From a virus: DNA of 64,000 nucleotides. A program made the translations under genes and the position numbers. Below, piece after piece: positions 1-64,000 of this stretch. The notes below the pieces were generated by a model. The model was not told where the DNA came from and did no database searches. It was given only the letters and a program-made list of their open reading frames with translations. Positions within the stretch are counted from its first letter, which is position 1. Every line of letters starts with the position of its first letter. The DNA lies in the IMG/VR virus record IMGVR_UViG_3300047157_000229, positions 38,796 through 102,795 of that record. One strand, written 5' to 3'.

Positions 1-1093
1 CCGCACTGTTGCACATGAGGCTCAAGTAGCTCTTGCTGATTTCATCGGACCAGTTTTGGCCGAGGTTCTCAACAACGCTCCTACTATTAGCACTCTCTTC
101 CAGTCGCTTCAATTTGACGCTGACGACAATCCTAGCATTCCACTTGATCTTTACTATGACATCTCTGATGAAGATTATGTTAAAGTATGGAGCCAAAGCC
201 ATGCTGGTGGACTTCCAAGTAACCAAGTGCTTCCTACAGCTTCCGAGCTGAAGCTTGCTACTTACACTCTTGATTCCGCTGTTGACTTTGATCGTCGTTA
301 TGCTGCTAAAAGCCGTATGGATGTTGTTGGTAAGACTTTCTCCCGTGTCGCACAGGAGATTCTTCTTAAGCAGGAGCGCACTTCCGCTTCCTTAGTCATG
401 ACTTCGCTTGCTAACGCAACCATCAATACATCTCCACTCGCTGGCGATGCTCAGGTTTTCCGTTCTGCTCTTGCTGGCTCATTCCTTATTGATGACCTCA
501 ATAAGCTTATGACTCTTGCTAAGCGTATCAATACTTCATGGATTGGTGGAACTCCTACCACTCGCACTCGCGGTATTACTGACCTTATTGTTTCTCCAGA
601 AGTTGTTGGCAGTATTCGTGCTATGGCATATAATCCTGTTAACACTCGCGGCGGTGACGGTGCAGGTGCAGCTGGTGACGCTTCTACAGCTAACCCAATT
701 GCAGCTCCAGAGTCACTTCGTGAAGATCTTTTCCGCAACGCTGGACTTGATAGCTTCATGGGTCTTAACATTCTTGAGTTTAACGAGATGGGTAAAGGGC
801 AGAAGTTCAATACTATCTTTGATACTGCAGCAGGAACAACAAACTACTCCAAGTTTGATGGGACTGGCACAGCGCAATTCAACGGCGCTACTACCGAGAT
901 TGTTGTCGGGGTTGATCGCACTCGCGATTCCCTCATGCGTGTTGTTGCTACTGATCCAGATAGCAATAGCGAGATGAACTTGATTGCAGATGACCAATAC
1001 AGTGTTCGCCAGAACAAGATTGGTTACTACGGTCAAATCGAAGAAGGTCGTGTTGTCCTTGACAACCGTGTCCTCCTTGGATGTATCGTCTAA
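1..1093 (+). CDS. Major capsid protein (5'-truncated; ORF is open from the window start)
   Basis: Frame is open upstream of 56 (RTVAHEAQVALADFIGPVLAEVL). Over 360 aa, strongly biased codons, followed by a strong terminator and lying upstream of neck/tail genes. Fold inferred from context. Confidence 0.75.
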   Translation, partial: RTVAHEAQVALADFIGPVLAEVLNNAPTISTLFQSLQFDADDNPSIPLDLYYDISDEDYVKVWSQSHAGGLPSNQVLPTASELKLATYTLDSAVDFDRRYAAKSRMDVVGKTFSRVAQEILLKQERTSASLVMTSLANATINTSPLAGDAQVFRSALAGSFLIDDLNKLMTLAKRINTSWIGGTPTTRTRGITDLIVSPEVVGSIRAMAYNPVNTRGGDGAGAAGDASTANPIAAPESLREDLFRNAGLDSFMGLNILEFNEMGKGQKFNTIFDTAAGTTNYSKFDGTGTAQFNGATTEIVVGVDRTRDSLMRVVATDPDSNSEMNLIADDQYSVRQNKIGYYGQIEEGRVVLDNRVLLGCIV

Positions 1094-1117
1094 GCTAGAC
1101 TTAACACTTATAAAGAG

Positions 1118-1146
1118 AGCCACTCCTTCGGGGGTGGCTTTTTTTT
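1118..1146 (+). terminator. Rho-independent terminator after capsid gene
   Basis: AGCCACTCC-TTCG-GGGGTGGCT stem-loop followed by a T-run. Confidence 0.9.
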
Positions 1147-1178
1147 GTAATTTTTTTATTTAGTGTATATAATACTGT

Positions 1179-1628
1179 ATGGCTGAAGAAGAAAACAAAC
1201 AAGAGAATGGAATGCCTTTCAATGAGGTCACTACTGGGCAAGAGATCCCCCCTAAAAAGGGTTTGTTGGAAGAGTTAGAGGAGCTTAGGGAAAGTGGTCA
1301 GACTAGCACAGCTAGATATCAAGAAGTGATGAAAGAGGTAGAAGTTATCTTCGGGACAGGGGAAACTAATAGATTCGGAACTAATGATATTAATATTCTT
1401 AAGGAGAAGCTAAACAAAATGAGCAAAGCTGACCTCCAAGCTTTCTCTAGGAAGGTGGGAGTTAATCCATACTATGAAAAAAGCGCTGTCCATGATAATA
1501 TTATTAAGGAGTTTAATAGATATAATAGCAGAGGGAATATCGCTACTGCACCCCAGCCAGTTCCAGCTGTGGAACTAGACCCTAATAATCCTAAACATAA
1601 AGAAGTTCTTGATTGGTTAAATCAATAA
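1179..1628 (+). CDS. Hypothetical protein (head module)
   Basis: 149-aa ORF; small helical motif LKEKLNKMSKADLQAFSRKVGV. Confidence 0.7.
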   Translation: MAEEENKQENGMPFNEVTTGQEIPPKKGLLEELEELRESGQTSTARYQEVMKEVEVIFGTGETNRFGTNDINILKEKLNKMSKADLQAFSRKVGVNPYYEKSAVHDNIIKEFNRYNSRGNIATAPQPVPAVELDPNNPKHKEVLDWLNQ

Positions 1629-1647
1629 AGATGGTGTAATACACTAT

Positions 1648-2133
1648 ATGCCGAATGTATTAGAAGACCTCGCTTCAGGGATTGTCACCACGGAATTCGA
1701 TGGTGATACAGGGATAGCTACAGTCGCTAGTGTTAGCGGGTGGCTTTATGAGAATTTAGGACAAGTCAATACTTACCTCTATACAAACTTTAGCGGAGAT
1801 AACGCTCAGGGGACTTATGGTCTGATGGATATTGAGGCTCAAAATGTCCTAAAAGAACTATACCTTTCTAATTACTACAATAAAGAGGCTAGGAACGCCC
1901 TCAGAGGCATTACTAGGTCGTCTGTGAGTGGAGACAACGTTTTGTCCCTAAGAGACGGTGACAGCGCTGTGACGTTCATTAATCGTAATGAGGTATCTAA
2001 AGTCTATCGAGGGTTAGCCAATGACTGTATGGACAAGGTAACTAAGATGGCAGCTCAATATAACATCTACCAAGCCCAACCTAGACAGTTGGGTGGTATA
2101 GATGCTAGTGGGATAGGTATCGTTTATACCTAA
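1648..2133 (+). CDS. Putative head-tail adaptor/completion protein
   Basis: 161-aa ORF; size and position after the capsid gene. Confidence 0.45.
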   Translation: MPNVLEDLASGIVTTEFDGDTGIATVASVSGWLYENLGQVNTYLYTNFSGDNAQGTYGLMDIEAQNVLKELYLSNYYNKEARNALRGITRSSVSGDNVLSLRDGDSAVTFINRNEVSKVYRGLANDCMDKVTKMAAQYNIYQAQPRQLGGIDASGIGIVYT

Positions 2134-2134
2134 A

Positions 2135-2344
2135 TTACTTACCTTGTAAAAGAGCTTTATTCTTAAGGTATTCAGCGCGAAGAGCGTCATCCTTTTCAGG
2201 GTTAGCTTTACGGGCTGCTACAAACTCCTTTTTTAGCTCGCCAAGAGTTTTAGCTGTAGGCTTAGGAGCTTCTACTTTTTTAGGAGCTTCTACTTTTTTC
2301 TCTACAGCCTTTTTGGGGGCCACTTTCTTTTTTGAATCACTCAT
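2135..2344 (-). CDS. Small Lys-rich hypothetical protein
   Basis: MSDSKKKVAPKKAVEKKVEAPKKVEAPK; contains an 18-bp tandem duplication; start probably at the second Met. Confidence 0.65.
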   Translation of the reverse strand: MSDSKKKVAPKKAVEKKVEAPKKVEAPKPTAKTLGELKKEFVAARKANPEKDDALRAEYLKNKALLQGK

Positions 2345-2349
2345 AGCTT

Positions 2350-2514
2350 TTAGTGGAAATCTTTCCAATCTCTACCGTCATTACAGATTTTGTTTGGTCT
2401 ACGCCCCTCGTAACCGCCTGAAGATTTAGGTTCTTCTTTCTTTGGTTGCTCAGGCTTAGACTCCCCTTTCGGGGAGAAAAATGTGCTACTTTCTTTTTTA
2501 TCTTGATCAGACAT
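2350..2514 (-). CDS. Small charged hypothetical protein
   Basis: MSDQDKKESS..., begins immediately after the stop of the tail tube gene. Confidence 0.55.
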   Translation of the reverse strand: MSDQDKKESSTFFSPKGESKPEQPKKEEPKSSGGYEGRRPNKICNDGRDWKDFH

Positions 2515-2515
2515 A

Positions 2516-3670
2516 TTAGATAAAGACTGGGTTAACTCCAACACCGCTCATAAATACGCCATTAAGCTGGTCTTCGGGTCCACCTATTTGAGTAGAAAAT
2601 GTAATATCTACGGTTTTATTCGATCCAATGCTAGAAGAGAAAGACTGGCTATCGACTTTCAAGCCTTTAAGAGTATACTTAATAGCTTCTTTGCTTTCGG
2701 AATCTTTAACTGAAACGCTTGCTTCTTGGACTCCAGAACCTAGTAAATTTGACAAGTTTGCTACTTGAGCTTCAGCTACTATAGCGCTTATGTTAAGTGT
2801 TGCATTGACGGGGAAATCGACTTCTCTTGCAAATGGGAATCGGCTACCAAGTCTATCGATAGGAGTTCTTGAAAGAGGCAGTGAAATAGAAGCGCTTTGA
2901 ATATGCGCTCCATCACTACCATCTAGTTTCACTAGAGATACTCCATCTATAGCTGTCAGGTCAAGTGTTACATCTCCTGGACGCAATGCTGTAATAGCAG
3001 TGTCACCAGCTGATCCAGTAATTCCTCCGTCATCAGTTGGGTTAGGTAGAGTAATCGTACTAGCTGTATATATAGTGCCAGCTTCTTGATCTATCGCTGG
3101 ATTTTGAAATTCAGGGCCACCCGTGACAGAGTTCATGTTAGCTCCTTCGACTGTTACGTTGACAGTAGGTAGAGAACCTACAGATAGATCTACACTATAA
3201 TCGCTAAGGTAGCAATTTCCTATGCCAATAATAGTATCGGCATTATCGACGGCTGCACCTGCACCCGCCTGATTTAAATCAACGCCGTTAGGAGAAGTTA
3301 CAATAAAAAAGTTCGTTCCAGAATTAGCGACTAACTGACCAGAAGCGAAATTACCTTTTCCATATGCAGGTGTCTTTATTTCACGTTGAGTATTTGCCCC
3401 GCTGTTTTCAACGAAGAAACCTAAAGATCTTTCGTTGAAACCATCTGTAAGGTAGTAGCTAAAGTCTAGAGATACGGTAGGTGGATCAAGAACCAAGGAA
3501 TCAATCCTAGCTAAGTCTCCAAATTGGTTAACGTCTTGACGATTAATCGTAAAACTATAGTTAGCGCTTTGAACGCGATTCAACTGTTCGTGAGATACTG
3601 CAGATCCCGAAGCGGATGAAATGCTCGTGAATAAGCCTTCTGATTGGTAAATTACTCTGTTTCTTGACAT
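2516..3670 (-). CDS. Major tail (tube) protein
   Basis: 384 aa, beta-rich; LNRVQSANYSFTINRQDVNQFG and a second similar half (HIQSASISLPLSRTPIDRLG); located in the neck/tail module. Confidence 0.7.
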   Translation of the reverse strand: MSRNRVIYQSEGLFTSISSASGSAVSHEQLNRVQSANYSFTINRQDVNQFGDLARIDSLVLDPPTVSLDFSYYLTDGFNERSLGFFVENSGANTQREIKTPAYGKGNFASGQLVANSGTNFFIVTSPNGVDLNQAGAGAAVDNADTIIGIGNCYLSDYSVDLSVGSLPTVNVTVEGANMNSVTGGPEFQNPAIDQEAGTIYTASTITLPNPTDDGGITGSAGDTAITALRPGDVTLDLTAIDGVSLVKLDGSDGAHIQSASISLPLSRTPIDRLGSRFPFAREVDFPVNATLNISAIVAEAQVANLSNLLGSGVQEASVSVKDSESKEAIKYTLKGLKVDSQSFSSSIGSNKTVDITFSTQIGGPEDQLNGVFMSGVGVNPVFI

Positions 3671-3720
3671 AATTAAAGATTCTTTATTTTGTTTACAGTT
3701 TTAATATTAAAATATGAAAT

Positions 3721-4572
3721 TTATTGGAAGCGATATCTATATTGTTCTATGTCGAAATCCACAAATCCGACATAAAGTTCATTTGCAAGAACATTTCTAG
3801 TCCTATCTGTTAGTTTTGAGGTCTTTACTTTCTCTATGCAGAACTTAGTTTCCCCTTTATAGGATTCAGCTAAACTCGTATAATTAAAGTCTCCTTCTTT
3901 TAAATCTCCAAATTCTGTGATTGGGTAACCTGACATTGGTATAGCTGCAATCACTTCATCTACAGAATCCATAAAGATAGACATAACTCCATCTAATTGG
4001 TATGTGTCCTCTGCGAGAATAACAGCTTTTGCTTGGACTTTTGTTTCTTGCATACCACCCAAAGCAAATGGGCATTTTCCGCTTGAGAAACAGACAGGAA
4101 AATAGCAGGAACTACATCATCATAAGGCTCAATATAAGTCAGAGGGCCAGATGGCAGTCTTGAATTAACAACATATTTGTTTTCTACTATTAAGTCATCT
4201 TCAGTATCATTAGTAAGATAAACATTAAAATCTTTTACCGCGAACTCTCCTGTGACTAGTCATGCTTGTATTATCTCCCGAAAACAAAGCTCTGCCATTT
4301 TCAAAATCAAAAACTACCCCGTCATCTCGACCTGATGTGCCAGCCCCTACCACTGAAACCCCTGTAGGTATAACAGCTCCAGCTATTGATGAATCTGTCA
4401 CCCATTGTTTATATGGGCTTCCATAAGCTACATATCTAGAATCTAATCTTGGATCAGCATAGTTAAATAGCTCTCCAGTCTTATTGCTATAAGCTTCACC
4501 TTTCTTTAGTAAGAAATTATCGAACCACAAAAAGAAAGATGAGGTTAGTTTATGTTGGAATTGTTCAATCAT
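3721..4572 (-). CDS. Putative tail completion/neck protein, broken by indels near 4065-4260
   Basis: ORFs 4225..4572 and 3721..4062 are linked by coding-like sequence in shifting frames. Confidence 0.55.
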
Positions 4573-5153
4573 TTCAAGTTTTCAAATCGTTTTCGGTATC
4601 TTTTTATCAAAGAAGATATATAAGGTCTGTTCTGAAATCTACCGCTTCTTACTCTTTTTACACGACTTTGTATCGCAGCCCCCGATCTTCCCTCACTTTT
4701 CCTTAATAAATATCCTAAACCTGACAAGCCTCTTTCTATACCTTCGGCCCAACTTCTTCCAGAAGCCCAAGGTAAAGGTGTGACCATGAATATATCTTCT
4801 GCTGTAGGCAAGGACACTTCAAATTCAACTCCTATACCCCTCTGTTTTATTTCTTGTTTATAAATTATTTGAGTTCCCTCTAACATGTTTAATATTGGAG
4901 ATATTGGTTGCTCTCCTGAATTAAAACCTATAAATGCAAATAAATTACTAATACCACCAAGAGTACCACTAATGTTTGATGCTCCAGCTCCTTCTAGCAG
5001 CTCTATAGTAACGGGGTCAGTCAAGAACTCTTTGATCATTTCATTTTTTAGATCTTTGAATTTCTTGTTTATCTCCTTTTCAAAGTCTCTTCTTAGAGCT
5101 TTTGGAGCTTGCCTTTTTAAAGCATTCTGGACATCTATAGGTAGTTTCGCCAT
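4569..5153 (-). CDS. Putative neck protein
   Basis: 194 aa, basic C-terminus; sits between the head-closure and tail-completion-like genes; 4-nt overlap. Confidence 0.5.
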   Translation of the reverse strand: MAKLPIDVQNALKRQAPKALRRDFEKEINKKFKDLKNEMIKEFLTDPVTIELLEGAGASNISGTLGGISNLFAFIGFNSGEQPISPILNMLEGTQIIYKQEIKQRGIGVEFEVSLPTAEDIFMVTPLPWASGRSWAEGIERGLSGLGYLLRKSEGRSGAAIQSRVKRVRSGRFQNRPYISSLIKRYRKRFENLK

Positions 5154-5621
5154 TTATTCAGTTGGGCTTAGAACGAAGGTGTAGAACTGATTAGAGGTGA
5201 AACCTCTAGGCTTACCATCGCTTTCTATTATAAACATTGTTCCATCAAACTCAACTCTACGAGCTTCGCTAAGATAGTTGTAACCATCTACTTTAACTAC
5301 TATTCTTACTGTGCCATCAGACACTACCACTTTGTTTTGAGTACCAGCTTGATCTGCTGGACCATCATCTGTCAAATACGATGTATCCATGTCATCATAA
5401 TAGATACGAGCTTGAAACGTTTGAGATTCGGTAGAATATTCTACTGAGCTATCAGAGCCAGTATTAGTTCTTCCATACAAAGAGTTCCAAGAGCTATTAG
5501 AAGCTATGAGGGTTTTCTTAGCATTCTTGTAAACTGTTATAGTCCTCGCAAATGTAGTATGTAAAGTATCAGCTAAGTTCTGAACTTTTGTTATTTGGTC
5601 GCTTGATAAAAAACCTGCCAT
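5154..5621 (-). CDS. Putative head-closure (stopper) protein
   Basis: 155 aa, beta-rich (FQARIYY, VRIVVK, RVEFDG...FYTFVL); position. Confidence 0.5.
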   Translation of the reverse strand: MAGFLSSDQITKVQNLADTLHTTFARTITVYKNAKKTLIASNSSWNSLYGRTNTGSDSSVEYSTESQTFQARIYYDDMDTSYLTDDGPADQAGTQNKVVVSDGTVRIVVKVDGYNYLSEARRVEFDGTMFIIESDGKPRGFTSNQFYTFVLSPTE

Positions 5622-5622
5622 G

Positions 5623-5650
5623 TTGATTTTTACACTATTATTTATATAAT
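5623..5650 (+). promoter_or_regulatory. sigma70-like promoter overlapping a divergent AGTGTAA motif
   Basis: TTGATT-16-TATAAT upstream of ATG 5666; TTACACT at 5630-5636 is AGTGTAA on the minus strand. Confidence 0.5.
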
Positions 5651-5665
5651 AAGATAGGTTTAAGG

Positions 5666-5953
5666 ATGAACGCTAAAAAAAATTTAGAAAAGTTGTCTAA
5701 TGATGAGATTTCTAGGCTTTTCAAAATGATGCTTATCATGGTCGAAGATATGAAGAAAGATCACGATTTTCATTATGAGAAGCTTTATAAAAATATCCCA
5801 AAGAAGTATCACCCAATTATAGATACCGCAGATCACTTTACCCCTGATAAGGCGGATTGGATTCGAAAAAGAATTTTAGATTGCGGCAATGAATCTATTA
5901 GAAATTTGTGTTCTAGAATTGATAATTATCAGGTAAGTTTTACATTTAAATAA
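5666..5953 (+). CDS. Hypothetical protein
   Basis: 95-aa helical ORF with an upstream promoter. Confidence 0.7.
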   Translation: MNAKKNLEKLSNDEISRLFKMMLIMVEDMKKDHDFHYEKLYKNIPKKYHPIIDTADHFTPDKADWIRKRILDCGNESIRNLCSRIDNYQVSFTFK

Positions 5954-5964
5954 GGAAAAAGGTT

Positions 5965-6720
5965 ATGGCATTTAAAGAATTGTATTCGTTCACTATCGAA
6001 GAAGAAAAAGAAGTAGAAAAAACTTCTAAAAGAAAAAACAAGAAAACTGGAGAGGAGACTACTGTCACTAAGAAAGTGAAGCAGAAAGTCCCGATCCAAA
6101 TCTCGATTAAACGTCCTTCTCGTAGAGAGCTAGAAGAGGCTGAGCTAGAATACTCTGTAGAAATGAGCCGTTGTGTCAAAAAAGGTATTTTGACTAAGGC
6201 TATGCTATATAAGAAATATAGTGATACTGGTGGTGTCTGGACTGAAGATGAGGCTAAAGATTATGGGGTTTTGTATAAAGAGACTTTTGAAATACAAAAT
6301 AAGTATGTCAGACTAGAGACTATCGAAAAAAAGACTGATGCTCAACTAAAAGAGTTGGACCAGTTGAAGACTGACCTCGCAGAGATTCGACGGAAACTTG
6401 TAGACGCTGAGACTTCTATGGAGAGCTTGTTCAACCATACCGCTGACAATAAAGCTCAAAATAGATTGCTTCTTTGGTACACCCTAATGCTCACAAACAT
6501 CAAAGCTGATGCTGATGGCGAATTCTCTCCTTACTTCAAAGGTGATGATTTTGATGAAAAAATTGAGGATTACTACAAGAAAGAGGACGAGGCTTCCGCA
6601 TTTTACTCAGACGTTGTAAAGAAAGTCACCACTGTCTTAGCTTTCTGGTTCTTTAACCAAGCATCTTCTCCTGACGAATTTAATAAACTTATTGAAGATG
6701 TCGAAAAAGGTGAGGTTTGA
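5965..6720 (+). CDS. Putative tail assembly chaperone
   Basis: 251 aa, charged/coiled-coil; two genes upstream of the TMP. Confidence 0.5.
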   Translation: MAFKELYSFTIEEEKEVEKTSKRKNKKTGEETTVTKKVKQKVPIQISIKRPSRRELEEAELEYSVEMSRCVKKGILTKAMLYKKYSDTGGVWTEDEAKDYGVLYKETFEIQNKYVRLETIEKKTDAQLKELDQLKTDLAEIRRKLVDAETSMESLFNHTADNKAQNRLLLWYTLMLTNIKADADGEFSPYFKGDDFDEKIEDYYKKEDEASAFYSDVVKKVTTVLAFWFFNQASSPDEFNKLIEDVEKGEV

Positions 6721-7691
6721 AGGATGAATTCTATATCTCTTTAATAGGGGAAGCTTTTGATGGCTACACAGAGGCATCTTTAGGTGATGATATTGTTTAC
6801 ATTAAACACGTAAATATTAGAGATCAAAGGTATCTACACAAGTATTTTGAAAAATATAAAGATTTAGCTCTCAAGAGGGGTCTTGAGACAGAGGCTGAGA
6901 GAATAAAATACGTCTTGAAAGAGAAGCTTTGGGAAGAAAAAGACGATATGAAAATCGCTTCTCTAGAAGGCGAGATCACAAATCTAAAAAAAACTGTAAA
7001 CCAACTATTGTTAGCCTCTCAAAGAGAAGAGTATAATAAGTTGATATTACAAAGAGCTGAAGAATTATACGAATTAAAGAAAAGCCGTTCTGAAGTCGTT
7101 GGTAAAACTGCGGAAGATTATGGAACTGGGAGAAGTTCAGATGAATTATTAAGATTCTTATTGTTTAAAGATAAAGACCTAAAAGAGAATCTCTATACAG
7201 AAGAAGAATTTGCGGAATTAGAAGGTTGGGAAATAAAACAATTAACTGACTTACATCTAGATATACAATCTAGATTAGCTGATGACAAGATACAGAAGGC
7301 TGTTCTGAGGCCATTCTTTAGTATGTATCTATCTCTTTGTGAAGATGCTTACGGATTCTACCAGAAACCTGTAACAGAATTAACTATATATCAACTACGA
7401 GTAGTATTGTTTGGCAGGATGTTCTTTAACATCTTCCAACACACAGAAGATATACCTGATAATATCCGAGATGATCCTGAAAAATTACTAGCATACTCCC
7501 AGAGTAAATCTAGCGGTAACACAGGTGGAATTAGAGATGACGCTGATAGCTCTGTTGTCTTCGGGGCTACTAATCAAGATGTCAAAGAACTTGGTGGAGA
7601 GAAAGCTGTTTCTCTTTCTGAGGAAGCTAAAAAACATGGTGGTCAACTAGATATGACACAAATGATGCGATTAGCTGGGCATGATGTGTAA
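6717..7691 (+). CDS. Putative tail assembly chaperone 2
   Basis: 324 aa, TTG start overlapping the previous stop; directly upstream of the TMP. Confidence 0.5.
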   Translation: MKDEFYISLIGEAFDGYTEASLGDDIVYIKHVNIRDQRYLHKYFEKYKDLALKRGLETEAERIKYVLKEKLWEEKDDMKIASLEGEITNLKKTVNQLLLASQREEYNKLILQRAEELYELKKSRSEVVGKTAEDYGTGRSSDELLRFLLFKDKDLKENLYTEEEFAELEGWEIKQLTDLHLDIQSRLADDKIQKAVLRPFFSMYLSLCEDAYGFYQKPVTELTIYQLRVVLFGRMFFNIFQHTEDIPDNIRDDPEKLLAYSQSKSSGNTGGIRDDADSSVVFGATNQDVKELGGEKAVSLSEEAKKHGGQLDMTQMMRLAGHDV

Positions 7692-7724
7692 ATCTTTGTG
7701 TAATTACATTAAAGGTTAACGGAT

Positions 7725-10700
7725 ATGCCAGTAAGAATACCAGTAGTACAAACAGGATTAGAAGCCAGCATCGAGGCGGCAGCTAAAAAAGCAGGTAGAA
7801 ACCTCAAGATAAATATGGGCGGAAACGCCAAAAGTATCGAGGGGTTGTCTCAACCTTTAGGTCGAATTACTGGTAAGGCCGATCAGTTTACTAAATCTAT
7901 GGAAGCTGCTAATGCTCGCGTGTTAGCTTTCGGGGCTTCTGTTGGTATTCTATCTTCCGTCACTAGAGGTTTTCAAGATCTCATTAGGGTGACCATTGAT
8001 GTAGAAAAGTCTTTAACTAGTATTAATTCTATTTTAAATGTCACAGCCAAAGAACTAGATTCTTTTAAAAGCACTATCTTTAGTGTCGCTAAAAACACAG
8101 AGCAATCTTTTAGCGTAGTAGCTGAAGCTGCTTTGGAATTAAGTCGCCAAGGTTTAAAGGCTGAAGAGGTTACTAAGAGACTGAATGATGCTTTGATTCT
8201 AAGCCGTTTATCTGGTTTAGGGGCTTCTGAAGCTGTCGCAGGTTTAACAGCGGCTATAAACTCTTTTAATCAATCTGGAATTACAAGCGCTGAAGTTCTT
8301 AATAAGTTGTCAGCTGCTGCTGTTTCTGCTGCTGTTTCTGAAAGAGATCTTATTGAAGGTATTAAGCGTTCAGGATCGGTTGCTACTCAAGCTGGTGTCT
8401 CATTTGATGAATTAGTTGGTGTGATTACAGCTGTCCAAGCTAAAACTGCGCGAGGTGGAGCGGTTATCGGTAACTCCTTCAAAACGATATTCACCAGAAT
8501 ACAATCTATAGACAAGCTGCGAACTATGCAGAATTTGGGTGTAGAAGTAACAGACGCTTCTGGACAAGTTTTAGGAGCTACGAAATTAATTCAAAACTTA
8601 GCTAAATCTTTAGAAGCGGTTCCAGATGCGCGAAAATTGCAGATAGCTGAAGGTTTGGTAGGGAAATTCCAAGTTGCTCCATTCTTGGCTATACTTGACG
8701 ATTACAGTTCTAAGACCTCCAAAGCTATAGAGGTAACTAAGGTATCTCAAGGAGCTTTTTCAGAAGCTTATAATCGAAATGAAGCTCAGAACATAACTCT
8801 TTCTGCAGCTATCAATAAAACGACTGTGAGTGTTGCTCAATTAGCGGAAGCGTTAGGTAAGATTGGTGTCACTGACAACCTTAAATCTATGCTTGGTTTC
8901 TTTTCTACTGTTGTAGACGAGATACAAGAGATTTTGGACGGAGACGGTGTGGGGAGCAAATTTGCTAAAGGCATCGTCGCGGGTATAGGAAATATTATTA
9001 CTGGACCTGCATTCGCTGTATTCGCTGCTGTTATTGGTAAACTCGTAATTGATTTAGTTAGATTTGGGGCTGGATCTCTTAAGACATTTTTTGGTTTAAA
9101 TAAAGCTGCAAAAGAGCAAGCTACCCTACAAGGACAGATAGCCTCTACTCTTTTAGGTAATAAAACTATTCAAAAGAAGATCTTAGATATTGAAAATTCG
9201 CAGTTAAGCACTGCAGATAAAAGGAAAGCTCAAGTAAATTTTTTCACAACAGCTTTAAATGAGCAAGTGGGGATAATGACTAGGATGCAAGGTATTGCAG
9301 CTACAATAGCTCCTGGAGTTATGACTAATACCAGAAAGCTTAAAGGTCGCGGTGCTGGAGGATTTATTCCGAATTACAATGCTATTGTTGGTTATGGGTC
9401 AGAAAGCTCAGATATTAGTAAGGGTGTAGGAGGCGCTCCTTCTTCAGCGAGACCAGTAACTATACCCAACTTCAATTTTGGAGGTGGACAAAAAGGAACT
9501 ATGGTCGCTAACAGTAGCGAATACATAGTTCCTAATTATGCTGGAGGAGATGGGTCAGCTATCTTTAATCAAGATATGGCTGCTTCTATAGGTCTTCCTC
9601 CAAGAGCTAGGAAGATTGGTGCAGCTGGGGGTTATATACCTAACTTCGTTAATGAAGACAAAAGGCTAGTAATGTTCTCTGGAGACGAAACACCAGCTGG
9701 TAGAGGGGTAGATACAGAAAAAAAGTTTTATGTCGGCAAAACTAAAAAAAACGACACAGCGGCTTATGCAACACAATCAGCGGCTAAGGCGGCTAAGTTG
9801 AAGCCGACAAGTATTCAGCCTGTTACTGTTCCTGAATATAAGTTAGGACCAAAAGGCACGAACAAAAGCCCCTTATCTATAAAAACTATTAGGGACAAAT
9901 TATCTGCATCTTCTACATCTACAGCAATGGACTTTGCAAAAAGCTTAGCTCCAAAAAGTGGTATCCCTAATGTAAGCAGAGCCAAAATAAAAGAATTGTT
10001 TAACCCAGGAGCTTTCGAAGGCATGTCTGGAACTATTTTTGAAGTGGCTTTAAGTGGTGTTTTATCTGATGCTAAATTTGATGACTACGCGAGTAGAACT
10101 TCTACTTCTAGAATAGATTTACCTTATGATAAAAAACTTTTTGACTTGTTTGGCACTAAAGGTGCGGGGACACTGGGGGCAGAAGTTAAAGCTAATAGCA
10201 CATTAGCCAAAGCTGCTTCTATAAAGTTTTATGACGTATTATTTGGTGGAGGTGTTGCAGCTGATTATAAAAAAACAGTTCCAGTTTACGATAAAAATGG
10301 GAACCAAATAGGCACTAGAGATACCGCTTTAGGCGCTCAAGTTAGACAGAGCGAAATAGGAAATAGAATGGCTGGGATTGTAGGCTCAAACGGTAAACAA
10401 GTAGGATTTCAGGCGCTTCAAAAAATGTTGGGGGGTAGAGTGACTGTCGGGGGATTAAGAAATTTGAGAACGCAACAGGGTCTCCCTAATTTTGCTGGAG
10501 GATACCTTCCTAATTTTGCTGGTGGGTTACAAGATGCGATAGGAAGAGAAAAATCTGCTGGCTTACCGATCAATCAGATTCGCGTAAACCAAGATCCCAA
10601 ACTTAGAAACTCTGGTAACCCAATGGGGTTAGCTGTCACGAATACTAGAGACGAACCTACTGGGGCTATACCTAACTTTGCTAAGGGATCAAAGCCATCT

Positions 10701-13700
10701 ACTGGAAATGATGGAGATGGAATAAGTGGAGATTTCCTCACTAAGATATTTGCTGTGCAAATAGGTATGTCTGCTCTTAGTGGGGTGTTGGGAGAAGTGA
10801 CCGAAAAAAATAAAGCTGTAGCTAATAGTTTGACTGCTCTAAATGTAGTGATTAGCGCAGCTATGACCGCGCAAGCTTTTGGGGGTTTCAAAAGTGTAGG
10901 CGCAAATTTAGCGAGTACTTTTTCTCTGGGTAGAGGAAGGGGGGGAACGATTGCTGGGACAGGGTCTCTGGCTATGATGAGAGGGGGCAGAGGTGTTAGT
11001 CAAGGGATTGGTGATGCTGCGTCAAACTTAGGGGCTGCGTTTGGTCCAGGTGCAACTGGTCTTGGGGCTAGAGCTGGAATGGTTACAACAGCAGCAGCAG
11101 GTGCTGGGGGAGCATTAATGGGTGGATTAAAAGCAGCTGGCGGAGCGCTTTTAAGATTTGCTGGACCAATAGGAGTCGCTGCAACTGCTGGATTTGCAAT
11201 TAGTAAAGCAATGGATCTATTCAGCGGTAGGAATGAAATAGCTTCAATTCAAACTAAACAGCTTGGAGAAAACGCTAAACTGGCAAGTGAAAAATTAGCC
11301 TCTATAGAAATTCCGCAGGAATTAAAAGCGCGAATAGTTTCACGAAGTGAGAGCAGAGCGAATACAGCTTTGGAAGGTCTAGCTCCAGAAAGAGAAGGAT
11401 TTATTGAAAATCTAAAAAAAGAAATATTTAGTTTTGATAAAAAAGGTATTACAGATTTTACTGGAGTTGGATTAATTGCAGATGTTTTTGGGTCTATAGG
11501 TGGGAATATAGAAGGATCAGTAGACAGTAAATTGGAGGCAAACGTTAAGGAAGTTGTTAGACAAGCTGGAATATCTGGTTTAAATCCTCAGTTCATCGCT
11601 AAACAAGAGGAAATTATGGATGCCTCTAGACGCTCTAGAGGTGATGACGCACAGCTAAAAGGAGAAGAAATACAAAATTTCGTGAGTAGTCTTCTACAAC
11701 AGATGCAGAGCTTAAATCCACAAAAGATAATCAGCCAAGTATCTGAATCTCTAAGTTCTGAGGATCTTAGTTTGATAAGGGAGGCTGAGCAACTTAAAAA
11801 AGATGCTAAAAAATCTGGGCGCACTTTAGGGGGGGCTGATCTGTCTAAAACTCAAGAAGCTACAGCAATCATCGCAGAGGCTTTTAAGAATTTCCAAACA
11901 AAAAACCCCAATGCAAAAAATATCAATCCCGCGATTTTATTTCCAGGCGTAGCACAAAGAGCTTCTACAGGAGATACTAGAACAGGAGCAATTGAGAAGA
12001 TAAGAGGAGATCTAGGAAAGGAACAATTAAAAAGCGCTATAGATCTAGCAAAATTAAGAGCTGCAGAATTATCTGTAGAAGAAAAGTTACTAAATGGTGA
12101 TAAATTCAGAAAAAATTTAACTGCTGTAAGGAAAGCTGAATTACAAGAGGTGGTCGCTCTACAAAAAATAGACCTTAACACAAATAAACAAATTGCAGAC
12201 TCAATTAAAACAAGGATTGATTCTCTAGAATCTGTAGATTTTAATGAAGAAGAACAAGCCTCATTGAAACAAAAAATAAATGATCTTACTTTAGAACAAT
12301 TGACCGCAGAAGGTATGGTCGCAAGACTCATTGATGAAACTCTAGATTTAGATGGGAAGAAAAAAGATGAAAAACAGGAGTTAATAAAATTACTAAATGA
12401 GGAGATAAGTAGGACGAGAAAACTCGGCGAAGAGGAGCGAAAAAATGAAAAAGATAAGAGGAAACCCGAAAAAGAGGGCATTAATTTTTCGGATAGGCTA
12501 TCGAGAGCAACGAGTGTAGATATTAATAATATTGAAAGAGCTGCAATTCAAAGAAGTATCTCAGAAAGTGGAATCCAGAATCAGCTTAACATTAGGAAAG
12601 CTGCACTAAATCCTAATCTACTTCCTTTGGAAAAATTTAGACAAGAAGGTTTAATTGATAAAGCGTTTCGGGATGAAGAAGAAAAGAAGTCGGGTGCAGA
12701 TCTGTTAGATAAAACAAAAATAGCTGTAATAAATTTAAGAGACGAAATGCCAAGTCTAAAAAAGCAGTTTGACGAATTACTCGGTGTGATTGATAAAGAA
12801 GGACTAGAGAGTTTAGATAAGGTGGCAACCGCTATACAACTAATAGCTAATGGGGCGACGTTTAAAGTAGGAAAAGAGACAGATATTATTACGTTTGAGG
12901 ATACCAATACTGTTAAAAAAGGCGAAATTAAACCACAGCCGAAAAAAGCGATAATAGAGGCTCAGGAAGCACTTACTGAACTTGAAAGGGGTCGAGCTAA
13001 TAACAAAATACTCAAGGAAGGAAATCAGGCAATAGGGGATGCTAGAGCGGAGCAAGAAAAATATATAGAAGGATTCAGAACTTTTAGTCAGCTCCTTACT
13101 AGATTTACTTTCGATCTAAAACAGTCCACAGAAGACCTAAAGTTGGATCTCCTATTGGCTAAAGATGGTGCTAGTGCTATCTCTAATATCGACCAGAGAT
13201 TATTTAATGTTGATGCGAGAGCTGGTGGACCACAAGCTACAGCTAGAGCTTCAGATAGTCTAGCATTGAGGGGGGCTACCGATAAAATAACATTAGCTAG
13301 AACTAGTGTAGAACGACGAGCTGCGATAAAAAACAGAGATATCCTCGCTAAAGAATTAGAAATTAAAACAGAGGTAGCTGAGAAACAAAAAGATGGAGTA
13401 GAGGACACTAAAGAACTTGTTGCTCTTAGAGAGAGGCTTGTAGAATTAGAAAAACAAAGATTAGCGATTGGCACATCTAGAGCTGAATTGTTTGAAAATG
13501 AATTTGTCTTTACCCAAGAAGAAATACAAGAAGGTTTAGATAAAGCTTTAGTGCAAAATGCTAGAACATTTGTAGATACAATCAGAGATGGTTTAGTCGA
13601 TGCTATATCTAAAGGTCAAGACTTAGGTGATACTTTAAAACAAGCTGGAGCGAATTTCTTTAATCAACAAGCTAACGCTAATCTGGGTGCTGCATTTAAG

Positions 13701-14726
13701 AACATCTCATCTTCGGGATTTGTTCAAAATATTGCATCAGTGTTCTCTGGTAATCCCAATGCTAAAGGGGGGCCAGTTACAGGGGGGTCGGGATCTAAAG
13801 ACGATGTGCCAGCTTTGCTTATGGGTGGAGAATTTGTGATGAAAAAAAGTGCTGTTCAGAAATACGGTTCTGGATTCATGAACTCTTTGAACTCAGGTAA
13901 CATCCCCGCTATGGCTAGAGGGGGGTTGTTCACCCCAGGAACTTATGGTCAAGGAGAAATGAAGGGTACACGAAATCTATTAGATTTCGCGACACAATCA
14001 TTCACTACAGGAGCTTCTGATAAATTTAATTCTGGTTCAGGATTCGCCTCTATAGGTTTAGAGCCTCAGAGCGCGGCTCTAACGATGTTTGGACGTAGAA
14101 ACAGCCCAGCATTCCAAAGGGAGCAAGCGTCTAAGCGGAAGGCGTTTGGATTGTTTACTAGGGCGGTAGAACAAGAAAGAGCGGAAAAAGAAAGGGGGAG
14201 TGGATTCTCTGAAATCTTGAAGAAGTCCCTGTTATCCTTTGGAGCGAGTTTTGCATTCAAGGAACTCACGAATTTATTCGGTAATAAAAGCCCAACAGCT
14301 AATATAACACAAGACTTCTCAGACCCGACTCAGTATGATAATGGATATGCATTTTCAGCTACAGGAGGATCAATTCCTTATGCAGCTGGAGTAGATACAA
14401 TCCCTTCTATGTTGTCTGGTGGTGAGTTCGTCATGAATGCCGCTGCAACCCAGAGAATCGGCAGAGGTAATTTAAACGCTCTAAACTCAGGTGGTGGTGG
14501 TGGATCTGGTGACGTAGTAAGTAAACTAGATGAACTTATTTCTGTTTCTGATAATTCTGGAGAGACTGTGATCAATATCACCGTTAACTCTGATGGGTCA
14601 TCTAACTCTGAAGGTAGTGGAGACGATCAGCAAAATTCATTAGCGATGAAGATAAAAGATGTAGTTAAACAAGTGATTGATGACGAGAAAAGACTGGGAG
14701 GGTCACTAAGACAAGCTAGAGCATAA
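7725..14726 (+). CDS. Tail tape measure protein with inserted domains
   Basis: 2333 aa; N-terminal TP901-type TMP signature (ELSRQGL, ARGGAVIGNSFKTIFTRI); hydrophobic segments; coiled coil; two C-terminal GG..D.VP..L..GEFVM motifs. Confidence 0.92.
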   Translation: MPVRIPVVQTGLEASIEAAAKKAGRNLKINMGGNAKSIEGLSQPLGRITGKADQFTKSMEAANARVLAFGASVGILSSVTRGFQDLIRVTIDVEKSLTSINSILNVTAKELDSFKSTIFSVAKNTEQSFSVVAEAALELSRQGLKAEEVTKRLNDALILSRLSGLGASEAVAGLTAAINSFNQSGITSAEVLNKLSAAAVSAAVSERDLIEGIKRSGSVATQAGVSFDELVGVITAVQAKTARGGAVIGNSFKTIFTRIQSIDKLRTMQNLGVEVTDASGQVLGATKLIQNLAKSLEAVPDARKLQIAEGLVGKFQVAPFLAILDDYSSKTSKAIEVTKVSQGAFSEAYNRNEAQNITLSAAINKTTVSVAQLAEALGKIGVTDNLKSMLGFFSTVVDEIQEILDGDGVGSKFAKGIVAGIGNIITGPAFAVFAAVIGKLVIDLVRFGAGSLKTFFGLNKAAKEQATLQGQIASTLLGNKTIQKKILDIENSQLSTADKRKAQVNFFTTALNEQVGIMTRMQGIAATIAPGVMTNTRKLKGRGAGGFIPNYNAIVGYGSESSDISKGVGGAPSSARPVTIPNFNFGGGQKGTMVANSSEYIVPNYAGGDGSAIFNQDMAASIGLPPRARKIGAAGGYIPNFVNEDKRLVMFSGDETPAGRGVDTEKKFYVGKTKKNDTAAYATQSAAKAAKLKPTSIQPVTVPEYKLGPKGTNKSPLSIKTIRDKLSASSTSTAMDFAKSLAPKSGIPNVSRAKIKELFNPGAFEGMSGTIFEVALSGVLSDAKFDDYASRTSTSRIDLPYDKKLFDLFGTKGAGTLGAEVKANSTLAKAASIKFYDVLFGGGVAADYKKTVPVYDKNGNQIGTRDTALGAQVRQSEIGNRMAGIVGSNGKQVGFQALQKMLGGRVTVGGLRNLRTQQGLPNFAGGYLPNFAGGLQDAIGREKSAGLPINQIRVNQDPKLRNSGNPMGLAVTNTRDEPTGAIPNFAKGSKPSTGNDGDGISGDFLTKIFAVQIGMSALSGVLGEVTEKNKAVANSLTALNVVISAAMTAQAFGGFKSVGANLASTFSLGRGRGGTIAGTGSLAMMRGGRGVSQGIGDAASNLGAAFGPGATGLGARAGMVTTAAAGAGGALMGGLKAAGGALLRFAGPIGVAATAGFAISKAMDLFSGRNEIASIQTKQLGENAKLASEKLASIEIPQELKARIVSRSESRANTALEGLAPEREGFIENLKKEIFSFDKKGITDFTGVGLIADVFGSIGGNIEGSVDSKLEANVKEVVRQAGISGLNPQFIAKQEEIMDASRRSRGDDAQLKGEEIQNFVSSLLQQMQSLNPQKIISQVSESLSSEDLSLIREAEQLKKDAKKSGRTLGGADLSKTQEATAIIAEAFKNFQTKNPNAKNINPAILFPGVAQRASTGDTRTGAIEKIRGDLGKEQLKSAIDLAKLRAAELSVEEKLLNGDKFRKNLTAVRKAELQEVVALQKIDLNTNKQIADSIKTRIDSLESVDFNEEEQASLKQKINDLTLEQLTAEGMVARLIDETLDLDGKKKDEKQELIKLLNEEISRTRKLGEEERKNEKDKRKPEKEGINFSDRLSRATSVDINNIERAAIQRSISESGIQNQLNIRKAALNPNLLPLEKFRQEGLIDKAFRDEEEKKSGADLLDKTKIAVINLRDEMPSLKKQFDELLGVIDKEGLESLDKVATAIQLIANGATFKVGKETDIITFEDTNTVKKGEIKPQPKKAIIEAQEALTELERGRANNKILKEGNQAIGDARAEQEKYIEGFRTFSQLLTRFTFDLKQSTEDLKLDLLLAKDGASAISNIDQRLFNVDARAGGPQATARASDSLALRGATDKITLARTSVERRAAIKNRDILAKELEIKTEVAEKQKDGVEDTKELVALRERLVELEKQRLAIGTSRAELFENEFVFTQEEIQEGLDKALVQNARTFVDTIRDGLVDAISKGQDLGDTLKQAGANFFNQQANANLGAAFKNISSSGFVQNIASVFSGNPNAKGGPVTGGSGSKDDVPALLMGGEFVMKKSAVQKYGSGFMNSLNSGNIPAMARGGLFTPGTYGQGEMKGTRNLLDFATQSFTTGASDKFNSGSGFASIGLEPQSAALTMFGRRNSPAFQREQASKRKAFGLFTRAVEQERAEKERGSGFSEILKKSLLSFGASFAFKELTNLFGNKSPTANITQDFSDPTQYDNGYAFSATGGSIPYAAGVDTIPSMLSGGEFVMNAAATQRIGRGNLNALNSGGGGGSGDVVSKLDELISVSDNSGETVINITVNSDGSSNSEGSGDDQQNSLAMKIKDVVKQVIDDEKRLGGSLRQARA

Positions 14727-15535
14727 TGTACGGAACAACACTAAATTACGATTGTCATTTTTTTATCGCAGGGGCTGATGGAAGTCCCAGCGCTAGAGAG
14801 CTTTCTGGCGTTAAGAGCTTAGACATAGGTTATTCTAACAGCAGTAATATTTCGACTCCTTTAGGATCGACTCGCGGTGTAACTACGGTAGGTGGTCCTA
14901 CAAATCAAACTGTTTCTTTCTCAAGAGATTTAATTTATGAAGATCCTATATTAGCTTTTACAGGTGAATCTGAAGCTATGAAGGGGAGTTTTAATTATAA
15001 AAATAATACTTCTTATGGATTTAATAGCGGCTATTTAACTTCTTATTCTGTTAATTGCGCTGTTGGTTCCATACCTAAAGTAAATACGTCTTTCGTTGTT
15101 TACGACGAAATGAAGACTGGAATTAATGCGACTGGGGTAACCCCTACTCCTATTTACATACCAAGTCAAGGATCTATAAGCGCTACTTGTGATAATAGCT
15201 CTAGTAATCGTGTCATCGGTTTTGATTATTCTTTAACAATGAAGAAAATACCGTATTATACTATTGGTTCTGAAACCCCAGTGGAAGTGAAACACATAAA
15301 TCCAATTCAATATTCTGCAGCTGTCCAAATGGAAGTAGATGATACATTTTTAAAAAGCGGTTTTGATTTTTTAAATGCGAGAGAAGATAAAACTGTAAGT
15401 TTTTTATTGTCATCTAGAGATGGAGATGGAATACAGCTGCTCACAATACCTAACGCATCACTTGTTTCTGAGCAATTGAATAGTAGTTCAGATGGCTCCG
15501 TGAGATTAACCCTTAACTATATTGGACACTCATGA
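14726..15535 (+). CDS. Tail-tube-like minor tail protein
   Basis: YLTSYSVNCAVGSIPKVNTSF aligns with YLSDYSVDLSVGSLPTVNVTV of 2516..3670; follows the TMP. Confidence 0.6.
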   Translation: MYGTTLNYDCHFFIAGADGSPSARELSGVKSLDIGYSNSSNISTPLGSTRGVTTVGGPTNQTVSFSRDLIYEDPILAFTGESEAMKGSFNYKNNTSYGFNSGYLTSYSVNCAVGSIPKVNTSFVVYDEMKTGINATGVTPTPIYIPSQGSISATCDNSSSNRVIGFDYSLTMKKIPYYTIGSETPVEVKHINPIQYSAAVQMEVDDTFLKSGFDFLNAREDKTVSFLLSSRDGDGIQLLTIPNASLVSEQLNSSSDGSVRLTLNYIGHS

Positions 15536-16488
15536 GTGAAGATTTATTTTACAACAGAGATCGTAACATAAGTGGTATAACTGCGCCTTCAAAACTCGCA
15601 GATCTTAGCCTTACACCAGTTTATGGATCTACTGTAGAATTCCAAGCTAAGAATCATAGATATACTACTGATGATTTTTATTATAATTTAATACCTCTTT
15701 CCGTTAATAGTTTGGTAGCGAGGTTTTCTTTGAAGTATGAAGTAAATGAAACTAATGCCAGAAAGCTCGCCAACTTTTTTGAAGCTCAGTCTGGGAATTT
15801 ATTTATAGAATTTTCGCCAGATAACTCAGGAGTTTATAAGACTGTTTCTGGTTTCTGTGATAATTATGCTATTAATTTTATTAATAATCAACACTTTGAA
15901 GTAGCAACTAGTTTGACAGTTGATCAAGCTCCTACTTTGTTAAAGTGGTCAGGGATGGGATGCTTTCCGAACTTAGAATTCGATGATTATAATTATTCGG
16001 AGTCTTATAAAAAATATGATATTGTATATACGGGAATAAATCAGAATAAACTAGATAATTTTTATTACTGCACAGGAGATCATACTTCTACTGTTTCTAA
16101 TTCGCCAACAGGATCGGCCTCGGCGTGGACGAGGGATTTCTTTTTTGAACCTGATATTGGAACTCAAAACAACGTAGAAATTAAATCTGATAAGTTAGAA
16201 TTTAAAAACTCTTTCACTCAAAGATTTAAGACTAATAATAATATTGCGACATTCGATATGGATTACAGTTTTAATAATATCTCTGATAAACAATTAAAAA
16301 CCATGATTCATTTTTTAGAGAACAAAGGTGGATACCGTAGATTTAAACATCAAATTCCTTCTGTATACAATAGACCGAAGGTATACTATAGCCCTAAGTG
16401 GACTCATACATGGAACTATGCTAATTCCAATACCTTAAATGTAGAACTTAAAGAAGACCCTATGGGTGTAATTCCAACAGGAACTTAA
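15532..16488 (+). CDS. Distal/minor tail protein (tandem gpM-like domains with a CBM-like insert)
   Basis: Two repeats of the pattern ...FFEAQSG..F / ...FLENKGGYRRF; central YKKYDIVY...FYYC..DH...SPT..W. Confidence 0.55.
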   Translation: MSEDLFYNRDRNISGITAPSKLADLSLTPVYGSTVEFQAKNHRYTTDDFYYNLIPLSVNSLVARFSLKYEVNETNARKLANFFEAQSGNLFIEFSPDNSGVYKTVSGFCDNYAINFINNQHFEVATSLTVDQAPTLLKWSGMGCFPNLEFDDYNYSESYKKYDIVYTGINQNKLDNFYYCTGDHTSTVSNSPTGSASAWTRDFFFEPDIGTQNNVEIKSDKLEFKNSFTQRFKTNNNIATFDMDYSFNNISDKQLKTMIHFLENKGGYRRFKHQIPSVYNRPKVYYSPKWTHTWNYANSNTLNVELKEDPMGVIPTGT

Positions 16489-16489
16489 T

Positions 16490-17590
16490 ATGTCTAGAAA
16501 TATAATAAGAAGCAATAATGCTATTGTAGCTACTCAAGATTCTACTACTGCTTTTTCCACCAGCAATAAGAATCTAAAACTGCATAAGTTAGCTCAGACT
16601 TTTAATTATTCAATTAATTATCCGAGACAACAATCTAAACAAATTGGTTCCCAAAAACTATCTACTAATGATATATATAATCAGCCAGATGTATCTTTAA
16701 ATATTAGTTACATACCAGAACCTAACTTCTCTAATGAAGTTCAAAGTCGATTTCTAAATTCAACCCCTAAAGATGAATTTAAAAACATTTTTGATGCTGA
16801 CGATGCACAAGAATCAACTAACTTTTACGTTTTAGTTTCTGAGAATCAAGAAGATTCCCTTATCGATTCTCTAGGTTTTGGAAGTCCAGCTAATAATTTT
16901 AATGGCAATGACGCTATCGCTTTTGGCAATTGTTTCCCTCAATCTTATAATCTAAGTTATGCTGTAGGGGCTTTACCCGTTGTTAATACTTCCTATATTT
17001 GTTCTAATGCAGTATTTGATAATTTAGTAGGGACTTCTATGGAGATGCCAGCTATAAATATGACAGGGGGTAATAATGATAATGTAGGTAGATCTCAATT
17101 TTATTTTAATCAAGATTTGTCTACACCAGCTTTAGAAAAAGCGCCCCCTATAGTTAATCCTACTAATAGTGGTAGTGATGTTAGTTTACAAAACTTACAA
17201 GTTGGAGGGCAAGCTATATCAGGTAAACACCTAGTTCGATCTGTAGATATGAGTGTATCTATACCAAGAGTATCAGCTTACGGACTAGGTAATGATTATG
17301 CATTTGGAAGGAAAAGGCAGTTTCCAGCTAATGGATCATTTTCTGTTTCTTCTCAAGTTTCTGGATTTGAGAGTGGGGCTATGACTGGTGTTTTAAATTC
17401 AGATCAGCTATATCAATTTGACCTAACTCTAGAAGCTAGTGGTAAAACCATGATATACAGAATAGAAGATGCAAAATTAGGATCTTACAATTATTCTATG
17501 GACATTAATGGTAGAATGAACTTCGATGCAGCTTTTACTTTTGAAGTGACTCAGAATAAAGGTTTAAAACTAAGTGGGACTTACTATTAA
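16490..17590 (+). CDS. Tail-tube paralogue
   Basis: Colinear similarity to 2516..3670 (MSRN start, FGNCF/IGNCY, R..FP.N). Confidence 0.65.
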   Translation: MSRNIIRSNNAIVATQDSTTAFSTSNKNLKLHKLAQTFNYSINYPRQQSKQIGSQKLSTNDIYNQPDVSLNISYIPEPNFSNEVQSRFLNSTPKDEFKNIFDADDAQESTNFYVLVSENQEDSLIDSLGFGSPANNFNGNDAIAFGNCFPQSYNLSYAVGALPVVNTSYICSNAVFDNLVGTSMEMPAINMTGGNNDNVGRSQFYFNQDLSTPALEKAPPIVNPTNSGSDVSLQNLQVGGQAISGKHLVRSVDMSVSIPRVSAYGLGNDYAFGRKRQFPANGSFSVSSQVSGFESGAMTGVLNSDQLYQFDLTLEASGKTMIYRIEDAKLGSYNYSMDINGRMNFDAAFTFEVTQNKGLKLSGTYY

Positions 17591-17976
17591 TCGTAATCCA
17601 CTTTAACGTCTTTACTCTCGTAGCCTTTTTCTTTAATCCTATTTGGATGCTCTGTCCCATTACGCTCTTTAGCGTAATTATTATAGAACTTTTCCTTAAC
17701 AGGGTCTAGACCCCCAGCTTTCTCTGCCCTTTGTGCGCTGAGTTCTGCTGAGTAGTCCATCATATCGCCTATCGTGCCTTTTTTATTGTAAGTAGCGTCA
17801 ATGTATTGCTGCTTATTAAAAGGGTCTATAGAGCTATCTATGGAGGCATGGGGGATGGTCCAAACCCTCCCCCACTCCACACCAAATTCGTCTATATATA
17901 TATGTTCGTCATTCATCCCTTGAACTACCTCAAGGTGTTCGTCTGTATCAGGATGTTTGTAAACATATATCGCCAT
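17587..17976 (-). CDS. FmdB-like hypothetical protein (Cys ligands absent)
   Basis: N-terminal MAIYVYKH...EVVQGM pattern. Confidence 0.45.
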   Translation of the reverse strand: MAIYVYKHPDTDEHLEVVQGMNDEHIYIDEFGVEWGRVWTIPHASIDSSIDPFNKQQYIDATYNKKGTIGDMMDYSAELSAQRAEKAGGLDPVKEKFYNNYAKERNGTEHPNRIKEKGYESKDVKVDYD

Positions 17977-18305
17977 TATTTTATATCTATTTTTTTAGCT
18001 CCTTTAACAGCTTTTTTAGGTAAGGTCAAATGAAGCATACCATTCTTCAGAGAAGCCGAAATGTGTTCTTCAGATACTAAATCATATAAATATAATTCAT
18101 AGTTTCTAGATCTATCTTCATTCTTAGCTGATACAGTTAGGACATTGTCGATAACACTGAGAGTTACATCTTTTTTAGAAAAGCCAGCTAATTCAAATTC
18201 TGCAAAATAAACATCTCCAGAGTCTTTAATTCTGTCATAAGCTTTCTGTTTGGGGTAACTAGTAATGTCGTTAAGTAGGTTGTTAATTAATGTATTCATA
18301 ATCAC
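17976..18305 (-). CDS. Small heat-shock protein (Hsp20/alpha-crystallin)
   Basis: ELAGFSKKDVTLSVIDNVLTVSA...ISASLKNGMLHLTLPK. Confidence 0.92.
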   Translation of the reverse strand: MIMNTLINNLLNDITSYPKQKAYDRIKDSGDVYFAEFELAGFSKKDVTLSVIDNVLTVSAKNEDRSRNYELYLYDLVSEEHISASLKNGMLHLTLPKKAVKGAKKIDIK

Positions 18306-18332
18306 AATATATATAACACTACTTGTGCCAAA

Positions 18333-19421
18333 TTATTTTCCCTTGTAGATAAGGGATAAAATGGCTTCGGTAGTCTTTTCGTAAGTCATAGTGTCTCCCA
18401 ATTTGACTCCCTCTGCGTTAATTTGTCCCACTTTAGTCTCAGCCTCTTCCATAGCTTTGATGACGGTTTCTTCATCCCAGTCATAGAAGTTTCCTTGATT
18501 ATAATCAGCACCTTTATTGAAGAATACACCGTCTGCACTAGGTACAGTCTGTCCTGTAGATTCGATTAAAATACAATTGTCTTCTGTAGCCCAATCTTTA
18601 TGGGAAGTTTCATTTAGAACAATGCTCCATTTACCTAAACAGGTAGCATTGAATGCAGGTAAGTTCCAACCTTCGCCACCAGAAAGACCAGTAAGGTCAA
18701 TATCTATAGCGTTAAGAAGTTCGTTTACTTCTGCATTCTTTGCAAGGTGGGGTATAATGTTAAGATTATTATAGTTTTCACCTTTAGTGATATCTTGCCA
18801 AACACCATGCATTTGTTCTGGTTTGAAAAACGGGTTGTTTATGCAGCAAGATAATTGATATTTAGGGTTATTACCATATTTAGACAACCAAGTCTGGATA
18901 ATCTTTTTGGTATGTTTTCTATTTTCGAATTTGCCCATTAGACCAAAATGGACAATATCTTTTAAGTATTCTCTATCAGTCCTTTTAAACTCCTCATCAA
19001 AGCCTAAAGGTATGAAATGGGTGTTATCACAACCTTCTTCCTCAAACATATCTTTCGCATATGTGGAGGAAAAAATTGTAGAGTCTTGAACCGCGCAAGT
19101 AGCCTTCTCAATCTTAGTAGGCTCACTACACTCATAGAAAGTAAACAGATGTTGATGTTTATTTTTTCTATTTTCAGACCCATTAAAATGCCAAAGTCTC
19201 AAAGATGGAATCTCTTTATCAACAAAACTCCATCTTTCGTTTATAGCATTATCAATGTATTCTTTTAAATCTTCACTAACATCGAATGCGGAAAGATCCA
19301 CGTTATCTCCCGTAGGAAATAATCCTATCTCGACATTTAGCCTTTTTAATTCTTTGATAATATTATAAGAAACATTACCAAAACTGAGGCTGTTTAGAGG
19401 TGCTTCTAAAAGAAGTTTCAT
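18333..19421 (-). CDS. Glycosyltransferase, GT-B (GT4-like)
   Basis: GKFENRK and SGGEGWNLPAF motifs. Confidence 0.8.
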   Translation of the reverse strand: MKLLLEAPLNSLSFGNVSYNIIKELKRLNVEIGLFPTGDNVDLSAFDVSEDLKEYIDNAINERWSFVDKEIPSLRLWHFNGSENRKNKHQHLFTFYECSEPTKIEKATCAVQDSTIFSSTYAKDMFEEEGCDNTHFIPLGFDEEFKRTDREYLKDIVHFGLMGKFENRKHTKKIIQTWLSKYGNNPKYQLSCCINNPFFKPEQMHGVWQDITKGENYNNLNIIPHLAKNAEVNELLNAIDIDLTGLSGGEGWNLPAFNATCLGKWSIVLNETSHKDWATEDNCILIESTGQTVPSADGVFFNKGADYNQGNFYDWDEETVIKAMEEAETKVGQINAEGVKLGDTMTYEKTTEAILSLIYKGK

Positions 19422-19787
19422 TTAAAATGGAACGTCATCACTATCGCCACCACTAGATCCTGAATTAGAATCACCATCTTCAGACTTCTTTGAGCCTAGA
19501 AACTGGAGGTCTTTACCGCGAATGAAGTATTTGCTAAATTGCTTACCATCTTTTTCCCAAGATGACATACAAAGCTCTCCATTTACAATAAATTCTCTAC
19601 CCTTGGAGAGATATTTCTCAGCGATTTCCGCTGTTTTATCCCAATATTCGATATCTACGAAGCACTTAGTCTTGGCATTTGATGTTGAGATTCCAGCGCG
19701 AAGGCTGACTACTTTTTTCCCATTGCTGGTATTACGAACTACTGGATCTTTTACCAAATAGGCTGCTGCTGTTACTGAATTATACAT
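19422..19787 (-). CDS. ssb: Single-stranded DNA-binding protein
   Basis: WDKTAEIAEKYLSKG, SSWEKDG, acidic tail ending DDVPF. Confidence 0.93.
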   Translation of the reverse strand: MYNSVTAAAYLVKDPVVRNTSNGKKVVSLRAGISTSNAKTKCFVDIEYWDKTAEIAEKYLSKGREFIVNGELCMSSWEKDGKQFSKYFIRGKDLQFLGSKKSEDGDSNSGSSGGDSDDVPF

Positions 19788-20364
19788 AATTTATTTCGCT
19801 CTTTACTTTGTTTATAAACTTATTGTGGATGTTTATACACCCTTGAATGCTAAGGTCAAGACTATTTGCGATAGCTCTCCAAGGAGTGAGCTTATTATTA
19901 GGTGAACCGTATCGCATGTCAACTATTTTTTTTACTCTATCGTCAGATTCCTTTTTTAAGCACTCTTCGAATAGTATCATCGCCTCGTCTTTGTTGATAT
20001 CTGGGATGAAAGATTCGCAGTGAGGCTCTACATAACTATTCTCGTCGTCAATAAAATACTCTTTACATTTTCGTTTTTTATTGAGGGCATTTAGACACTT
20101 CCATTTAGTCTGGTTTGCTAAGTGTGTAGAAAATTTAGTGTTGCGATTTGGATCATAGTTTAAAGCCGAATCGTAAATGGTTAAATCTTTTTCTCCTACG
20201 ATCTGATTCTTATCTAATGTGAAATTTGGGTGAGACATGTAATGATTCACCATTGTGTGGAATATCCCAGAGTGCCTGTCTATCAGAGCTATGAGGCTAT
20301 CCTCATCGCAATGATTTTCTTGTATTTTTGAGATTAATGTGAGGTCGCTATCCACTTCCACCAT
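19780..20364 (-). CDS. RNA polymerase sigma factor (sigma70 regions 2 and 4)
   Basis: YDPNRNTKFSTH (region 2); IVDMRYG...WRAIANSLDLS HTH (region 4). Confidence 0.85.
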   Translation of the reverse strand: MVEVDSDLTLISKIQENHCDEDSLIALIDRHSGIFHTMVNHYMSHPNFTLDKNQIVGEKDLTIYDSALNYDPNRNTKFSTHLANQTKWKCLNALNKKRKCKEYFIDDENSYVEPHCESFIPDINKDEAMILFEECLKKESDDRVKKIVDMRYGSPNNKLTPWRAIANSLDLSIQGCINIHNKFINKVKSEINYV

Positions 20365-20391
20365 TCTACGTTCTCAAGCCAGTTTTTCTAC

Positions 20392-20500
20392 TTTTTTTTC
20401 AGAAAAAAAATCGTTATATTTTATAATATATTTATAAAACGTAATCAATATAGGATAACGTATACTCAATCTATAACGTAAAAGGTATAAATTACGTGTA
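20392..20500. repeat. AT-rich palindromes plus four spaced ACGT-core repeats (candidate origin or operator array)
   Basis: TTTTATAA-TATAT-TTATAAAA inverted repeat; ACGT cores at 20439, 20458, 20476, 20494. Confidence 0.45.
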
Positions 20501-20515
20501 GCCCGTTTCACGGTA

Positions 20516-20543
20516 ATTATGAAAACAAAATGTCTTCTGTCAA
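20516..20543 (-). promoter_or_regulatory. sigma70-like promoter for the sigma-ssb operon
   Basis: TTGACA-16-CATAAT on the minus strand. Confidence 0.5.
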
Positions 20544-20604
20544 GAAAAAAAAATTGTGAAAATACTCTTGCCTCTGAGCAGTGCTGAGTGTAAAATCCTT
20601 TAAC

Positions 20605-21630
20605 ATGATTGCTGAAGAAAAAACAAATGAGATGGCTACGAAAAATACGAATAAAAAACTCATTTTTGAAGAGCAATTATCTAGAAAACCTGACCAATTC
20701 CCTTGGGCGCAAGACTTTATTGACGCTATGCATCAGGGGTTTTGGACGGATAAAGAATTTAGCTTTAGCAGCGACATACAAGACTTCAATGTAAATTTGA
20801 ATCCTACAGAAAAAGAAATTATCGTAAGAACTCTTTCGGCTATCGGGCAGATAGAGGTAGCTGTTAAGAAGTTTTGGAGTAAGCTGGGAGACAATTTGCC
20901 TCACCCTAGCCTCACTGATCTTGGTTATGTTATGGCCAACACTGAAGTCATTCATAATAATGCTTACGAGAGATTATTGACTGTTTTGGGTCTGGAAGAA
21001 GTGTTCGAAGAGAATCTCAAACTAGACTTTATTGAGGGGCGCGTAAAATATCTCAGGAAATATAACCATAAGTTTTACAAAGATTCTAAAAAGCAATATG
21101 TTTACGCCCTAACGCTCTTTACCCTTTTTGTTGAGAACGTGTCACTATTTTCCCAATTTTACATCATTAATTGGTTCAATCGCAACCAAAATGTCTTAAA
21201 GGATACTGGTCAGCAAGTCAAATACACTCGTAATGAGGAAAACATTCACGCTTTAGCTGGGATTAAAATTATCAACACTATTCGCAGTCAATACCCTGAG
21301 CTATTCGACGATGAACTGGAAGAACGTATTCTTTCTGAAGCTCAAGCCGCTTTTATCGCGGAGAGTAATATTGTAGATTGGATGATTAATGGATTTAATG
21401 AAAAAGGATTGAACGCTGACATTTTAAAAGAATTCATCAAAAATAGGATAAATGATTCTTTAGAGAAAATTGGTTTTCATTCGGCGTTTGAAGTTGACAC
21501 TTCTTTGCTTAAAGATACAATGTGGTTCGAAGAAGAATTGATTGGTAATAATGCTACAGATTTCTTCCATTCACGCCCTGTGGAGTACTCGAAAAATTCA
21601 CAGACCTTTAACGCAGACGAATTGTTTTAA
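20605..21630 (+). CDS. nrdB: Ribonucleotide reductase class I beta subunit
   Basis: FW...E, EVIHNNAY, ENVSLFSQF, EENIH di-iron motifs, DFFHSRPVEY; likely start ATG 20605. Confidence 0.95.
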   Translation: MIAEEKTNEMATKNTNKKLIFEEQLSRKPDQFPWAQDFIDAMHQGFWTDKEFSFSSDIQDFNVNLNPTEKEIIVRTLSAIGQIEVAVKKFWSKLGDNLPHPSLTDLGYVMANTEVIHNNAYERLLTVLGLEEVFEENLKLDFIEGRVKYLRKYNHKFYKDSKKQYVYALTLFTLFVENVSLFSQFYIINWFNRNQNVLKDTGQQVKYTRNEENIHALAGIKIINTIRSQYPELFDDELEERILSEAQAAFIAESNIVDWMINGFNEKGLNADILKEFIKNRINDSLEKIGFHSAFEVDTSLLKDTMWFEEELIGNNATDFFHSRPVEYSKNSQTFNADELF

Positions 21631-23273
21631 TGACTGACTATTATTGGCTAAATGAGGACTCAAGAATATTTCTTGAGAGAGGTTACCTAAAAGGGGAATC
21701 TCCTGAACAGAGGATAAAAGATATAGCTGATACCGCAGAAGGGTATTTGGGTATTTCTGGTTTCTCAGATAAATTCGTGGGTTACATGAAGCAGGGTTTT
21801 TACTCTTTAGCTTCTCCTGTCTGGTCTAATTTTGGTAGAAAACGTGGGCTACCTATTTCTTGCAATGGGGTATATGTTCCTGATAGAATGGACGGTATCC
21901 TAGCTAAACAAAGCGAGGTTGGAATGCAAACTAAACATGGTTCTGGGACTTCAGCTTATTTCGGGGAACTTAGGGGAAGGGGAGCTAAAATTAATTCGGG
22001 TGGCGAGTCTTCTGGTGCTGTCCATTTCATGGAATTATTTGATAAGGTAGCCTCTGTTGTTTCTCAAGGGAATGTGAGGAGGGGATCTTTTGCTGCGTAT
22101 TTGCCTATTGAACATCCTGACGTAAAAGAGTTTTTGCGTATTCGTAGTGAGGGTAATGCTATTCAGGAAATGTCTTTTGCAGTTACTGTTACTGATTCTT
22201 GGATGCAAGAAATGATTGATGGTAATAGAGATAAACGGCAACTCTGGATGAATGTAATAAAAAAGAGGTATGAGACTGGATACCCCTATATCTTCTTCCA
22301 AGATAACGCTAATAATCAAGCTCCAGATTGCTACAAAGATAAAGGCATGAAAATCTACGCTTCTAATCTCTGCAATGAAATCAGCTTACCCTCTAAAGAA
22401 GATGAATCTTTTGTTTGTTGTTTGTCATCTCTAAATCTAGTCCAGTGGGACGAGATAGTAAAAACAGATGCTATAGAAACTCTAACAATGTTTCTAGATG
22501 CTGTTATGGAGGAATACATCCAGAAGACAGAATCTATTCCATTTATGGAAGCTTCTCATAATTTTGCTAAACGTCATAGAGCTATTGGGATGGGCGTTTT
22601 AGGTTGGCATTCATATCTTCAGAGTAAGATGATCAGCTTCGAAAGCATGGAGGCAAAACTCTTAAATAGTTCCATCTTTAAGAGGATAAGAAAATCTAGT
22701 GATCGAGCTACAGAAGATTTAGCTAATCGTTTAGGTGAACCATTGTATTGTCAAGGTTATGGGCGCAGGAACACAACTACTCTAGCTATTGCTCCTACTA
22801 CTAGTAGTTCTTTTATATTAGGCCAAGCTTCTCCATCTATTGAGCCTCTAAATGGAAACTATTTCACTAAAGATCTAGCTAAAGGTAAATTTTCTTATAG
22901 GAATCCTTATTTAAAATCTCTATTGGCAGAGAAAGGTAAGGACACAGATGATGTTTGGATAAGCATTCTTAATTCTGGGGGGTCAGTTCAAAGGTTATCT
23001 TTTTTAAGTGATGAAGAGAAAGATGTCTTTAAAACTTTTGGCGAAATTTCTCAAAAAGAAATTGTTATTCAAGCAGCTCAAAGGCAAAAATTCCTTGATC
23101 AAGGGCAGTCTTTAAATTTGATGGTTAGTCCAGAAACCTCTTATAAAGAAGTCAATCAGTTAATGATTTACGCTTGGGAAAATGGCGTAAAAGGTCTATA
23201 TTATCAAAGAAGCGCTAATCCTAGCCAAGAATTAGCTAGATCTATACTTAATTGCTCATCTTGCGAAGGTTAA
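21630..23273 (+). CDS. nrdA: Ribonucleotide reductase class I alpha subunit (no ATP cone)
   Basis: LPISC, SNLCNEI, AIAPTTSSS, GLYY, C-terminal CSSCEG. Confidence 0.95.
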   Translation: MTDYYWLNEDSRIFLERGYLKGESPEQRIKDIADTAEGYLGISGFSDKFVGYMKQGFYSLASPVWSNFGRKRGLPISCNGVYVPDRMDGILAKQSEVGMQTKHGSGTSAYFGELRGRGAKINSGGESSGAVHFMELFDKVASVVSQGNVRRGSFAAYLPIEHPDVKEFLRIRSEGNAIQEMSFAVTVTDSWMQEMIDGNRDKRQLWMNVIKKRYETGYPYIFFQDNANNQAPDCYKDKGMKIYASNLCNEISLPSKEDESFVCCLSSLNLVQWDEIVKTDAIETLTMFLDAVMEEYIQKTESIPFMEASHNFAKRHRAIGMGVLGWHSYLQSKMISFESMEAKLLNSSIFKRIRKSSDRATEDLANRLGEPLYCQGYGRRNTTTLAIAPTTSSSFILGQASPSIEPLNGNYFTKDLAKGKFSYRNPYLKSLLAEKGKDTDDVWISILNSGGSVQRLSFLSDEEKDVFKTFGEISQKEIVIQAAQRQKFLDQGQSLNLMVSPETSYKEVNQLMIYAWENGVKGLYYQRSANPSQELARSILNCSSCEG

Positions 23274-23313
23274 TCGTTCATTTTTAATATTTAAAAGTGT
23301 AAAAGTTTTCTAG

Positions 23314-24291
23314 ATGGAATACGATTTTTCAGATAAAGCGAAGGACTTCTTGGAGAGTCAGAGCGCTAAACGCTCTGGTCCAAAAGGATCGGCTCAAACA
23401 CCCGCCAAGCCCTCTGAGAGAAAGAAGGGGTCTTCGAAAAATGAAAAAGGATCTGCTGGTGGAGATAAAAAAGCCCCAGCTATCACTTTTTCAGATAAAG
23501 TTATAACTTCTTTGAAGAATAAAGTAAAAGAGCATAACGAAAAATCTTCAAAAAAAGTAAGTCTAAGTCAGCTTAAAAAAGTCTATCGTAGAGGTTCAGG
23601 AGCTTTCTCTAGTAGCCACCGCCCTGGAAAAAGTAGGGGCCAGTGGGCTATGGCTCGCGTTAATACATTCTTAAAGATGGTTCGTGGTGGTAAAGTAAAA
23701 GAATCTTATCGGGCTGCAGATGGAGATATAGCCAGAGGTAGTGAAGACTATTATGTGGAGGAAATTGGCAATGCCTTTACTGATTTCGACGAGTTAGAAT
23801 TCGGTCTCGCTAAAATTGATCTCTTAAAAGCTGGTGTTTCTGAATTGGATATGGATCAAGATATCGAAGATATTGATTATTCAGAAGCGGAAAAAAAAAC
23901 TCTTAATAAGCCTTTTAGACTAAAAGGTGGTAAAAAGAAATTTGGGGTATATGTAAAAAGCCCAAAAACTGGGAATACTATCATGGTTAAATTTGGTGAT
24001 CCTAATATGGAAATCAAAAGAGACGATCCTGATAGAAGGCGTAGTTTTAGAGCTAGGCACAAATGCGATACAGCTAAGGACAAAACTACACCTCGTTATT
24101 GGAGTTGTAGGTTCTGGTCGAAGAAACCTGTAAGTTCAATGGCTTCTGAAGAAGCTATAGAATGGGATGACGAAGAAATTTTGAGTGAGTGGGCTTGGGA
24201 TGATGAGGGGTTTGCCGAGCATCAAGATCTACTAAACGCTTACCCGTTTCTTACTGAGATTAAGTTAGTGGTTGAAGAAGAAGAATTGTAG
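23314..24291 (+). CDS. Basic two-module hypothetical protein
   Basis: Module 1 LKKVYRRGSGAFSSSHRPG...QWAMARVN; module 2 KFGVYVK...VKFGDPNM...SFRARHKC...YWSC; acidic linkers. Confidence 0.75.
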   Translation: MEYDFSDKAKDFLESQSAKRSGPKGSAQTPAKPSERKKGSSKNEKGSAGGDKKAPAITFSDKVITSLKNKVKEHNEKSSKKVSLSQLKKVYRRGSGAFSSSHRPGKSRGQWAMARVNTFLKMVRGGKVKESYRAADGDIARGSEDYYVEEIGNAFTDFDELEFGLAKIDLLKAGVSELDMDQDIEDIDYSEAEKKTLNKPFRLKGGKKKFGVYVKSPKTGNTIMVKFGDPNMEIKRDDPDRRRSFRARHKCDTAKDKTTPRYWSCRFWSKKPVSSMASEEAIEWDDEEILSEWAWDDEGFAEHQDLLNAYPFLTEIKLVVEEEEL

Positions 24292-24299
24292 GTTATAAT
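24272..24299 (+). promoter_or_regulatory. sigma70-like promoter of the glycosylation cluster
   Basis: TTGAAG-16-TATAAT, 11 nt before ATG 24311. Confidence 0.5.
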
Positions 24300-24310
24300 A
24301 ACCTCACTAG

Positions 24311-25156
24311 ATGAGGGTATTATTCATTTCCGACTTCACGCTGGAAGATAATTCTGGTGGCGCACAAGTAAGTAATAAAATTATAATAGATAAAGGTCGA
24401 GAGCTTGGCTATGAGATTAAGGAGCATAGCTACAGATCATCAGCTACCGATTTTTTGTCTTCTTATGATTTGGTTGTGAATTCTAATCTGGAGGTAATAA
24501 GTAGAATTACTCCAGAAAAAATCCCCTTGATCTTAAGAATGCCTAATTCAGTTAGGCTTGAGCATGACTCCTGTAGTTATTTAACTGACAGTCTTAGAGA
24601 ACACTTTTTTAGTAAAGCCGAAAAAAATTTCTTTCTAAGCAATTATCATCTAGAGTTTTTCCAAAACTTATATGGTGACTACTTCCATAATGTGGAGATA
24701 AATTATGACCCTATCGATACTTCACTTTTCACTAAATCTGAAGATTCTAAAGAGTATGATGTAGTTTATTGCGGTTATCTGCACCCGCTAAAAGGATTTA
24801 ACAATCTATTAGACTTTGCTAAAACAAATCCTGACAGGCAAGTAGATGTGTTTGGGTGGGGCGAAGCTTCTGCGGAGCGGTTTTTTAAAGATATTAAAAA
24901 CATTAAATATCACGGATTGCTATCTCATAATGAAGTAGCGGAGGTATTTAAGAAATCTAAAGCTTTATTTCATTCTCCAATAGTAAACGAGCCTTTTTGT
25001 CGAATGGTGGGAGAAGCATTATTATGTGGTATTGATGAGATTATAGGTGACACATCAAAGATAGGGTCTTATAAGGAGTTCAATAAAGTTGGTTACGACA
25101 AATTCAAAGAGGGTTGTCAAAACGCAGCTTCTAAATTCTGGGAAAAAATAAAATGA
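24311..25156 (+). CDS. Glycosyltransferase GT-B (GT4-like)
   Basis: SGGAQ N-terminal loop, GYLHPLKG, EPFCRMVGEA. Confidence 0.85.
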   Translation: MRVLFISDFTLEDNSGGAQVSNKIIIDKGRELGYEIKEHSYRSSATDFLSSYDLVVNSNLEVISRITPEKIPLILRMPNSVRLEHDSCSYLTDSLREHFFSKAEKNFFLSNYHLEFFQNLYGDYFHNVEINYDPIDTSLFTKSEDSKEYDVVYCGYLHPLKGFNNLLDFAKTNPDRQVDVFGWGEASAERFFKDIKNIKYHGLLSHNEVAEVFKKSKALFHSPIVNEPFCRMVGEALLCGIDEIIGDTSKIGSYKEFNKVGYDKFKEGCQNAASKFWEKIK

Positions 25157-25998
25157 ACTTTCTATGTGGGACATATTTTAAGCATCAATGCGGGTTACAG
25201 TTAACAGACTATAAAAACGCTAGAGATTCAGTTCTTGTAAATTTCAAAGATGAATCTTTAGATAACAACCTCGTATTTTGTAAACCTGAGTATTTGAGCT
25301 TGTTAAATACTTACTCTAAAATAGGTTCTGTAAAACTCCCAGATAAGTTTGATTTAATCACTCATAATTCAGATATAAATTTCGACGCTCAACAAATAGA
25401 CTTTGTATTAGATTTATTTCCTAATATTAATAATTGGTATACGCAGAACTTAGTATTTGATCATCCTAAACTAAAGCCGATTCCTATTGGTATAGCTAAC
25501 CCCAAATGGTCACATGGTAATCAATCAAGATTTCTTGAGATTATGGGTGAGAGTCAAGAAAAAACAAATAAAGTTTACGTTAACTTTAATGTATCTACTA
25601 ATCCTCCAGCGAGATATGATTGTTTAAATAAAATATCTGATCAATACCCTTTGCAGAATAAAAGCAATTACCCAAATGCTGCTTCGATACAAGATCATGA
25701 TGATTTTGTTGATTCTACTCAAAAAGATTATTTAAGAGATATTGCAAAATCGTATTTTACAGTTTCCCCTGTAGGGAATGGCTTGGATTGTCATAAAACT
25801 TGGGAAGCTATTTACATGAAAAGCATTCCTATAGTTAGTAGATGGCATGGGGTAGAGAAATTTAAAGAGATGGGTATACCTATAATTATAATAGACGATT
25901 GGTCCGAATTGAAAGATTTAGAACTATCTCCTGATCTTTACAAAAAAACTTGGGGAGATTTTGAGCCAAGCAATCTAAACTTCGATTTATTCAAATGA
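25153..25998 (+). CDS. Exostosin/GT47-like glycosyltransferase
   Basis: PIPIG, FTVSPVGNGLDCHKTWEAIY..SIPI. Confidence 0.6.
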   Translation: MNFLCGTYFKHQCGLQLTDYKNARDSVLVNFKDESLDNNLVFCKPEYLSLLNTYSKIGSVKLPDKFDLITHNSDINFDAQQIDFVLDLFPNINNWYTQNLVFDHPKLKPIPIGIANPKWSHGNQSRFLEIMGESQEKTNKVYVNFNVSTNPPARYDCLNKISDQYPLQNKSNYPNAASIQDHDDFVDSTQKDYLRDIAKSYFTVSPVGNGLDCHKTWEAIYMKSIPIVSRWHGVEKFKEMGIPIIIIDDWSELKDLELSPDLYKKTWGDFEPSNLNFDLFK

Positions 25999-26681
25999 AA
26001 AATTTAGACAAAGTTTCAGTAATACATTATACTAAATTAAAAGATAGAAAAGCTCACATGTTAAAAGAGCTAAAACAATGGTTTAGTGGTATTGATTATC
26101 AGTTCATTGAGGATTTTGACCAAGAAAATCTAACTGAAGATTTAATAAACGAAAATTTTGATCTGCTAACTTTCGAATCTAAATTTGATAGGAAAATGTC
26201 TTTGTCTGAAATGTCTTTGTGTATGAAATACAAGAAGGTGGTCAATGACATATCAAATCAAGAATCAGGAGAACATTTTTTTATATTAGAGGATGATGTT
26301 ATATTTAAAGAAGACCCTATGGTTTATTTAGAATCCATGAATGAGTTTTGTAAAGATGAGGGCTTTAAATATGATTGTGTTTTCTTAGGGGAGGCTTGGA
26401 TAAGAAAAGGTGACGATAGAAATGTGTTTGGTAAAAAAAATCACCCAGCGACAAATGGACTATGCACAGTTCTATATACAAAAAATGCATTAAATAAACT
26501 TAATGATTATTTACAGTCTACAAAAATAACTCAACCCTTGGATTGGGAATTTAACACTGCTTTTGAGAAAATGGATTTTCAAGTCTATTGGGGGAAAGCT
26601 ATAACAAAGCATGGTAGTGTATTAGCTATGGATGAAATAGAATTTAAGCATCTAAAATCAACCTTAAGAGATTCATATTAA
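25995..26681 (+). CDS. GT25-like glycosyltransferase
   Basis: DRKAHM, SEMSL, ILEDDV, PLDW. Confidence 0.7.
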   Translation: MKNLDKVSVIHYTKLKDRKAHMLKELKQWFSGIDYQFIEDFDQENLTEDLINENFDLLTFESKFDRKMSLSEMSLCMKYKKVVNDISNQESGEHFFILEDDVIFKEDPMVYLESMNEFCKDEGFKYDCVFLGEAWIRKGDDRNVFGKKNHPATNGLCTVLYTKNALNKLNDYLQSTKITQPLDWEFNTAFEKMDFQVYWGKAITKHGSVLAMDEIEFKHLKSTLRDSY

Positions 26682-27625
26682 TGTCTAAAAAGATAAAATT
26701 AAAATTTTCTTCGCCTTGGGATTCTCCAGAAGATAACAATAATCGTGTTCTATACAACTGGGGCAAACCTCCCGATTGTTTTGAGTTTACTACAGGTGGA
26801 GATTATGATTATTTAATAGTTTTGAACCATAGTGCTGAAATGTATTCTTCTCCAAAAGAAAAGAATATAGCTGTCACAATGGAGCCTACTTGGAGTGTTA
26901 ACTCATTAAAAGATCTTGGTGATTATTGTGATCATGTTATTACTTGTGATAAAAAAATACAAGGAGAGAATATCCATCATACATTTTCTTTTTTGTTTTC
27001 TCATGATTCTAGAAATAATATACATACTAATAATTTATATGGACCAACTGCTAATGAATATCTAGAAAATGATTCGTTACCTGAAGGTATAGATTCGGTA
27101 GATTATTCTAAAAAAATGTCTTTTATGGTCGCTAATCATGGAGCTTTAGCGGGTTCTACACAACCTGAATCATCCAATTACCATATCAGAGAAAATTTAT
27201 TGCTAAAGATTTTAAATTCAGATTTAGACGTAGATATTTTTGGAAAAGGATGGTCAATAAATGATGAAAGATACAAAGGTGCGCCTCCTCTTAAAAAAGA
27301 CGCTCTTAAAAATTATAAGTATTCTATATGTATGGAAAATAGTTGTGAAGACTTATATATTTCTGAAAAATTCTTCGATTGTTTATTGAACAACTGCGTA
27401 CCTGTATATTATGGTTGTAAAAATATAGGAAAAGCATATAATGAGAATTCATTTATAACTTTTAATCCAGAATCTGATAACGTTATTCAAGAGCTAAAAC
27501 AGATTATAAATGAACCAATTTCTTGGAGGTTACCCGCCATCAAAAACAGTAAAAAAGATTACTTTACTAAATACAATTTATTGAATTACTTAGAGAAATT
27601 TATAAAAAAAAATAATTACAGTTAA
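26681..27625 (+). CDS. GT10 (fucosyltransferase-like) glycosyltransferase
   Basis: YKYSICMENS..DLYISEKFFD....CVPVYYG. Confidence 0.8.
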   Translation: MSKKIKLKFSSPWDSPEDNNNRVLYNWGKPPDCFEFTTGGDYDYLIVLNHSAEMYSSPKEKNIAVTMEPTWSVNSLKDLGDYCDHVITCDKKIQGENIHHTFSFLFSHDSRNNIHTNNLYGPTANEYLENDSLPEGIDSVDYSKKMSFMVANHGALAGSTQPESSNYHIRENLLLKILNSDLDVDIFGKGWSINDERYKGAPPLKKDALKNYKYSICMENSCEDLYISEKFFDCLLNNCVPVYYGCKNIGKAYNENSFITFNPESDNVIQELKQIINEPISWRLPAIKNSKKDYFTKYNLLNYLEKFIKKNNYS

Positions 27626-27636
27626 CTTTAAAATTT

Positions 27637-28392
27637 ATGAATATACAAGACGTAGTGAGAAAAAATAGGGAGACTTTAAGTTCAGTAGATTGTTTTATCA
27701 CTGATGAGAATTACAATGATAGCCCAGATAATTATGGCTTACCTCTACATGTAAGACATTTAATTGATTTGCCTATTAACAAAGATTTGACTTATGTAGA
27801 CATTTTGATGTTTTTAAAAAACCACTTAGAAACTGAAAACCCCAAATATGTAGAAATAGGAGTCTCTGTTCTTAAGACCTTTTATCAAGTGGCTAATTTT
27901 CTTGACGATTCTGAGTTATACGCTTTTGACATTAATAAAATTAATCCCAGTATTGCAAAAGAATTCACTCTTACTCAACAAGGGTCTCAAGTCAATAAGT
28001 ATGAGTATAATAAAAATAAAATAACTCATTTTAAAGGTGATGTGTTTAAACAAGAAGACTTTGATTTATTTAAGAAAGAAGTTAATGGAGATGTAAATAT
28101 AATTTTTTCTGATGCTCATCATACAGGAGAAGGTCTAAGAGCAGAATATGATTCTTTTATTAAAGAGGGTTTGTCTAAAGATTTTATTTTGTATTATGAT
28201 GATTTACAAAACCAACCTATGCAAAAAGTTTTTCTGGAGATTTGCCAAGAACACAAACAAAAAAATCCTTCTACCACAAGCGCGTTTTTTAAGGTAAATG
28301 GTTGGCTAGGGCAACATGAGAGTTCTCACATTAATGGAATTATTACTTCTATTGATATACGTAATATTTTTCCATTCGTTAACTATATATAA
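27637..28392 (+). CDS. Class I SAM methyltransferase-like protein
   Basis: YVEIGV, YAFD, IIFSDAHH, LYYDD. Confidence 0.55.
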   Translation: MNIQDVVRKNRETLSSVDCFITDENYNDSPDNYGLPLHVRHLIDLPINKDLTYVDILMFLKNHLETENPKYVEIGVSVLKTFYQVANFLDDSELYAFDINKINPSIAKEFTLTQQGSQVNKYEYNKNKITHFKGDVFKQEDFDLFKKEVNGDVNIIFSDAHHTGEGLRAEYDSFIKEGLSKDFILYYDDLQNQPMQKVFLEICQEHKQKNPSTTSAFFKVNGWLGQHESSHINGIITSIDIRNIFPFVNYI

Positions 28393-28403
28393 TATAACGA
28401 TAT

Positions 28404-29111
28404 ATGAAATATTTAATCAACTATGCGAATAAAGGTTTTTATAAATCTCAAAAGATGAATTCTATTTCGGGTATATCTGCTGGATTTGATTCGGTTATCC
28501 AATATAGAGAAAAAGATATAGATAATGAATTCGCAAAGAAAAACCATAAAATACTGGATCAAATTCGTGGTGCTGGTTATTGGTTATGGAAACCTTATTT
28601 TATATACGAGACTCTGAAAAAAACAAACAATGGGGATATAATCTTCTATTCTGATAGTGGTGCTAAATTTATAAAGTTAATAGAACCTATTTTAAAAAAA
28701 ATAGAGGTAGCTAATAATGGAGTTGCGGTTTTTGAAATGTCGGGGCATCATAAAGAAAATGAATATTGTAGAAAACAAGTAGCTCAAGAAGTTGTGGGCT
28801 GCGATGAGAACATCATTAGTAGTGATCAAAATATGGCTAGTTTTGTTGGGGTACGTAATTGTCCAGAGGCGGTTGATATAATTTATCAATGGCTCAGTCT
28901 TTGTCAAAAAGAACACCTTATCATAGATTTACCGCCTCAAGAAGATGAGTTTCCCATGTTCAAAGAGCATCGCCACGATCAAACCCTTCTAAGTCTTTTG
29001 AGTAAAAAATTGAACTTAGACACTATTACTGATCCATCCCAGTGGGGTCTTATACATAAACAGACCACACAAGAAGATTATTTTATTGACCATCACAGAG
29101 GAAGAGAATGA
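28404..29111 (+). CDS. Putative GT-A glycosyltransferase
   Basis: RGAGYWLWKPY, YSDSG, EHRHDQ. Confidence 0.55.
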   Translation: MKYLINYANKGFYKSQKMNSISGISAGFDSVIQYREKDIDNEFAKKNHKILDQIRGAGYWLWKPYFIYETLKKTNNGDIIFYSDSGAKFIKLIEPILKKIEVANNGVAVFEMSGHHKENEYCRKQVAQEVVGCDENIISSDQNMASFVGVRNCPEAVDIIYQWLSLCQKEHLIIDLPPQEDEFPMFKEHRHDQTLLSLLSKKLNLDTITDPSQWGLIHKQTTQEDYFIDHHRGRE

Positions 29112-29881
29112 AAAAAAATCTATACATACATCACCATTTAGGCTTAGGCGACCATTTTGATTGCAATGGAATGGTACGATATATTCTGGAAAAAACCCCT
29201 TTTGATGAAGTTAAAGTTTTCTGCAAAGATATAAATTTATCTTTGGTTAAAGAAATGTATGAAGACAATAAAAACATAGAAGTAATCAGTTTAAAAAGTA
29301 ACCCTGATTTGTATGGCCAATTTGATTCTAACGAATACTCTCAAGTAAAAATGATTATCGATGAAAATACAGTTTCTGCTTCTTCGTTATCTGAAATTCT
29401 TGAATATGGTGAAAAACACGATACAGTTCTACTTGTTATAGGTCATGGTTTTTATAAGTCGGTGAAAGGTAAAAATTGTTGGGAAATTTTTTATGATCAA
29501 GTTGGAATTCCGTATGAAATAAGAAAAGATTATTTTTATTTAAAAAGGGATACGGAACAGGAAAAAAATCTTTTACAGAGAAAAAACCCTAATGGTGAAC
29601 CTTTTATTTTTATTCATGATGATAAAAGTAGAGGCTTTGAAATAAATAAAACATACTTGTCAAACGACGAACTTTTAGTTATTGAAAATGACGTTTCTGA
29701 AAATATTTTCAATTTTATTGGTGTTATAAGAAAAGCTCAAGAAGTGCATTGCATGGAAAGTTCTTTTAAAACATTAGTAGATATTTACTGTGATCAGGAT
29801 AAATTATTTTTTCACGATTTTAGAGGTCACCCTTTAGGTTTTCAAAGCAACAAAAATTGGAAAGTAATAAGTTATGAGTGA
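29108..29881 (+). CDS. GT-B-like hypothetical protein
   Basis: HHHLGLGDH, FIFIHDD, EVHCMESS. Confidence 0.5.
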   Translation: MKKNLYIHHHLGLGDHFDCNGMVRYILEKTPFDEVKVFCKDINLSLVKEMYEDNKNIEVISLKSNPDLYGQFDSNEYSQVKMIIDENTVSASSLSEILEYGEKHDTVLLVIGHGFYKSVKGKNCWEIFYDQVGIPYEIRKDYFYLKRDTEQEKNLLQRKNPNGEPFIFIHDDKSRGFEINKTYLSNDELLVIENDVSENIFNFIGVIRKAQEVHCMESSFKTLVDIYCDQDKLFFHDFRGHPLGFQSNKNWKVISYE

Positions 29882-30746
29882 GTTAAATTTTATTAATTAT
29901 AACTGGATGCCAACAGTAGCAGACCATGTAATAGACTTTGACAATTCTTTTTATGTTAACGCTGGCATAAGTAGATTACATCAAAAAGAAAATCTTCAAC
30001 CAGAAGATGTAAAAGATGGAGATATTGTGTTTGTCAAAACAGATTATGTTTATCATGGCCAATTTATAGATGTTTTAAAATTAATAAAAAGTAAATTCAC
30101 GCTTATCACCGCTGGCTCTTCTTATAACGTGAGTTATGGTCATCCTTCTTATCTTGATATATTAAACTCTGACAAAATCAAATATTGGTTTTGCACAAAT
30201 CCCCCTAATATAGATCACCCAAAATTAATAGCGATGCCTATTGGGTTTGAAGAAAAAGAAAGAGCTGGTGGAGATCAACACATAATAAAAAAACATTGGG
30301 ATAATAAAATACGATGGGAAAATAAAATTAATAAACTTTACCTATCTTACCATACTAAAGGAAACAACCCCAATAGAGATAAAAATATAAACTATTTAAG
30401 TTCTTTAGATTTCGTTCATGTAGAGAATGAAAAGATGCCTTTCGATGATTATTTAACTGAATTAGGTAAATACAAATATACAATATGTTTGGAAGGGTCA
30501 GGTTTTGATACTCACAGAAATTATGAGTCTCTGCTTGTTGGTTCTATACCAATTATGATAGATAGTAGCGTCAGACAAGTTTACAGAGATTGGGAGTTAC
30601 CTAGCGTTTTTGTCGATAATTGGCAAGATATGTCTCATGGTTTGGAATTAGAAAAATACGATGCTTTAAATAAACTGGCTAAAAACACAAAATCTTTCCT
30701 AGAAATTTCTTCTCATAAAAATAAAATATTAGAATACTCTTCCTAA
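29874..30746 (+). CDS. Exostosin/GT47-like glycosyltransferase (paralogue of 25153)
   Basis: MPIG, ICLEGSGFDTHRNYESLLVGSIPI. Confidence 0.6.
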   Translation: MSELNFINYNWMPTVADHVIDFDNSFYVNAGISRLHQKENLQPEDVKDGDIVFVKTDYVYHGQFIDVLKLIKSKFTLITAGSSYNVSYGHPSYLDILNSDKIKYWFCTNPPNIDHPKLIAMPIGFEEKERAGGDQHIIKKHWDNKIRWENKINKLYLSYHTKGNNPNRDKNINYLSSLDFVHVENEKMPFDDYLTELGKYKYTICLEGSGFDTHRNYESLLVGSIPIMIDSSVRQVYRDWELPSVFVDNWQDMSHGLELEKYDALNKLAKNTKSFLEISSHKNKILEYSS

Positions 30747-30776
30747 AAAAACAGAATACATCTGTGATAAATTATT

Positions 30777-31685
30777 ATGCTTAACATATCTTTCGAAAAA
30801 AACCCTATCCTTTATAAAGATTACGAGGCTTGCCAAGATATGTTGGCTAGCGTAAAAGATGAGGATTATGAGTATCCAGAACATGTCACTCTATTTCATA
30901 TATATACTGAATTCAGAACAGAAAAAGAGATAGAATGTCTAAAATCTTTTCTAGCCACACAGAACTTAGAAAAATGTAAGCTTATAATTTGGTCAGACTA
31001 TGATATAAATGATAACGAGTTAATTAGACCATATAAACAATATCTAGATTTAAGGTTATGGGATGCAAAAAAAGAAGCTAAAGGCACTATGCTAGAGGGG
31101 ATACCTCACTTAGAGGCTATGGATCATAAGCACTACTTGCAAAGTGATTTACTTAGAATATTAGCGTTGTATAAGTATGGAGGTGTTTGGGTAGATATGG
31201 ATATAATCTTTTTAAGAGATTTTAAACCTATTCTCGATCAAGAATATATGTATCAATGGGGAGGCGATACAGATTTTGCTAACCAAGGTGCTTGCGCTAC
31301 AGTCCTTGCTGGGTTTAAAGAGAGTGAATTTATGTTAAAATTGTTGCAGGGTGTTGTCGAATCAGAAATAATTCCTGCTACTACTGTATGGGGTAAAGAT
31401 TTGTTCGCTTCTCTGTGGAAAAAATGGCCTAATTTTACTATTTTTCCGTCTCCCTTTTTTAATACTGAATGGTTGATTAGCAAGAAAGATATAAAGCTAA
31501 GTGAAGATGTCGAAAACGGTTGGTTTATAAACAATGATATAGGTGATAAACATTTATTTTTAGATTCTTTTGCTTGGCATTGGCACAACTCCAGCAAGAA
31601 AAACTTACCTATAGAAAAAGGTTCGAAATTTTATGCTTTACGAGAATTGACTAACAAAAAGCTCAGGGATAAAAAAATAATATAA
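30777..31685 (+). CDS. GT32 (DxD) glycosyltransferase
   Basis: SDLLRILALYKYGGVWVDMD. Confidence 0.85.
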   Translation: MLNISFEKNPILYKDYEACQDMLASVKDEDYEYPEHVTLFHIYTEFRTEKEIECLKSFLATQNLEKCKLIIWSDYDINDNELIRPYKQYLDLRLWDAKKEAKGTMLEGIPHLEAMDHKHYLQSDLLRILALYKYGGVWVDMDIIFLRDFKPILDQEYMYQWGGDTDFANQGACATVLAGFKESEFMLKLLQGVVESEIIPATTVWGKDLFASLWKKWPNFTIFPSPFFNTEWLISKKDIKLSEDVENGWFINNDIGDKHLFLDSFAWHWHNSSKKNLPIEKGSKFYALRELTNKKLRDKKII

Positions 31686-31698
31686 CTTCAATAAAAAA

Positions 31699-32094
31699 AT
31701 GAATGTAGAAGTAGCTATTGGCGAGATCTTTGATAAGATAACTATCTTAGATATCAAGTTGGAAAAAATTAAAGATAAATCTCGATTATTTTATATTGAA
31801 AAAGAAAAAGATATTTTACAATCAGCTCTGTTGTCTGAAGATGTTAAGCTTGATTCTGGTCTATACCAAGACTTGCGTGAGATTAATGTAAAAATTTGGG
31901 ACACAGAGGCTGGTTTTAGAGATAAAGAATCTAAGAAAGAATTCGATGATCAATTTATTGAGTTTGCTAGATTGAATGCTAAATATAATGATGAGAGGTT
32001 TGTTATGAAAAAAAAGATTAACGAACATTATAATTCTGACATAAGAGAACAGAAATCTTATAACGCTTTATATGAAGAAGATAATTCAAATTGA
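31699..32094 (+). CDS. DUF6165-like protein
   Basis: IGEIFDKITILDIK...IWDTE...NDER...KKKIN...EQKSY. Confidence 0.65.
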   Translation: MNVEVAIGEIFDKITILDIKLEKIKDKSRLFYIEKEKDILQSALLSEDVKLDSGLYQDLREINVKIWDTEAGFRDKESKKEFDDQFIEFARLNAKYNDERFVMKKKINEHYNSDIREQKSYNALYEEDNSN

Positions 32095-33167
32095 ACCTTG
32101 GATTGACAAGCGGGAGCTTAAAGAGTTAAAAAGAGTCATTAAATCCACATTTGTCTCTGAAAATAAACTCAATGAAGAGTTTCAAGATTCTATTAAGAAA
32201 ATAACAGGGTCTAAATATGCAGTCTCAATGACAAATGGCACTGCGGCTATTTTTTGTGCATTAAAAGCTTTAGGAGTGGGCGAAGGGGATGAAGTTATCA
32301 TACCTAATCTTACTTTTATTGCTTCAGCTAATGCTGTTATTTTTGCTGGGGCTACTCCCGTCCTTTGTGACGTAAATGAAAAATCTTTGTGTATGTCATC
32401 GGAGGATGTCTTGAAGGTTATTACTCCAAAAACAAAAGCTATTATGCCAGTGCATCTTTACGGTCAAAGTTGCGATATGGACTCTTTGTTAGATTTGGCG
32501 AAGAAATTTAATTTAAAGATCATAGAAGATGCGGCTCAAGGTATGGGTGTTTTGTATAAAGGTAAACATGTAGGTACATTTGGTGATGTTGGTATATTAT
32601 CTTTTTACGCTAATAAAACAATTACATGTGGAGAAGGTGGAGTAGTGTTGAGTGCAGACGAAAATATAATTCAAGATTGTTATAAGATGAAAAATCATGG
32701 CAGATCTAAAAAAGGGGTTTTTGTCCATGAATCTATAGGTTTTAATTTTTGCTTCACAGAAATGCAAGCTGCCATAGGGATTTCTCAATTAAAAAAATTA
32801 AAAAAAGTAATACATAAAAAGAATAAAATACACAATTTTTATCTTAAAAATATAAACAATAATCTTCTTCGCGAAATACCATTTGATGAGAATACCACAC
32901 CCGTGCATTGGTTTTACTTCTTTTTTGACGGATTATAAAGAAGATTTCAAAAAACATCTAGATTGTAATGGCATACAAGTAAGAGACTTTTTTTACCCGC
33001 TACATAAGCAGCCTTGTTATCAAAACTCAGACTTGGTGGATTGTTCTGCAGAGCTTCCAGTGAGTGAAAAACTTTATAATTGTGGAGTTTCCTTACCTTC
33101 GTCTTATAATATAACCAAAAAAGAACTAAGCCGTGTGTGCGAAGTAATTAATGATTTTAGGATATGA
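32072..33167 (+). CDS. DegT/DnrJ/EryC1 aminotransferase, GDP-perosamine synthase-like (one indel near 32912)
   Basis: NGTAA, IEDAAQ, SFYANKTITCGEGG with catalytic Lys; C-terminus continues in ORF 32883..33167. Confidence 0.85.
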
Positions 33168-34321
33168 TCAACTTAGTAAAAGACACTATATCAGAAGAAG
33201 AAATATTGGAATTGGTAGATTGGTTAAAAACTTCTCCTCAACTCACCAAAGGTAAACTTACTGAAAAATACGAATCCCTCTGGTCAGATAAAATAGGGTG
33301 TAAGTATTCTGTCTTTGTCAACTCAGGATCTTCAGCTCTTTTGATATCTATATACTCTTTGATAGAAAAAGGTCTCTTAAAAAGAGGAGATAGTGTCATA
33401 GTCCCAGCACTGTCTTGGGCTACAGATTTATCTCCAGTAATCCAGCTTGGCCTTAAACCAGTTCTTTGTGATTGCAATCTTAATGATTTATCGGTAGATC
33501 TTGATCATTTACAATATTTGACAGTTAAAGAAAAACCTAAAGCTATGCTTTTGGTATCTGTTCTGGGGTTAGTCCCTGAAATGGATCATATTGTAAACTT
33601 TTGTGAAAACAATGATATCATTCTCATAGAAGATGCTTGTGAATCTTTAGGTTCTTCTTATAAAGGCCGCAAACTAGGTAACTTTGGTTTAATGTCTTGT
33701 TTCTCTACATATTACGGCCATCATTTATCGACTATTGAAGGAGGTATGGTTTGCACTAATGACGAAGATCTTTTTAATTTGTTGAAGTCTCTAAGGAGTC
33801 ATGGTTGGGACCGTGATATGAGCAATGAATATTCAGAGAAGTTAAGGAGAGAGTTTTCTATAGACAGTGAATTCGAATCACAATACAAGTTTTACTATTT
33901 AGGTTTCAACCTTAGATCTACAGATCTACAAGCTTTTTTAGGCATCAATCAACTCAAAAAGTTTGATAAAATAGTCGATAAAAGAAATAAGAATTATTGC
34001 CTTTATAGAGAAGCTTTAACTAATTCTTACTGGCAGTCTCCCGAATCAACAGAAGAAAAATATATTTCCAATTTCGCTTATCCCATCATTCACCCAAATA
34101 GAGATGTCATAACAAAAGAATTAAAAAATAATGATATAGCATCAAGACCTTTAATTTGTGGGTCTTTAGGGAAACAGCCTTTCTGGACAAAAAATTACGG
34201 CCCTTTAGATTTACAAAATGCTGATAAAATTAACGATTGGGGTTTTTATTTACCCAACAATCATGAATTAGAGCCAAGCGAAATAGAAAAAGTAAATAAA
34301 GTAGTAAAATCTGTGTGGTAA
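33164..34321 (+). CDS. PLP-dependent GDP-4-keto-6-deoxymannose 3-dehydratase-like (ColD-like)
   Basis: VNSGSSA, EDACES, FSTYYGHHLSTIEGG (His in place of Lys), RSHGW. Confidence 0.75.
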   Translation: MINLVKDTISEEEILELVDWLKTSPQLTKGKLTEKYESLWSDKIGCKYSVFVNSGSSALLISIYSLIEKGLLKRGDSVIVPALSWATDLSPVIQLGLKPVLCDCNLNDLSVDLDHLQYLTVKEKPKAMLLVSVLGLVPEMDHIVNFCENNDIILIEDACESLGSSYKGRKLGNFGLMSCFSTYYGHHLSTIEGGMVCTNDEDLFNLLKSLRSHGWDRDMSNEYSEKLRREFSIDSEFESQYKFYYLGFNLRSTDLQAFLGINQLKKFDKIVDKRNKNYCLYREALTNSYWQSPESTEEKYISNFAYPIIHPNRDVITKELKNNDIASRPLICGSLGKQPFWTKNYGPLDLQNADKINDWGFYLPNNHELEPSEIEKVNKVVKSVW

Positions 34322-34332
34322 TATATAATAAT

Positions 34333-35474
34333 ATGAAAAATTTAAAAGAGACTTACTATGGAAAAAAAATCGACCATATGAATATACTAAATATCGATGA
34401 CGCGACTAAGTGGTTGCAAGGTAAATCATGTGTTGTGGTTACAGGGGTGACAGGTCAAGATGGTAGTCATATGGTAGACTACTTACTAAAGAATACAGAT
34501 TATGTAGTTTTTGGATGTGTAAGGAGGTTGAGTGTTTATAATCATAAAAATATTTCTCACATCGATGACCAAAGATTTAAACTTATTAATTTTGATTTAA
34601 CTGACGCAAACCTTATCTCTAGAACTATTGAGGCTCTTAAGCCTAAGTATTTTATAAATTTAGCAGCGCAAAGTTTTGTCGGGAGTAGTTGGGATTTTGC
34701 TTTGCAAACATGGGAGACTAATTGCACTTCAGTGCTGAATATTCTTGAGGCTATCAGGAAACATACCCCTGAGTGTAGGCTCTATTACAACGCTGGCTCA
34801 TCAGAAGAATTTGGGGACGTCCTGTATTCGGTCCCTCAATCACGAACTTCACCCTCCTAGACCGCCAAGCAGTCCTTATGGGGCTTCCAAAGCTAGCTTC
34901 TAGGCAGCTATGGTTAAAGTGTGGAGGGACTCCTATGATATCTTTACGCTGTTCAAGGGTGGCTGTTTAACCATGAAGGCACTCGGCGCGGGGAAGAGTT
35001 TGTCACTCGTAAAATAACTAACTAATGTCGCTAGAATTAAGAACGAATATTCCGAAGGCTTGATTATTTTGAGCCTCTTTACAATTAGGTAATATAGATT
35101 CAAAAAGAGATTGGAGCGATGCGGAAGATTTTGTAAAAGGTGATTTGGTTGATGCTAAACCAAGAAGAGACCTAAAGAGTATGTTCTGTCTTCCAATGAG
35201 ACTCACACTATTAGAGAGTTTGTTGAAGAAGCTTTTAATTTTGCTGGGTTTGGTGCAGATAAGTGTCAATGGGTGGGAGAAGGTGTTGAGGAAAAATATA
35301 TTCATGAAGATAAAGTCTTAGTTGAAATCAATCCTTACTTTTATAGACCTGCAGAGGTTGATTTGCTTTTTGGGAGATTCGTCTAAAGCTCGTAAAGATC
35401 TAGGGTGGGAGCCTAAAAGCAGTTTTTTAGATTTGGTTAAAAAAATGGTTGACCATGATTTAGCGCATAGCTAG
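34333..35474 (+). CDS. gmd: GDP-mannose 4,6-dehydratase (multiple indels)
   Basis: VTGVTGQDGS, NLAAQSFV, AGSSEEFG, SPYGASK, LFNHEG.RRGEEFVTRKI, RDW, YRPAEVD across shifting frames. Confidence 0.9.
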
Positions 35475-35482
35475 GCTTCGGC

Positions 35483-35834
35483 GTGAGCAAGCCTAAGCCT
35501 CTTAACAAAAGGGAGATAATCTTCCGATTAATAGAAGTCCCTGATAAGGGCAGGAGGAGTACCTTTTTTGCTAGGGAGATGAAAATGCTTAACGATCTTA
35601 TGTGGTCGTTACTCTCAGGAATTTATGTCCATAGTCTCCTTCGATAAGAAATTTGATTCTTTAGCTTACTTAGTCAGCGATAAACTAAAAGGGACTCTAG
35701 ACGAAAAGTTCAGAGCTTTTAATTTTAGAGTTGACTTATCGAAGTATAAGACCTATGATATAGGCGATAAAGTGGGACCAGATGGTGATGTGTCCCGCAT
35801 CAAGAGAACCATAAAAGACTTTTTAAATGAGTGA
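35483..35834 (+). CDS. Hypothetical protein (indels in 5' part)
   Basis: GTG start MSKPKPLNKREII... joins ORF 35625..35834. Confidence 0.5.
35731..35759 (+). promoter_or_regulatory. sigma70-like promoter upstream of recA
   Basis: TTGACT-17-TATGAT. Confidence 0.5.
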
Positions 35835-36951
35835 TAGCATAAACCCAGCAGGAATCCTTAACAATTTTCTTAAGGCTAATAAGACAGACCATTACAATTT
35901 TGAAGAGACTATAGATTATAAAGTCTCTAGTGGTTCCCTGCAATTTGACATGCATCTTGGAGGAGGCTTCGGTCCTGGATTGCATCGCTTCACAGGAATT
36001 AATGAGGGAGGTAAAACATCTGAGTCTTTGGAGGTTATGAAGAATTTCTTGAAGACAATACCTAAAGCTAGAGGTGTGTACATTAAAGCGGAAGGAAGGT
36101 TGAGTCCAGAGATGCAAAAGAGAAGATCTGGGGTTAAATTCGTTGATCAGACGAATGGAAAGAGGGAACTTGTTTCGTGTATGAGAGTAATATTTATGAA
36201 TCAGCTATGAGTCTAATTAAGGAGTTGATCACCAATAATGACGATAAGAATCAAATATTGTTTCATCGTCGATTCTATTGATGGCTTAATTCAGGAGAGA
36301 TGATTTAGTAAGAGTTTTGAGGACGCTAGTAAAGTGGCGGGTGGTGCATTAATCGCTTCAGATTTTTGTAAAAAGACTAGTGTAGCTTTAGGCAAAGCGT
36401 GGTCACATGGCTATCTTTCATTAGTCAGGTCAGAGCAGATATCAAAATCGATCCATATTCCAAAAGCCCTGTTCGACAAACTACTGCTACAGGAGGTAAT
36501 GCGCTACTGCACTTTGCTAACAATATTCTAGAGTTTGAGCCTAGATTTAAAGGCGATTTCATTTTGCAGAACCCTTCTATCAAGACTCCAGATGTTAAGA
36601 AGAACCCGATAATTGGTCATTTCGCTAAAGTGACAATCAAAAAATCTGCAAACGAAAAGACCAACACGACAATACCTTATCCAATTCGTTATGGTCGCAC
36701 AGGAGGCACATCGATTTGGGTAGAAAAAGAAATTATAGACTATGCTCTATGGATGGGAGTTTATCACTAAAGCTGGGCTTGGTTAAAAGCTACAGATGAT
36801 TTCATGGAGCTTGCTAACTTCTAAAGGTTTTACTTTCCCAGAGAAGATTCAAGGCGAAGCTAAGCTGTTTAAACATATCGAGGAAGATAAGGATCTCAGT
36901 GCATTTTTAATTGAGTATTTTAGAGAACAGGTCGCAGCTGTTGAGGCATGA
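35827..36951 (+). CDS. recA: RecA/UvsX-like recombinase (indels)
   Basis: SSGSLQFDMHLGGG, Walker A GINEGGKTS, YIKAEG, IVDSIDG, FISQVR, TGGNALLHFA. Confidence 0.85.
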
Positions 36952-37357
36952 AGTTCTTTGATGTAAATGGCAAAGAGCGCAATCTTAAAAACGCAAAGAA
37001 GTATTTAATTGATTGGGAAAAGCCTAGCCGTAGTAAATTTCAAACTACTGTAAAACAATTTCTTTACGACTATTGGAAGAATGATATAGTCTTCGAAGAG
37101 TTTAGGGTTGTTGGTAGTAGATTGTCTCTAGACTTTCTATAACGCTAATAAAAAAATTGCTGTAGAAGTTCAAGGCGCACAACACACAAAGTTTGTTAAA
37201 TTCTTCCACAAGAATCGCTTCAAGTATGCAGAGCAGTTAAAGAGAGACATGCAGAAGTTCGATTTCTGCAAAGCTAACGAAATTAAACTAGCAGAGATCT
37301 ATCCTCAAGACGAGATACAAGCTTCAGTATTCAACAGACCAAGATATCTATTTATGA
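36948..37357 (+). CDS. DUF559/Vsr-like endonuclease (indels)
   Basis: LDF.N..KIAVEVQGAQH...RD..KFDFC. Confidence 0.7.
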
Positions 37358-37600
37358 ATTTACCAGATGGCAGCGAAAATCCAGAGTTTTGTATCCCCAT
37401 TGAAATGGTGGAAAAGATTTATGAATTGTCTGGTGGTGCTGATAAATATAAAGGTGTAATCATGGCAGTCTCTTCGGAAAATGGAAAACCTCTGGTTTAT
37501 TGCAAATTTGATTGCAGTATGACGGAGTTTGCCTTAACAAAGGCTTTAGAGAATCATTTCAGAGAGTCCATCTAACGAACTAATTGAAGAAGACATATAG
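37354..37600 (+). CDS. Hypothetical protein
   Basis: MNLPDGSENPEFCIP..., ATGA overlap with the previous gene; 3' end uncertain. Confidence 0.5.
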
Positions 37601-37602
37601 AG

Positions 37603-39123
37603 ATGATATACAATTTTGAATTAGAAAAGCAACTGTTAGCTGGTTTACTCAAAGAGCCAGAAAGCTTGGCTGAGATATCTAATTTTATCAGTAATCTCAG
37701 ACTTTTACTCTAAGCAAAGTTCTCTTGCATTCTGCTGTCTTCCGTATCATACAACAAGCTATTGACGCTGGTGATGAGATTGATGAGATTATCGTAGCTC
37801 AAAGAGTTAATGATTTAGGATTATCCTTTGAGGACAATCTCAATCCTTCTGATTATATTAAGTCTTTGTCGCTCAGGAAAGTCCCAGAAGGTAATATTTT
37901 AAAGACAGCAAAAGAACTTAAAAAGTACTACTATACGAAGAGAGATACTTGAGTCTTCTCAAGAGATAGCTAAGAAGATGAAGAACATCTCACCAGAATC
38001 TTCTTACAGAGAGATTATAGAGGTGGCTGACAATGTTTACAATTCTCGCATTAATCTTTATGAGATCGGCAACGATACGCCAGAAAACATTTATGAGGAG
38101 ATGGAGGCTCTTGTCGAGGAGCGAGGCAACAACCCAGTCACAGAATTCGGAATGATGGGGCCGCATGAAAAGATTAATGATATTTATGGCTCTCTATTGA
38201 GAGCTGGTAATATAACTGTTATCGTAGCGAGGTCTGGTGTAGGTAAGACGCAGTTTTGCATGGATTATTCCACTAAAGTTAGTTTGAAATATGATGTGCC
38301 AGTTCTCCACTTCGACAATGGGGAGATGAGTAAAGAGGAATTAATTATGCGACAGTGCGCGGCTTTGTCTGGAGTTTCGATGCATTTACTTGAGAGTGGT
38401 AAATGGAGAAAAGCTGGTCAAGATGTGGTTGATAAAGTTAGGTCTGTATGGCCTAAAATTGATAAGTTAAAGTTTTTTTACTACAACGTCGGGGGTATGG
38501 ATGTTGACTCTATGGTGAATACATTGAAACGTTTTTATTACTCCAAAGTGGGTAGGGGTAATCAAATGGTCTTTTCTTTTGATTATATTAAAACGACCTC
38601 AGAGAGCAATGGTAACAAATCAGAGTGGCAAGTTGTCGGGGAAATGGTCGATAAGTTTAAAAAGTGTGTGCAGAAAGAAATTCTACACGATGGTAATCCT
38701 ATGATTCCCATGATAACATCTGTGCAATCCAATAGATACGGGATCACTAATAATCGAAACTCTCAGAATGTAGTTGATGATGAGTCTATCGTTTCTTTAT
38801 CGGACCGTATTACTCAGTTCTGTTCTCATATGTTTATTCTTAGAAGTAAGACGGGTGATGAGGTAGAGAGCGAAGGGGAACGATTCGGTACACACAAGCT
38901 TATTAATGTTAAAGCTAGACACTTAGGTAGTGATATAGCTGGAGCTGTAGAACCAGTAAGTATTGGAGATACTCTGAGAAAAAATGCTATTAATTTAAAT
39001 TTTAATAATTTTAATATCACAGAGAGAGGCGATTTAAGAGATATCGCTAGAGTGTTGAATGGAGAAGAGGAATTGCAACAAAATGAACATCAAGAAGAAA
39101 TCCCAGACTTCGATCAATTCTGA
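37603..39123 (+). CDS. dnaB: Replicative DNA helicase (indels in 5' part)
   Basis: N-terminus ELEKQLLAGLL...H..VF; ARSGVGKT, NGEMS, FDYI, VQSNR. Confidence 0.9.
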
Positions 39124-40170
39124 AGACTTCCAAGGAATCTTAGAGTCGATAGGTTACACTTTAATTGATTGTGGTGATCATTGGAGAACTCAAGCTCTAT
39201 ATCGAGATGGTGATAACAAAACTGCACTTAAGATTTACAAAAATACTGGCGTTTGGATGGACTTTGTCCAAAACAGGGGGAGTAAACCTTTTGAGGCTCT
39301 TATAGAACTCACGACTAAAGACAAAAAAGAAACAGAAGCCATCCTAGCTAACTCATATACAGATGAGGTTTCGACATATCAACCTAATGAAAAGATCCAG
39401 ATGGAAAGAATATATCCATGACTCGTCCTTAGAGAGAGCTATTCCCTAACTATCACTTCTATCAGGGTAAGAAACATATCTGAAGAAACCCAAAAGGCTT
39501 TTCAAGTAGGATTAGCGGGGGTTGGTAAAGATGTATAGGCGAATGGTTTTCCCTGTTTATAACGAACACAATCAAATTATTGGATTCTCAGGTAGACATG
39601 TGGAGTCTAATAATGATAAGTGGAAGCATCTTCCTAAATGGAAACATGTAGGGAAGCGAAACAACTGGGTCTACCCAGCTTTTAACACTGCGACAGGGGT
39701 CGATGAAGAGATAGAGTTTAAAAAAGAAGTAATTTTAGTAGAAAGTATAGGTGATGCGCTGGCTCTTTACGAACAAGGACATTAGGAACGTTCTTGTCAT
39801 TTTTGGCTTGTCCGTTAATAGTAATATTGTCAATTACCTTAGTAGCAGGGCTGTTAATCGCATATATATTGCTACAAATAACGACTAACAATGGCAGCAG
39901 TGAAAATAGAGGGCTTATTGCAGCCTTGAAAAGTTTTTTGAAATTGTCTAACTATTTCGATCTTGGGTCTTTAAGTGTAAAATTTCCGCCTAAGCCGTAT
40001 AATGATTTCGGTGATGCTCATTTAGACGGCTGCGACATTAAGAAAGACTGGTTGAAAAATCAATAGATCAAGATGCACAATTAAACTTTATTTGCGATTT
40101 TGTTAAAAACAACCCTTCTAGCTTCACTAAAAAAGAAGTAAAAACAGCCTTGTTGCTAAGTAATGACTGA
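39083..40170 (+). CDS. dnaG: DNA primase (indels)
   Basis: RMVFPVYN...IIGFSGR, PKW, TOPRIM VILVESIGDALAL, YNDFGD. Confidence 0.85.
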
Positions 40171-41188
40171 ACCTCAAACACCTCTTATCTGCTAGTCGAA
40201 TTAAAACAGCTCAATCTTGTTCTTGGCTTTATTGGTGTAAGTATAAACTAGGTCTTCCAGAAAAGAGTAATGATGGAGCTAGAAGAGGTTCTATATGTCA
40301 CTTGGTTTTTGAAGTTCTTGGTGTTCCAAAGAGAAAAGAAGTATTTTGATAAAATAATTAAGACTCAAGATGTTTTTTCTGTCCCGTCCATCAAACGTTT
40401 ATTTTTAAACATGCTGAGAAAGAGGGGGTAGATGATGAAGAGAACATAGAGATGATGAAGGAGATGATCTTCAATGGCCTCTCTTATGATTTCTTTGGAG
40501 GTGATTTTCTGAACCAACAGAAGAGTATTCTGAGAAAGATTTTGATATTGTCAAGAACGACGGTGAGATCAGTTACAAAATTAGAGGCTTTATAGATAAA
40601 CTCTTTCTTTATAAGGACCAAAAATTTGCTTTGATTAGGGATTTTAAAACTAGTAAAGATGTATTCAAAGGAAAAGACCATACTGATAATTTGCAGGACT
40701 TAATGTATAGCTTAGCTGTAAGAGATCTGTTCCCAGAATACGCTAATAGAGTTAGTGAGTTTCTTTTCTTAAAGTTCGATTTAGACTTGAAAGCAAAAAA
40801 AACAGGTATTGTCAGGATGGAGCCACTTGATCCTGATGAGCTAGTAGGTTTTGAGTTGCAGCTTACGGAGATACAAAAATATCTCGACAATTTTACAGAG
40901 AGAGACGCAAAATACAACTTCGCTGCTCGTAAAGGCTTTCCTTCTGACAGTTCCTTTAGTGGGAAGTTGCTCTGTGGCTTCGCTACTAAAAAGGGGGAAC
41001 TCAAAAAAGATGGCAATCCAAAATGGCATTGCTCTATGAAATTTGATTTCTTTTATTACGAGGTCTACAACTCAGAAGGGAAAACAGTCAAGTGTTACTT
41101 CGAAGAGGATTTCTCTGAAGATCTCGTCCCTAAAGGGGGGAAATATGAGATCAGATATTATAAGGGTTGCCCAGCACATTGTTCTTGA
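40163..41188 (+). CDS. PD-(D/E)xK (RecB/AddB-like) exonuclease (indels in 5' half)
   Basis: LSASRIKTAQSC, RGSICH, RGFIDKL, IRDFKT, Q..MY, C-terminal Cys residues. Confidence 0.85.
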
Positions 41189-41212
41189 CTCGTAAGTCTA
41201 GGCTTGTATAGT
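41185..41212 (+). promoter_or_regulatory. sigma70-like promoter of the DNA polymerase operon
   Basis: TTGACT-16-TATAGT, 6 nt before ATG 41219. Confidence 0.55.
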
Positions 41213-41218
41213 TGGGTC

Positions 41219-41971
41219 ATGGTCCCAGTATTCAAATCTACTTTCTCTATAGGGAAAAGTATTTTAACATTAGACGAGGCAGAGAAGGACGGCGGTCCTG
41301 ATAGCATCTTATCGATATGCGAAGAAAACAATATTAAGAATCTTGTATTAGTTGAAGACTCTATGACAGGTTTTGTTACTGCTCATAATAGGTGTAAAGA
41401 GAGAGACATGAATTTAGTTTTTGGGCTTAGGATTACATGTTGCAACGACGTAAATGAGGATGATGATTCTGATCATAAAATTGTAATTTTTGCTAACGAT
41501 GACGATGGATGCAGACTATTATATAGAATCTATTCATATGCTTATACTAGTAATAGCGGGAAAGTAGATTTCAATTTCTTGAATTCATTATGGAGTGATA
41601 GTGTCGATTTAGTTATTCCATTTTATGATTCTTTTATATATAATAATAGTCTGCATTTAAAAAAATGTGTCCCTAGCTTCTCAAAAATTAACCCTGTTTT
41701 TTGGGTGGAGGACAACTGCTTACCTTTTGATAAATTGCTATCACGTAAAGTAAAAAAGTTTGCAGATAATATGGGGGCTAAATGCAAAGATGTAAAAAGT
41801 ATTTTCTATAAAAAAAGAGAAGATGTCGAAGCATTACAGACATACAAGATACTATGCAATAGAAACTTTGGTAAAGCAGCTACTCTGAGTAGTCCAAATT
41901 TAAATCATTTTGGTAGTCAAGAGTTCTGTTTCGAGTCATACTTAGAGAAGAAAGAGGTAGCTAATGGATGA
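41219..41971 (+). CDS. Stand-alone DnaE N-terminal PHP domain (degenerate)
   Basis: FKSTFS..SIL, LVEDSMTGF, LVFGLRI, HKIVIFANDDDG..LL..IYS align to the DnaE PHP domain; His ligands lost. Confidence 0.75.
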   Translation: MVPVFKSTFSIGKSILTLDEAEKDGGPDSILSICEENNIKNLVLVEDSMTGFVTAHNRCKERDMNLVFGLRITCCNDVNEDDDSDHKIVIFANDDDGCRLLYRIYSYAYTSNSGKVDFNFLNSLWSDSVDLVIPFYDSFIYNNSLHLKKCVPSFSKINPVFWVEDNCLPFDKLLSRKVKKFADNMGAKCKDVKSIFYKKREDVEALQTYKILCNRNFGKAATLSSPNLNHFGSQEFCFESYLEKKEVANG

Positions 41972-42596
41972 ATCATTATTAAGGTTTGATAAGAACCAAA
42001 AATATTTAGTTTTTGATACAGAGACTGAAGGTTTGAACTTAATCAGGTCAAGACCTTGGCAGGTTGCTTGGTTAGTGGTAGAGGGAGGTAAGATCTTGGA
42101 GAAGCACGATATGTTTCTGGATTGGCCGAACTTAGATGTCTCAGCGGGTGCAGCTAAGATCACAGGTTTTACTATGAAAGAGTATAATAAGAGAAAAGAA
42201 AGCCCTCGGAAGGTCTGGGAGAAGTTCTCTAAGAATCTTTACGATAAGGATACTTTTATCGTAGGTCAAAATTTATTAGGGTTCGACGTTTATATGGTTA
42301 ATATTTGGCGTGAGTTAATGAAATTAGAGGCTGATTACTCATATGTAGAACGCATTATTGATACTAGAGCTTTAGCTGTTGCTATAGCCAAAGATATTCC
42401 AGTAGATAAAGACGATTTTATCAGTTGGCAGTATAGACTTATAAATCATAGGGAAAGAAAGCTAAAAACATCTCAAGCTTTCTTGCTTAAAAAATACAAT
42501 ATAGATCATGACCCCAAACGATTGCATGATGCTCTTTACGACATTGAGATGAATTTTAAAGTTTTCCGTAAACAGCTCTTTGACTTAGAAATATGA
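41964..42596 (+). CDS. DEDDh 3'-5' exonuclease (DnaQ-like)
   Basis: FDTETEG, GQN..GFD, IDT, HDALYD. Confidence 0.9.
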   Translation: MDESLLRFDKNQKYLVFDTETEGLNLIRSRPWQVAWLVVEGGKILEKHDMFLDWPNLDVSAGAAKITGFTMKEYNKRKESPRKVWEKFSKNLYDKDTFIVGQNLLGFDVYMVNIWRELMKLEADYSYVERIIDTRALAVAIAKDIPVDKDDFISWQYRLINHRERKLKTSQAFLLKKYNIDHDPKRLHDALYDIEMNFKVFRKQLFDLEI

Positions 42597-45148
42597 ATGC
42601 ATTAAAATACACAGGATATAAAACGCCTTTCCCTGTAGGTGTTAAGTTGCCAGAGATTAAGATTGAGAATAAATACTACAAAGAAGTCTCATGTGAAGAA
42701 TCTGCAGACAATTACCAGTTTTTAAGGAAGTTGTGTTTCAAACGTCTACAACAAAAAGGTATTGACAAATTTGATAATGCTCAAGTTTACTATGATAGGT
42801 TAAAAGAAGAGCTGTCTATCTTCCAAGAGTTAGGGTTTGTAGACTATATACTACTAAACTGGGACATTATTAATTTTTGCGTAGAGAATGATATACCTAC
42901 AGGAGCTGGTCGAGGTAGCGCAGCTGGTTCTTTAGTTCTTTATGTTATCGGAGTGACGAATATAGATCCAATTGAGTATGATTTATTCTTTGAGAGATTT
43001 GTTTCGAAGAGTCGTGCAAAGAAGATAGAGCATGAAGGGGAGACTTTTCTCGATGGTAGTTTATTGGCTGATGTTGATAACGATATTTCTTATGATCGAA
43101 GATTAGAGGTTATAAAATATATTGAAAAAAAATATAAAGGCAAGACTTCTAAAATTTTGACGCTGAATACGTTAAGTGGTAAACTTTGCATGAAGGAATG
43201 TGGAAAGATAGTCGCGGAATTATCAGAGATGGAAGTGAATCACATTAGCGACTCGATTCCTAAGCACTATGGAATAGTGGCTAAATTACAAACGGCATAT
43301 GAAGAGAGCGAGACTTTCAAAAACCATGCGGATAAATATCCTAAAGTCTACAAGATAGCTAAAAAACTGCAAGGTCTGAACAAGAATACTGGAGTCCATC
43401 CTTCTGGGATATCTATTTCCTTTTATGAATTAGATGATATTATGCCACTACAGACGACAAATGATGACTCTTTGGTTTCGGCATATGACATGAATGATGT
43501 AGCCAGTTTAAGTGTCAAGTTCGATATCCTTGGTCTTCGAACATTGTCTGTCGTCCATGACGTTTGCAAGGGGCTAGGGATAAAGGCTTCTGATATAGAC
43601 CCTCATCACCCTAGTATATATGCGGCTTTATCTTGCTTAAGATCTCCGCAGGGGTTATTTCAGATTGAAGCAGATACAAACTTCAAAGTTTGCAAACTGA
43701 TCTCTCCTCAGAACCTCGAACAATTATCAGCGGTGGTCGCTATAGCAAGACCTGGAGCTTTAGATTTCAAGGATGCTTATGCTACTTATGTAAGAACTGG
43801 AGAATTCCAATCTGTTCATGAGTATTTTGATGACATCCTTAGTTATACTGGCGGGATACCTCTCTATCAGGAACAGTTGATGAAAATGGCTGTAAAAGTA
43901 GGTTTTAGTTTAGATGAATCGGAACAGCTAAGACGTATCGTCGGCAAGAAGAAGGTAGATAAAATGCCAGAGTGGAAGGCTAAAATTGATGATAAGATAA
44001 AAGAGAACGGGTTAGATCCTGAAGTGGGGGAAGTCCTGTGGAAAGTTGCAGAGGACTCCGCTAATTATTCTTTTAATAAATCTCACTCTATTAGTTATGC
44101 TTATTTAGCAGCGATTACTGTATACTTAAAATTCAACTACCCCCAAGAGTTTTACCTAAGTCTTCTGAAGTATACTAAGTTTGAGCCTAATTCTCATGAA
44201 GAGATAGCTAAGATATCTCAGGAGCTTTCTTATTTTGACATTGAGTTATTGCAGCCAGATTTAAATAAGTCGGATATCGATTTCAAAATTGAAGGTAAGA
44301 ATATTAGGTATGGTTTGAACTCGATAAAAGGTGTCTCGACTAAGGTCTTGGTATCTTTATTGGAATTTCGGGAAGATTCATTTTCTAATAAATATGAAGT
44401 CTTTTTGGCTGCTAAACAAGCAGGTTTGAACATCGGCACTTTATCAGCCCTTATACAAGCTGGATTGTTAGACTCATTTGTAAAACATACTAGACCAAGA
44501 TTGGTTTTGGAAGCCCAGACGTTCAATATTTTGACAGATAGAGAGAAGAGAAATCTACTTGAACTTGGTAAGTCATACGATTACGATATTATAACATCAA
44601 TACATGATGTAAAAACACAAGATATGGTTGGAGACGATAACAGGGTAATATTCAAGGACAAGAGGTTTGAGACATTCAAGAAAAAATATAAGCCCTACAA
44701 AGAAATTTATGAGATGAATAAAGTGCATAATAAGTACGCTAATTGGTATTTTGAAGAGAAACTATTAGGGTATAGTTATTCTTATAACATTAGAGAGATA
44801 TTTACTTATGGACAGGATTTTCATTCTGCTGACGCAGTGAAAGATCTTGAACCTAGAGCTAGGGTGAAATTCGTCGGCTCTTTAACTGATATTATAAAAC
44901 GTACTAGTCGGAACGGAAATAAATATGCTAGATTGACTATGCAGGATGAGACTGGTGTTTTAGAAGGGTTATTTCTAGATAGTGAGAGAGAGGGTCGATT
45001 AACTGATTATTTAGATTCTGGAAAAAAATTGCCTAATAAGGGTGATGTTGTTATAGTATTTGGGTCTAAAGGAGATGATATTGTGTTTCTCGACAAAATA
45101 GTCCCTTTGAAGGATAAAATCTATATGAAACTATCTGAACTAAAATAG
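42593..45148 (+). CDS. dnaE: DNA polymerase III alpha, catalytic part lacking PHP
   Basis: GRGSAAGSLV, FERF, ADVDND, HPSG, KFDILGL, YQEQLM, YSFNKSH, C-terminal OB fold. Confidence 0.95.
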   Translation: MNALKYTGYKTPFPVGVKLPEIKIENKYYKEVSCEESADNYQFLRKLCFKRLQQKGIDKFDNAQVYYDRLKEELSIFQELGFVDYILLNWDIINFCVENDIPTGAGRGSAAGSLVLYVIGVTNIDPIEYDLFFERFVSKSRAKKIEHEGETFLDGSLLADVDNDISYDRRLEVIKYIEKKYKGKTSKILTLNTLSGKLCMKECGKIVAELSEMEVNHISDSIPKHYGIVAKLQTAYEESETFKNHADKYPKVYKIAKKLQGLNKNTGVHPSGISISFYELDDIMPLQTTNDDSLVSAYDMNDVASLSVKFDILGLRTLSVVHDVCKGLGIKASDIDPHHPSIYAALSCLRSPQGLFQIEADTNFKVCKLISPQNLEQLSAVVAIARPGALDFKDAYATYVRTGEFQSVHEYFDDILSYTGGIPLYQEQLMKMAVKVGFSLDESEQLRRIVGKKKVDKMPEWKAKIDDKIKENGLDPEVGEVLWKVAEDSANYSFNKSHSISYAYLAAITVYLKFNYPQEFYLSLLKYTKFEPNSHEEIAKISQELSYFDIELLQPDLNKSDIDFKIEGKNIRYGLNSIKGVSTKVLVSLLEFREDSFSNKYEVFLAAKQAGLNIGTLSALIQAGLLDSFVKHTRPRLVLEAQTFNILTDREKRNLLELGKSYDYDIITSIHDVKTQDMVGDDNRVIFKDKRFETFKKKYKPYKEIYEMNKVHNKYANWYFEEKLLGYSYSYNIREIFTYGQDFHSADAVKDLEPRARVKFVGSLTDIIKRTSRNGNKYARLTMQDETGVLEGLFLDSEREGRLTDYLDSGKKLPNKGDVVIVFGSKGDDIVFLDKIVPLKDKIYMKLSELK

Positions 45149-45159
45149 TGTAAAGAATT

Positions 45160-47586
45160 ATGATGGGTTTAGCCGATTTCAACCTTACACCTAAAGCGAA
45201 GAAAGGATTAAAAGATTCTAAGAAGTTTGCTAGGGATAATGGTCACGATTTAGTAACAGTAGCTCACTTGGTATATGGCTGTTTATCGAATATATCTGAT
45301 ACCTGTTCGCTTAGATTAAAATCTTATGATATAGATTTAGATGTTGAGGTGTTTAAAGGTATTTTCGAAAAATACTCAAAAGAAAACGAGTATTACTTTT
45401 TAAGTAAGAAGGGGCAAGGAGGATGGCATAGTGATGTGAATGAGACGATAAAGTCTGCGAAAGATTTTTCGGACATGTTCGATAGTTATTTTATTGGTAT
45501 AGAGCATATACTTTATGTAATTCTGGATTCTGATAATGATTTTATAAAATTTCTATCTAAAAACAGTATCGATCTTCTGTTGTCAAAAGATTTGATTGAG
45601 GGTTATGTCTTAGAAGATAGCATTCCCGCTTTGGATAGGATGAGGGATTCATTTGTCTCTGAGACTGAAGAGCTTGTTAATGTCGAAGATCTCCAATCTC
45701 CATTACCTAATATCTCAAAATACTGCATAAACTTGAATGAAAAGTATATTGCGAATAAAAACGCTGTTATTTCTGGAAGGGACAATGAAATTCACCAGCT
45801 TGTAGAAATCCTTTCTAAGAAAAACAAAAGCAATGCAATCTTAGTCGGAGATGCAGGTGTCGGTAAAACAGCTATAGCAGAAGGTTTAGCCCAAAAAATC
45901 GTAGGGCAAGAAGTGCCGCCGCACATGTCTCTCATGCAGATTTGCTCAGTTGATATAAGTGCTATGGTCGCTGGGACCAAGTATAGAGGGGAGTTTGAAG
46001 AGAAATTCAAAGCTTTGATCTCAGAAGCGGAAAAAGAACCTAATATCATACTCTTTTTTGATGAGATTCATACTATAATAGGTGCTGGTAATTCAGAAGG
46101 CGCTGTAGATGCTTCAAATATGCTTAAACCAGCCCTTGCTAGAGGAGAGATAAAATGCATAGGGGCGACAACAACCCAAGAATACAAGAAGTTCTTTGAG
46201 AAAGATACTGCGATTAAAAGGAGATTCGAAAAAATAGAGGTCGAGGAACCTACTAAAGCAGAAACAAAAGAGATTATATTAAAAACAATTTGTTATTATG
46301 AAGATTTTCACAATGTTCGATATTTAGAATCTGATATTGATACAGTCATAGATTTTTGTGAAAAATATTTGAGTAACAAGAAGTTTCCTGATAAAGCATT
46401 CGATGTCATTGACCAATTGGGGGCTAGGACTAGGATCAAATACAACAAGACCCCATCTAAGGTGGATGACGTTAGAGATTCTTTTTGTAAGGTTCTAATG
46501 GATAGTGATAATGATGAGGAATTAGATGAGGAGCAGTTTACTTTGTTATTGAAAGACTACCTTCAAGTAATGTCTCGTTATCAAGAGAATCGGGGTAGGA
46601 AGCAAAATATTAGACAAAAAGACATCTTAGCTATTTTCCAAGAGAAGACTGGATTATCAGCGAAAACTCTTAATAAGAACCATTCTTCTTTTGTCTCTTT
46701 CTCTAAACAAATGAATAGCGAAGTTTTTGGGCAGCATAAGAATATAAATCTTATTTATAATGCTTTATCTTGTGCTAAAGCAGGTTTAAATGATCCTAGT
46801 AAACCATTAAGTAATTTTCTTTTTGTCGGAGATACAAGTGTGGGCAAGACATATACTGCTAAAAAAATAGCAAAGTATTTCTTTGGTAATGAGAAATCAT
46901 TTTTACAACTTAATATGAGCGAATACCAAGATAAAACAGCTATCTCTAAACTTATGGGTGCAAATGCTGGCTATGTAGGTTATGACGAAGGTGGGCTGCT
47001 CACAGAGTTTGTTCGTAATAATCCCAACTGCGTTGTATTGTTTGATGAAGTCGAGAAATGTGAGCCTAAAGTTTTAGATATTTTACTCCACATTCTAGAT
47101 GAGGGTTATGCTACAGATAACCTTAATAGGAATATCGATTTCAGTAAGACTATAGTCATTATGACTTCTAATATTGGTCATAAAGAAAAATCATCTAAGA
47201 GTATGGGATTTGCTCCTGATAAACAACAAGAGATAGATGTTTATAATTCTTGTGTTAAAAAATATTTTAGACCAGAGTTATTAGCTCGCGTCGATGAGGT
47301 ATTGATTTTTAATGAGTTGGGAGAACGTGAATTGAGGCAGATCATAAGAAAAGAGCTGTTTGAAATAAAATCTAGACTATTAGACAGGGATATAAATGTA
47401 GTCTTGCAGAAAAAAGTAGAGACTTATATCTTTAATAAGATTAAAAATGATAAAAATCACGCTAGACAAATAAAAAGTGTTGTAAAATCTCTAGTTCAAG
47501 TCCCGATATCTAACTTCATCGTAAATAACAGAGATGTTGAGAAAATATCGATAAATATAGTTGACAAATCGCTACAATTTGCATAA
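45160..47586 (+). CDS. ClpA/ClpC-type Hsp100 AAA+ ATPase
   Basis: Clp-N repeats, GDAGVGKT, FFDEIHT, GDTSVGKT, LFDEVEK, SMGF loop, RPELLAR. Confidence 0.92.
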   Translation: MMGLADFNLTPKAKKGLKDSKKFARDNGHDLVTVAHLVYGCLSNISDTCSLRLKSYDIDLDVEVFKGIFEKYSKENEYYFLSKKGQGGWHSDVNETIKSAKDFSDMFDSYFIGIEHILYVILDSDNDFIKFLSKNSIDLLLSKDLIEGYVLEDSIPALDRMRDSFVSETEELVNVEDLQSPLPNISKYCINLNEKYIANKNAVISGRDNEIHQLVEILSKKNKSNAILVGDAGVGKTAIAEGLAQKIVGQEVPPHMSLMQICSVDISAMVAGTKYRGEFEEKFKALISEAEKEPNIILFFDEIHTIIGAGNSEGAVDASNMLKPALARGEIKCIGATTTQEYKKFFEKDTAIKRRFEKIEVEEPTKAETKEIILKTICYYEDFHNVRYLESDIDTVIDFCEKYLSNKKFPDKAFDVIDQLGARTRIKYNKTPSKVDDVRDSFCKVLMDSDNDEELDEEQFTLLLKDYLQVMSRYQENRGRKQNIRQKDILAIFQEKTGLSAKTLNKNHSSFVSFSKQMNSEVFGQHKNINLIYNALSCAKAGLNDPSKPLSNFLFVGDTSVGKTYTAKKIAKYFFGNEKSFLQLNMSEYQDKTAISKLMGANAGYVGYDEGGLLTEFVRNNPNCVVLFDEVEKCEPKVLDILLHILDEGYATDNLNRNIDFSKTIVIMTSNIGHKEKSSKSMGFAPDKQQEIDVYNSCVKKYFRPELLARVDEVLIFNELGERELRQIIRKELFEIKSRLLDRDINVVLQKKVETYIFNKIKNDKNHARQIKSVVKSLVQVPISNFIVNNRDVEKISINIVDKSLQFA

Positions 47587-47589
47587 GAT
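47561..47589 (+). promoter_or_regulatory. Strong sigma70-like promoter
   Basis: TTGACA-17-TAAGAT, 5 nt before ATG 47595. Confidence 0.7.
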
Positions 47590-47594
47590 ATGGC

Positions 47595-47818
47595 ATGGAT
47601 AAAGTAAACCTACGGGTAATGAAAGCTATTCGCAATTCGAAAGGACGTTTCTTTGGTCTCTACACAAAGCAGGGTGAATCACTCAACGCTCAGCTTCAGT
47701 CTGAAACAGACCAAACAATTGTGGTTTATGATCGCAATTTTAATCGTACCCGCCGTTTCTCTAAAGCAGCATTTCTGGGGTGCGTATTGCTGCTAAAAAA
47801 TTTGGTAAGGTTTTTTAA
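47595..47818 (+). CDS. Small basic hypothetical protein (probable indel near 47765)
   Basis: Has its own promoter and terminator; alternative-frame C-terminus SISGVRIAAKKFGKVF. Confidence 0.6.
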
Positions 47819-47862
47819 ATCTTACTGATAATAGATAACATAAGATTATCGTTCATATTACT

Positions 47863-47896
47863 CTACCCCCTCCTTGAAAAAGGAAGGGGTAGTTTT
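47863..47896 (+). terminator. Rho-independent terminator
   Basis: CTACCCCcTCCTT-GAAA-AAGGAaGGGGTAG-TTTT. Confidence 0.7.
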
Positions 47897-47906
47897 ATTA
47901 TAAGAT

Positions 47907-48971
47907 GTGAAACTCTCTTCTTTATTTAAGGGAAAAGTTTATACTTTCCCACAGACTAAAAATCAAGATCAAGACAAGTCTTTTGCTTTAGAGGTTGTAA
48001 AAAGAATAAAACCTGATTTAGTCTTATCTGACATTACAGTGGGGGCTATTAAAGACCATTATGATGTTTTTGTTCTCAAGGATGATAAAGGCGGTATTTT
48101 TAAACTGAAAATATCTCTAGATGATTCTTTTGAGGTATTAAAAAAAGAATACAATGTCACAAAGAACTCCGCTTCTACTGTAGTTCCTAAGTTAGTGAAA
48201 TATGGAACTGTAAAAATAGGAGATGAAGTGACTTATCTTCTTGTCGATATTCCTCCTTGCGAAAGTTTAAGAGAATACGGTAGATCTTCTGTTCTTGGTG
48301 AATTGGATCTATTTATTAATTCATATTTTATTTTTCAAAAAACAAAAGGAGTTAGAACCACTTATAAAACTCATTTGTTAAGTTTTTTGGATAGCGTCGA
48401 TCCTTCATCTTATTTACCAGAAGAGTCTCTGGAAGCTTTAAAGAGCTATACTGATTATAGTCTATGTAACCAATTCATTTCATCCTTGGTGGAAGAGACC
48501 AAGGCTTTAATGAATACTTTCGATTTGCCTTATAGATATAAATGTCATGGAGCGTTATCCTTAGATAATATATTTGTTAATAGCGGCCACTTTTATTTTG
48601 ATGACTTTTAAGATGTCTTTATGGGCCATCCTTACATAGATTTAATTAATCTAATTTTTGAATTAGGTGTGCATCCAGATAATCAGTTCAGGTTATTGTC
48701 TTTATTCTGTCAGAAAGGCGAGATAAATGAAGATAGACCTCTATTTAAGTCTATTTATGAGATAGAAATTAGGAAAAAGATCTTAATTTTAATTACTGAG
48801 TATGTTAAAGAGGTTTATGTTTATGATTCATATAGATATAATAATATTTTGAATATAGCGGATACTTTTTCTCATTGTTATGAAAGGTTCTGCAAGATAA
48901 AAATGTTTCAAGAAAACAAAGAATTTATCATGAAAACTATCTGTGAGCCTATTTTTGGTGTAAAAGCTTAA
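47907..48971 (+). CDS. APH/choline-kinase-like fold protein, interrupted by an in-frame TAA at 48609-48611
   Basis: KLKI...E, VPKLV, CHGAL..DNI, FDDF*DVFMGHPYIDL; both ORFs are in the same frame. Confidence 0.65.
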
Positions 48972-48973
48972 GT

Positions 48974-49456
48974 ATGCCACTACCAACACCAAACGATGGG
49001 GAGAAGCGCTCTAAATTTATAGAGCGTTGTATGTTAGACCTTTCAGAAAAAGGCGAATTTACTGATGCAAAGCAGAGGACTGCGGTATGCTATTCACAAT
49101 TCAAAAAAGCTGAGAGTAAAGCTTCTGTTATAGTTGGTAATCCTTGGGATGAGTCTGATATTTATTATTACTTTTCTGAATCTAGTGATGGTCCAATGAG
49201 TCACTACTTCAAAACTAAGGAGGAAGCTTTGAGTGATGGGTCTAAGATGGGTTTAGATGGCTACCATGTTTACAAAAATGAAGCTGGCGATAAATTGTAT
49301 ATGGCTGGACCAGATTATAAAACATTTAGTTCTTTGTGGGAGAACATCCGAAAGAAAAAGCAGAGAATCAAAAGTGGATCTGGAGAGAAGATGAGAAAAA
49401 AAGGAGATAAGGGCGCTCCAACTCCAGAGCAGATTAAAAAAGCTAAAGGAGAATAG
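48974..49456 (+). CDS. Multi-module small basic hypothetical protein
   Basis: MPLPTP...FIERCM...QRTAVCYSQ; C-terminal LWENIRKK..RIKSGSGEKMRKKGDKGAPT. Confidence 0.7.
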   Translation: MPLPTPNDGEKRSKFIERCMLDLSEKGEFTDAKQRTAVCYSQFKKAESKASVIVGNPWDESDIYYYFSESSDGPMSHYFKTKEEALSDGSKMGLDGYHVYKNEAGDKLYMAGPDYKTFSSLWENIRKKKQRIKSGSGEKMRKKGDKGAPTPEQIKKAKGE

Positions 49457-49458
49457 CT

Positions 49459-49662
49459 ATGATTAAAAAAATACTAATTTTAACTATAGCGGCAATTTTG
49501 ATAGTATCTTGTTCTTCTTGTTGAGGGAGAGTAAAATGCGTGACCGTGAGTCATGTAAAATCACTTGAGCCAAACCTAAAAGATTATGAGGTGAAAAATG
49601 GGAAGCTTTACCCTAAAAAAATGCATCCTGCATTAGAAAATTTAAGAAAACCTAAAGATTAA
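49459..49662 (+). CDS. Putative small lipoprotein (not in ORF track; indels)
   Basis: MIKKILILTIAAILIVSC signal peptide/lipobox; 3' coding-like EPNLKDYEVKNGKLYP...KPKD*. Confidence 0.4.
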
Positions 49663-49701
49663 TTTATGTAGAAAAAAGGACATGATTCCTTAATATTCTA
49701 C

Positions 49702-50196
49702 ATGATTGTTCAGTATTATAAGCCTAATTCTAGGAACACTGGGTGCGCTTTCAGTTTCGATATCGGAGCTAACAATAAGAATCAAGAGCCTTGTGTATAT
49801 ATCAGGGCTGTAAAACAGTTTTCTTGGAATGATAAAACAAGAACTGGTTCTTTTTCTGAAAACGCAAAGAACCCTGATAAGTCTATTTCTATCAAGCTTA
49901 ACGAAATAGAAGTGGGTGGATTCATTTATGCTATAGAAAAGTATACTGAATTTTCAGCTTTCCACTCTTATGAAGATAATAAAACTTCTATCTCGTTTAA
50001 GCCTTACCAGAAGAAAGACGGCACTCCTGCTTTTTCTTTTGGTGTGACGAGGAATTCAGCTAATAAATTTGGCATTGGCGTAGAGATGTCAGAGGGTTAC
50101 AACCTACTAGAGTTCTGCAAGTTCTTTCTGCAAGAGTTATATGCTTATAGGCTTCAAAATAATATCGATAAAAGAAAAGCTAACGCTTCTCACTAA
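49702..50196 (+). CDS. Hypothetical protein, possible Whirly/PC4-like ssDNA-binding fold
   Basis: SIKLNEIEVGGFI...FSAFH pattern; repeated beta-strands-plus-helix layout. Confidence 0.4.
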   Translation: MIVQYYKPNSRNTGCAFSFDIGANNKNQEPCVYIRAVKQFSWNDKTRTGSFSENAKNPDKSISIKLNEIEVGGFIYAIEKYTEFSAFHSYEDNKTSISFKPYQKKDGTPAFSFGVTRNSANKFGIGVEMSEGYNLLEFCKFFLQELYAYRLQNNIDKRKANASH

Positions 50197-52086
50197 TGAA
50201 GAAAACTGTATTAATTCATTCGAATTTTACTAGAGCTTTCACTGGTTTCGGTAAAAACAAAAAGAATATCATGCGGTATCTCCATGATACAGGCAAGTAT
50301 AATCTTATCGAGCTAGCTAATGGTATAGAATGGGAAGCTCCTAGCACACAGCTCCTACCTTGGACTTGTAGGGGTAGCTTACCTAAACCACAAGAGATGC
50401 AGGGATTAACTGCAGAACAGCAGAGGGAGCAAGGATATGGCTCTAAATTAGTCGATAGAGCGATTAAAGAGTTCAAACCTGATGTTTATATCGGAATGGA
50501 GGATATATGGGGTTTTAATGGTTACCATACGAAACCTTGGTGGAATAAAGTAAATACATGATCTGGACGACTCTAGATAGTCTTCCAATTTTACCTCAAG
50601 CTATTGAATATGCCCCTAAGATAAAGAATTATTATGTTTGGGCCTCTTTCGCAGAGAAGGCAATGAATGAGTTGGGATATAGCAATGTTAAGACATTGAG
50701 AGGTTCTCTAGATAAAGACAATTTTCATAACTAGCTGATGAAAAACGTCAGTTTATTAGGGAGAGGAATGGGCTAAAAGATGAATTTATCATTGGATTTG
50801 TTTTTAGGAATCAACTCAGAAAAAGTGTTCCTAATATCCTAGAAGGATTTAAGAAGTTTAAAGAAGACCACCCACAATCGAAGGCTAAGTTATTGTTACA
50901 CACTCACTGGTCTGAAGGTTGGGATATTCAGCGGCTTCTGAAAGAGAAGGGTATAGAGCATACAGATATTTTAACTACTTATGTTTGTAATAAGTGCGGA
51001 GCATATCACATATCCCCATTCAAGGGTCAAGAGCAAAATTGCCCTTCTTGTGGAACAGAGAAATCTGTAAACACAACGAATACTGGGAGAGGGGTAACAG
51101 ATACCCAGCTAAATGAAATTTATAATTTGATGGATGTTTACTGCCATCCTTTCACAAGCGGTGGTCAAGAGATACCTATCCAAGAGGCTAAGCTAGCAGA
51201 ACTCATAACACTGGTCACTAATTATTCTTGTGGCGAAGATTGTTGCACAGAGGAGTCGGGTGGTCTTCCATTGGAGTGGACGGAGTATAGAGAACCTGGG
51301 ACTCAGTTTATCAAAGCTTCTACTTGTCCAGAGAGCATATCCTCTCAGCTCTCGAAAGTCCATGCTATGACGCAGGAAGAACGAGATGATCAAGGTGAAA
51401 AATCTAGGCTATGGACTATAGATAATTTTAGTATCGAGGTAATTGGCAAACAGTTGGAGGACATCATTGATAAAATGCCACCTGTAGAATATGATTACGA
51501 AACAGCTCATTTGGACTTTAATCCTGATTATCAACCTAAAGGTGATTATGCCTCTAGTGCAGAGTTTATCATAGATATCTACAAGAATATTTTAAGAGAC
51601 GATGTAGACCACAACTCCCAAGGGTTTAAGCATTGGATGACTAAGCTACAGCAAGGCCAAAGTCCTCAAGAAGTCGCAAACTATTTCAGGCATGTAGCTA
51701 TCCAAGAAAGGCAGAAATCACAGATACCCAGTATGGAATCTCTTTTGTCTAAGCAAGGAGACAATAAGAGGATAGCAATAGTTATCCCTCAAAGTGAGGT
51801 AGATGTATTGCTTATTAATTCATTATTAAAGAATTTTAAATCGCAGTATCAAGATTATGATTTGTATATTTTTACAGACCCTCAGTATTACCCTTATATA
51901 GATGATAACCCTGCGATTTATAAGTTGATGCCATACAACCCTTCTATAGAAAATCAATTAGTTATGGAGGGTTGTAATGATCATGAAGGTTATTTTGAAA
52001 TGGTGTTTTATCCACACGCTACAACACAAAAATCATTGTCTTATTTACATAATGGACTCGATAAACACCAATTTTCTCTAAAATAA
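50196..52086 (+). CDS. Multidomain GT-B glycosyltransferase (indels at ~50558 and ~50730)
   Basis: TGFG, KPDV, FVFRNQLRK, CNKC...CPSC, SGGQEIPIQEA, DUF4214-like segment. Confidence 0.8.
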
Positions 52087-53226
52087 ATGTCTCATCTAAT
52101 AGAAGAATACGCGAAGAGTTTGGGGGTTAGAATCTCTCAGCCTATAGTCAGGGATCATTTCTTCCCCACATTGCCAGAGAGGTATATTACTGTAAATCAA
52201 GCAGGGGTATCATCTAAAATTTATTCTCATTATGATATAGTTTTCAGCCTACTAAAACCCTTTTTGGATAGGGCTGGGATTCAAGTTATTCAAATGGGTG
52301 GGGAAAAGAAAATTGAAGGGGTACATACAGCTCTAAATGTTTCGTTTAAGCAACAATCTTATGTTCTCTCTAAATCTTTAGTTCATCTAGGTTGTGACGG
52401 GGCTTTAGCTCAATTAGCTAGCAGTAAAGAAATACCTACAGTCACTGTTTATGGAAATGCCTTCTCTGAGAATGCTAAGCCTTTTTTTTCTTATCCATCT
52501 ATAAACAAAAATGTAGAACCAGATTGGGATAAAAAACCTTGTTTTTCAAAAGAAGATCCAAAGAAACAGATTGACACAATTAAACCTGAAGTTATTGCTC
52601 AACAGGTTCTGGATTTGCTGGCTATAGAAAAAGAGCCTATAAAATTTGCCACGAAGAACATAGGTGAATTATTTTCGCAGTCTGTCGTGGAGGTTGTGCC
52701 TACATCATTTGTCCCTTTGAGGATGCCTAAAGACCAAGAGCTTATGATTAGGGCTGATTATGGTTGTGATGAGGTCTCTTTCTTAAAGTATTGTGCAAAT
52801 TATAAAGTTTCCATAACAGCAGACTCATTGATTCAGCCTCACGGTCTTCAAAAAGTTGCTAATAATATAAACAAATTTCTTCTATTTATCGATTCAAGCT
52901 GGGACACTATTCCAGATAACTATTTTCAAATTTTAAAAGGTTTCAATATAGATTTGACGATGGTGGTTAAAAACAAAGACGATCTTAATGTTTTGAGAAA
53001 TAGGTATTTTGACATTCCAGTAATCCCTTATGAAGATGAGCAAGAAGCTCCTTGTGAGGTCTTGGAGGATGCAAGGTTTATGTCTTCTTTAAGGCTTATT
53101 GAAGGGGGGAAAGAATATTTAAGTTACGCGCATTGGAAAAAAGGTCTTGACGCTGACAATAAAGTGCTAGATACTCCTGAATATTGGAGAGAATCAAAAC
53201 ATTTCTATATCTATGAGCGCGACTAA
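52087..53226 (+). CDS. GT9 (heptosyltransferase-like) fold protein
   Basis: VIQMGG, HLGCDG...LAS..EIPTVTVYG, IKPEVI. Confidence 0.55.
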   Translation: MSHLIEEYAKSLGVRISQPIVRDHFFPTLPERYITVNQAGVSSKIYSHYDIVFSLLKPFLDRAGIQVIQMGGEKKIEGVHTALNVSFKQQSYVLSKSLVHLGCDGALAQLASSKEIPTVTVYGNAFSENAKPFFSYPSINKNVEPDWDKKPCFSKEDPKKQIDTIKPEVIAQQVLDLLAIEKEPIKFATKNIGELFSQSVVEVVPTSFVPLRMPKDQELMIRADYGCDEVSFLKYCANYKVSITADSLIQPHGLQKVANNINKFLLFIDSSWDTIPDNYFQILKGFNIDLTMVVKNKDDLNVLRNRYFDIPVIPYEDEQEAPCEVLEDARFMSSLRLIEGGKEYLSYAHWKKGLDADNKVLDTPEYWRESKHFYIYERD

Positions 53227-53986
53227 AACAACAAAGAAGAAGGCAACAAAGAAATTCTATGGACCAGACGCTTACAAGCGTAATCAACATGGGCTATTAG
53301 AGAACGCAGAGTATGTGTTCAACGAGGATGGATCTGTTGATTGGAGAGCAATGATTAAGGATGAGTTCCTTTACCCAAACAAAGGTTGGTTTGACATGCG
53401 TAATATGTCTATGCCCTCATCTAATGAAGGTTTGGAAGATAAACAGTTGTTGATTATGCTGGGTGGTATCAAGGAGATTGCTAAGATGAGAGGTTACAGT
53501 TCTGTAGATTTTGACGTTGATAATATCTCAGACGGCTACGTCACAGCTAAATGCACAATCCAATGGGATGGTAATTATGAATCATCTAGCACTACTTATA
53601 CAGATGTCGCGAATGCTACGCTAGCTAATACAGATGCATTCTGTGCTAAGTTTTTAGAAACAATTGCCTGTAATAGAGCTTTTGTCAGGTGTGTGCGTAA
53701 TTATCTGAATATTCATATTGTTGGTGCTGATGAGATCGACAAATCGAAGGGCGCTGGCCAAGCAGTAGACACTTCTTCTGGAGCTTCTACAATAACATCC
53801 CCTACAGACCTTTTAGAAAAGACTCTTAGAGAGAAGCACGGGGTAGATTCCTTTGATGATTGTAAGAATGTCCTTAGAGATCTGTGGAGAAGCAAAAAGT
53901 ATCAGAATGAAGACGCTACATCATGGGGGGCTTTCTCTGATATCCCTGTTAAAGAAGCTAGAAAGCTCATAGCGGCACTGAGCTAA
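53213..53986 (+). CDS. Rad52/Sak-like single-strand annealing protein
   Basis: LGGIKEIA, VTAKCTI, ETIACNRAFVRCVRNYLNI..VGADEI. Confidence 0.5.
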   Translation: MSATKTTKKKATKKFYGPDAYKRNQHGLLENAEYVFNEDGSVDWRAMIKDEFLYPNKGWFDMRNMSMPSSNEGLEDKQLLIMLGGIKEIAKMRGYSSVDFDVDNISDGYVTAKCTIQWDGNYESSSTTYTDVANATLANTDAFCAKFLETIACNRAFVRCVRNYLNIHIVGADEIDKSKGAGQAVDTSSGASTITSPTDLLEKTLREKHGVDSFDDCKNVLRDLWRSKKYQNEDATSWGAFSDIPVKEARKLIAALS

Positions 53987-54444
53987 TGATTAAAAGAATA
54001 CTAGACCCCGAAGAATTTAAAGTCTTATTGGGTAACATATATACCCTCTTTGAAGAAGAGAACAAGGTGAACGGTCATGCACTAGTAGAGCATAACCAAG
54101 AGTATATCTTTAATGCTTTTGGTAATAAATCTATACTGGCATGGGATTTCTTTGTATGGGGCCATAAGAACGATTCGAATCAGTTTGATGCGATGATCGC
54201 ATTCTTAAACCACAAGAACGAGAAATTTGGTAAAGAGATGTTCACAGAATACCTATGGCTTTCTAAGAACCCAAGAGTGGGTAGGAAGCTCCTAGCTAAA
54301 GCGATTTCCTTTGCCAAAGAAAAAGAATTTGAATATGTGGTAATGAGTTGTGTAGAGGCTCACCCCAAATCAAAAAAAGTAGCCCATTTCTACGAGAAGA
54401 TGGGATTTATTAAAGACTCTGAAACTTACATAGCAAAACTATGA
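53986..54444 (+). CDS. GNAT-family acetyltransferase
   Basis: RVGRKLL..AI.FAK, FYEKMGF. Confidence 0.8.
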   Translation: MIKRILDPEEFKVLLGNIYTLFEEENKVNGHALVEHNQEYIFNAFGNKSILAWDFFVWGHKNDSNQFDAMIAFLNHKNEKFGKEMFTEYLWLSKNPRVGRKLLAKAISFAKEKEFEYVVMSCVEAHPKSKKVAHFYEKMGFIKDSETYIAKL

Positions 54445-54626
54445 ATCAAAAAGCAGCAAAACGTTTGAGAAAAATCTGTAATCCTATTGACACTGTGTCG
54501 AAAAGAGTTTACAATCGCCTTAAAGACCAATATAATAACCTCCCTAATCATGCAAAAAGAAATTTCATCGACCTCATCGAGCAAAACTACGAAGAAATCC
54601 GAACAATCCTCTTGGACCAAAAATAA
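54441..54626 (+). CDS. Small basic hypothetical protein
   Basis: 61 aa, ATGA-coupled to the GNAT gene. Confidence 0.6.
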   Translation: MNQKAAKRLRKICNPIDTVSKRVYNRLKDQYNNLPNHAKRNFIDLIEQNYEEIRTILLDQK

Positions 54627-54786
54627 GATTGGCTCACTTTGGACCAAGAAGAACAATAGCGGAAAGACCTTTCTATCTGGAGAGATAGTAATGGATGGGA
54701 AGAAAGTCCCATGCTTGATTTTTAAGAACGATTACCAAGAAGGTAATACGCCTCACTTTCATATATACTCCCTAGAAGGGGAGTAG
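54550..54786 (+). CDS. DUF736-like protein
   Basis: IGSLW.K....GKTFLSG.I...IF.N.....P.F.I. Confidence 0.6.
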   Translation: MQKEISSTSSSKTTKKSEQSSWTKNKIGSLWTKKNNSGKTFLSGEIVMDGKKVPCLIFKNDYQEGNTPHFHIYSLEGE

Positions 54787-54788
54787 TC

Positions 54789-55202
54789 TTATTCTACAGG
54801 AGGGACAGGAGGATCTGGCTCAGGAGGTGGGGTATTAGCCCAAGTACGTAGAGCAGGAACGGCTGCAAGAATAGCATCCATTGCTGCCTTAACTTCTGGA
54901 ACCTCATCTACACAAGACCAAAAGGGTTTACGTCCATTAATTCTGCTAGGGACATTAATGTATTCGACTCCCTCATTATTGGCAGTTACAAGAACTTTCT
55001 CATTAGAGCCGTCATAAGGTAACATCTCAATATTGATGCTTCCTTCATTTGGCTCTTCTGTAGAGGTATTTGGTGCATAAATATTGATGCTACGTAGCCA
55101 TACAGAATCAAATGTCTCTTCTGGGCTAGCTGGGACAACAAAAGGCTCATCGCGTGGAACGGGATCGCCCAAAATCGGATCGGAATTATCGGAGTCTGGC
55201 AT
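54789..55202 (-). CDS. Hypothetical protein (possibly tail-fibre associated)
   Basis: 137 aa, Pro-rich ends; AGTGTAA motif upstream. Confidence 0.6.
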   Translation of the reverse strand: MPDSDNSDPILGDPVPRDEPFVVPASPEETFDSVWLRSINIYAPNTSTEEPNEGSINIEMLPYDGSNEKVLVTANNEGVEYINVPSRINGRKPFWSCVDEVPEVKAAMDAILAAVPALRTWANTPPPEPDPPVPPVE

Positions 55203-55242
55203 AATAAATTATATGTTAAAAATTAGTTTAATCTATTTTTTA

Positions 55243-55929
55243 TTACACTAAAAATGACTTTAAGTGACCTACTCTTATTTTGGGGGCTACCAAAGGTTTA
55301 ATTCCTGTTATTTTGTAACAATTCTGGCAAAAACTGATGTCTTCGAAGTTTAATTCTTTGAGGTGAAAAGTCCCTCCGTCTGGTTTGGCGCACCCTTCTA
55401 TATCAGTGTGGTTTAGAGGGTAATATGGGTATTCCATCTGTTCATATATGGATCTGTGGACTTTGGTAAAACCAAAACCACACCAGTCTACTTTTACTAA
55501 CTTATCATGTTTTTCTTTTGCTATTTTTGTGAGCCACTCTACAGAAGTAAAAGGCATATGTAAGTTCTCACGGAAATAATCTTCATCCCAATTGCCAACC
55601 ATAGCCTTATCTCCGTAGTCTGATCTATACCATCCAGTCACAAACTTTTTTTCTTTAGGTATACTCATCATATATTCGATTTGGCTAATATCAAAATCGA
55701 TGTCAGAATCAATCCAAAAAAGCCATTCTGCATCTGGAGGGGTAGGATTTACATAACCTTTATTCGCTGTGGCTAAAGAATTTCTCGCAAAGTTTAAAAA
55801 TAAACCGTCGCAAGTAAGTATTTTTGAATTATTCTTTTCACACCAAGACTGTAATTCTAAGTATTGCGGGAATAATTTACCTTGAATTCCCCTATGATCA
55901 ATTGGTAGTAGAAAAATGCAGTTGAGCAT
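55243..55929 (-). CDS. GT-A (GT2-like) glycosyltransferase
   Basis: FARN, WIDSDI, GFGF, EDISFC, VGH. Confidence 0.75.
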   Translation of the reverse strand: MLNCIFLLPIDHRGIQGKLFPQYLELQSWCEKNNSKILTCDGLFLNFARNSLATANKGYVNPTPPDAEWLFWIDSDIDFDISQIEYMMSIPKEKKFVTGWYRSDYGDKAMVGNWDEDYFRENLHMPFTSVEWLTKIAKEKHDKLVKVDWCGFGFTKVHRSIYEQMEYPYYPLNHTDIEGCAKPDGGTFHLKELNFEDISFCQNCYKITGIKPLVAPKIRVGHLKSFLV

Positions 55930-55966
55930 ATATTATTATATGTATTTAGCTAATATTTAAACTAAA

Positions 55967-56161
55967 ATGAAAAACGTAGAACTGTCAACAGACGAAATTA
56001 AAGCCCTTATTCAAATCATCGACCTCGCTATCAAGTCTAGCGGTTTGGGATCAGCAGAAGCTGGTGTTGTACTCGCTAAGAAACTAAGCTCCCACCTTGA
56101 AGAGCAGCCGCAAGCAGATCAGGGTGAATCTGATTTTGAAGTAGTCGATGCAGGAGAATAG
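55967..56161 (+). CDS. Small helical hypothetical protein
   Basis: 64-aa ORF followed by a terminator. Confidence 0.65.
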   Translation: MKNVELSTDEIKALIQIIDLAIKSSGLGSAEAGVVLAKKLSSHLEEQPQADQGESDFEVVDAGE

Positions 56162-56187
56162 CCTCTATCATTTATAATATTTAACTG

Positions 56188-56218
56188 ACCCCCACCTAAA
56201 GAGGTGGGGGTTTTTTTT
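56188..56218 (+). terminator. Rho-independent terminator between convergent genes
   Basis: ACCCCCACCT-AAAG-AGGTGGGGGT followed by a T-run. Confidence 0.88.
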
Positions 56219-59200
56219 AACCTACTCTCCAGTTAGTTCCGTCTGAGTACATTGGGCAGAAATTAGATCCTGACCCTGCAGTAACTAGTCCAAGGGCTTG
56301 AGACAAACTATAGGATGAATCACTAACAAATGCTCGCTGTCCTGCGGGAGAAGCAGATGGCAATGTAGATACAGTATAAACTTTGTGTTTAATTGGCCCA
56401 TCAACATCAAGGGTTACAGATGGGTTATTAGTTCCTACGCCTAATTTAGTGTTGATAAAATAGCTTGAGTTCTTTCTGATCGCACAGACCTCAGTTCCTT
56501 GGTTCACGGTAGCAGACCCATACCTAAATGATGCGATGCCTTGGATACTCCCTGATTGAGCAGCTTGAACCCACAGAGTGGTACTAGTGCTATTCCTGCT
56601 GATTACATTGTAGTCAGTATTACTTGTGTCAGTTCTAAATGTATTTGCGGTGGCAATCCCATCAACGTCTAGACCAGCCGAATTGATCGTCACTCTTTGA
56701 CCATTGTTTACAAAAAATTCCAAGTTGCCATCAGACTGTTCTATTCGTTCATGGGTGTTATCCCATTGTAGAGAATATCCTGCATCTAACATTATATGGC
56801 CAACGCCTACATGTAGTTTTGCTTGTGGACTAGTTGTTCCTATACCAACATTGCCGCCATTTAAATAAGAATTACCATTAGTATTTAAGTGAATTTTAGC
56901 TGTATTGCTAGTATTATAAGCAAGGTAGTTCGCATTCCCGCTACTATCGTTATATAGTATATGTAATCTGTTTGTATTGTTATTAGCGTTAGCTTTACCT
57001 ATTATAACACCTTGACCTGCACTTATGAAAAATGCATGTTCACCCTGCCAATTATTTTGAGCTTGTGTTCCGTGTCCACTAATAAAAATATCCCGTGTTG
57101 CAGTAGAGTAGACTTGGAGTTTAGCTGCTGGACTAGTTGTTCCTATACCAACGTTCCTATCCCCCCTTACATATAACGCATTTCCAGTATTGTTTGAGAC
57201 ATCTAGTAAAGAATATCCTGAACTGTCTCCTGCATCGGAGCGCACTTTTAATACAGTGCCGCTAGATTGTGACGGGTTGTCGTGATGTATATAAGCTATA
57301 TCATCATTAGAATCGTCGCTTTTGACATGAAGTTTAAAAGTAGGAGCAAGTATTCCTATACCAACGTTACCACCAATAATAGAACTATTACCTTGACCCC
57401 TTAATATTACAGTTTGACTATTGCTCGCATTTCTTAAGAGTAATGCCCCGTCTCCAGTTCCTGTTTGTACGAGTCCAACAATTGGATTTGTGTTACTAGA
57501 TCTTTGTAAATAGAATCCATCGTCAGCACCGCCTGATTTGACTTCTAGTTTTACTGATGGACTGGTTGTTCCTATACCAACGTTACCGCCGTGTGAAACA
57601 GTAAAAGCTACTCCTCCTGCTGTGCTTGTTCCATTGTCGTTAAGAGGTTTTATTGTATACTTTCCACCACCCACATTTGTAGCAAAAACCCTTTCATTGG
57701 CAGTTGCTCCATTGTCAGACAAAACAATTGAAGCATCTGTATCTCCCTCAATTATCATTTGCCCTCTATCAGTACCACCATCAATTTGAAGTCTTGTAGT
57801 TCCATAGGCGGCACCATGTAATGTTCCTGGAGTAGTTGTTCCTATACCAACGTTACCCGTTTCATGCCAAGACATTGCTCTAGTTCCCCCGCTAATGCCT
57901 ATGTCTAAATAATCATCTACTCCAGATCCAGATTGAGCGCCTATAGTCCACGCTTCGTTTCCTGCATGATTAATATTTATGAAATTACCGCCAGAGCTAG
58001 GAACAGTAAAATTAATTGCTGCCCCTGAACTCAACGTTATATTTCCAATATTGATCAGGTTTCTACTAGCATCAATTACTTCCGTTGAGTCTATAAAATA
58101 TCCTTTCGCGTAAACATGATTCCAGACGTTGGCAGTTCTACCTAAATTCCTAGCTCCTGCTGTGCTATATGGATAAACATTGGAATCAAAATACGTGTCC
58201 TGATTAAAGTAATATGGTCGGTTACCTATAAAATGTATCCAGCTCCCATTCTGCGATCCAATGTCTATTTGACCAGTGCTTGTCGTTATTCTTACTGAGT
58301 TACCACTACCCTCTGACAATCTAGTGTTGGTGTCATTTAGATATAGATCGGTAGCCGTAATAGTTCCTGCAAAAGTTGCATTACCTGCGTTTGTAACAGA
58401 AAACTTAGAGGTAGTTACTCCACCATACCAAACTAAACTACCAGTTGCGCTAGTATTATAATTAAATCCTATTTCACCATTTGCACCATTTGAAATTCTG
58501 CTTGAAGAATTTGCAAGAAATAAATTACCTGCGTTAATTGTAACATTGCCTGTGAAATGAGCATTGTTTGATGTGTCTAATCTTAAAGAAGTTTGACTAC
58601 CTAGTATAAACCTTAATTCTCTAAGGTTGTTTGAAGCGTTTACATAAGTTGATTGAATATAACTATAAGCAGAATCATTTGTGCCTATTTGTATTGCTGT
58701 TCCACCCGATCCATTATGTATTGTTAAACCAGTAGATGCTACATTGCCAGAGGTTGTAGGCGCACCATTGGAATTAATTGATAATTTACTAAACGGACTC
58801 GTTGTTCCTATACCAACGTTGCCACTCGAAGCGATACGCATTTTTTCAGAACCACCTGACTGAAATAGCATAATACCTGTATTTCTAGCATTTAACGTCA
58901 GTGAACTACTACTAGATTTAATAGTGCCGTGTATTGATGAACCTGAATTAATATTTAAATCTCCTGAAACATTTACACCACCTGTAAAACTTGAAGCTCC
59001 TGATCCTGAGCATTGTATAACTCCTCCAACAGAAACCGTTCCTGTATTAGGATTCAATGCGAGGTTCGTGCCAGAAGGGGTTAATATTTGACCTCCACCG
59101 ACAGTTACATTACCTGCAAAGGTTGCGTTATTATCATTATTTAACGTTAAAGCAGATACATAACTCCCTGAATTCAATACCTGCAACTGTAAGTCTCCAT

Positions 59201-61618
59201 CAGTCCCGTTAGCTTCTAAAACCCCCACCACTCTAACTGCATCCACATAAGTAGTGCCTGTTGAGTAAGCTCCTAACCCTAATATAACTCCTGCTGCTCC
59301 TACTGAATCAACCGCCAAACCTCTGTTTAATTGTAAAGGATAAGCCCCTGTGTCTGTGAATCTTGAAGTTCCAGAGCTTCCAGCTGTTATAGCTCCAGAA
59401 CTTATTGTACCTGCAAAAGTTGATGACGTACCTGTTTTTGTTTCGTTTAATACGCCACCTGCATAAAAATATTGACCTACATTCGCTGCCCCATAATAAA
59501 CTATATGTTCATAAGAATCTAGTGCTATGTACGCTTTTTGTGAACCTGCATCATTAAATTGTATTTTACCACCTCCTGTACCATCTTTCTCAATAGTTAA
59601 TGTTGAGGATGTGCCATTATCAATGGTTACATTACCTGCAAAAGTTGCATCGCCATCACTATTTACTGTGATTAAATCGCTACTAGTGTTGAAATTATAA
59701 AGTCTGAAATTATTACTGCCACTAGGCACATACCAGCCATAAGAACCAGAACTATTTGTCGCTTTAAGTGCTGTTGGACCTGTTGTGCCTTCAACTTCAA
59801 TTCTTGCTGTTCCCGCATTATATACATGTAATTTCTCCAGAGGATGCGTTGTTCCTATACCAACGTTACCTGCTAGAGCGGTGCTGCCTTTAATAAATAC
59901 GCCACTTGTTCCCCCAGCATACCCTAAGTTTAAATCGGTAGTGCCAAAGACAAGGGTTGTATTCACATAACCCCCGAAAATTGCATTACTTGCAAAAGTT
60001 GCATCGCCATTGCTATTTTTAATTTCTAAAGCACGATTGCTTGTTCCGCTATACGTTATGTAAAGCTGAGTTCCATCATTATCTATTCTATTGGTAATAT
60101 TTGTCCCCGAAGCTGTTACATAAAAATTCTGGGCATAAGAATTAGGGGTAGAGGTATAACCTGCAAAGGTTACGTTACCGTCTCTGTTGATACGCATTTT
60201 TTCGGTATTACCAACTCCAGCTTTATATGTTTTAAATAATAAGTCTCTACCAACAACACTATCAGCATTGTTGTATTCTATTTGTATACTAGCATCACCG
60301 TTATTAAATGTTAAGAAAGCGCTATCCCCATTATTAATATTAGTATTTCCCTTTACAGTGAATGCGTTATGCAGAGTACTGCCACCAGTGTTTATACCAA
60401 CTTTACCATCACTCTTGATTGTAATACGATCCGCACTAGCGTCTTCATCTTTAATTCTTAAATCACTCGATGAATTTGTATATATAGAATAGGTTCTGGC
60501 ATCAGTTCTATCTATAGTGAGTTTTACATCACTGCCACTATCTGCGATATGGAGTAGAGAGGATGGATTAGTTGTTCCTATACCAACGTTACCGTCGTTT
60601 CTGATACGCATTGACTCTACAAGATCGGTAGAACCAAATTGAGAATGTTGCGTAAAGAAAGCTAATCCAATTTCGTTAGGGTCGGTGTCAGTCTGAATAG
60701 CTACGATTGAAGCGGCTTGAAGCTGTGCTTCGTTAGTAGAGCCAAAAGTAATAGATCCAGCATAAGCTCCTACTGCGGAACTCATAGTTTGATTACCTAT
60801 ATGAAGATCAGAATTAGCGTCTAAATAACCAAGTGAATAAGATTTACTGCCTTTTATATGCAATTTAGCAATAGGACTAGTTGTTCCTATACCAACGTTG
60901 CCGTCAGCCTTTATTGTCATTCTTTGGAATAGCCCACTATTTTCCGTCCAAAATGAAAGTTGACTAGTAGCTCCATTACCTTCCCTTATACCTCTTATTC
61001 TAGCGACATACCTATCGGCAGTATCATTAGAACTTGTTCTGAAATCTATGTTATAGCCACCACCATTAGTTATATTATTAGCGTCAAACTCCAGTAGGGT
61101 TTTAGGCGTTGATGTAAGTGCATCTAGCTATCGTCTAAATTATAAGCTGGAGAAACTGTTCCTATACCAACGTTGCCGCCATTTAATATAGTAAGAGCCT
61201 CTGAATCTCCTCCATCTATAAAACGTAATCTATCTGTAGTTCCCCCGTAAGCAATAGTAAATGCATTACTATTATTTGCGAGCATTATTGCTGATCTAGA
61301 AGTATCATCATTTCCATTAGATGAATTTCTTTTTACTTGCAATAGTATATTGGAGCTACTATAAGGAGATGCACCATCAGTAACAACAAGTCTGTGAGGT
61401 GGATTAGTAGTTGTTCCTATACCAACGGCGTTATTTATGTTAATGTTACCAGAAGAGTTGATGGTCAAACGAGGCGAGCTTTGTGTTTTAAGCGTCAGGC
61501 TGTCATAACCTGCTAACACTACCGCACCGTTTGAGTCACCCGATAGGGAATTTGTATCCATATTAAGATACAGATTCGCGTTGACCTTAAGATCATTATT
61601 TATGTTTCTTGTTGGCAT
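56217..61618 (-). CDS. Large modular tail fibre protein 1 (~1800 aa; frame break near 61125)
   Basis: ORF 56217..60920 is open upstream to ~61125 and joins ORF 61124..61618; many GNVGIGTTxP repeats. Confidence 0.8.
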
Positions 61619-63198
61619 TTCTTTTTATTTTAAATTTTTATTTAAGCGTAGGTGTTGTTGATGGAGCTTCCGAATGCTTCTACTGATACTCTCGGCGTGT
61701 AGCTCTTTGTCCCTGATCTAGATTTGAATGTAAAGGTTATGGTTGATCCGTTAGCAGATGCGGTTACATCAAAATCGTTTGTTCCTTCATCGATTACTTT
61801 TTGGGTGTTCCATGTCCCACTAGCATTGTAACAACTATAGACAATCTTTTGGTAATCTCCAGTGTGGCCGAAGCAGGTGAATGTGAAGCCAGCAGACATT
61901 CCATTACTCCCCGCAACTAATCCAGCCACCGCATAGCCCGTCGTGTTGAGGGAACCCGCAGACTTATGGTATGTGACCTTACCCCCAGCTAAGATACCGC
62001 CATTGACTTCTAGTTTATAAGCTGCATCTGCTCCTATGCCAACATTACCTCCCCCTTTTATTCTTAAACCCTCTATGGCTGTACCTGCCGTTGCAGTTTT
62101 AAAAACTATATCTCCATTAGCATTATTCCAAGTGTTACTTATTATTAAGTCTCCTGTAGAAGCAGCGTCGTAATCAATAACACCCCTGTATGCAGCGGTA
62201 TTGCCAATATAGATTGTCCCATTAGCATTGTTGTTTGATCCCACTCTATCACTCCACCCAGATACTTGTAATTGAGCGCCAGTTGAATTTATTACGCTTA
62301 ATTGATTACTATAAATAACTACTTCTCCAGTGGAACTAATACGCATTCTTTCTGCACCTGATGTAGAGAAACCTAAAGCATTTGCAGCGGCACGGAACAT
62401 CCCGTTATCAGGATCTCCGTAAAAACTGTGTGTTGGTGCAGCCGCTGAACCGTTGGTCGTACCTATTACACCTTGAACATGTAATAATGTGCTAGCATCA
62501 GGAGTAGTTGTTCCTATACCAACTTTACCACCACGAACAACTAATCCATAGCTAGTAGCAGCACCAGTAGAGTCAACCTCTGTTAATTGAGCGTATCTAT
62601 CAGAGTTAGCGTTATTACCTTTTAAAAATAATGCGCCACCATAAGATCCTGACCACATCGGTATATTATTACCAATTTGTATTTTACCAGCGGAATCAAT
62701 ACTGCATTTTTGTAGAATTATTCGCAACAATAGCTACTGATTGATTATCTAGAGTTCCAAATTGCCCAGTACCACTGGAAGCAGTTAAATATTTACCAAG
62801 ATTGTTTTGTATTCTACCATTTGCAACATCAAACTGAATAGCAGTCGTTGCCCCATTTCTGAAATTCAAACGCCGTTACCCCAAGAACCTCCTACTTGTA
62901 TACCCGCCGTGGCTGCTGAAAAGTATATTTGTGAACTCAATCCTATATAACCATTAACATCCAGCTTGTAGGCTGGGCCAGTAGATCCTATACCAACGTT
63001 ACCGCCATCTTTTACAGTTATAGCTGCTGTTGCATTACTATTATACCAGATGTCTAATCTGTCGTCATTATATTGAGGTTGGAATCCAAACTTTTTAGAA
63101 GTCCCACCAGAAGTATTTTCTATCGTAAAACCTGACGAAGTATTAGACGCTCCTTGCAAATGAAGCCCACTATCTGGACTAGTCGTTCCTATACCAAC
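56837..63198 (-). repeat. Dispersed 13-nt repeat GTTGGTATAGGAA (TTCCTATACCAAC on +), 13 exact copies
   Basis: + strand starts: 56837, 57140, 57353, 57569, 57839, 58805, 59852, 60575, 60884, 61159, 61414, 62511, 63186; a 1-mismatch copy at 62985. Confidence 0.9.
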
Positions 63199-64000
63199 TT
63201 CGCCGCCCTCTATAATACTTACTGCTCCTCCTAAATCTAATTTAGAAGCACCACTACCTCCCGTATTAGATATATAAAAGCTGTCATTCCCGCTTGCATT
63301 TTCTACTTGGATTCTTGCACTACCCTTTAATTTTAAAACATCAGAACTACTTCCCTCACCATCTATGGTTAAAGAATTAGTCATAGTTATACTATTAGTG
63401 GTAGTATTACCATTATCTGTTACTTCTTGTAAAGTATCTGCGCTACCAACTTGAGCATCTACATACGCTTTGTTAGCTGCATCTGTAGAAGCTGAAACTG
63501 TATCCACCCCTGTGATTCTACCTGTGCCTATCAGGTTAATTGTATTTGTTTGGAAAACTCCATCAGCGGTAGGGATACCATGTGCTACCAAAACTACCCC
63601 AATTTAAATGCCCACTAGAGTTCATCCACAGTGAATTAGAAACCCTACACTGACCAATGAAAGTTTAAGTTAGGAGAGTATTTATCGGCTGATTGAGCAG
63701 AGCCAACATTGCCTCTCTCTAAAATACTTATAGCAGAATTTTCCCAGTCGTTGTTATTTGTTAGAGTTGTTTCGAACTCTGACATACCAGCTTGAACAGA
63801 AAATTTAGTTGGAACAGAACTACTTCTTGGGGCTATTGCGCCAACTATGACAGTCCCCGCTGAATCGATGGTAAGTCTTGTATATTACTAGCGTCCCTAA
63901 TAAATAAATCGTTACCCCATAAACACCCATCTTCCACTTAACCGTGGTCGGGCTACCAATAGCTATAGCATCCGAATGAGTGGAGGCTTTAATTGTGCCA
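61642..64000 (-). CDS. Large modular tail fibre protein 2 (5'-truncated by the window end; several indels)
   Basis: ORFs 61642..62730 and 62866..63591 plus flanks; G[NKE]VGIG repeats, TLQEVTDNGNTT. Confidence 0.7.

Follow-up and report, generated by a model that had tools for sequence, protein, structure and literature searches.

Receptor-binding fibers set phage host range, and their natural diversification has mostly been inferred from a few cultured models. We analyzed a 64,000-nucleotide stretch of viral DNA (the window) in which copies of one short word punctuate two tail-fiber genes, and we asked whether fiber modules are exchanged among phages at this word and what keeps its spelling uniform. 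The original prediction, made from the letters of the window, described unrelated modules joined by a codon-invariant 13-nt junction that serves as a short-homology crossover point.

A uniformly spelled word separates dissimilar modules

The 13-mer core (EGGEVGIGTTSP) occurs in 13 exact copies, the number predicted, all on the minus strand between positions 56837 and 63198 and none elsewhere in the 64 kb (Table 1). None of 100 shuffled sequences contained any match to the 13-mer. No inverted copies of the core were found; all copies are direct. The repeat often extends further, as had been noted, with a 15-mer (the core extended by ACA) in 11 copies and a 20-mer running from AAC to ACAAC in 7. 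Read in frame, the fiber genes contain 15 VGIG motifs and one VGIN motif. The spelling GTT GGT ATA GGA is used in 14 of the 15 VGIG motifs, and the two glycine codons of VGIG are never alike within a motif. The few diverged copies that had been expected are the GGC variant, the VGIN copy, and the degenerate copy in Table 1. Given the codon usage of the window, the probability of this spelling for a VGIG motif is 0.016 to 0.022, and the probability that at least 14 of 15 motifs share it is approximately 1e-22 to 1e-24, so codon bias is not the explanation. Synonymous variation is present at the conserved flanking residues Gly -2, Thr +5, and Pro +7, whereas the V-G-I-G-T codons of the window are without it.

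Successive motif copies are 201 to 1097 nt apart. Beyond their first 17 to 42 nt, the modules have no nucleotide similarity to one another, in agreement with the claim that the segments between copies are largely dissimilar, and the short modules are only 26 to 38% identical as proteins. The longest exact repeat in the fiber region of the window is at most 23 nt.

The claim that two genes are involved holds once frame breaks in the record are allowed for, not for the record as it stands. There, fiber gene 1 is broken near 62867-62870 and 62701, and fiber gene 2 appears as ORFs of 164 and 1567 aa, split by extra bases at 61126 and 61136. Contigs from sequencing runs lack the gene 1 indels and both extra bases in gene 2; correcting the window with variants from contigs of three public runs gives open frames of 673 codons (gene 1) and 1801 codons (gene 2). 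The frameshifts are probably record errors, and the 5' end of gene 1 may lie further upstream (there is an indel at 63580).

Table 1. Fiber genes and junction sites in the window, with the contigs (L numbers) whose similarity starts, stops, or breaks there
Feature	Position	Strand	Remarks
Fiber gene 1	61642..63591	-	Open frames; PHROG tail-fiber matches; intact homologues in L040 and L013
Fiber gene 2	56217..61618	-	Open frames; PHROG tail fiber; intact frame in L077
Exact 13-mer core	63186..63198	-	
Exact 12-mer core, then T (GNVGIGSTGP)	62986..62997	-	Breakpoint with L037, L040
Noncanonical join (STKM / RIDSAGKIQIGNN)	62696..62710	-	L040/L037 similarity stops, L013 similarity starts
Exact 13-mer core	62511..62523	-	Breakpoint with L037 (start), L013 (end)
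Variant core, GGC as first Gly	62032..62043	-	Breakpoint with L037, L046
Exact 13-mer core	61414..61426	-	
Exact 13-mer core	61159..61171	-	L077-shared module (96.8%) starts
Exact 13-mer core	60884..60896	-	L077 module ends; L040 module (97.7%) starts
Exact 13-mer core	60575..60587	-	L040 module ends; L070 module starts
Variant core, VGIN	60390..60401	-	L070 module ends
Class-2, DGNVTFAGY	60144..60182	-	Breakpoint with L052, L013; families D4 and D6
Class-2, GDATFASN	59973..60011	-	Breakpoint with L013, L037, L046
Exact 13-mer core	59852..59864	-	Segment common to L037 and L046 ends
Class-2, GDATFAGNVTI	59619..59657	-	Loose run-contig ends cluster
Class-2, NNATFAGNVTV	59097..59135	-	Breakpoint with L046
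Exact 13-mer core	58805..58817	-	L046, L038 segments end; L028 segment starts
Class-2 variant, NNAHFTGNVTI	58533..58571	-	Breakpoint with L028, L077
Class-2, GNATFAGTITA	58350..58388	-	Breakpoint with L077
Exact 13-mer core	57839..57851	-	L046 segment ends
Exact 13-mer core	57569..57581	-	L077 module starts
Exact 13-mer core	57353..57365	-	L077 module ends
Exact 13-mer core	57140..57152	-	Module common to L048, L046, L038 (96-97%) starts
Exact 13-mer core	56837..56849	-	Module common to L048, L046, L038 ends
Degenerate copy (KLGVGTNNP; LGVGTNNP)	56430..56447	-	Breakpoint with L006

The motif resembles a capping loop of trimeric fibers

As a peptide, the motif that opens a module is GNVGIGTTxPxxKL(H)V, a string that our literature search did not find, and the capping-loop pattern V-G-x-G/N-small-x-x-P-x-x-x-L has 15 copies in the window. 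The Bdellovibrio trimeric fiber Bd2133 (PDB 8OND) aligns on ...RMRI..SGN(V/L)G(I/L)GT..P...L..V (E = 5e-5). In the Bd2133 family, structural loops cap the edges of trimeric beta-helices and fibers carry swapped tips (Caulton et al. 2024, PMC10769870); that paper covers protein architecture, not junctions or breakpoints at the DNA level. The window fibers thus share a peptide motif with MAT fibers of Bdellovibrio and S74-type phage fibers. They differ in that a C-terminal S74 intramolecular chaperone was not detected in the fiber ORFs, in which Pfam gave no family at E <= 0.01. At best, they would be a non-S74 kind within the MAT/S74-type group, a likeness that consists of the sequence link to 8OND, with a single-sequence monomer model of three modules, built without an alignment, at a pLDDT of 37, too low to be of use.

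Similarity to other marine phages starts and stops at the motif

We compared the window with IMG/VR contigs from other marine samples, all of which are metagenome assemblies. Single window modules were found in these contigs at 90 to 98% nucleotide identity, and contigs of many samples repeat these modules with unchanged boundaries. Similarity drops to random approximately -12 to +29 nt around the core, often at both ends of a module: counting from the Val codon, module-start ends gather at -12 to +5 and module-end ends at +12 to +29. The upstream MRI strand, which is as conserved as the motif, is not used for breakpoints. For example, the module shared with L040 is approximately 98% identical across 343 nt, beyond which similarity is random at either end, the switch falling inside the block, and other shared modules show a similarly sharp switch.

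Similarity breakpoints sit on the motif far beyond chance. In the window, 20 of 36 unique similarity ends lie within 35 nt of a motif compared to 17.8% expected (P = 4e-7; 0 of 20000 permutations as extreme), and a pool of 102 loci has 219 of its 324 ends close to a motif compared to 66 expected. Because single modules of other ocean phages are near-identical up to the motif, we conclude that it marks the exchange points of fiber modules. Most of the breakpoints left over from VGIG motifs fall at a second junction class, (N/D)ATFAG(N/T)VT, which was absent from the original prediction. The canonical motif stands at the position of the noncanonical join in L040 and in a contig of run X18.

Module order and number vary, as had been proposed. 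L040 joins a gene 2 module straight to a gene 1 module, L077 joins modules that are 3.3 kb apart in the window, and L046 has a permuted order. Among run contigs, we counted as a real alternative order only a 12.3-kb contig of run X18 that has 255-nt flanks; most other motif-to-motif joints in run contigs have sides of only 20 to 44 nt and may originate in other motif-bearing phages. Colinear fibers with breakpoints away from the repeat, which would have spoken against the original prediction, were not seen.

Exchange also crosses unrelated phages. The L038 and L040 contigs (approximately 60 kb, CheckV 100%) lack the polymerase of the window, which is of DnaE type, and have modules in common with the window at 93 to 98%. 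No cultured phage is a near relative: megablast over 24 kb gave no match, blastn of the fiber region gave only 65- to 185-nt matches to Synechococcus phages, tblastn of three modules gave no match, and the best identity for the polymerase was 32.3%. The best syntenic relative is L069, whose contig stops 1 kb into the fiber. Taken as a whole, the module-exchange reading is largely supported by these sequence comparisons.

The spelling of the core outlasts synonymous saturation

Syntenic relatives whose flanking genes are 70 to 86% identical in amino acids keep the core (18 of 19 in L013, 16 of 17 in L091). In ordinary genes of such relatives, conserved V/G/I/T residues have only 32 to 54% codon identity and synonymous sites are saturated. 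Because the core spelling outlasts this saturation, codon bias and recent duplication are ruled out as its source. Across the 102 loci, the V-G-I-G-T codons are 77 to 88% uniform compared to approximately 50% for conserved flanking codons. Unselected phages that carry this motif show many spellings of it, that of the window in 7 of 241 motifs, and their cores do not exceed the flanks in uniformity; a codon constraint that holds for the motif everywhere is thereby excluded. The core has a dyad symmetry (GTT-GG-TATA-GG-AAC), which we considered as a protein-binding site and rejected: among A/T spellings, there was no association between the third bases of Val and the second Gly (p = 0.44 and 1.0).

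We consider it probable that modules are exchanged in frame at or beside the near-identical loop block within a pool of marine phages, and that the copies evolve in concert. The two genes would encode long, presumably trimeric fibers, each a chain of semi-independent, beta-rich modules opened by the loop motif, with the class-2 motif subdividing the long ones. The loop block of approximately 15 to 23 nt is spelled near-identically across the pool, unrelated genome types included, and in-frame recombination inside or right beside it, between co-infecting phages and between nonallelic copies, would insert, delete, permute, and exchange modules while leaving frame and fold intact. Because such ectopic exchange would mix all copies into one population, the copies would evolve in concert and their synonymous sites would stay uniform. 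Short homology would guide the crossover and exchange would homogenize the block; we infer these roles, as we do any consequence for host range and the part played by enzymes.

Is nucleotide identity required?

The original prediction that junctions serve as short-homology crossovers stands as far as breakpoints fall on the motif and module orders vary; the data do not call for exact identity. We examined consensus cores as favored breakpoints over variant cores and found no difference: breakpoint frequency is 44% at variant cores and 48% at consensus cores (Mantel-Haenszel odds ratio 0.96), which weakens the case for a homology requirement. In relatives of the module at 57152-56849 at 74 to 78% amino acid identity, the peptide motif at the boundaries is the same but its codons differ, so this boundary is also one at the protein level; a copy in L224 is 95% identical, with 1 to 2 substitutions in the flanking cores. 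The identical block at a junction, 13 to 23 nt, does not exceed the minimal lengths published for pairing, 23 to 27 bp for Red-beta and 31 to 34 bp for RecA (PMC3945230).

The equal use of variant cores, the boundaries spelled in other codons, and the shortness of the block would fit a different reading, which we regard as possible and clearly less likely, in which selection acts on the boundary only. Recombination would be illegitimate or homology-independent, only chimeras joined at the loop between fiber segments would fold and survive, and the uniform spelling would be a passive by-product of modules carrying their loop halves along, with no targeting. The alignment of the motif region with Bd2133, from a family with capping loops at beta-helix edges (PMC10769870), and the lack of homogenization in unselected motif-bearing phages are also what this reading would lead one to expect. 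It does not, however, account for crossovers that stay inside the nucleotide-identical block when the whole conserved boundary peptide takes up approximately 70 nt, or for five adjacent codons keeping their synonymous sites in genomes saturated elsewhere, and neither scars nor length variants of the motif were seen at window junctions.

Candidate enzymes and the reliability of the assemblies

The catalysts named in the original prediction did not hold up. The ORF at 37978-39123, taken for a phage RecA, matches DnaB_C and is a DnaB-type helicase, and the ORF at 53213, taken for a Rad52-like annealase, has no Pfam, PHROG, or PDB sequence match. In line with the original statement that no invertase or reverse transcriptase is seen nearby, neither these nor a recombinase was found among approximately 29 window ORFs scanned with Pfam or PHROGs. 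We therefore consider it improbable that a dedicated sequence-specific nuclease or recombinase, of phage or host, acts on the core in the manner of a shufflon on direct repeats. A block of approximately 15 nt whose nucleotides are preserved in unrelated phages and a very narrow breakpoint distribution would suit such an enzyme, but the copies are all direct with none inverted, variant cores are used equally, and dyad symmetry is not a general property of the core.

Every sequence compared is an assembly, and assemblers might jump between co-occurring phages where these share a word, in which case the mosaics of the window and of the IMG/VR contigs would be false. Logan contigs do break at motifs and many continue into unlike sequence (share 0.29 to 0.71), and among the contigs listed none bridges the junctions at 57851, 60587, 60896, and 61171, which is uninformative either way. 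However, exact repeats of at most 23 nt are below the usual final k-mers and so are spanned by ordinary assembly, and modules and boundaries recur in many samples. In addition, a 5.8-kb contig from an independent 2025 run reproduces 56100-57809 across four junctions without a difference, and other run contigs span 58817, 59864, 61426-62523, and 62997-63198. An assembly artifact is thus very improbable. Weakest of all is the idea that codon bias, or a constraint from translation or folding, fixes the core codons; it is refuted, although GTT, GGT, ATA, and GGA are each common in the window, by the joint probability given above, by glycine codons that are always unlike, and by the rarity of the spelling among the many found in unselected phages.

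Comparison with known systems

In-frame exchange at the loop block is a variant of a principle already known, exchange at conserved fiber motifs in T-even phages. Long-tail-fiber and adhesin genes of these phages undergo motif-mediated modular shuffling, at His boxes in gp37 and glycine-rich motifs in gp38, according to the account of Tetart et al. 1996/1998 in Trojet et al. 2011 (PMC3157838). As in that account, the window genes are mosaics of segments common to other phages, with breakpoints in or beside short conserved motifs. The likeness is one of working, not of sequence: the window motif is unrelated, neither gene has a G.H.H box or a Pfam match, and the fiber family and the phages (uncultured, marine, with a DnaE-type polymerase) differ. 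For the window pool, up to 15 to 19 junctions per locus, a junction that is uniform at the codon level, and passage of modules between unrelated genome types are on record. The evidence for T-even exchange came from crosses, as that account has it, whereas exchange at the window junctions is inferred from comparisons.

Shufflons and invertible segments (R64 Rci/sfx, Mu Gin, P1 Cin) operate inside a single genome, where a dedicated site-specific recombinase acts on inverted repeats. Like the window motif, their short repeats within coding sequence let alternative C-terminal fiber or pilin segments join in frame; the window differs in its direct copies, the lack of a recombinase in the ORFs scanned, and variation between genomes. 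Duplessis and Moineau reportedly described in 2001 collagen-like repeats on either side of the variable region in the host-range gene of a Streptococcus thermophilus phage, with the proposal that recombination takes place at them. There, too, conserved repeats flank variable fiber segments, but they are Gly-X-Y tracts, the junctions are few, and a unique word with invariant codons is absent. A diversity-generating retroelement has a reverse transcriptase, none of which was found in the scanned ORFs, and a template/variable pair of approximately 100 nt, unlike the 13- to 42-nt words of the window. Relaxed homologous recombination by phage annealases is a further source of mosaicism, in which short or diverged homology is enough for exchange and homology traces flank mosaics (De Paepe et al. 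2014, PMC3945230). The homology at issue there is diverged and hundreds of bp long, whereas the window offers a 13- to 23-nt block, and no annealase was identified in it.

Implications

The window and public viromes together provide a clean natural example of fiber diversification, with junctions placed within approximately 40 nt, dozens of interchangeable modules, exchange across unrelated phages, and a junction with a measurable signature at the nucleotide level. They raise a testable question, namely, whether a fiber motif is kept for structure alone or also as a recombination handle. The junctions point to natural, structure-compatible cut points for chimeric fibers in laboratory phages. 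They also call for caution, because fiber regions of marine phages are mosaics and similarity there is no guide to phage relatedness. Tentatively, the synonymous sites of the junction may themselves be selected for exchangeability: in an ocean-wide module pool, an in-frame connector of approximately 15 to 20 nt would allow any module to stand beside any other, and drifting connectors would drop out. If this is true, the junction would be a standard connector that lets unrelated phages draw on one pool of modules.

Junction motif and fiber genes

The core GTT-GGT-ATA-GGA-A, which encodes VGIG in the loop motif GNVGIGTTxP, has 13 exact copies in the window, all on the minus strand and confined to positions 56837 to 63198, and shuffled versions of the window yielded zero matches. 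Among the in-frame motifs of the region (15 VGIG and one VGIN), 14 of the 15 VGIG motifs use the consensus spelling GTT GGT ATA GGA. The conserved block exceeds 13 nt, with the Thr codon ACA next in 11 copies and a 20-mer identical in seven, while the adjoining conserved residues (Gly -2, the second Thr, and Pro) each use several codons. Copies are 201 to 1,097 nt apart, and the modules between them have no nucleotide similarity to one another past their first 17 to 42 nt; short modules share 26 to 38% protein identity, and no exact repeat is longer than 23 nt. The match count, shuffles, and module comparison thus confirm the original observation of 13 codon-invariant copies between dissimilar segments.

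PHROGs classifies the fiber open reading frames (ORFs) as tail fibers; a Pfam search of these ORFs gave no match. As recorded, the region contains four ORFs. Bases at 61126, 61136, 62701, 62867, and 63580 are missing from contigs of three public runs, and three IMG/VR viral stretches (L077, L040, and L013) have intact homologues at sites of one- or two-base differences in the window. With the run-contig variants applied, the region becomes two open frames of 673 and 1,801 codons. The primase and dehydratase genes of the window are likewise fragmented. From all these comparisons, we consider the fiber-gene breaks most likely to be errors of the record, and scattered indel errors across it are suggested.

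The phage encodes a 2,333-aa tape measure, ribonucleotide reductase, a DnaE-type polymerase, and a Lon-like protease. We found no close cultured relative; the polymerase of the 94-kb contig behind L013 is 51% identical to that of the window. Of the words sampled from the fiber region, 67 to 91% are present in each of 20 marine viral or seawater runs, which come from 11 studies. The 137-aa protein encoded beside the fibers, a candidate fiber assembly or chaperone protein, has 73 to 86% amino acid identity in relatives, where it is again fiber adjacent, and approximately 28% in unrelated ~60-kb phages (L018, L038, L040, L046, and L098).

Coordinates of features in the window
Feature	Position	Strand	Observation
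Fiber gene 1	61642-63591	-	
Fiber gene 2	56217-61618	-	
Third recurrent word (family D7)	58833-58856, 60189-60212, 62338-62361		Codes for the (G)SEKMRI strand, which precedes some motifs
Non-canonical join	62696-62710		Within the (G)SEKMRI strand
137-aa protein	54789-55202	-	Just downstream of fibers; no Pfam or PHROG match
Replicative polymerase	42593-45148	+	DnaE-like (Pol III alpha type); at most 32.3% identity to cultured phages
Primase	39059-40066		Looks truncated or split
GDP-mannose-dehydratase-like gene	34315-34860		Looks truncated or split
Aminotransferase	32072-32938		Looks truncated or split
Low-GC island	26000-34860		29 to 33% vs ~37%; sugar-modifying genes: DegT-type aminotransferases and an epimerase/dehydratase
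Glycosyltransferase-like ORFs	18333-19421, 50893-52086		Outside the low-GC island

Breakpoints and module order

We found the exact 20-mer in 102 stretches of IMG/VR, and individual loci contained as many as 19 cores. Local blastn of the window fibers against these stretches gave 23 matches that reached 100 nt in length and 85% identity. Twenty of 36 unique match ends lay within 35 nt of a core (expected 17.8%, P = 4e-7), and both ends fell on cores in 8 of 21 matches, compared to a permutation mean of 0.8 and maximum of 5. Module 60896-60587, for example, is approximately 98% identical to L040 with unrelated sequence on either side, and the switch occurs inside the common block. Nearly all the remaining ends lay at degenerate copies of the motif or at a second motif, (N/D)ATFAG(N/T)VT, whose own 20-mer is present in 98 viral stretches. 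Among the 102 loci (near-identical pairs removed, matches of 150 to 1,500 nt), 219 of 324 match ends were near a motif, compared to 66 expected, and 86 matches had both ends on motifs. Counted from the Val codon, match ends at module starts clustered at -12 to +5 and those at module ends at +12 to +29; breakpoints in these loci did not use the conserved MRI strand that immediately precedes the motif.

Modules also occur in different arrangements. The gene 2 module 60896-60587 is fused directly to the gene 1 module 62997-62705 in L040, 61171-60896 is fused to 57581-57365 in L077, and L046 has common modules in a different order. In a 12.3-kb contig of sequencing run X18, module 61185-60874 separates 62705 from 62700, and its flanks are long. 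Rather than colinear fibers with breakpoints unrelated to the repeat, we find differing orders and similarity breakpoints enriched at the motif, as had been proposed.

In the syntenic relatives L069, L013, L023, L028, and L091, flanking proteins are 55 to 88% identical to those of the window. The ~60-kb contigs behind L038 and L040, which are rated complete, contain no homologue of the window's polymerase yet share modules with the window at 93 to 98%; module exchange therefore crosses unrelated phages. Over 56100-63700, summed contig depth in run X1 differs tenfold between neighboring modules (about 33 to 318), which would be expected if several differently abundant phage populations in one sample carry single modules. 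The 20-mer is also present in L019, L026, L036, and L042, contigs labeled giant-virus MAGs, which could be mis-binned phage DNA or contain real fiber-like genes.

Origin of the uniform spelling

When ordinary genes of the window and its relatives are compared, 32 to 54% of conserved V, G, I, and T residues are encoded by the same codon. L013, by contrast, retains the core spelling in 18 of its 19 motifs and L091 in 16 of 17; across all 102 loci, 54% of motifs have it once one ascertained copy per locus is discounted. Taken singly, the core codons are conserved at about 80 to 88% across these loci (77 to 86% after ascertainment correction), and flanking conserved codons at ~50%. The divergence of the modules excludes recent duplication as the source of this uniformity.

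Unselected viral loci with GNVGIGTT use this spelling in only 7 of 241 motifs. Only some of these loci keep to a single spelling, which differs from locus to locus, and averaged over the sample the core varies at least as much as its flanks. Because the spelling is rare and the core not more uniform in these loci, translation or folding constraints on the codons and a universal DNA signal are excluded; the uniform spelling is characteristic of this module pool. Within each of the unrelated viral loci L137, L124, and L205, the same motif has a uniform but different spelling (9 of 11 motifs in L137), and other module pools may each have their own junction version.

Mechanism and alternatives

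We consider it probable that in-frame recombination within the common block relocates modules, both between phages and between non-allelic copies, and that such ectopic exchange would drive concerted evolution of all junction copies.

Selection on the module boundary alone, with uniform spelling following passively, is a possible but rather unlikely account of the whole, although it could suffice. Structural selection certainly has a part, given the following observations. Breakpoint frequency is equal at consensus and variant cores (48% vs 44%; stratified odds ratio, 0.96). In a codon-agnostic search, relatives of module 57152-56849 at 74 to 78% amino acid identity had the same peptide motif in other codons at their bounds, and a 95% copy had one or two changes in its flanking cores. 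The identical block, at 13 to 23 nt, is no longer than the minimum quoted for pairing by Red-beta (23 to 27 bp) or RecA (31 to 34 bp) (PMC3945230). Finally, no recombinase was found in ~29 scanned window ORFs: the RecA originally proposed as catalyst is a DnaB_C helicase, and the supposed annealase ORF at 53213 matches nothing in our searches. The motif closely matches one that a study of mosaic adhesive trimers describes as capping loops; in that account, the loops cap intertwined trimeric beta-helix segments at their edges, and the tips of these trimers fold independently and seem to have been swapped (PMC10769870). Among solved structures, sequence comparison links only Bd2133 from Bdellovibrio (8OND), which aligns over the motif and the adjoining MRI strand (E = 5e-5); monomer model predictions for window modules were unusable.

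A dedicated sequence-specific enzyme acting at the core is improbable. Assembly chimeras are even less credible, since the exact repeats are so short and independent run contigs traverse most junctions without difference. Codon bias has practically no chance of fixing the spelling, which has a probability of 0.016 to 0.022 per motif under the window's codon usage (P ~1e-22 for at least 14 of 15 motifs).

We found no mention of the motif in the searched literature. New here are the motif and fiber family, the number of junctions, the narrowly mapped crossover zone, codon-level uniformity persisting beyond synonymous saturation, and sharing among unrelated marine phages.
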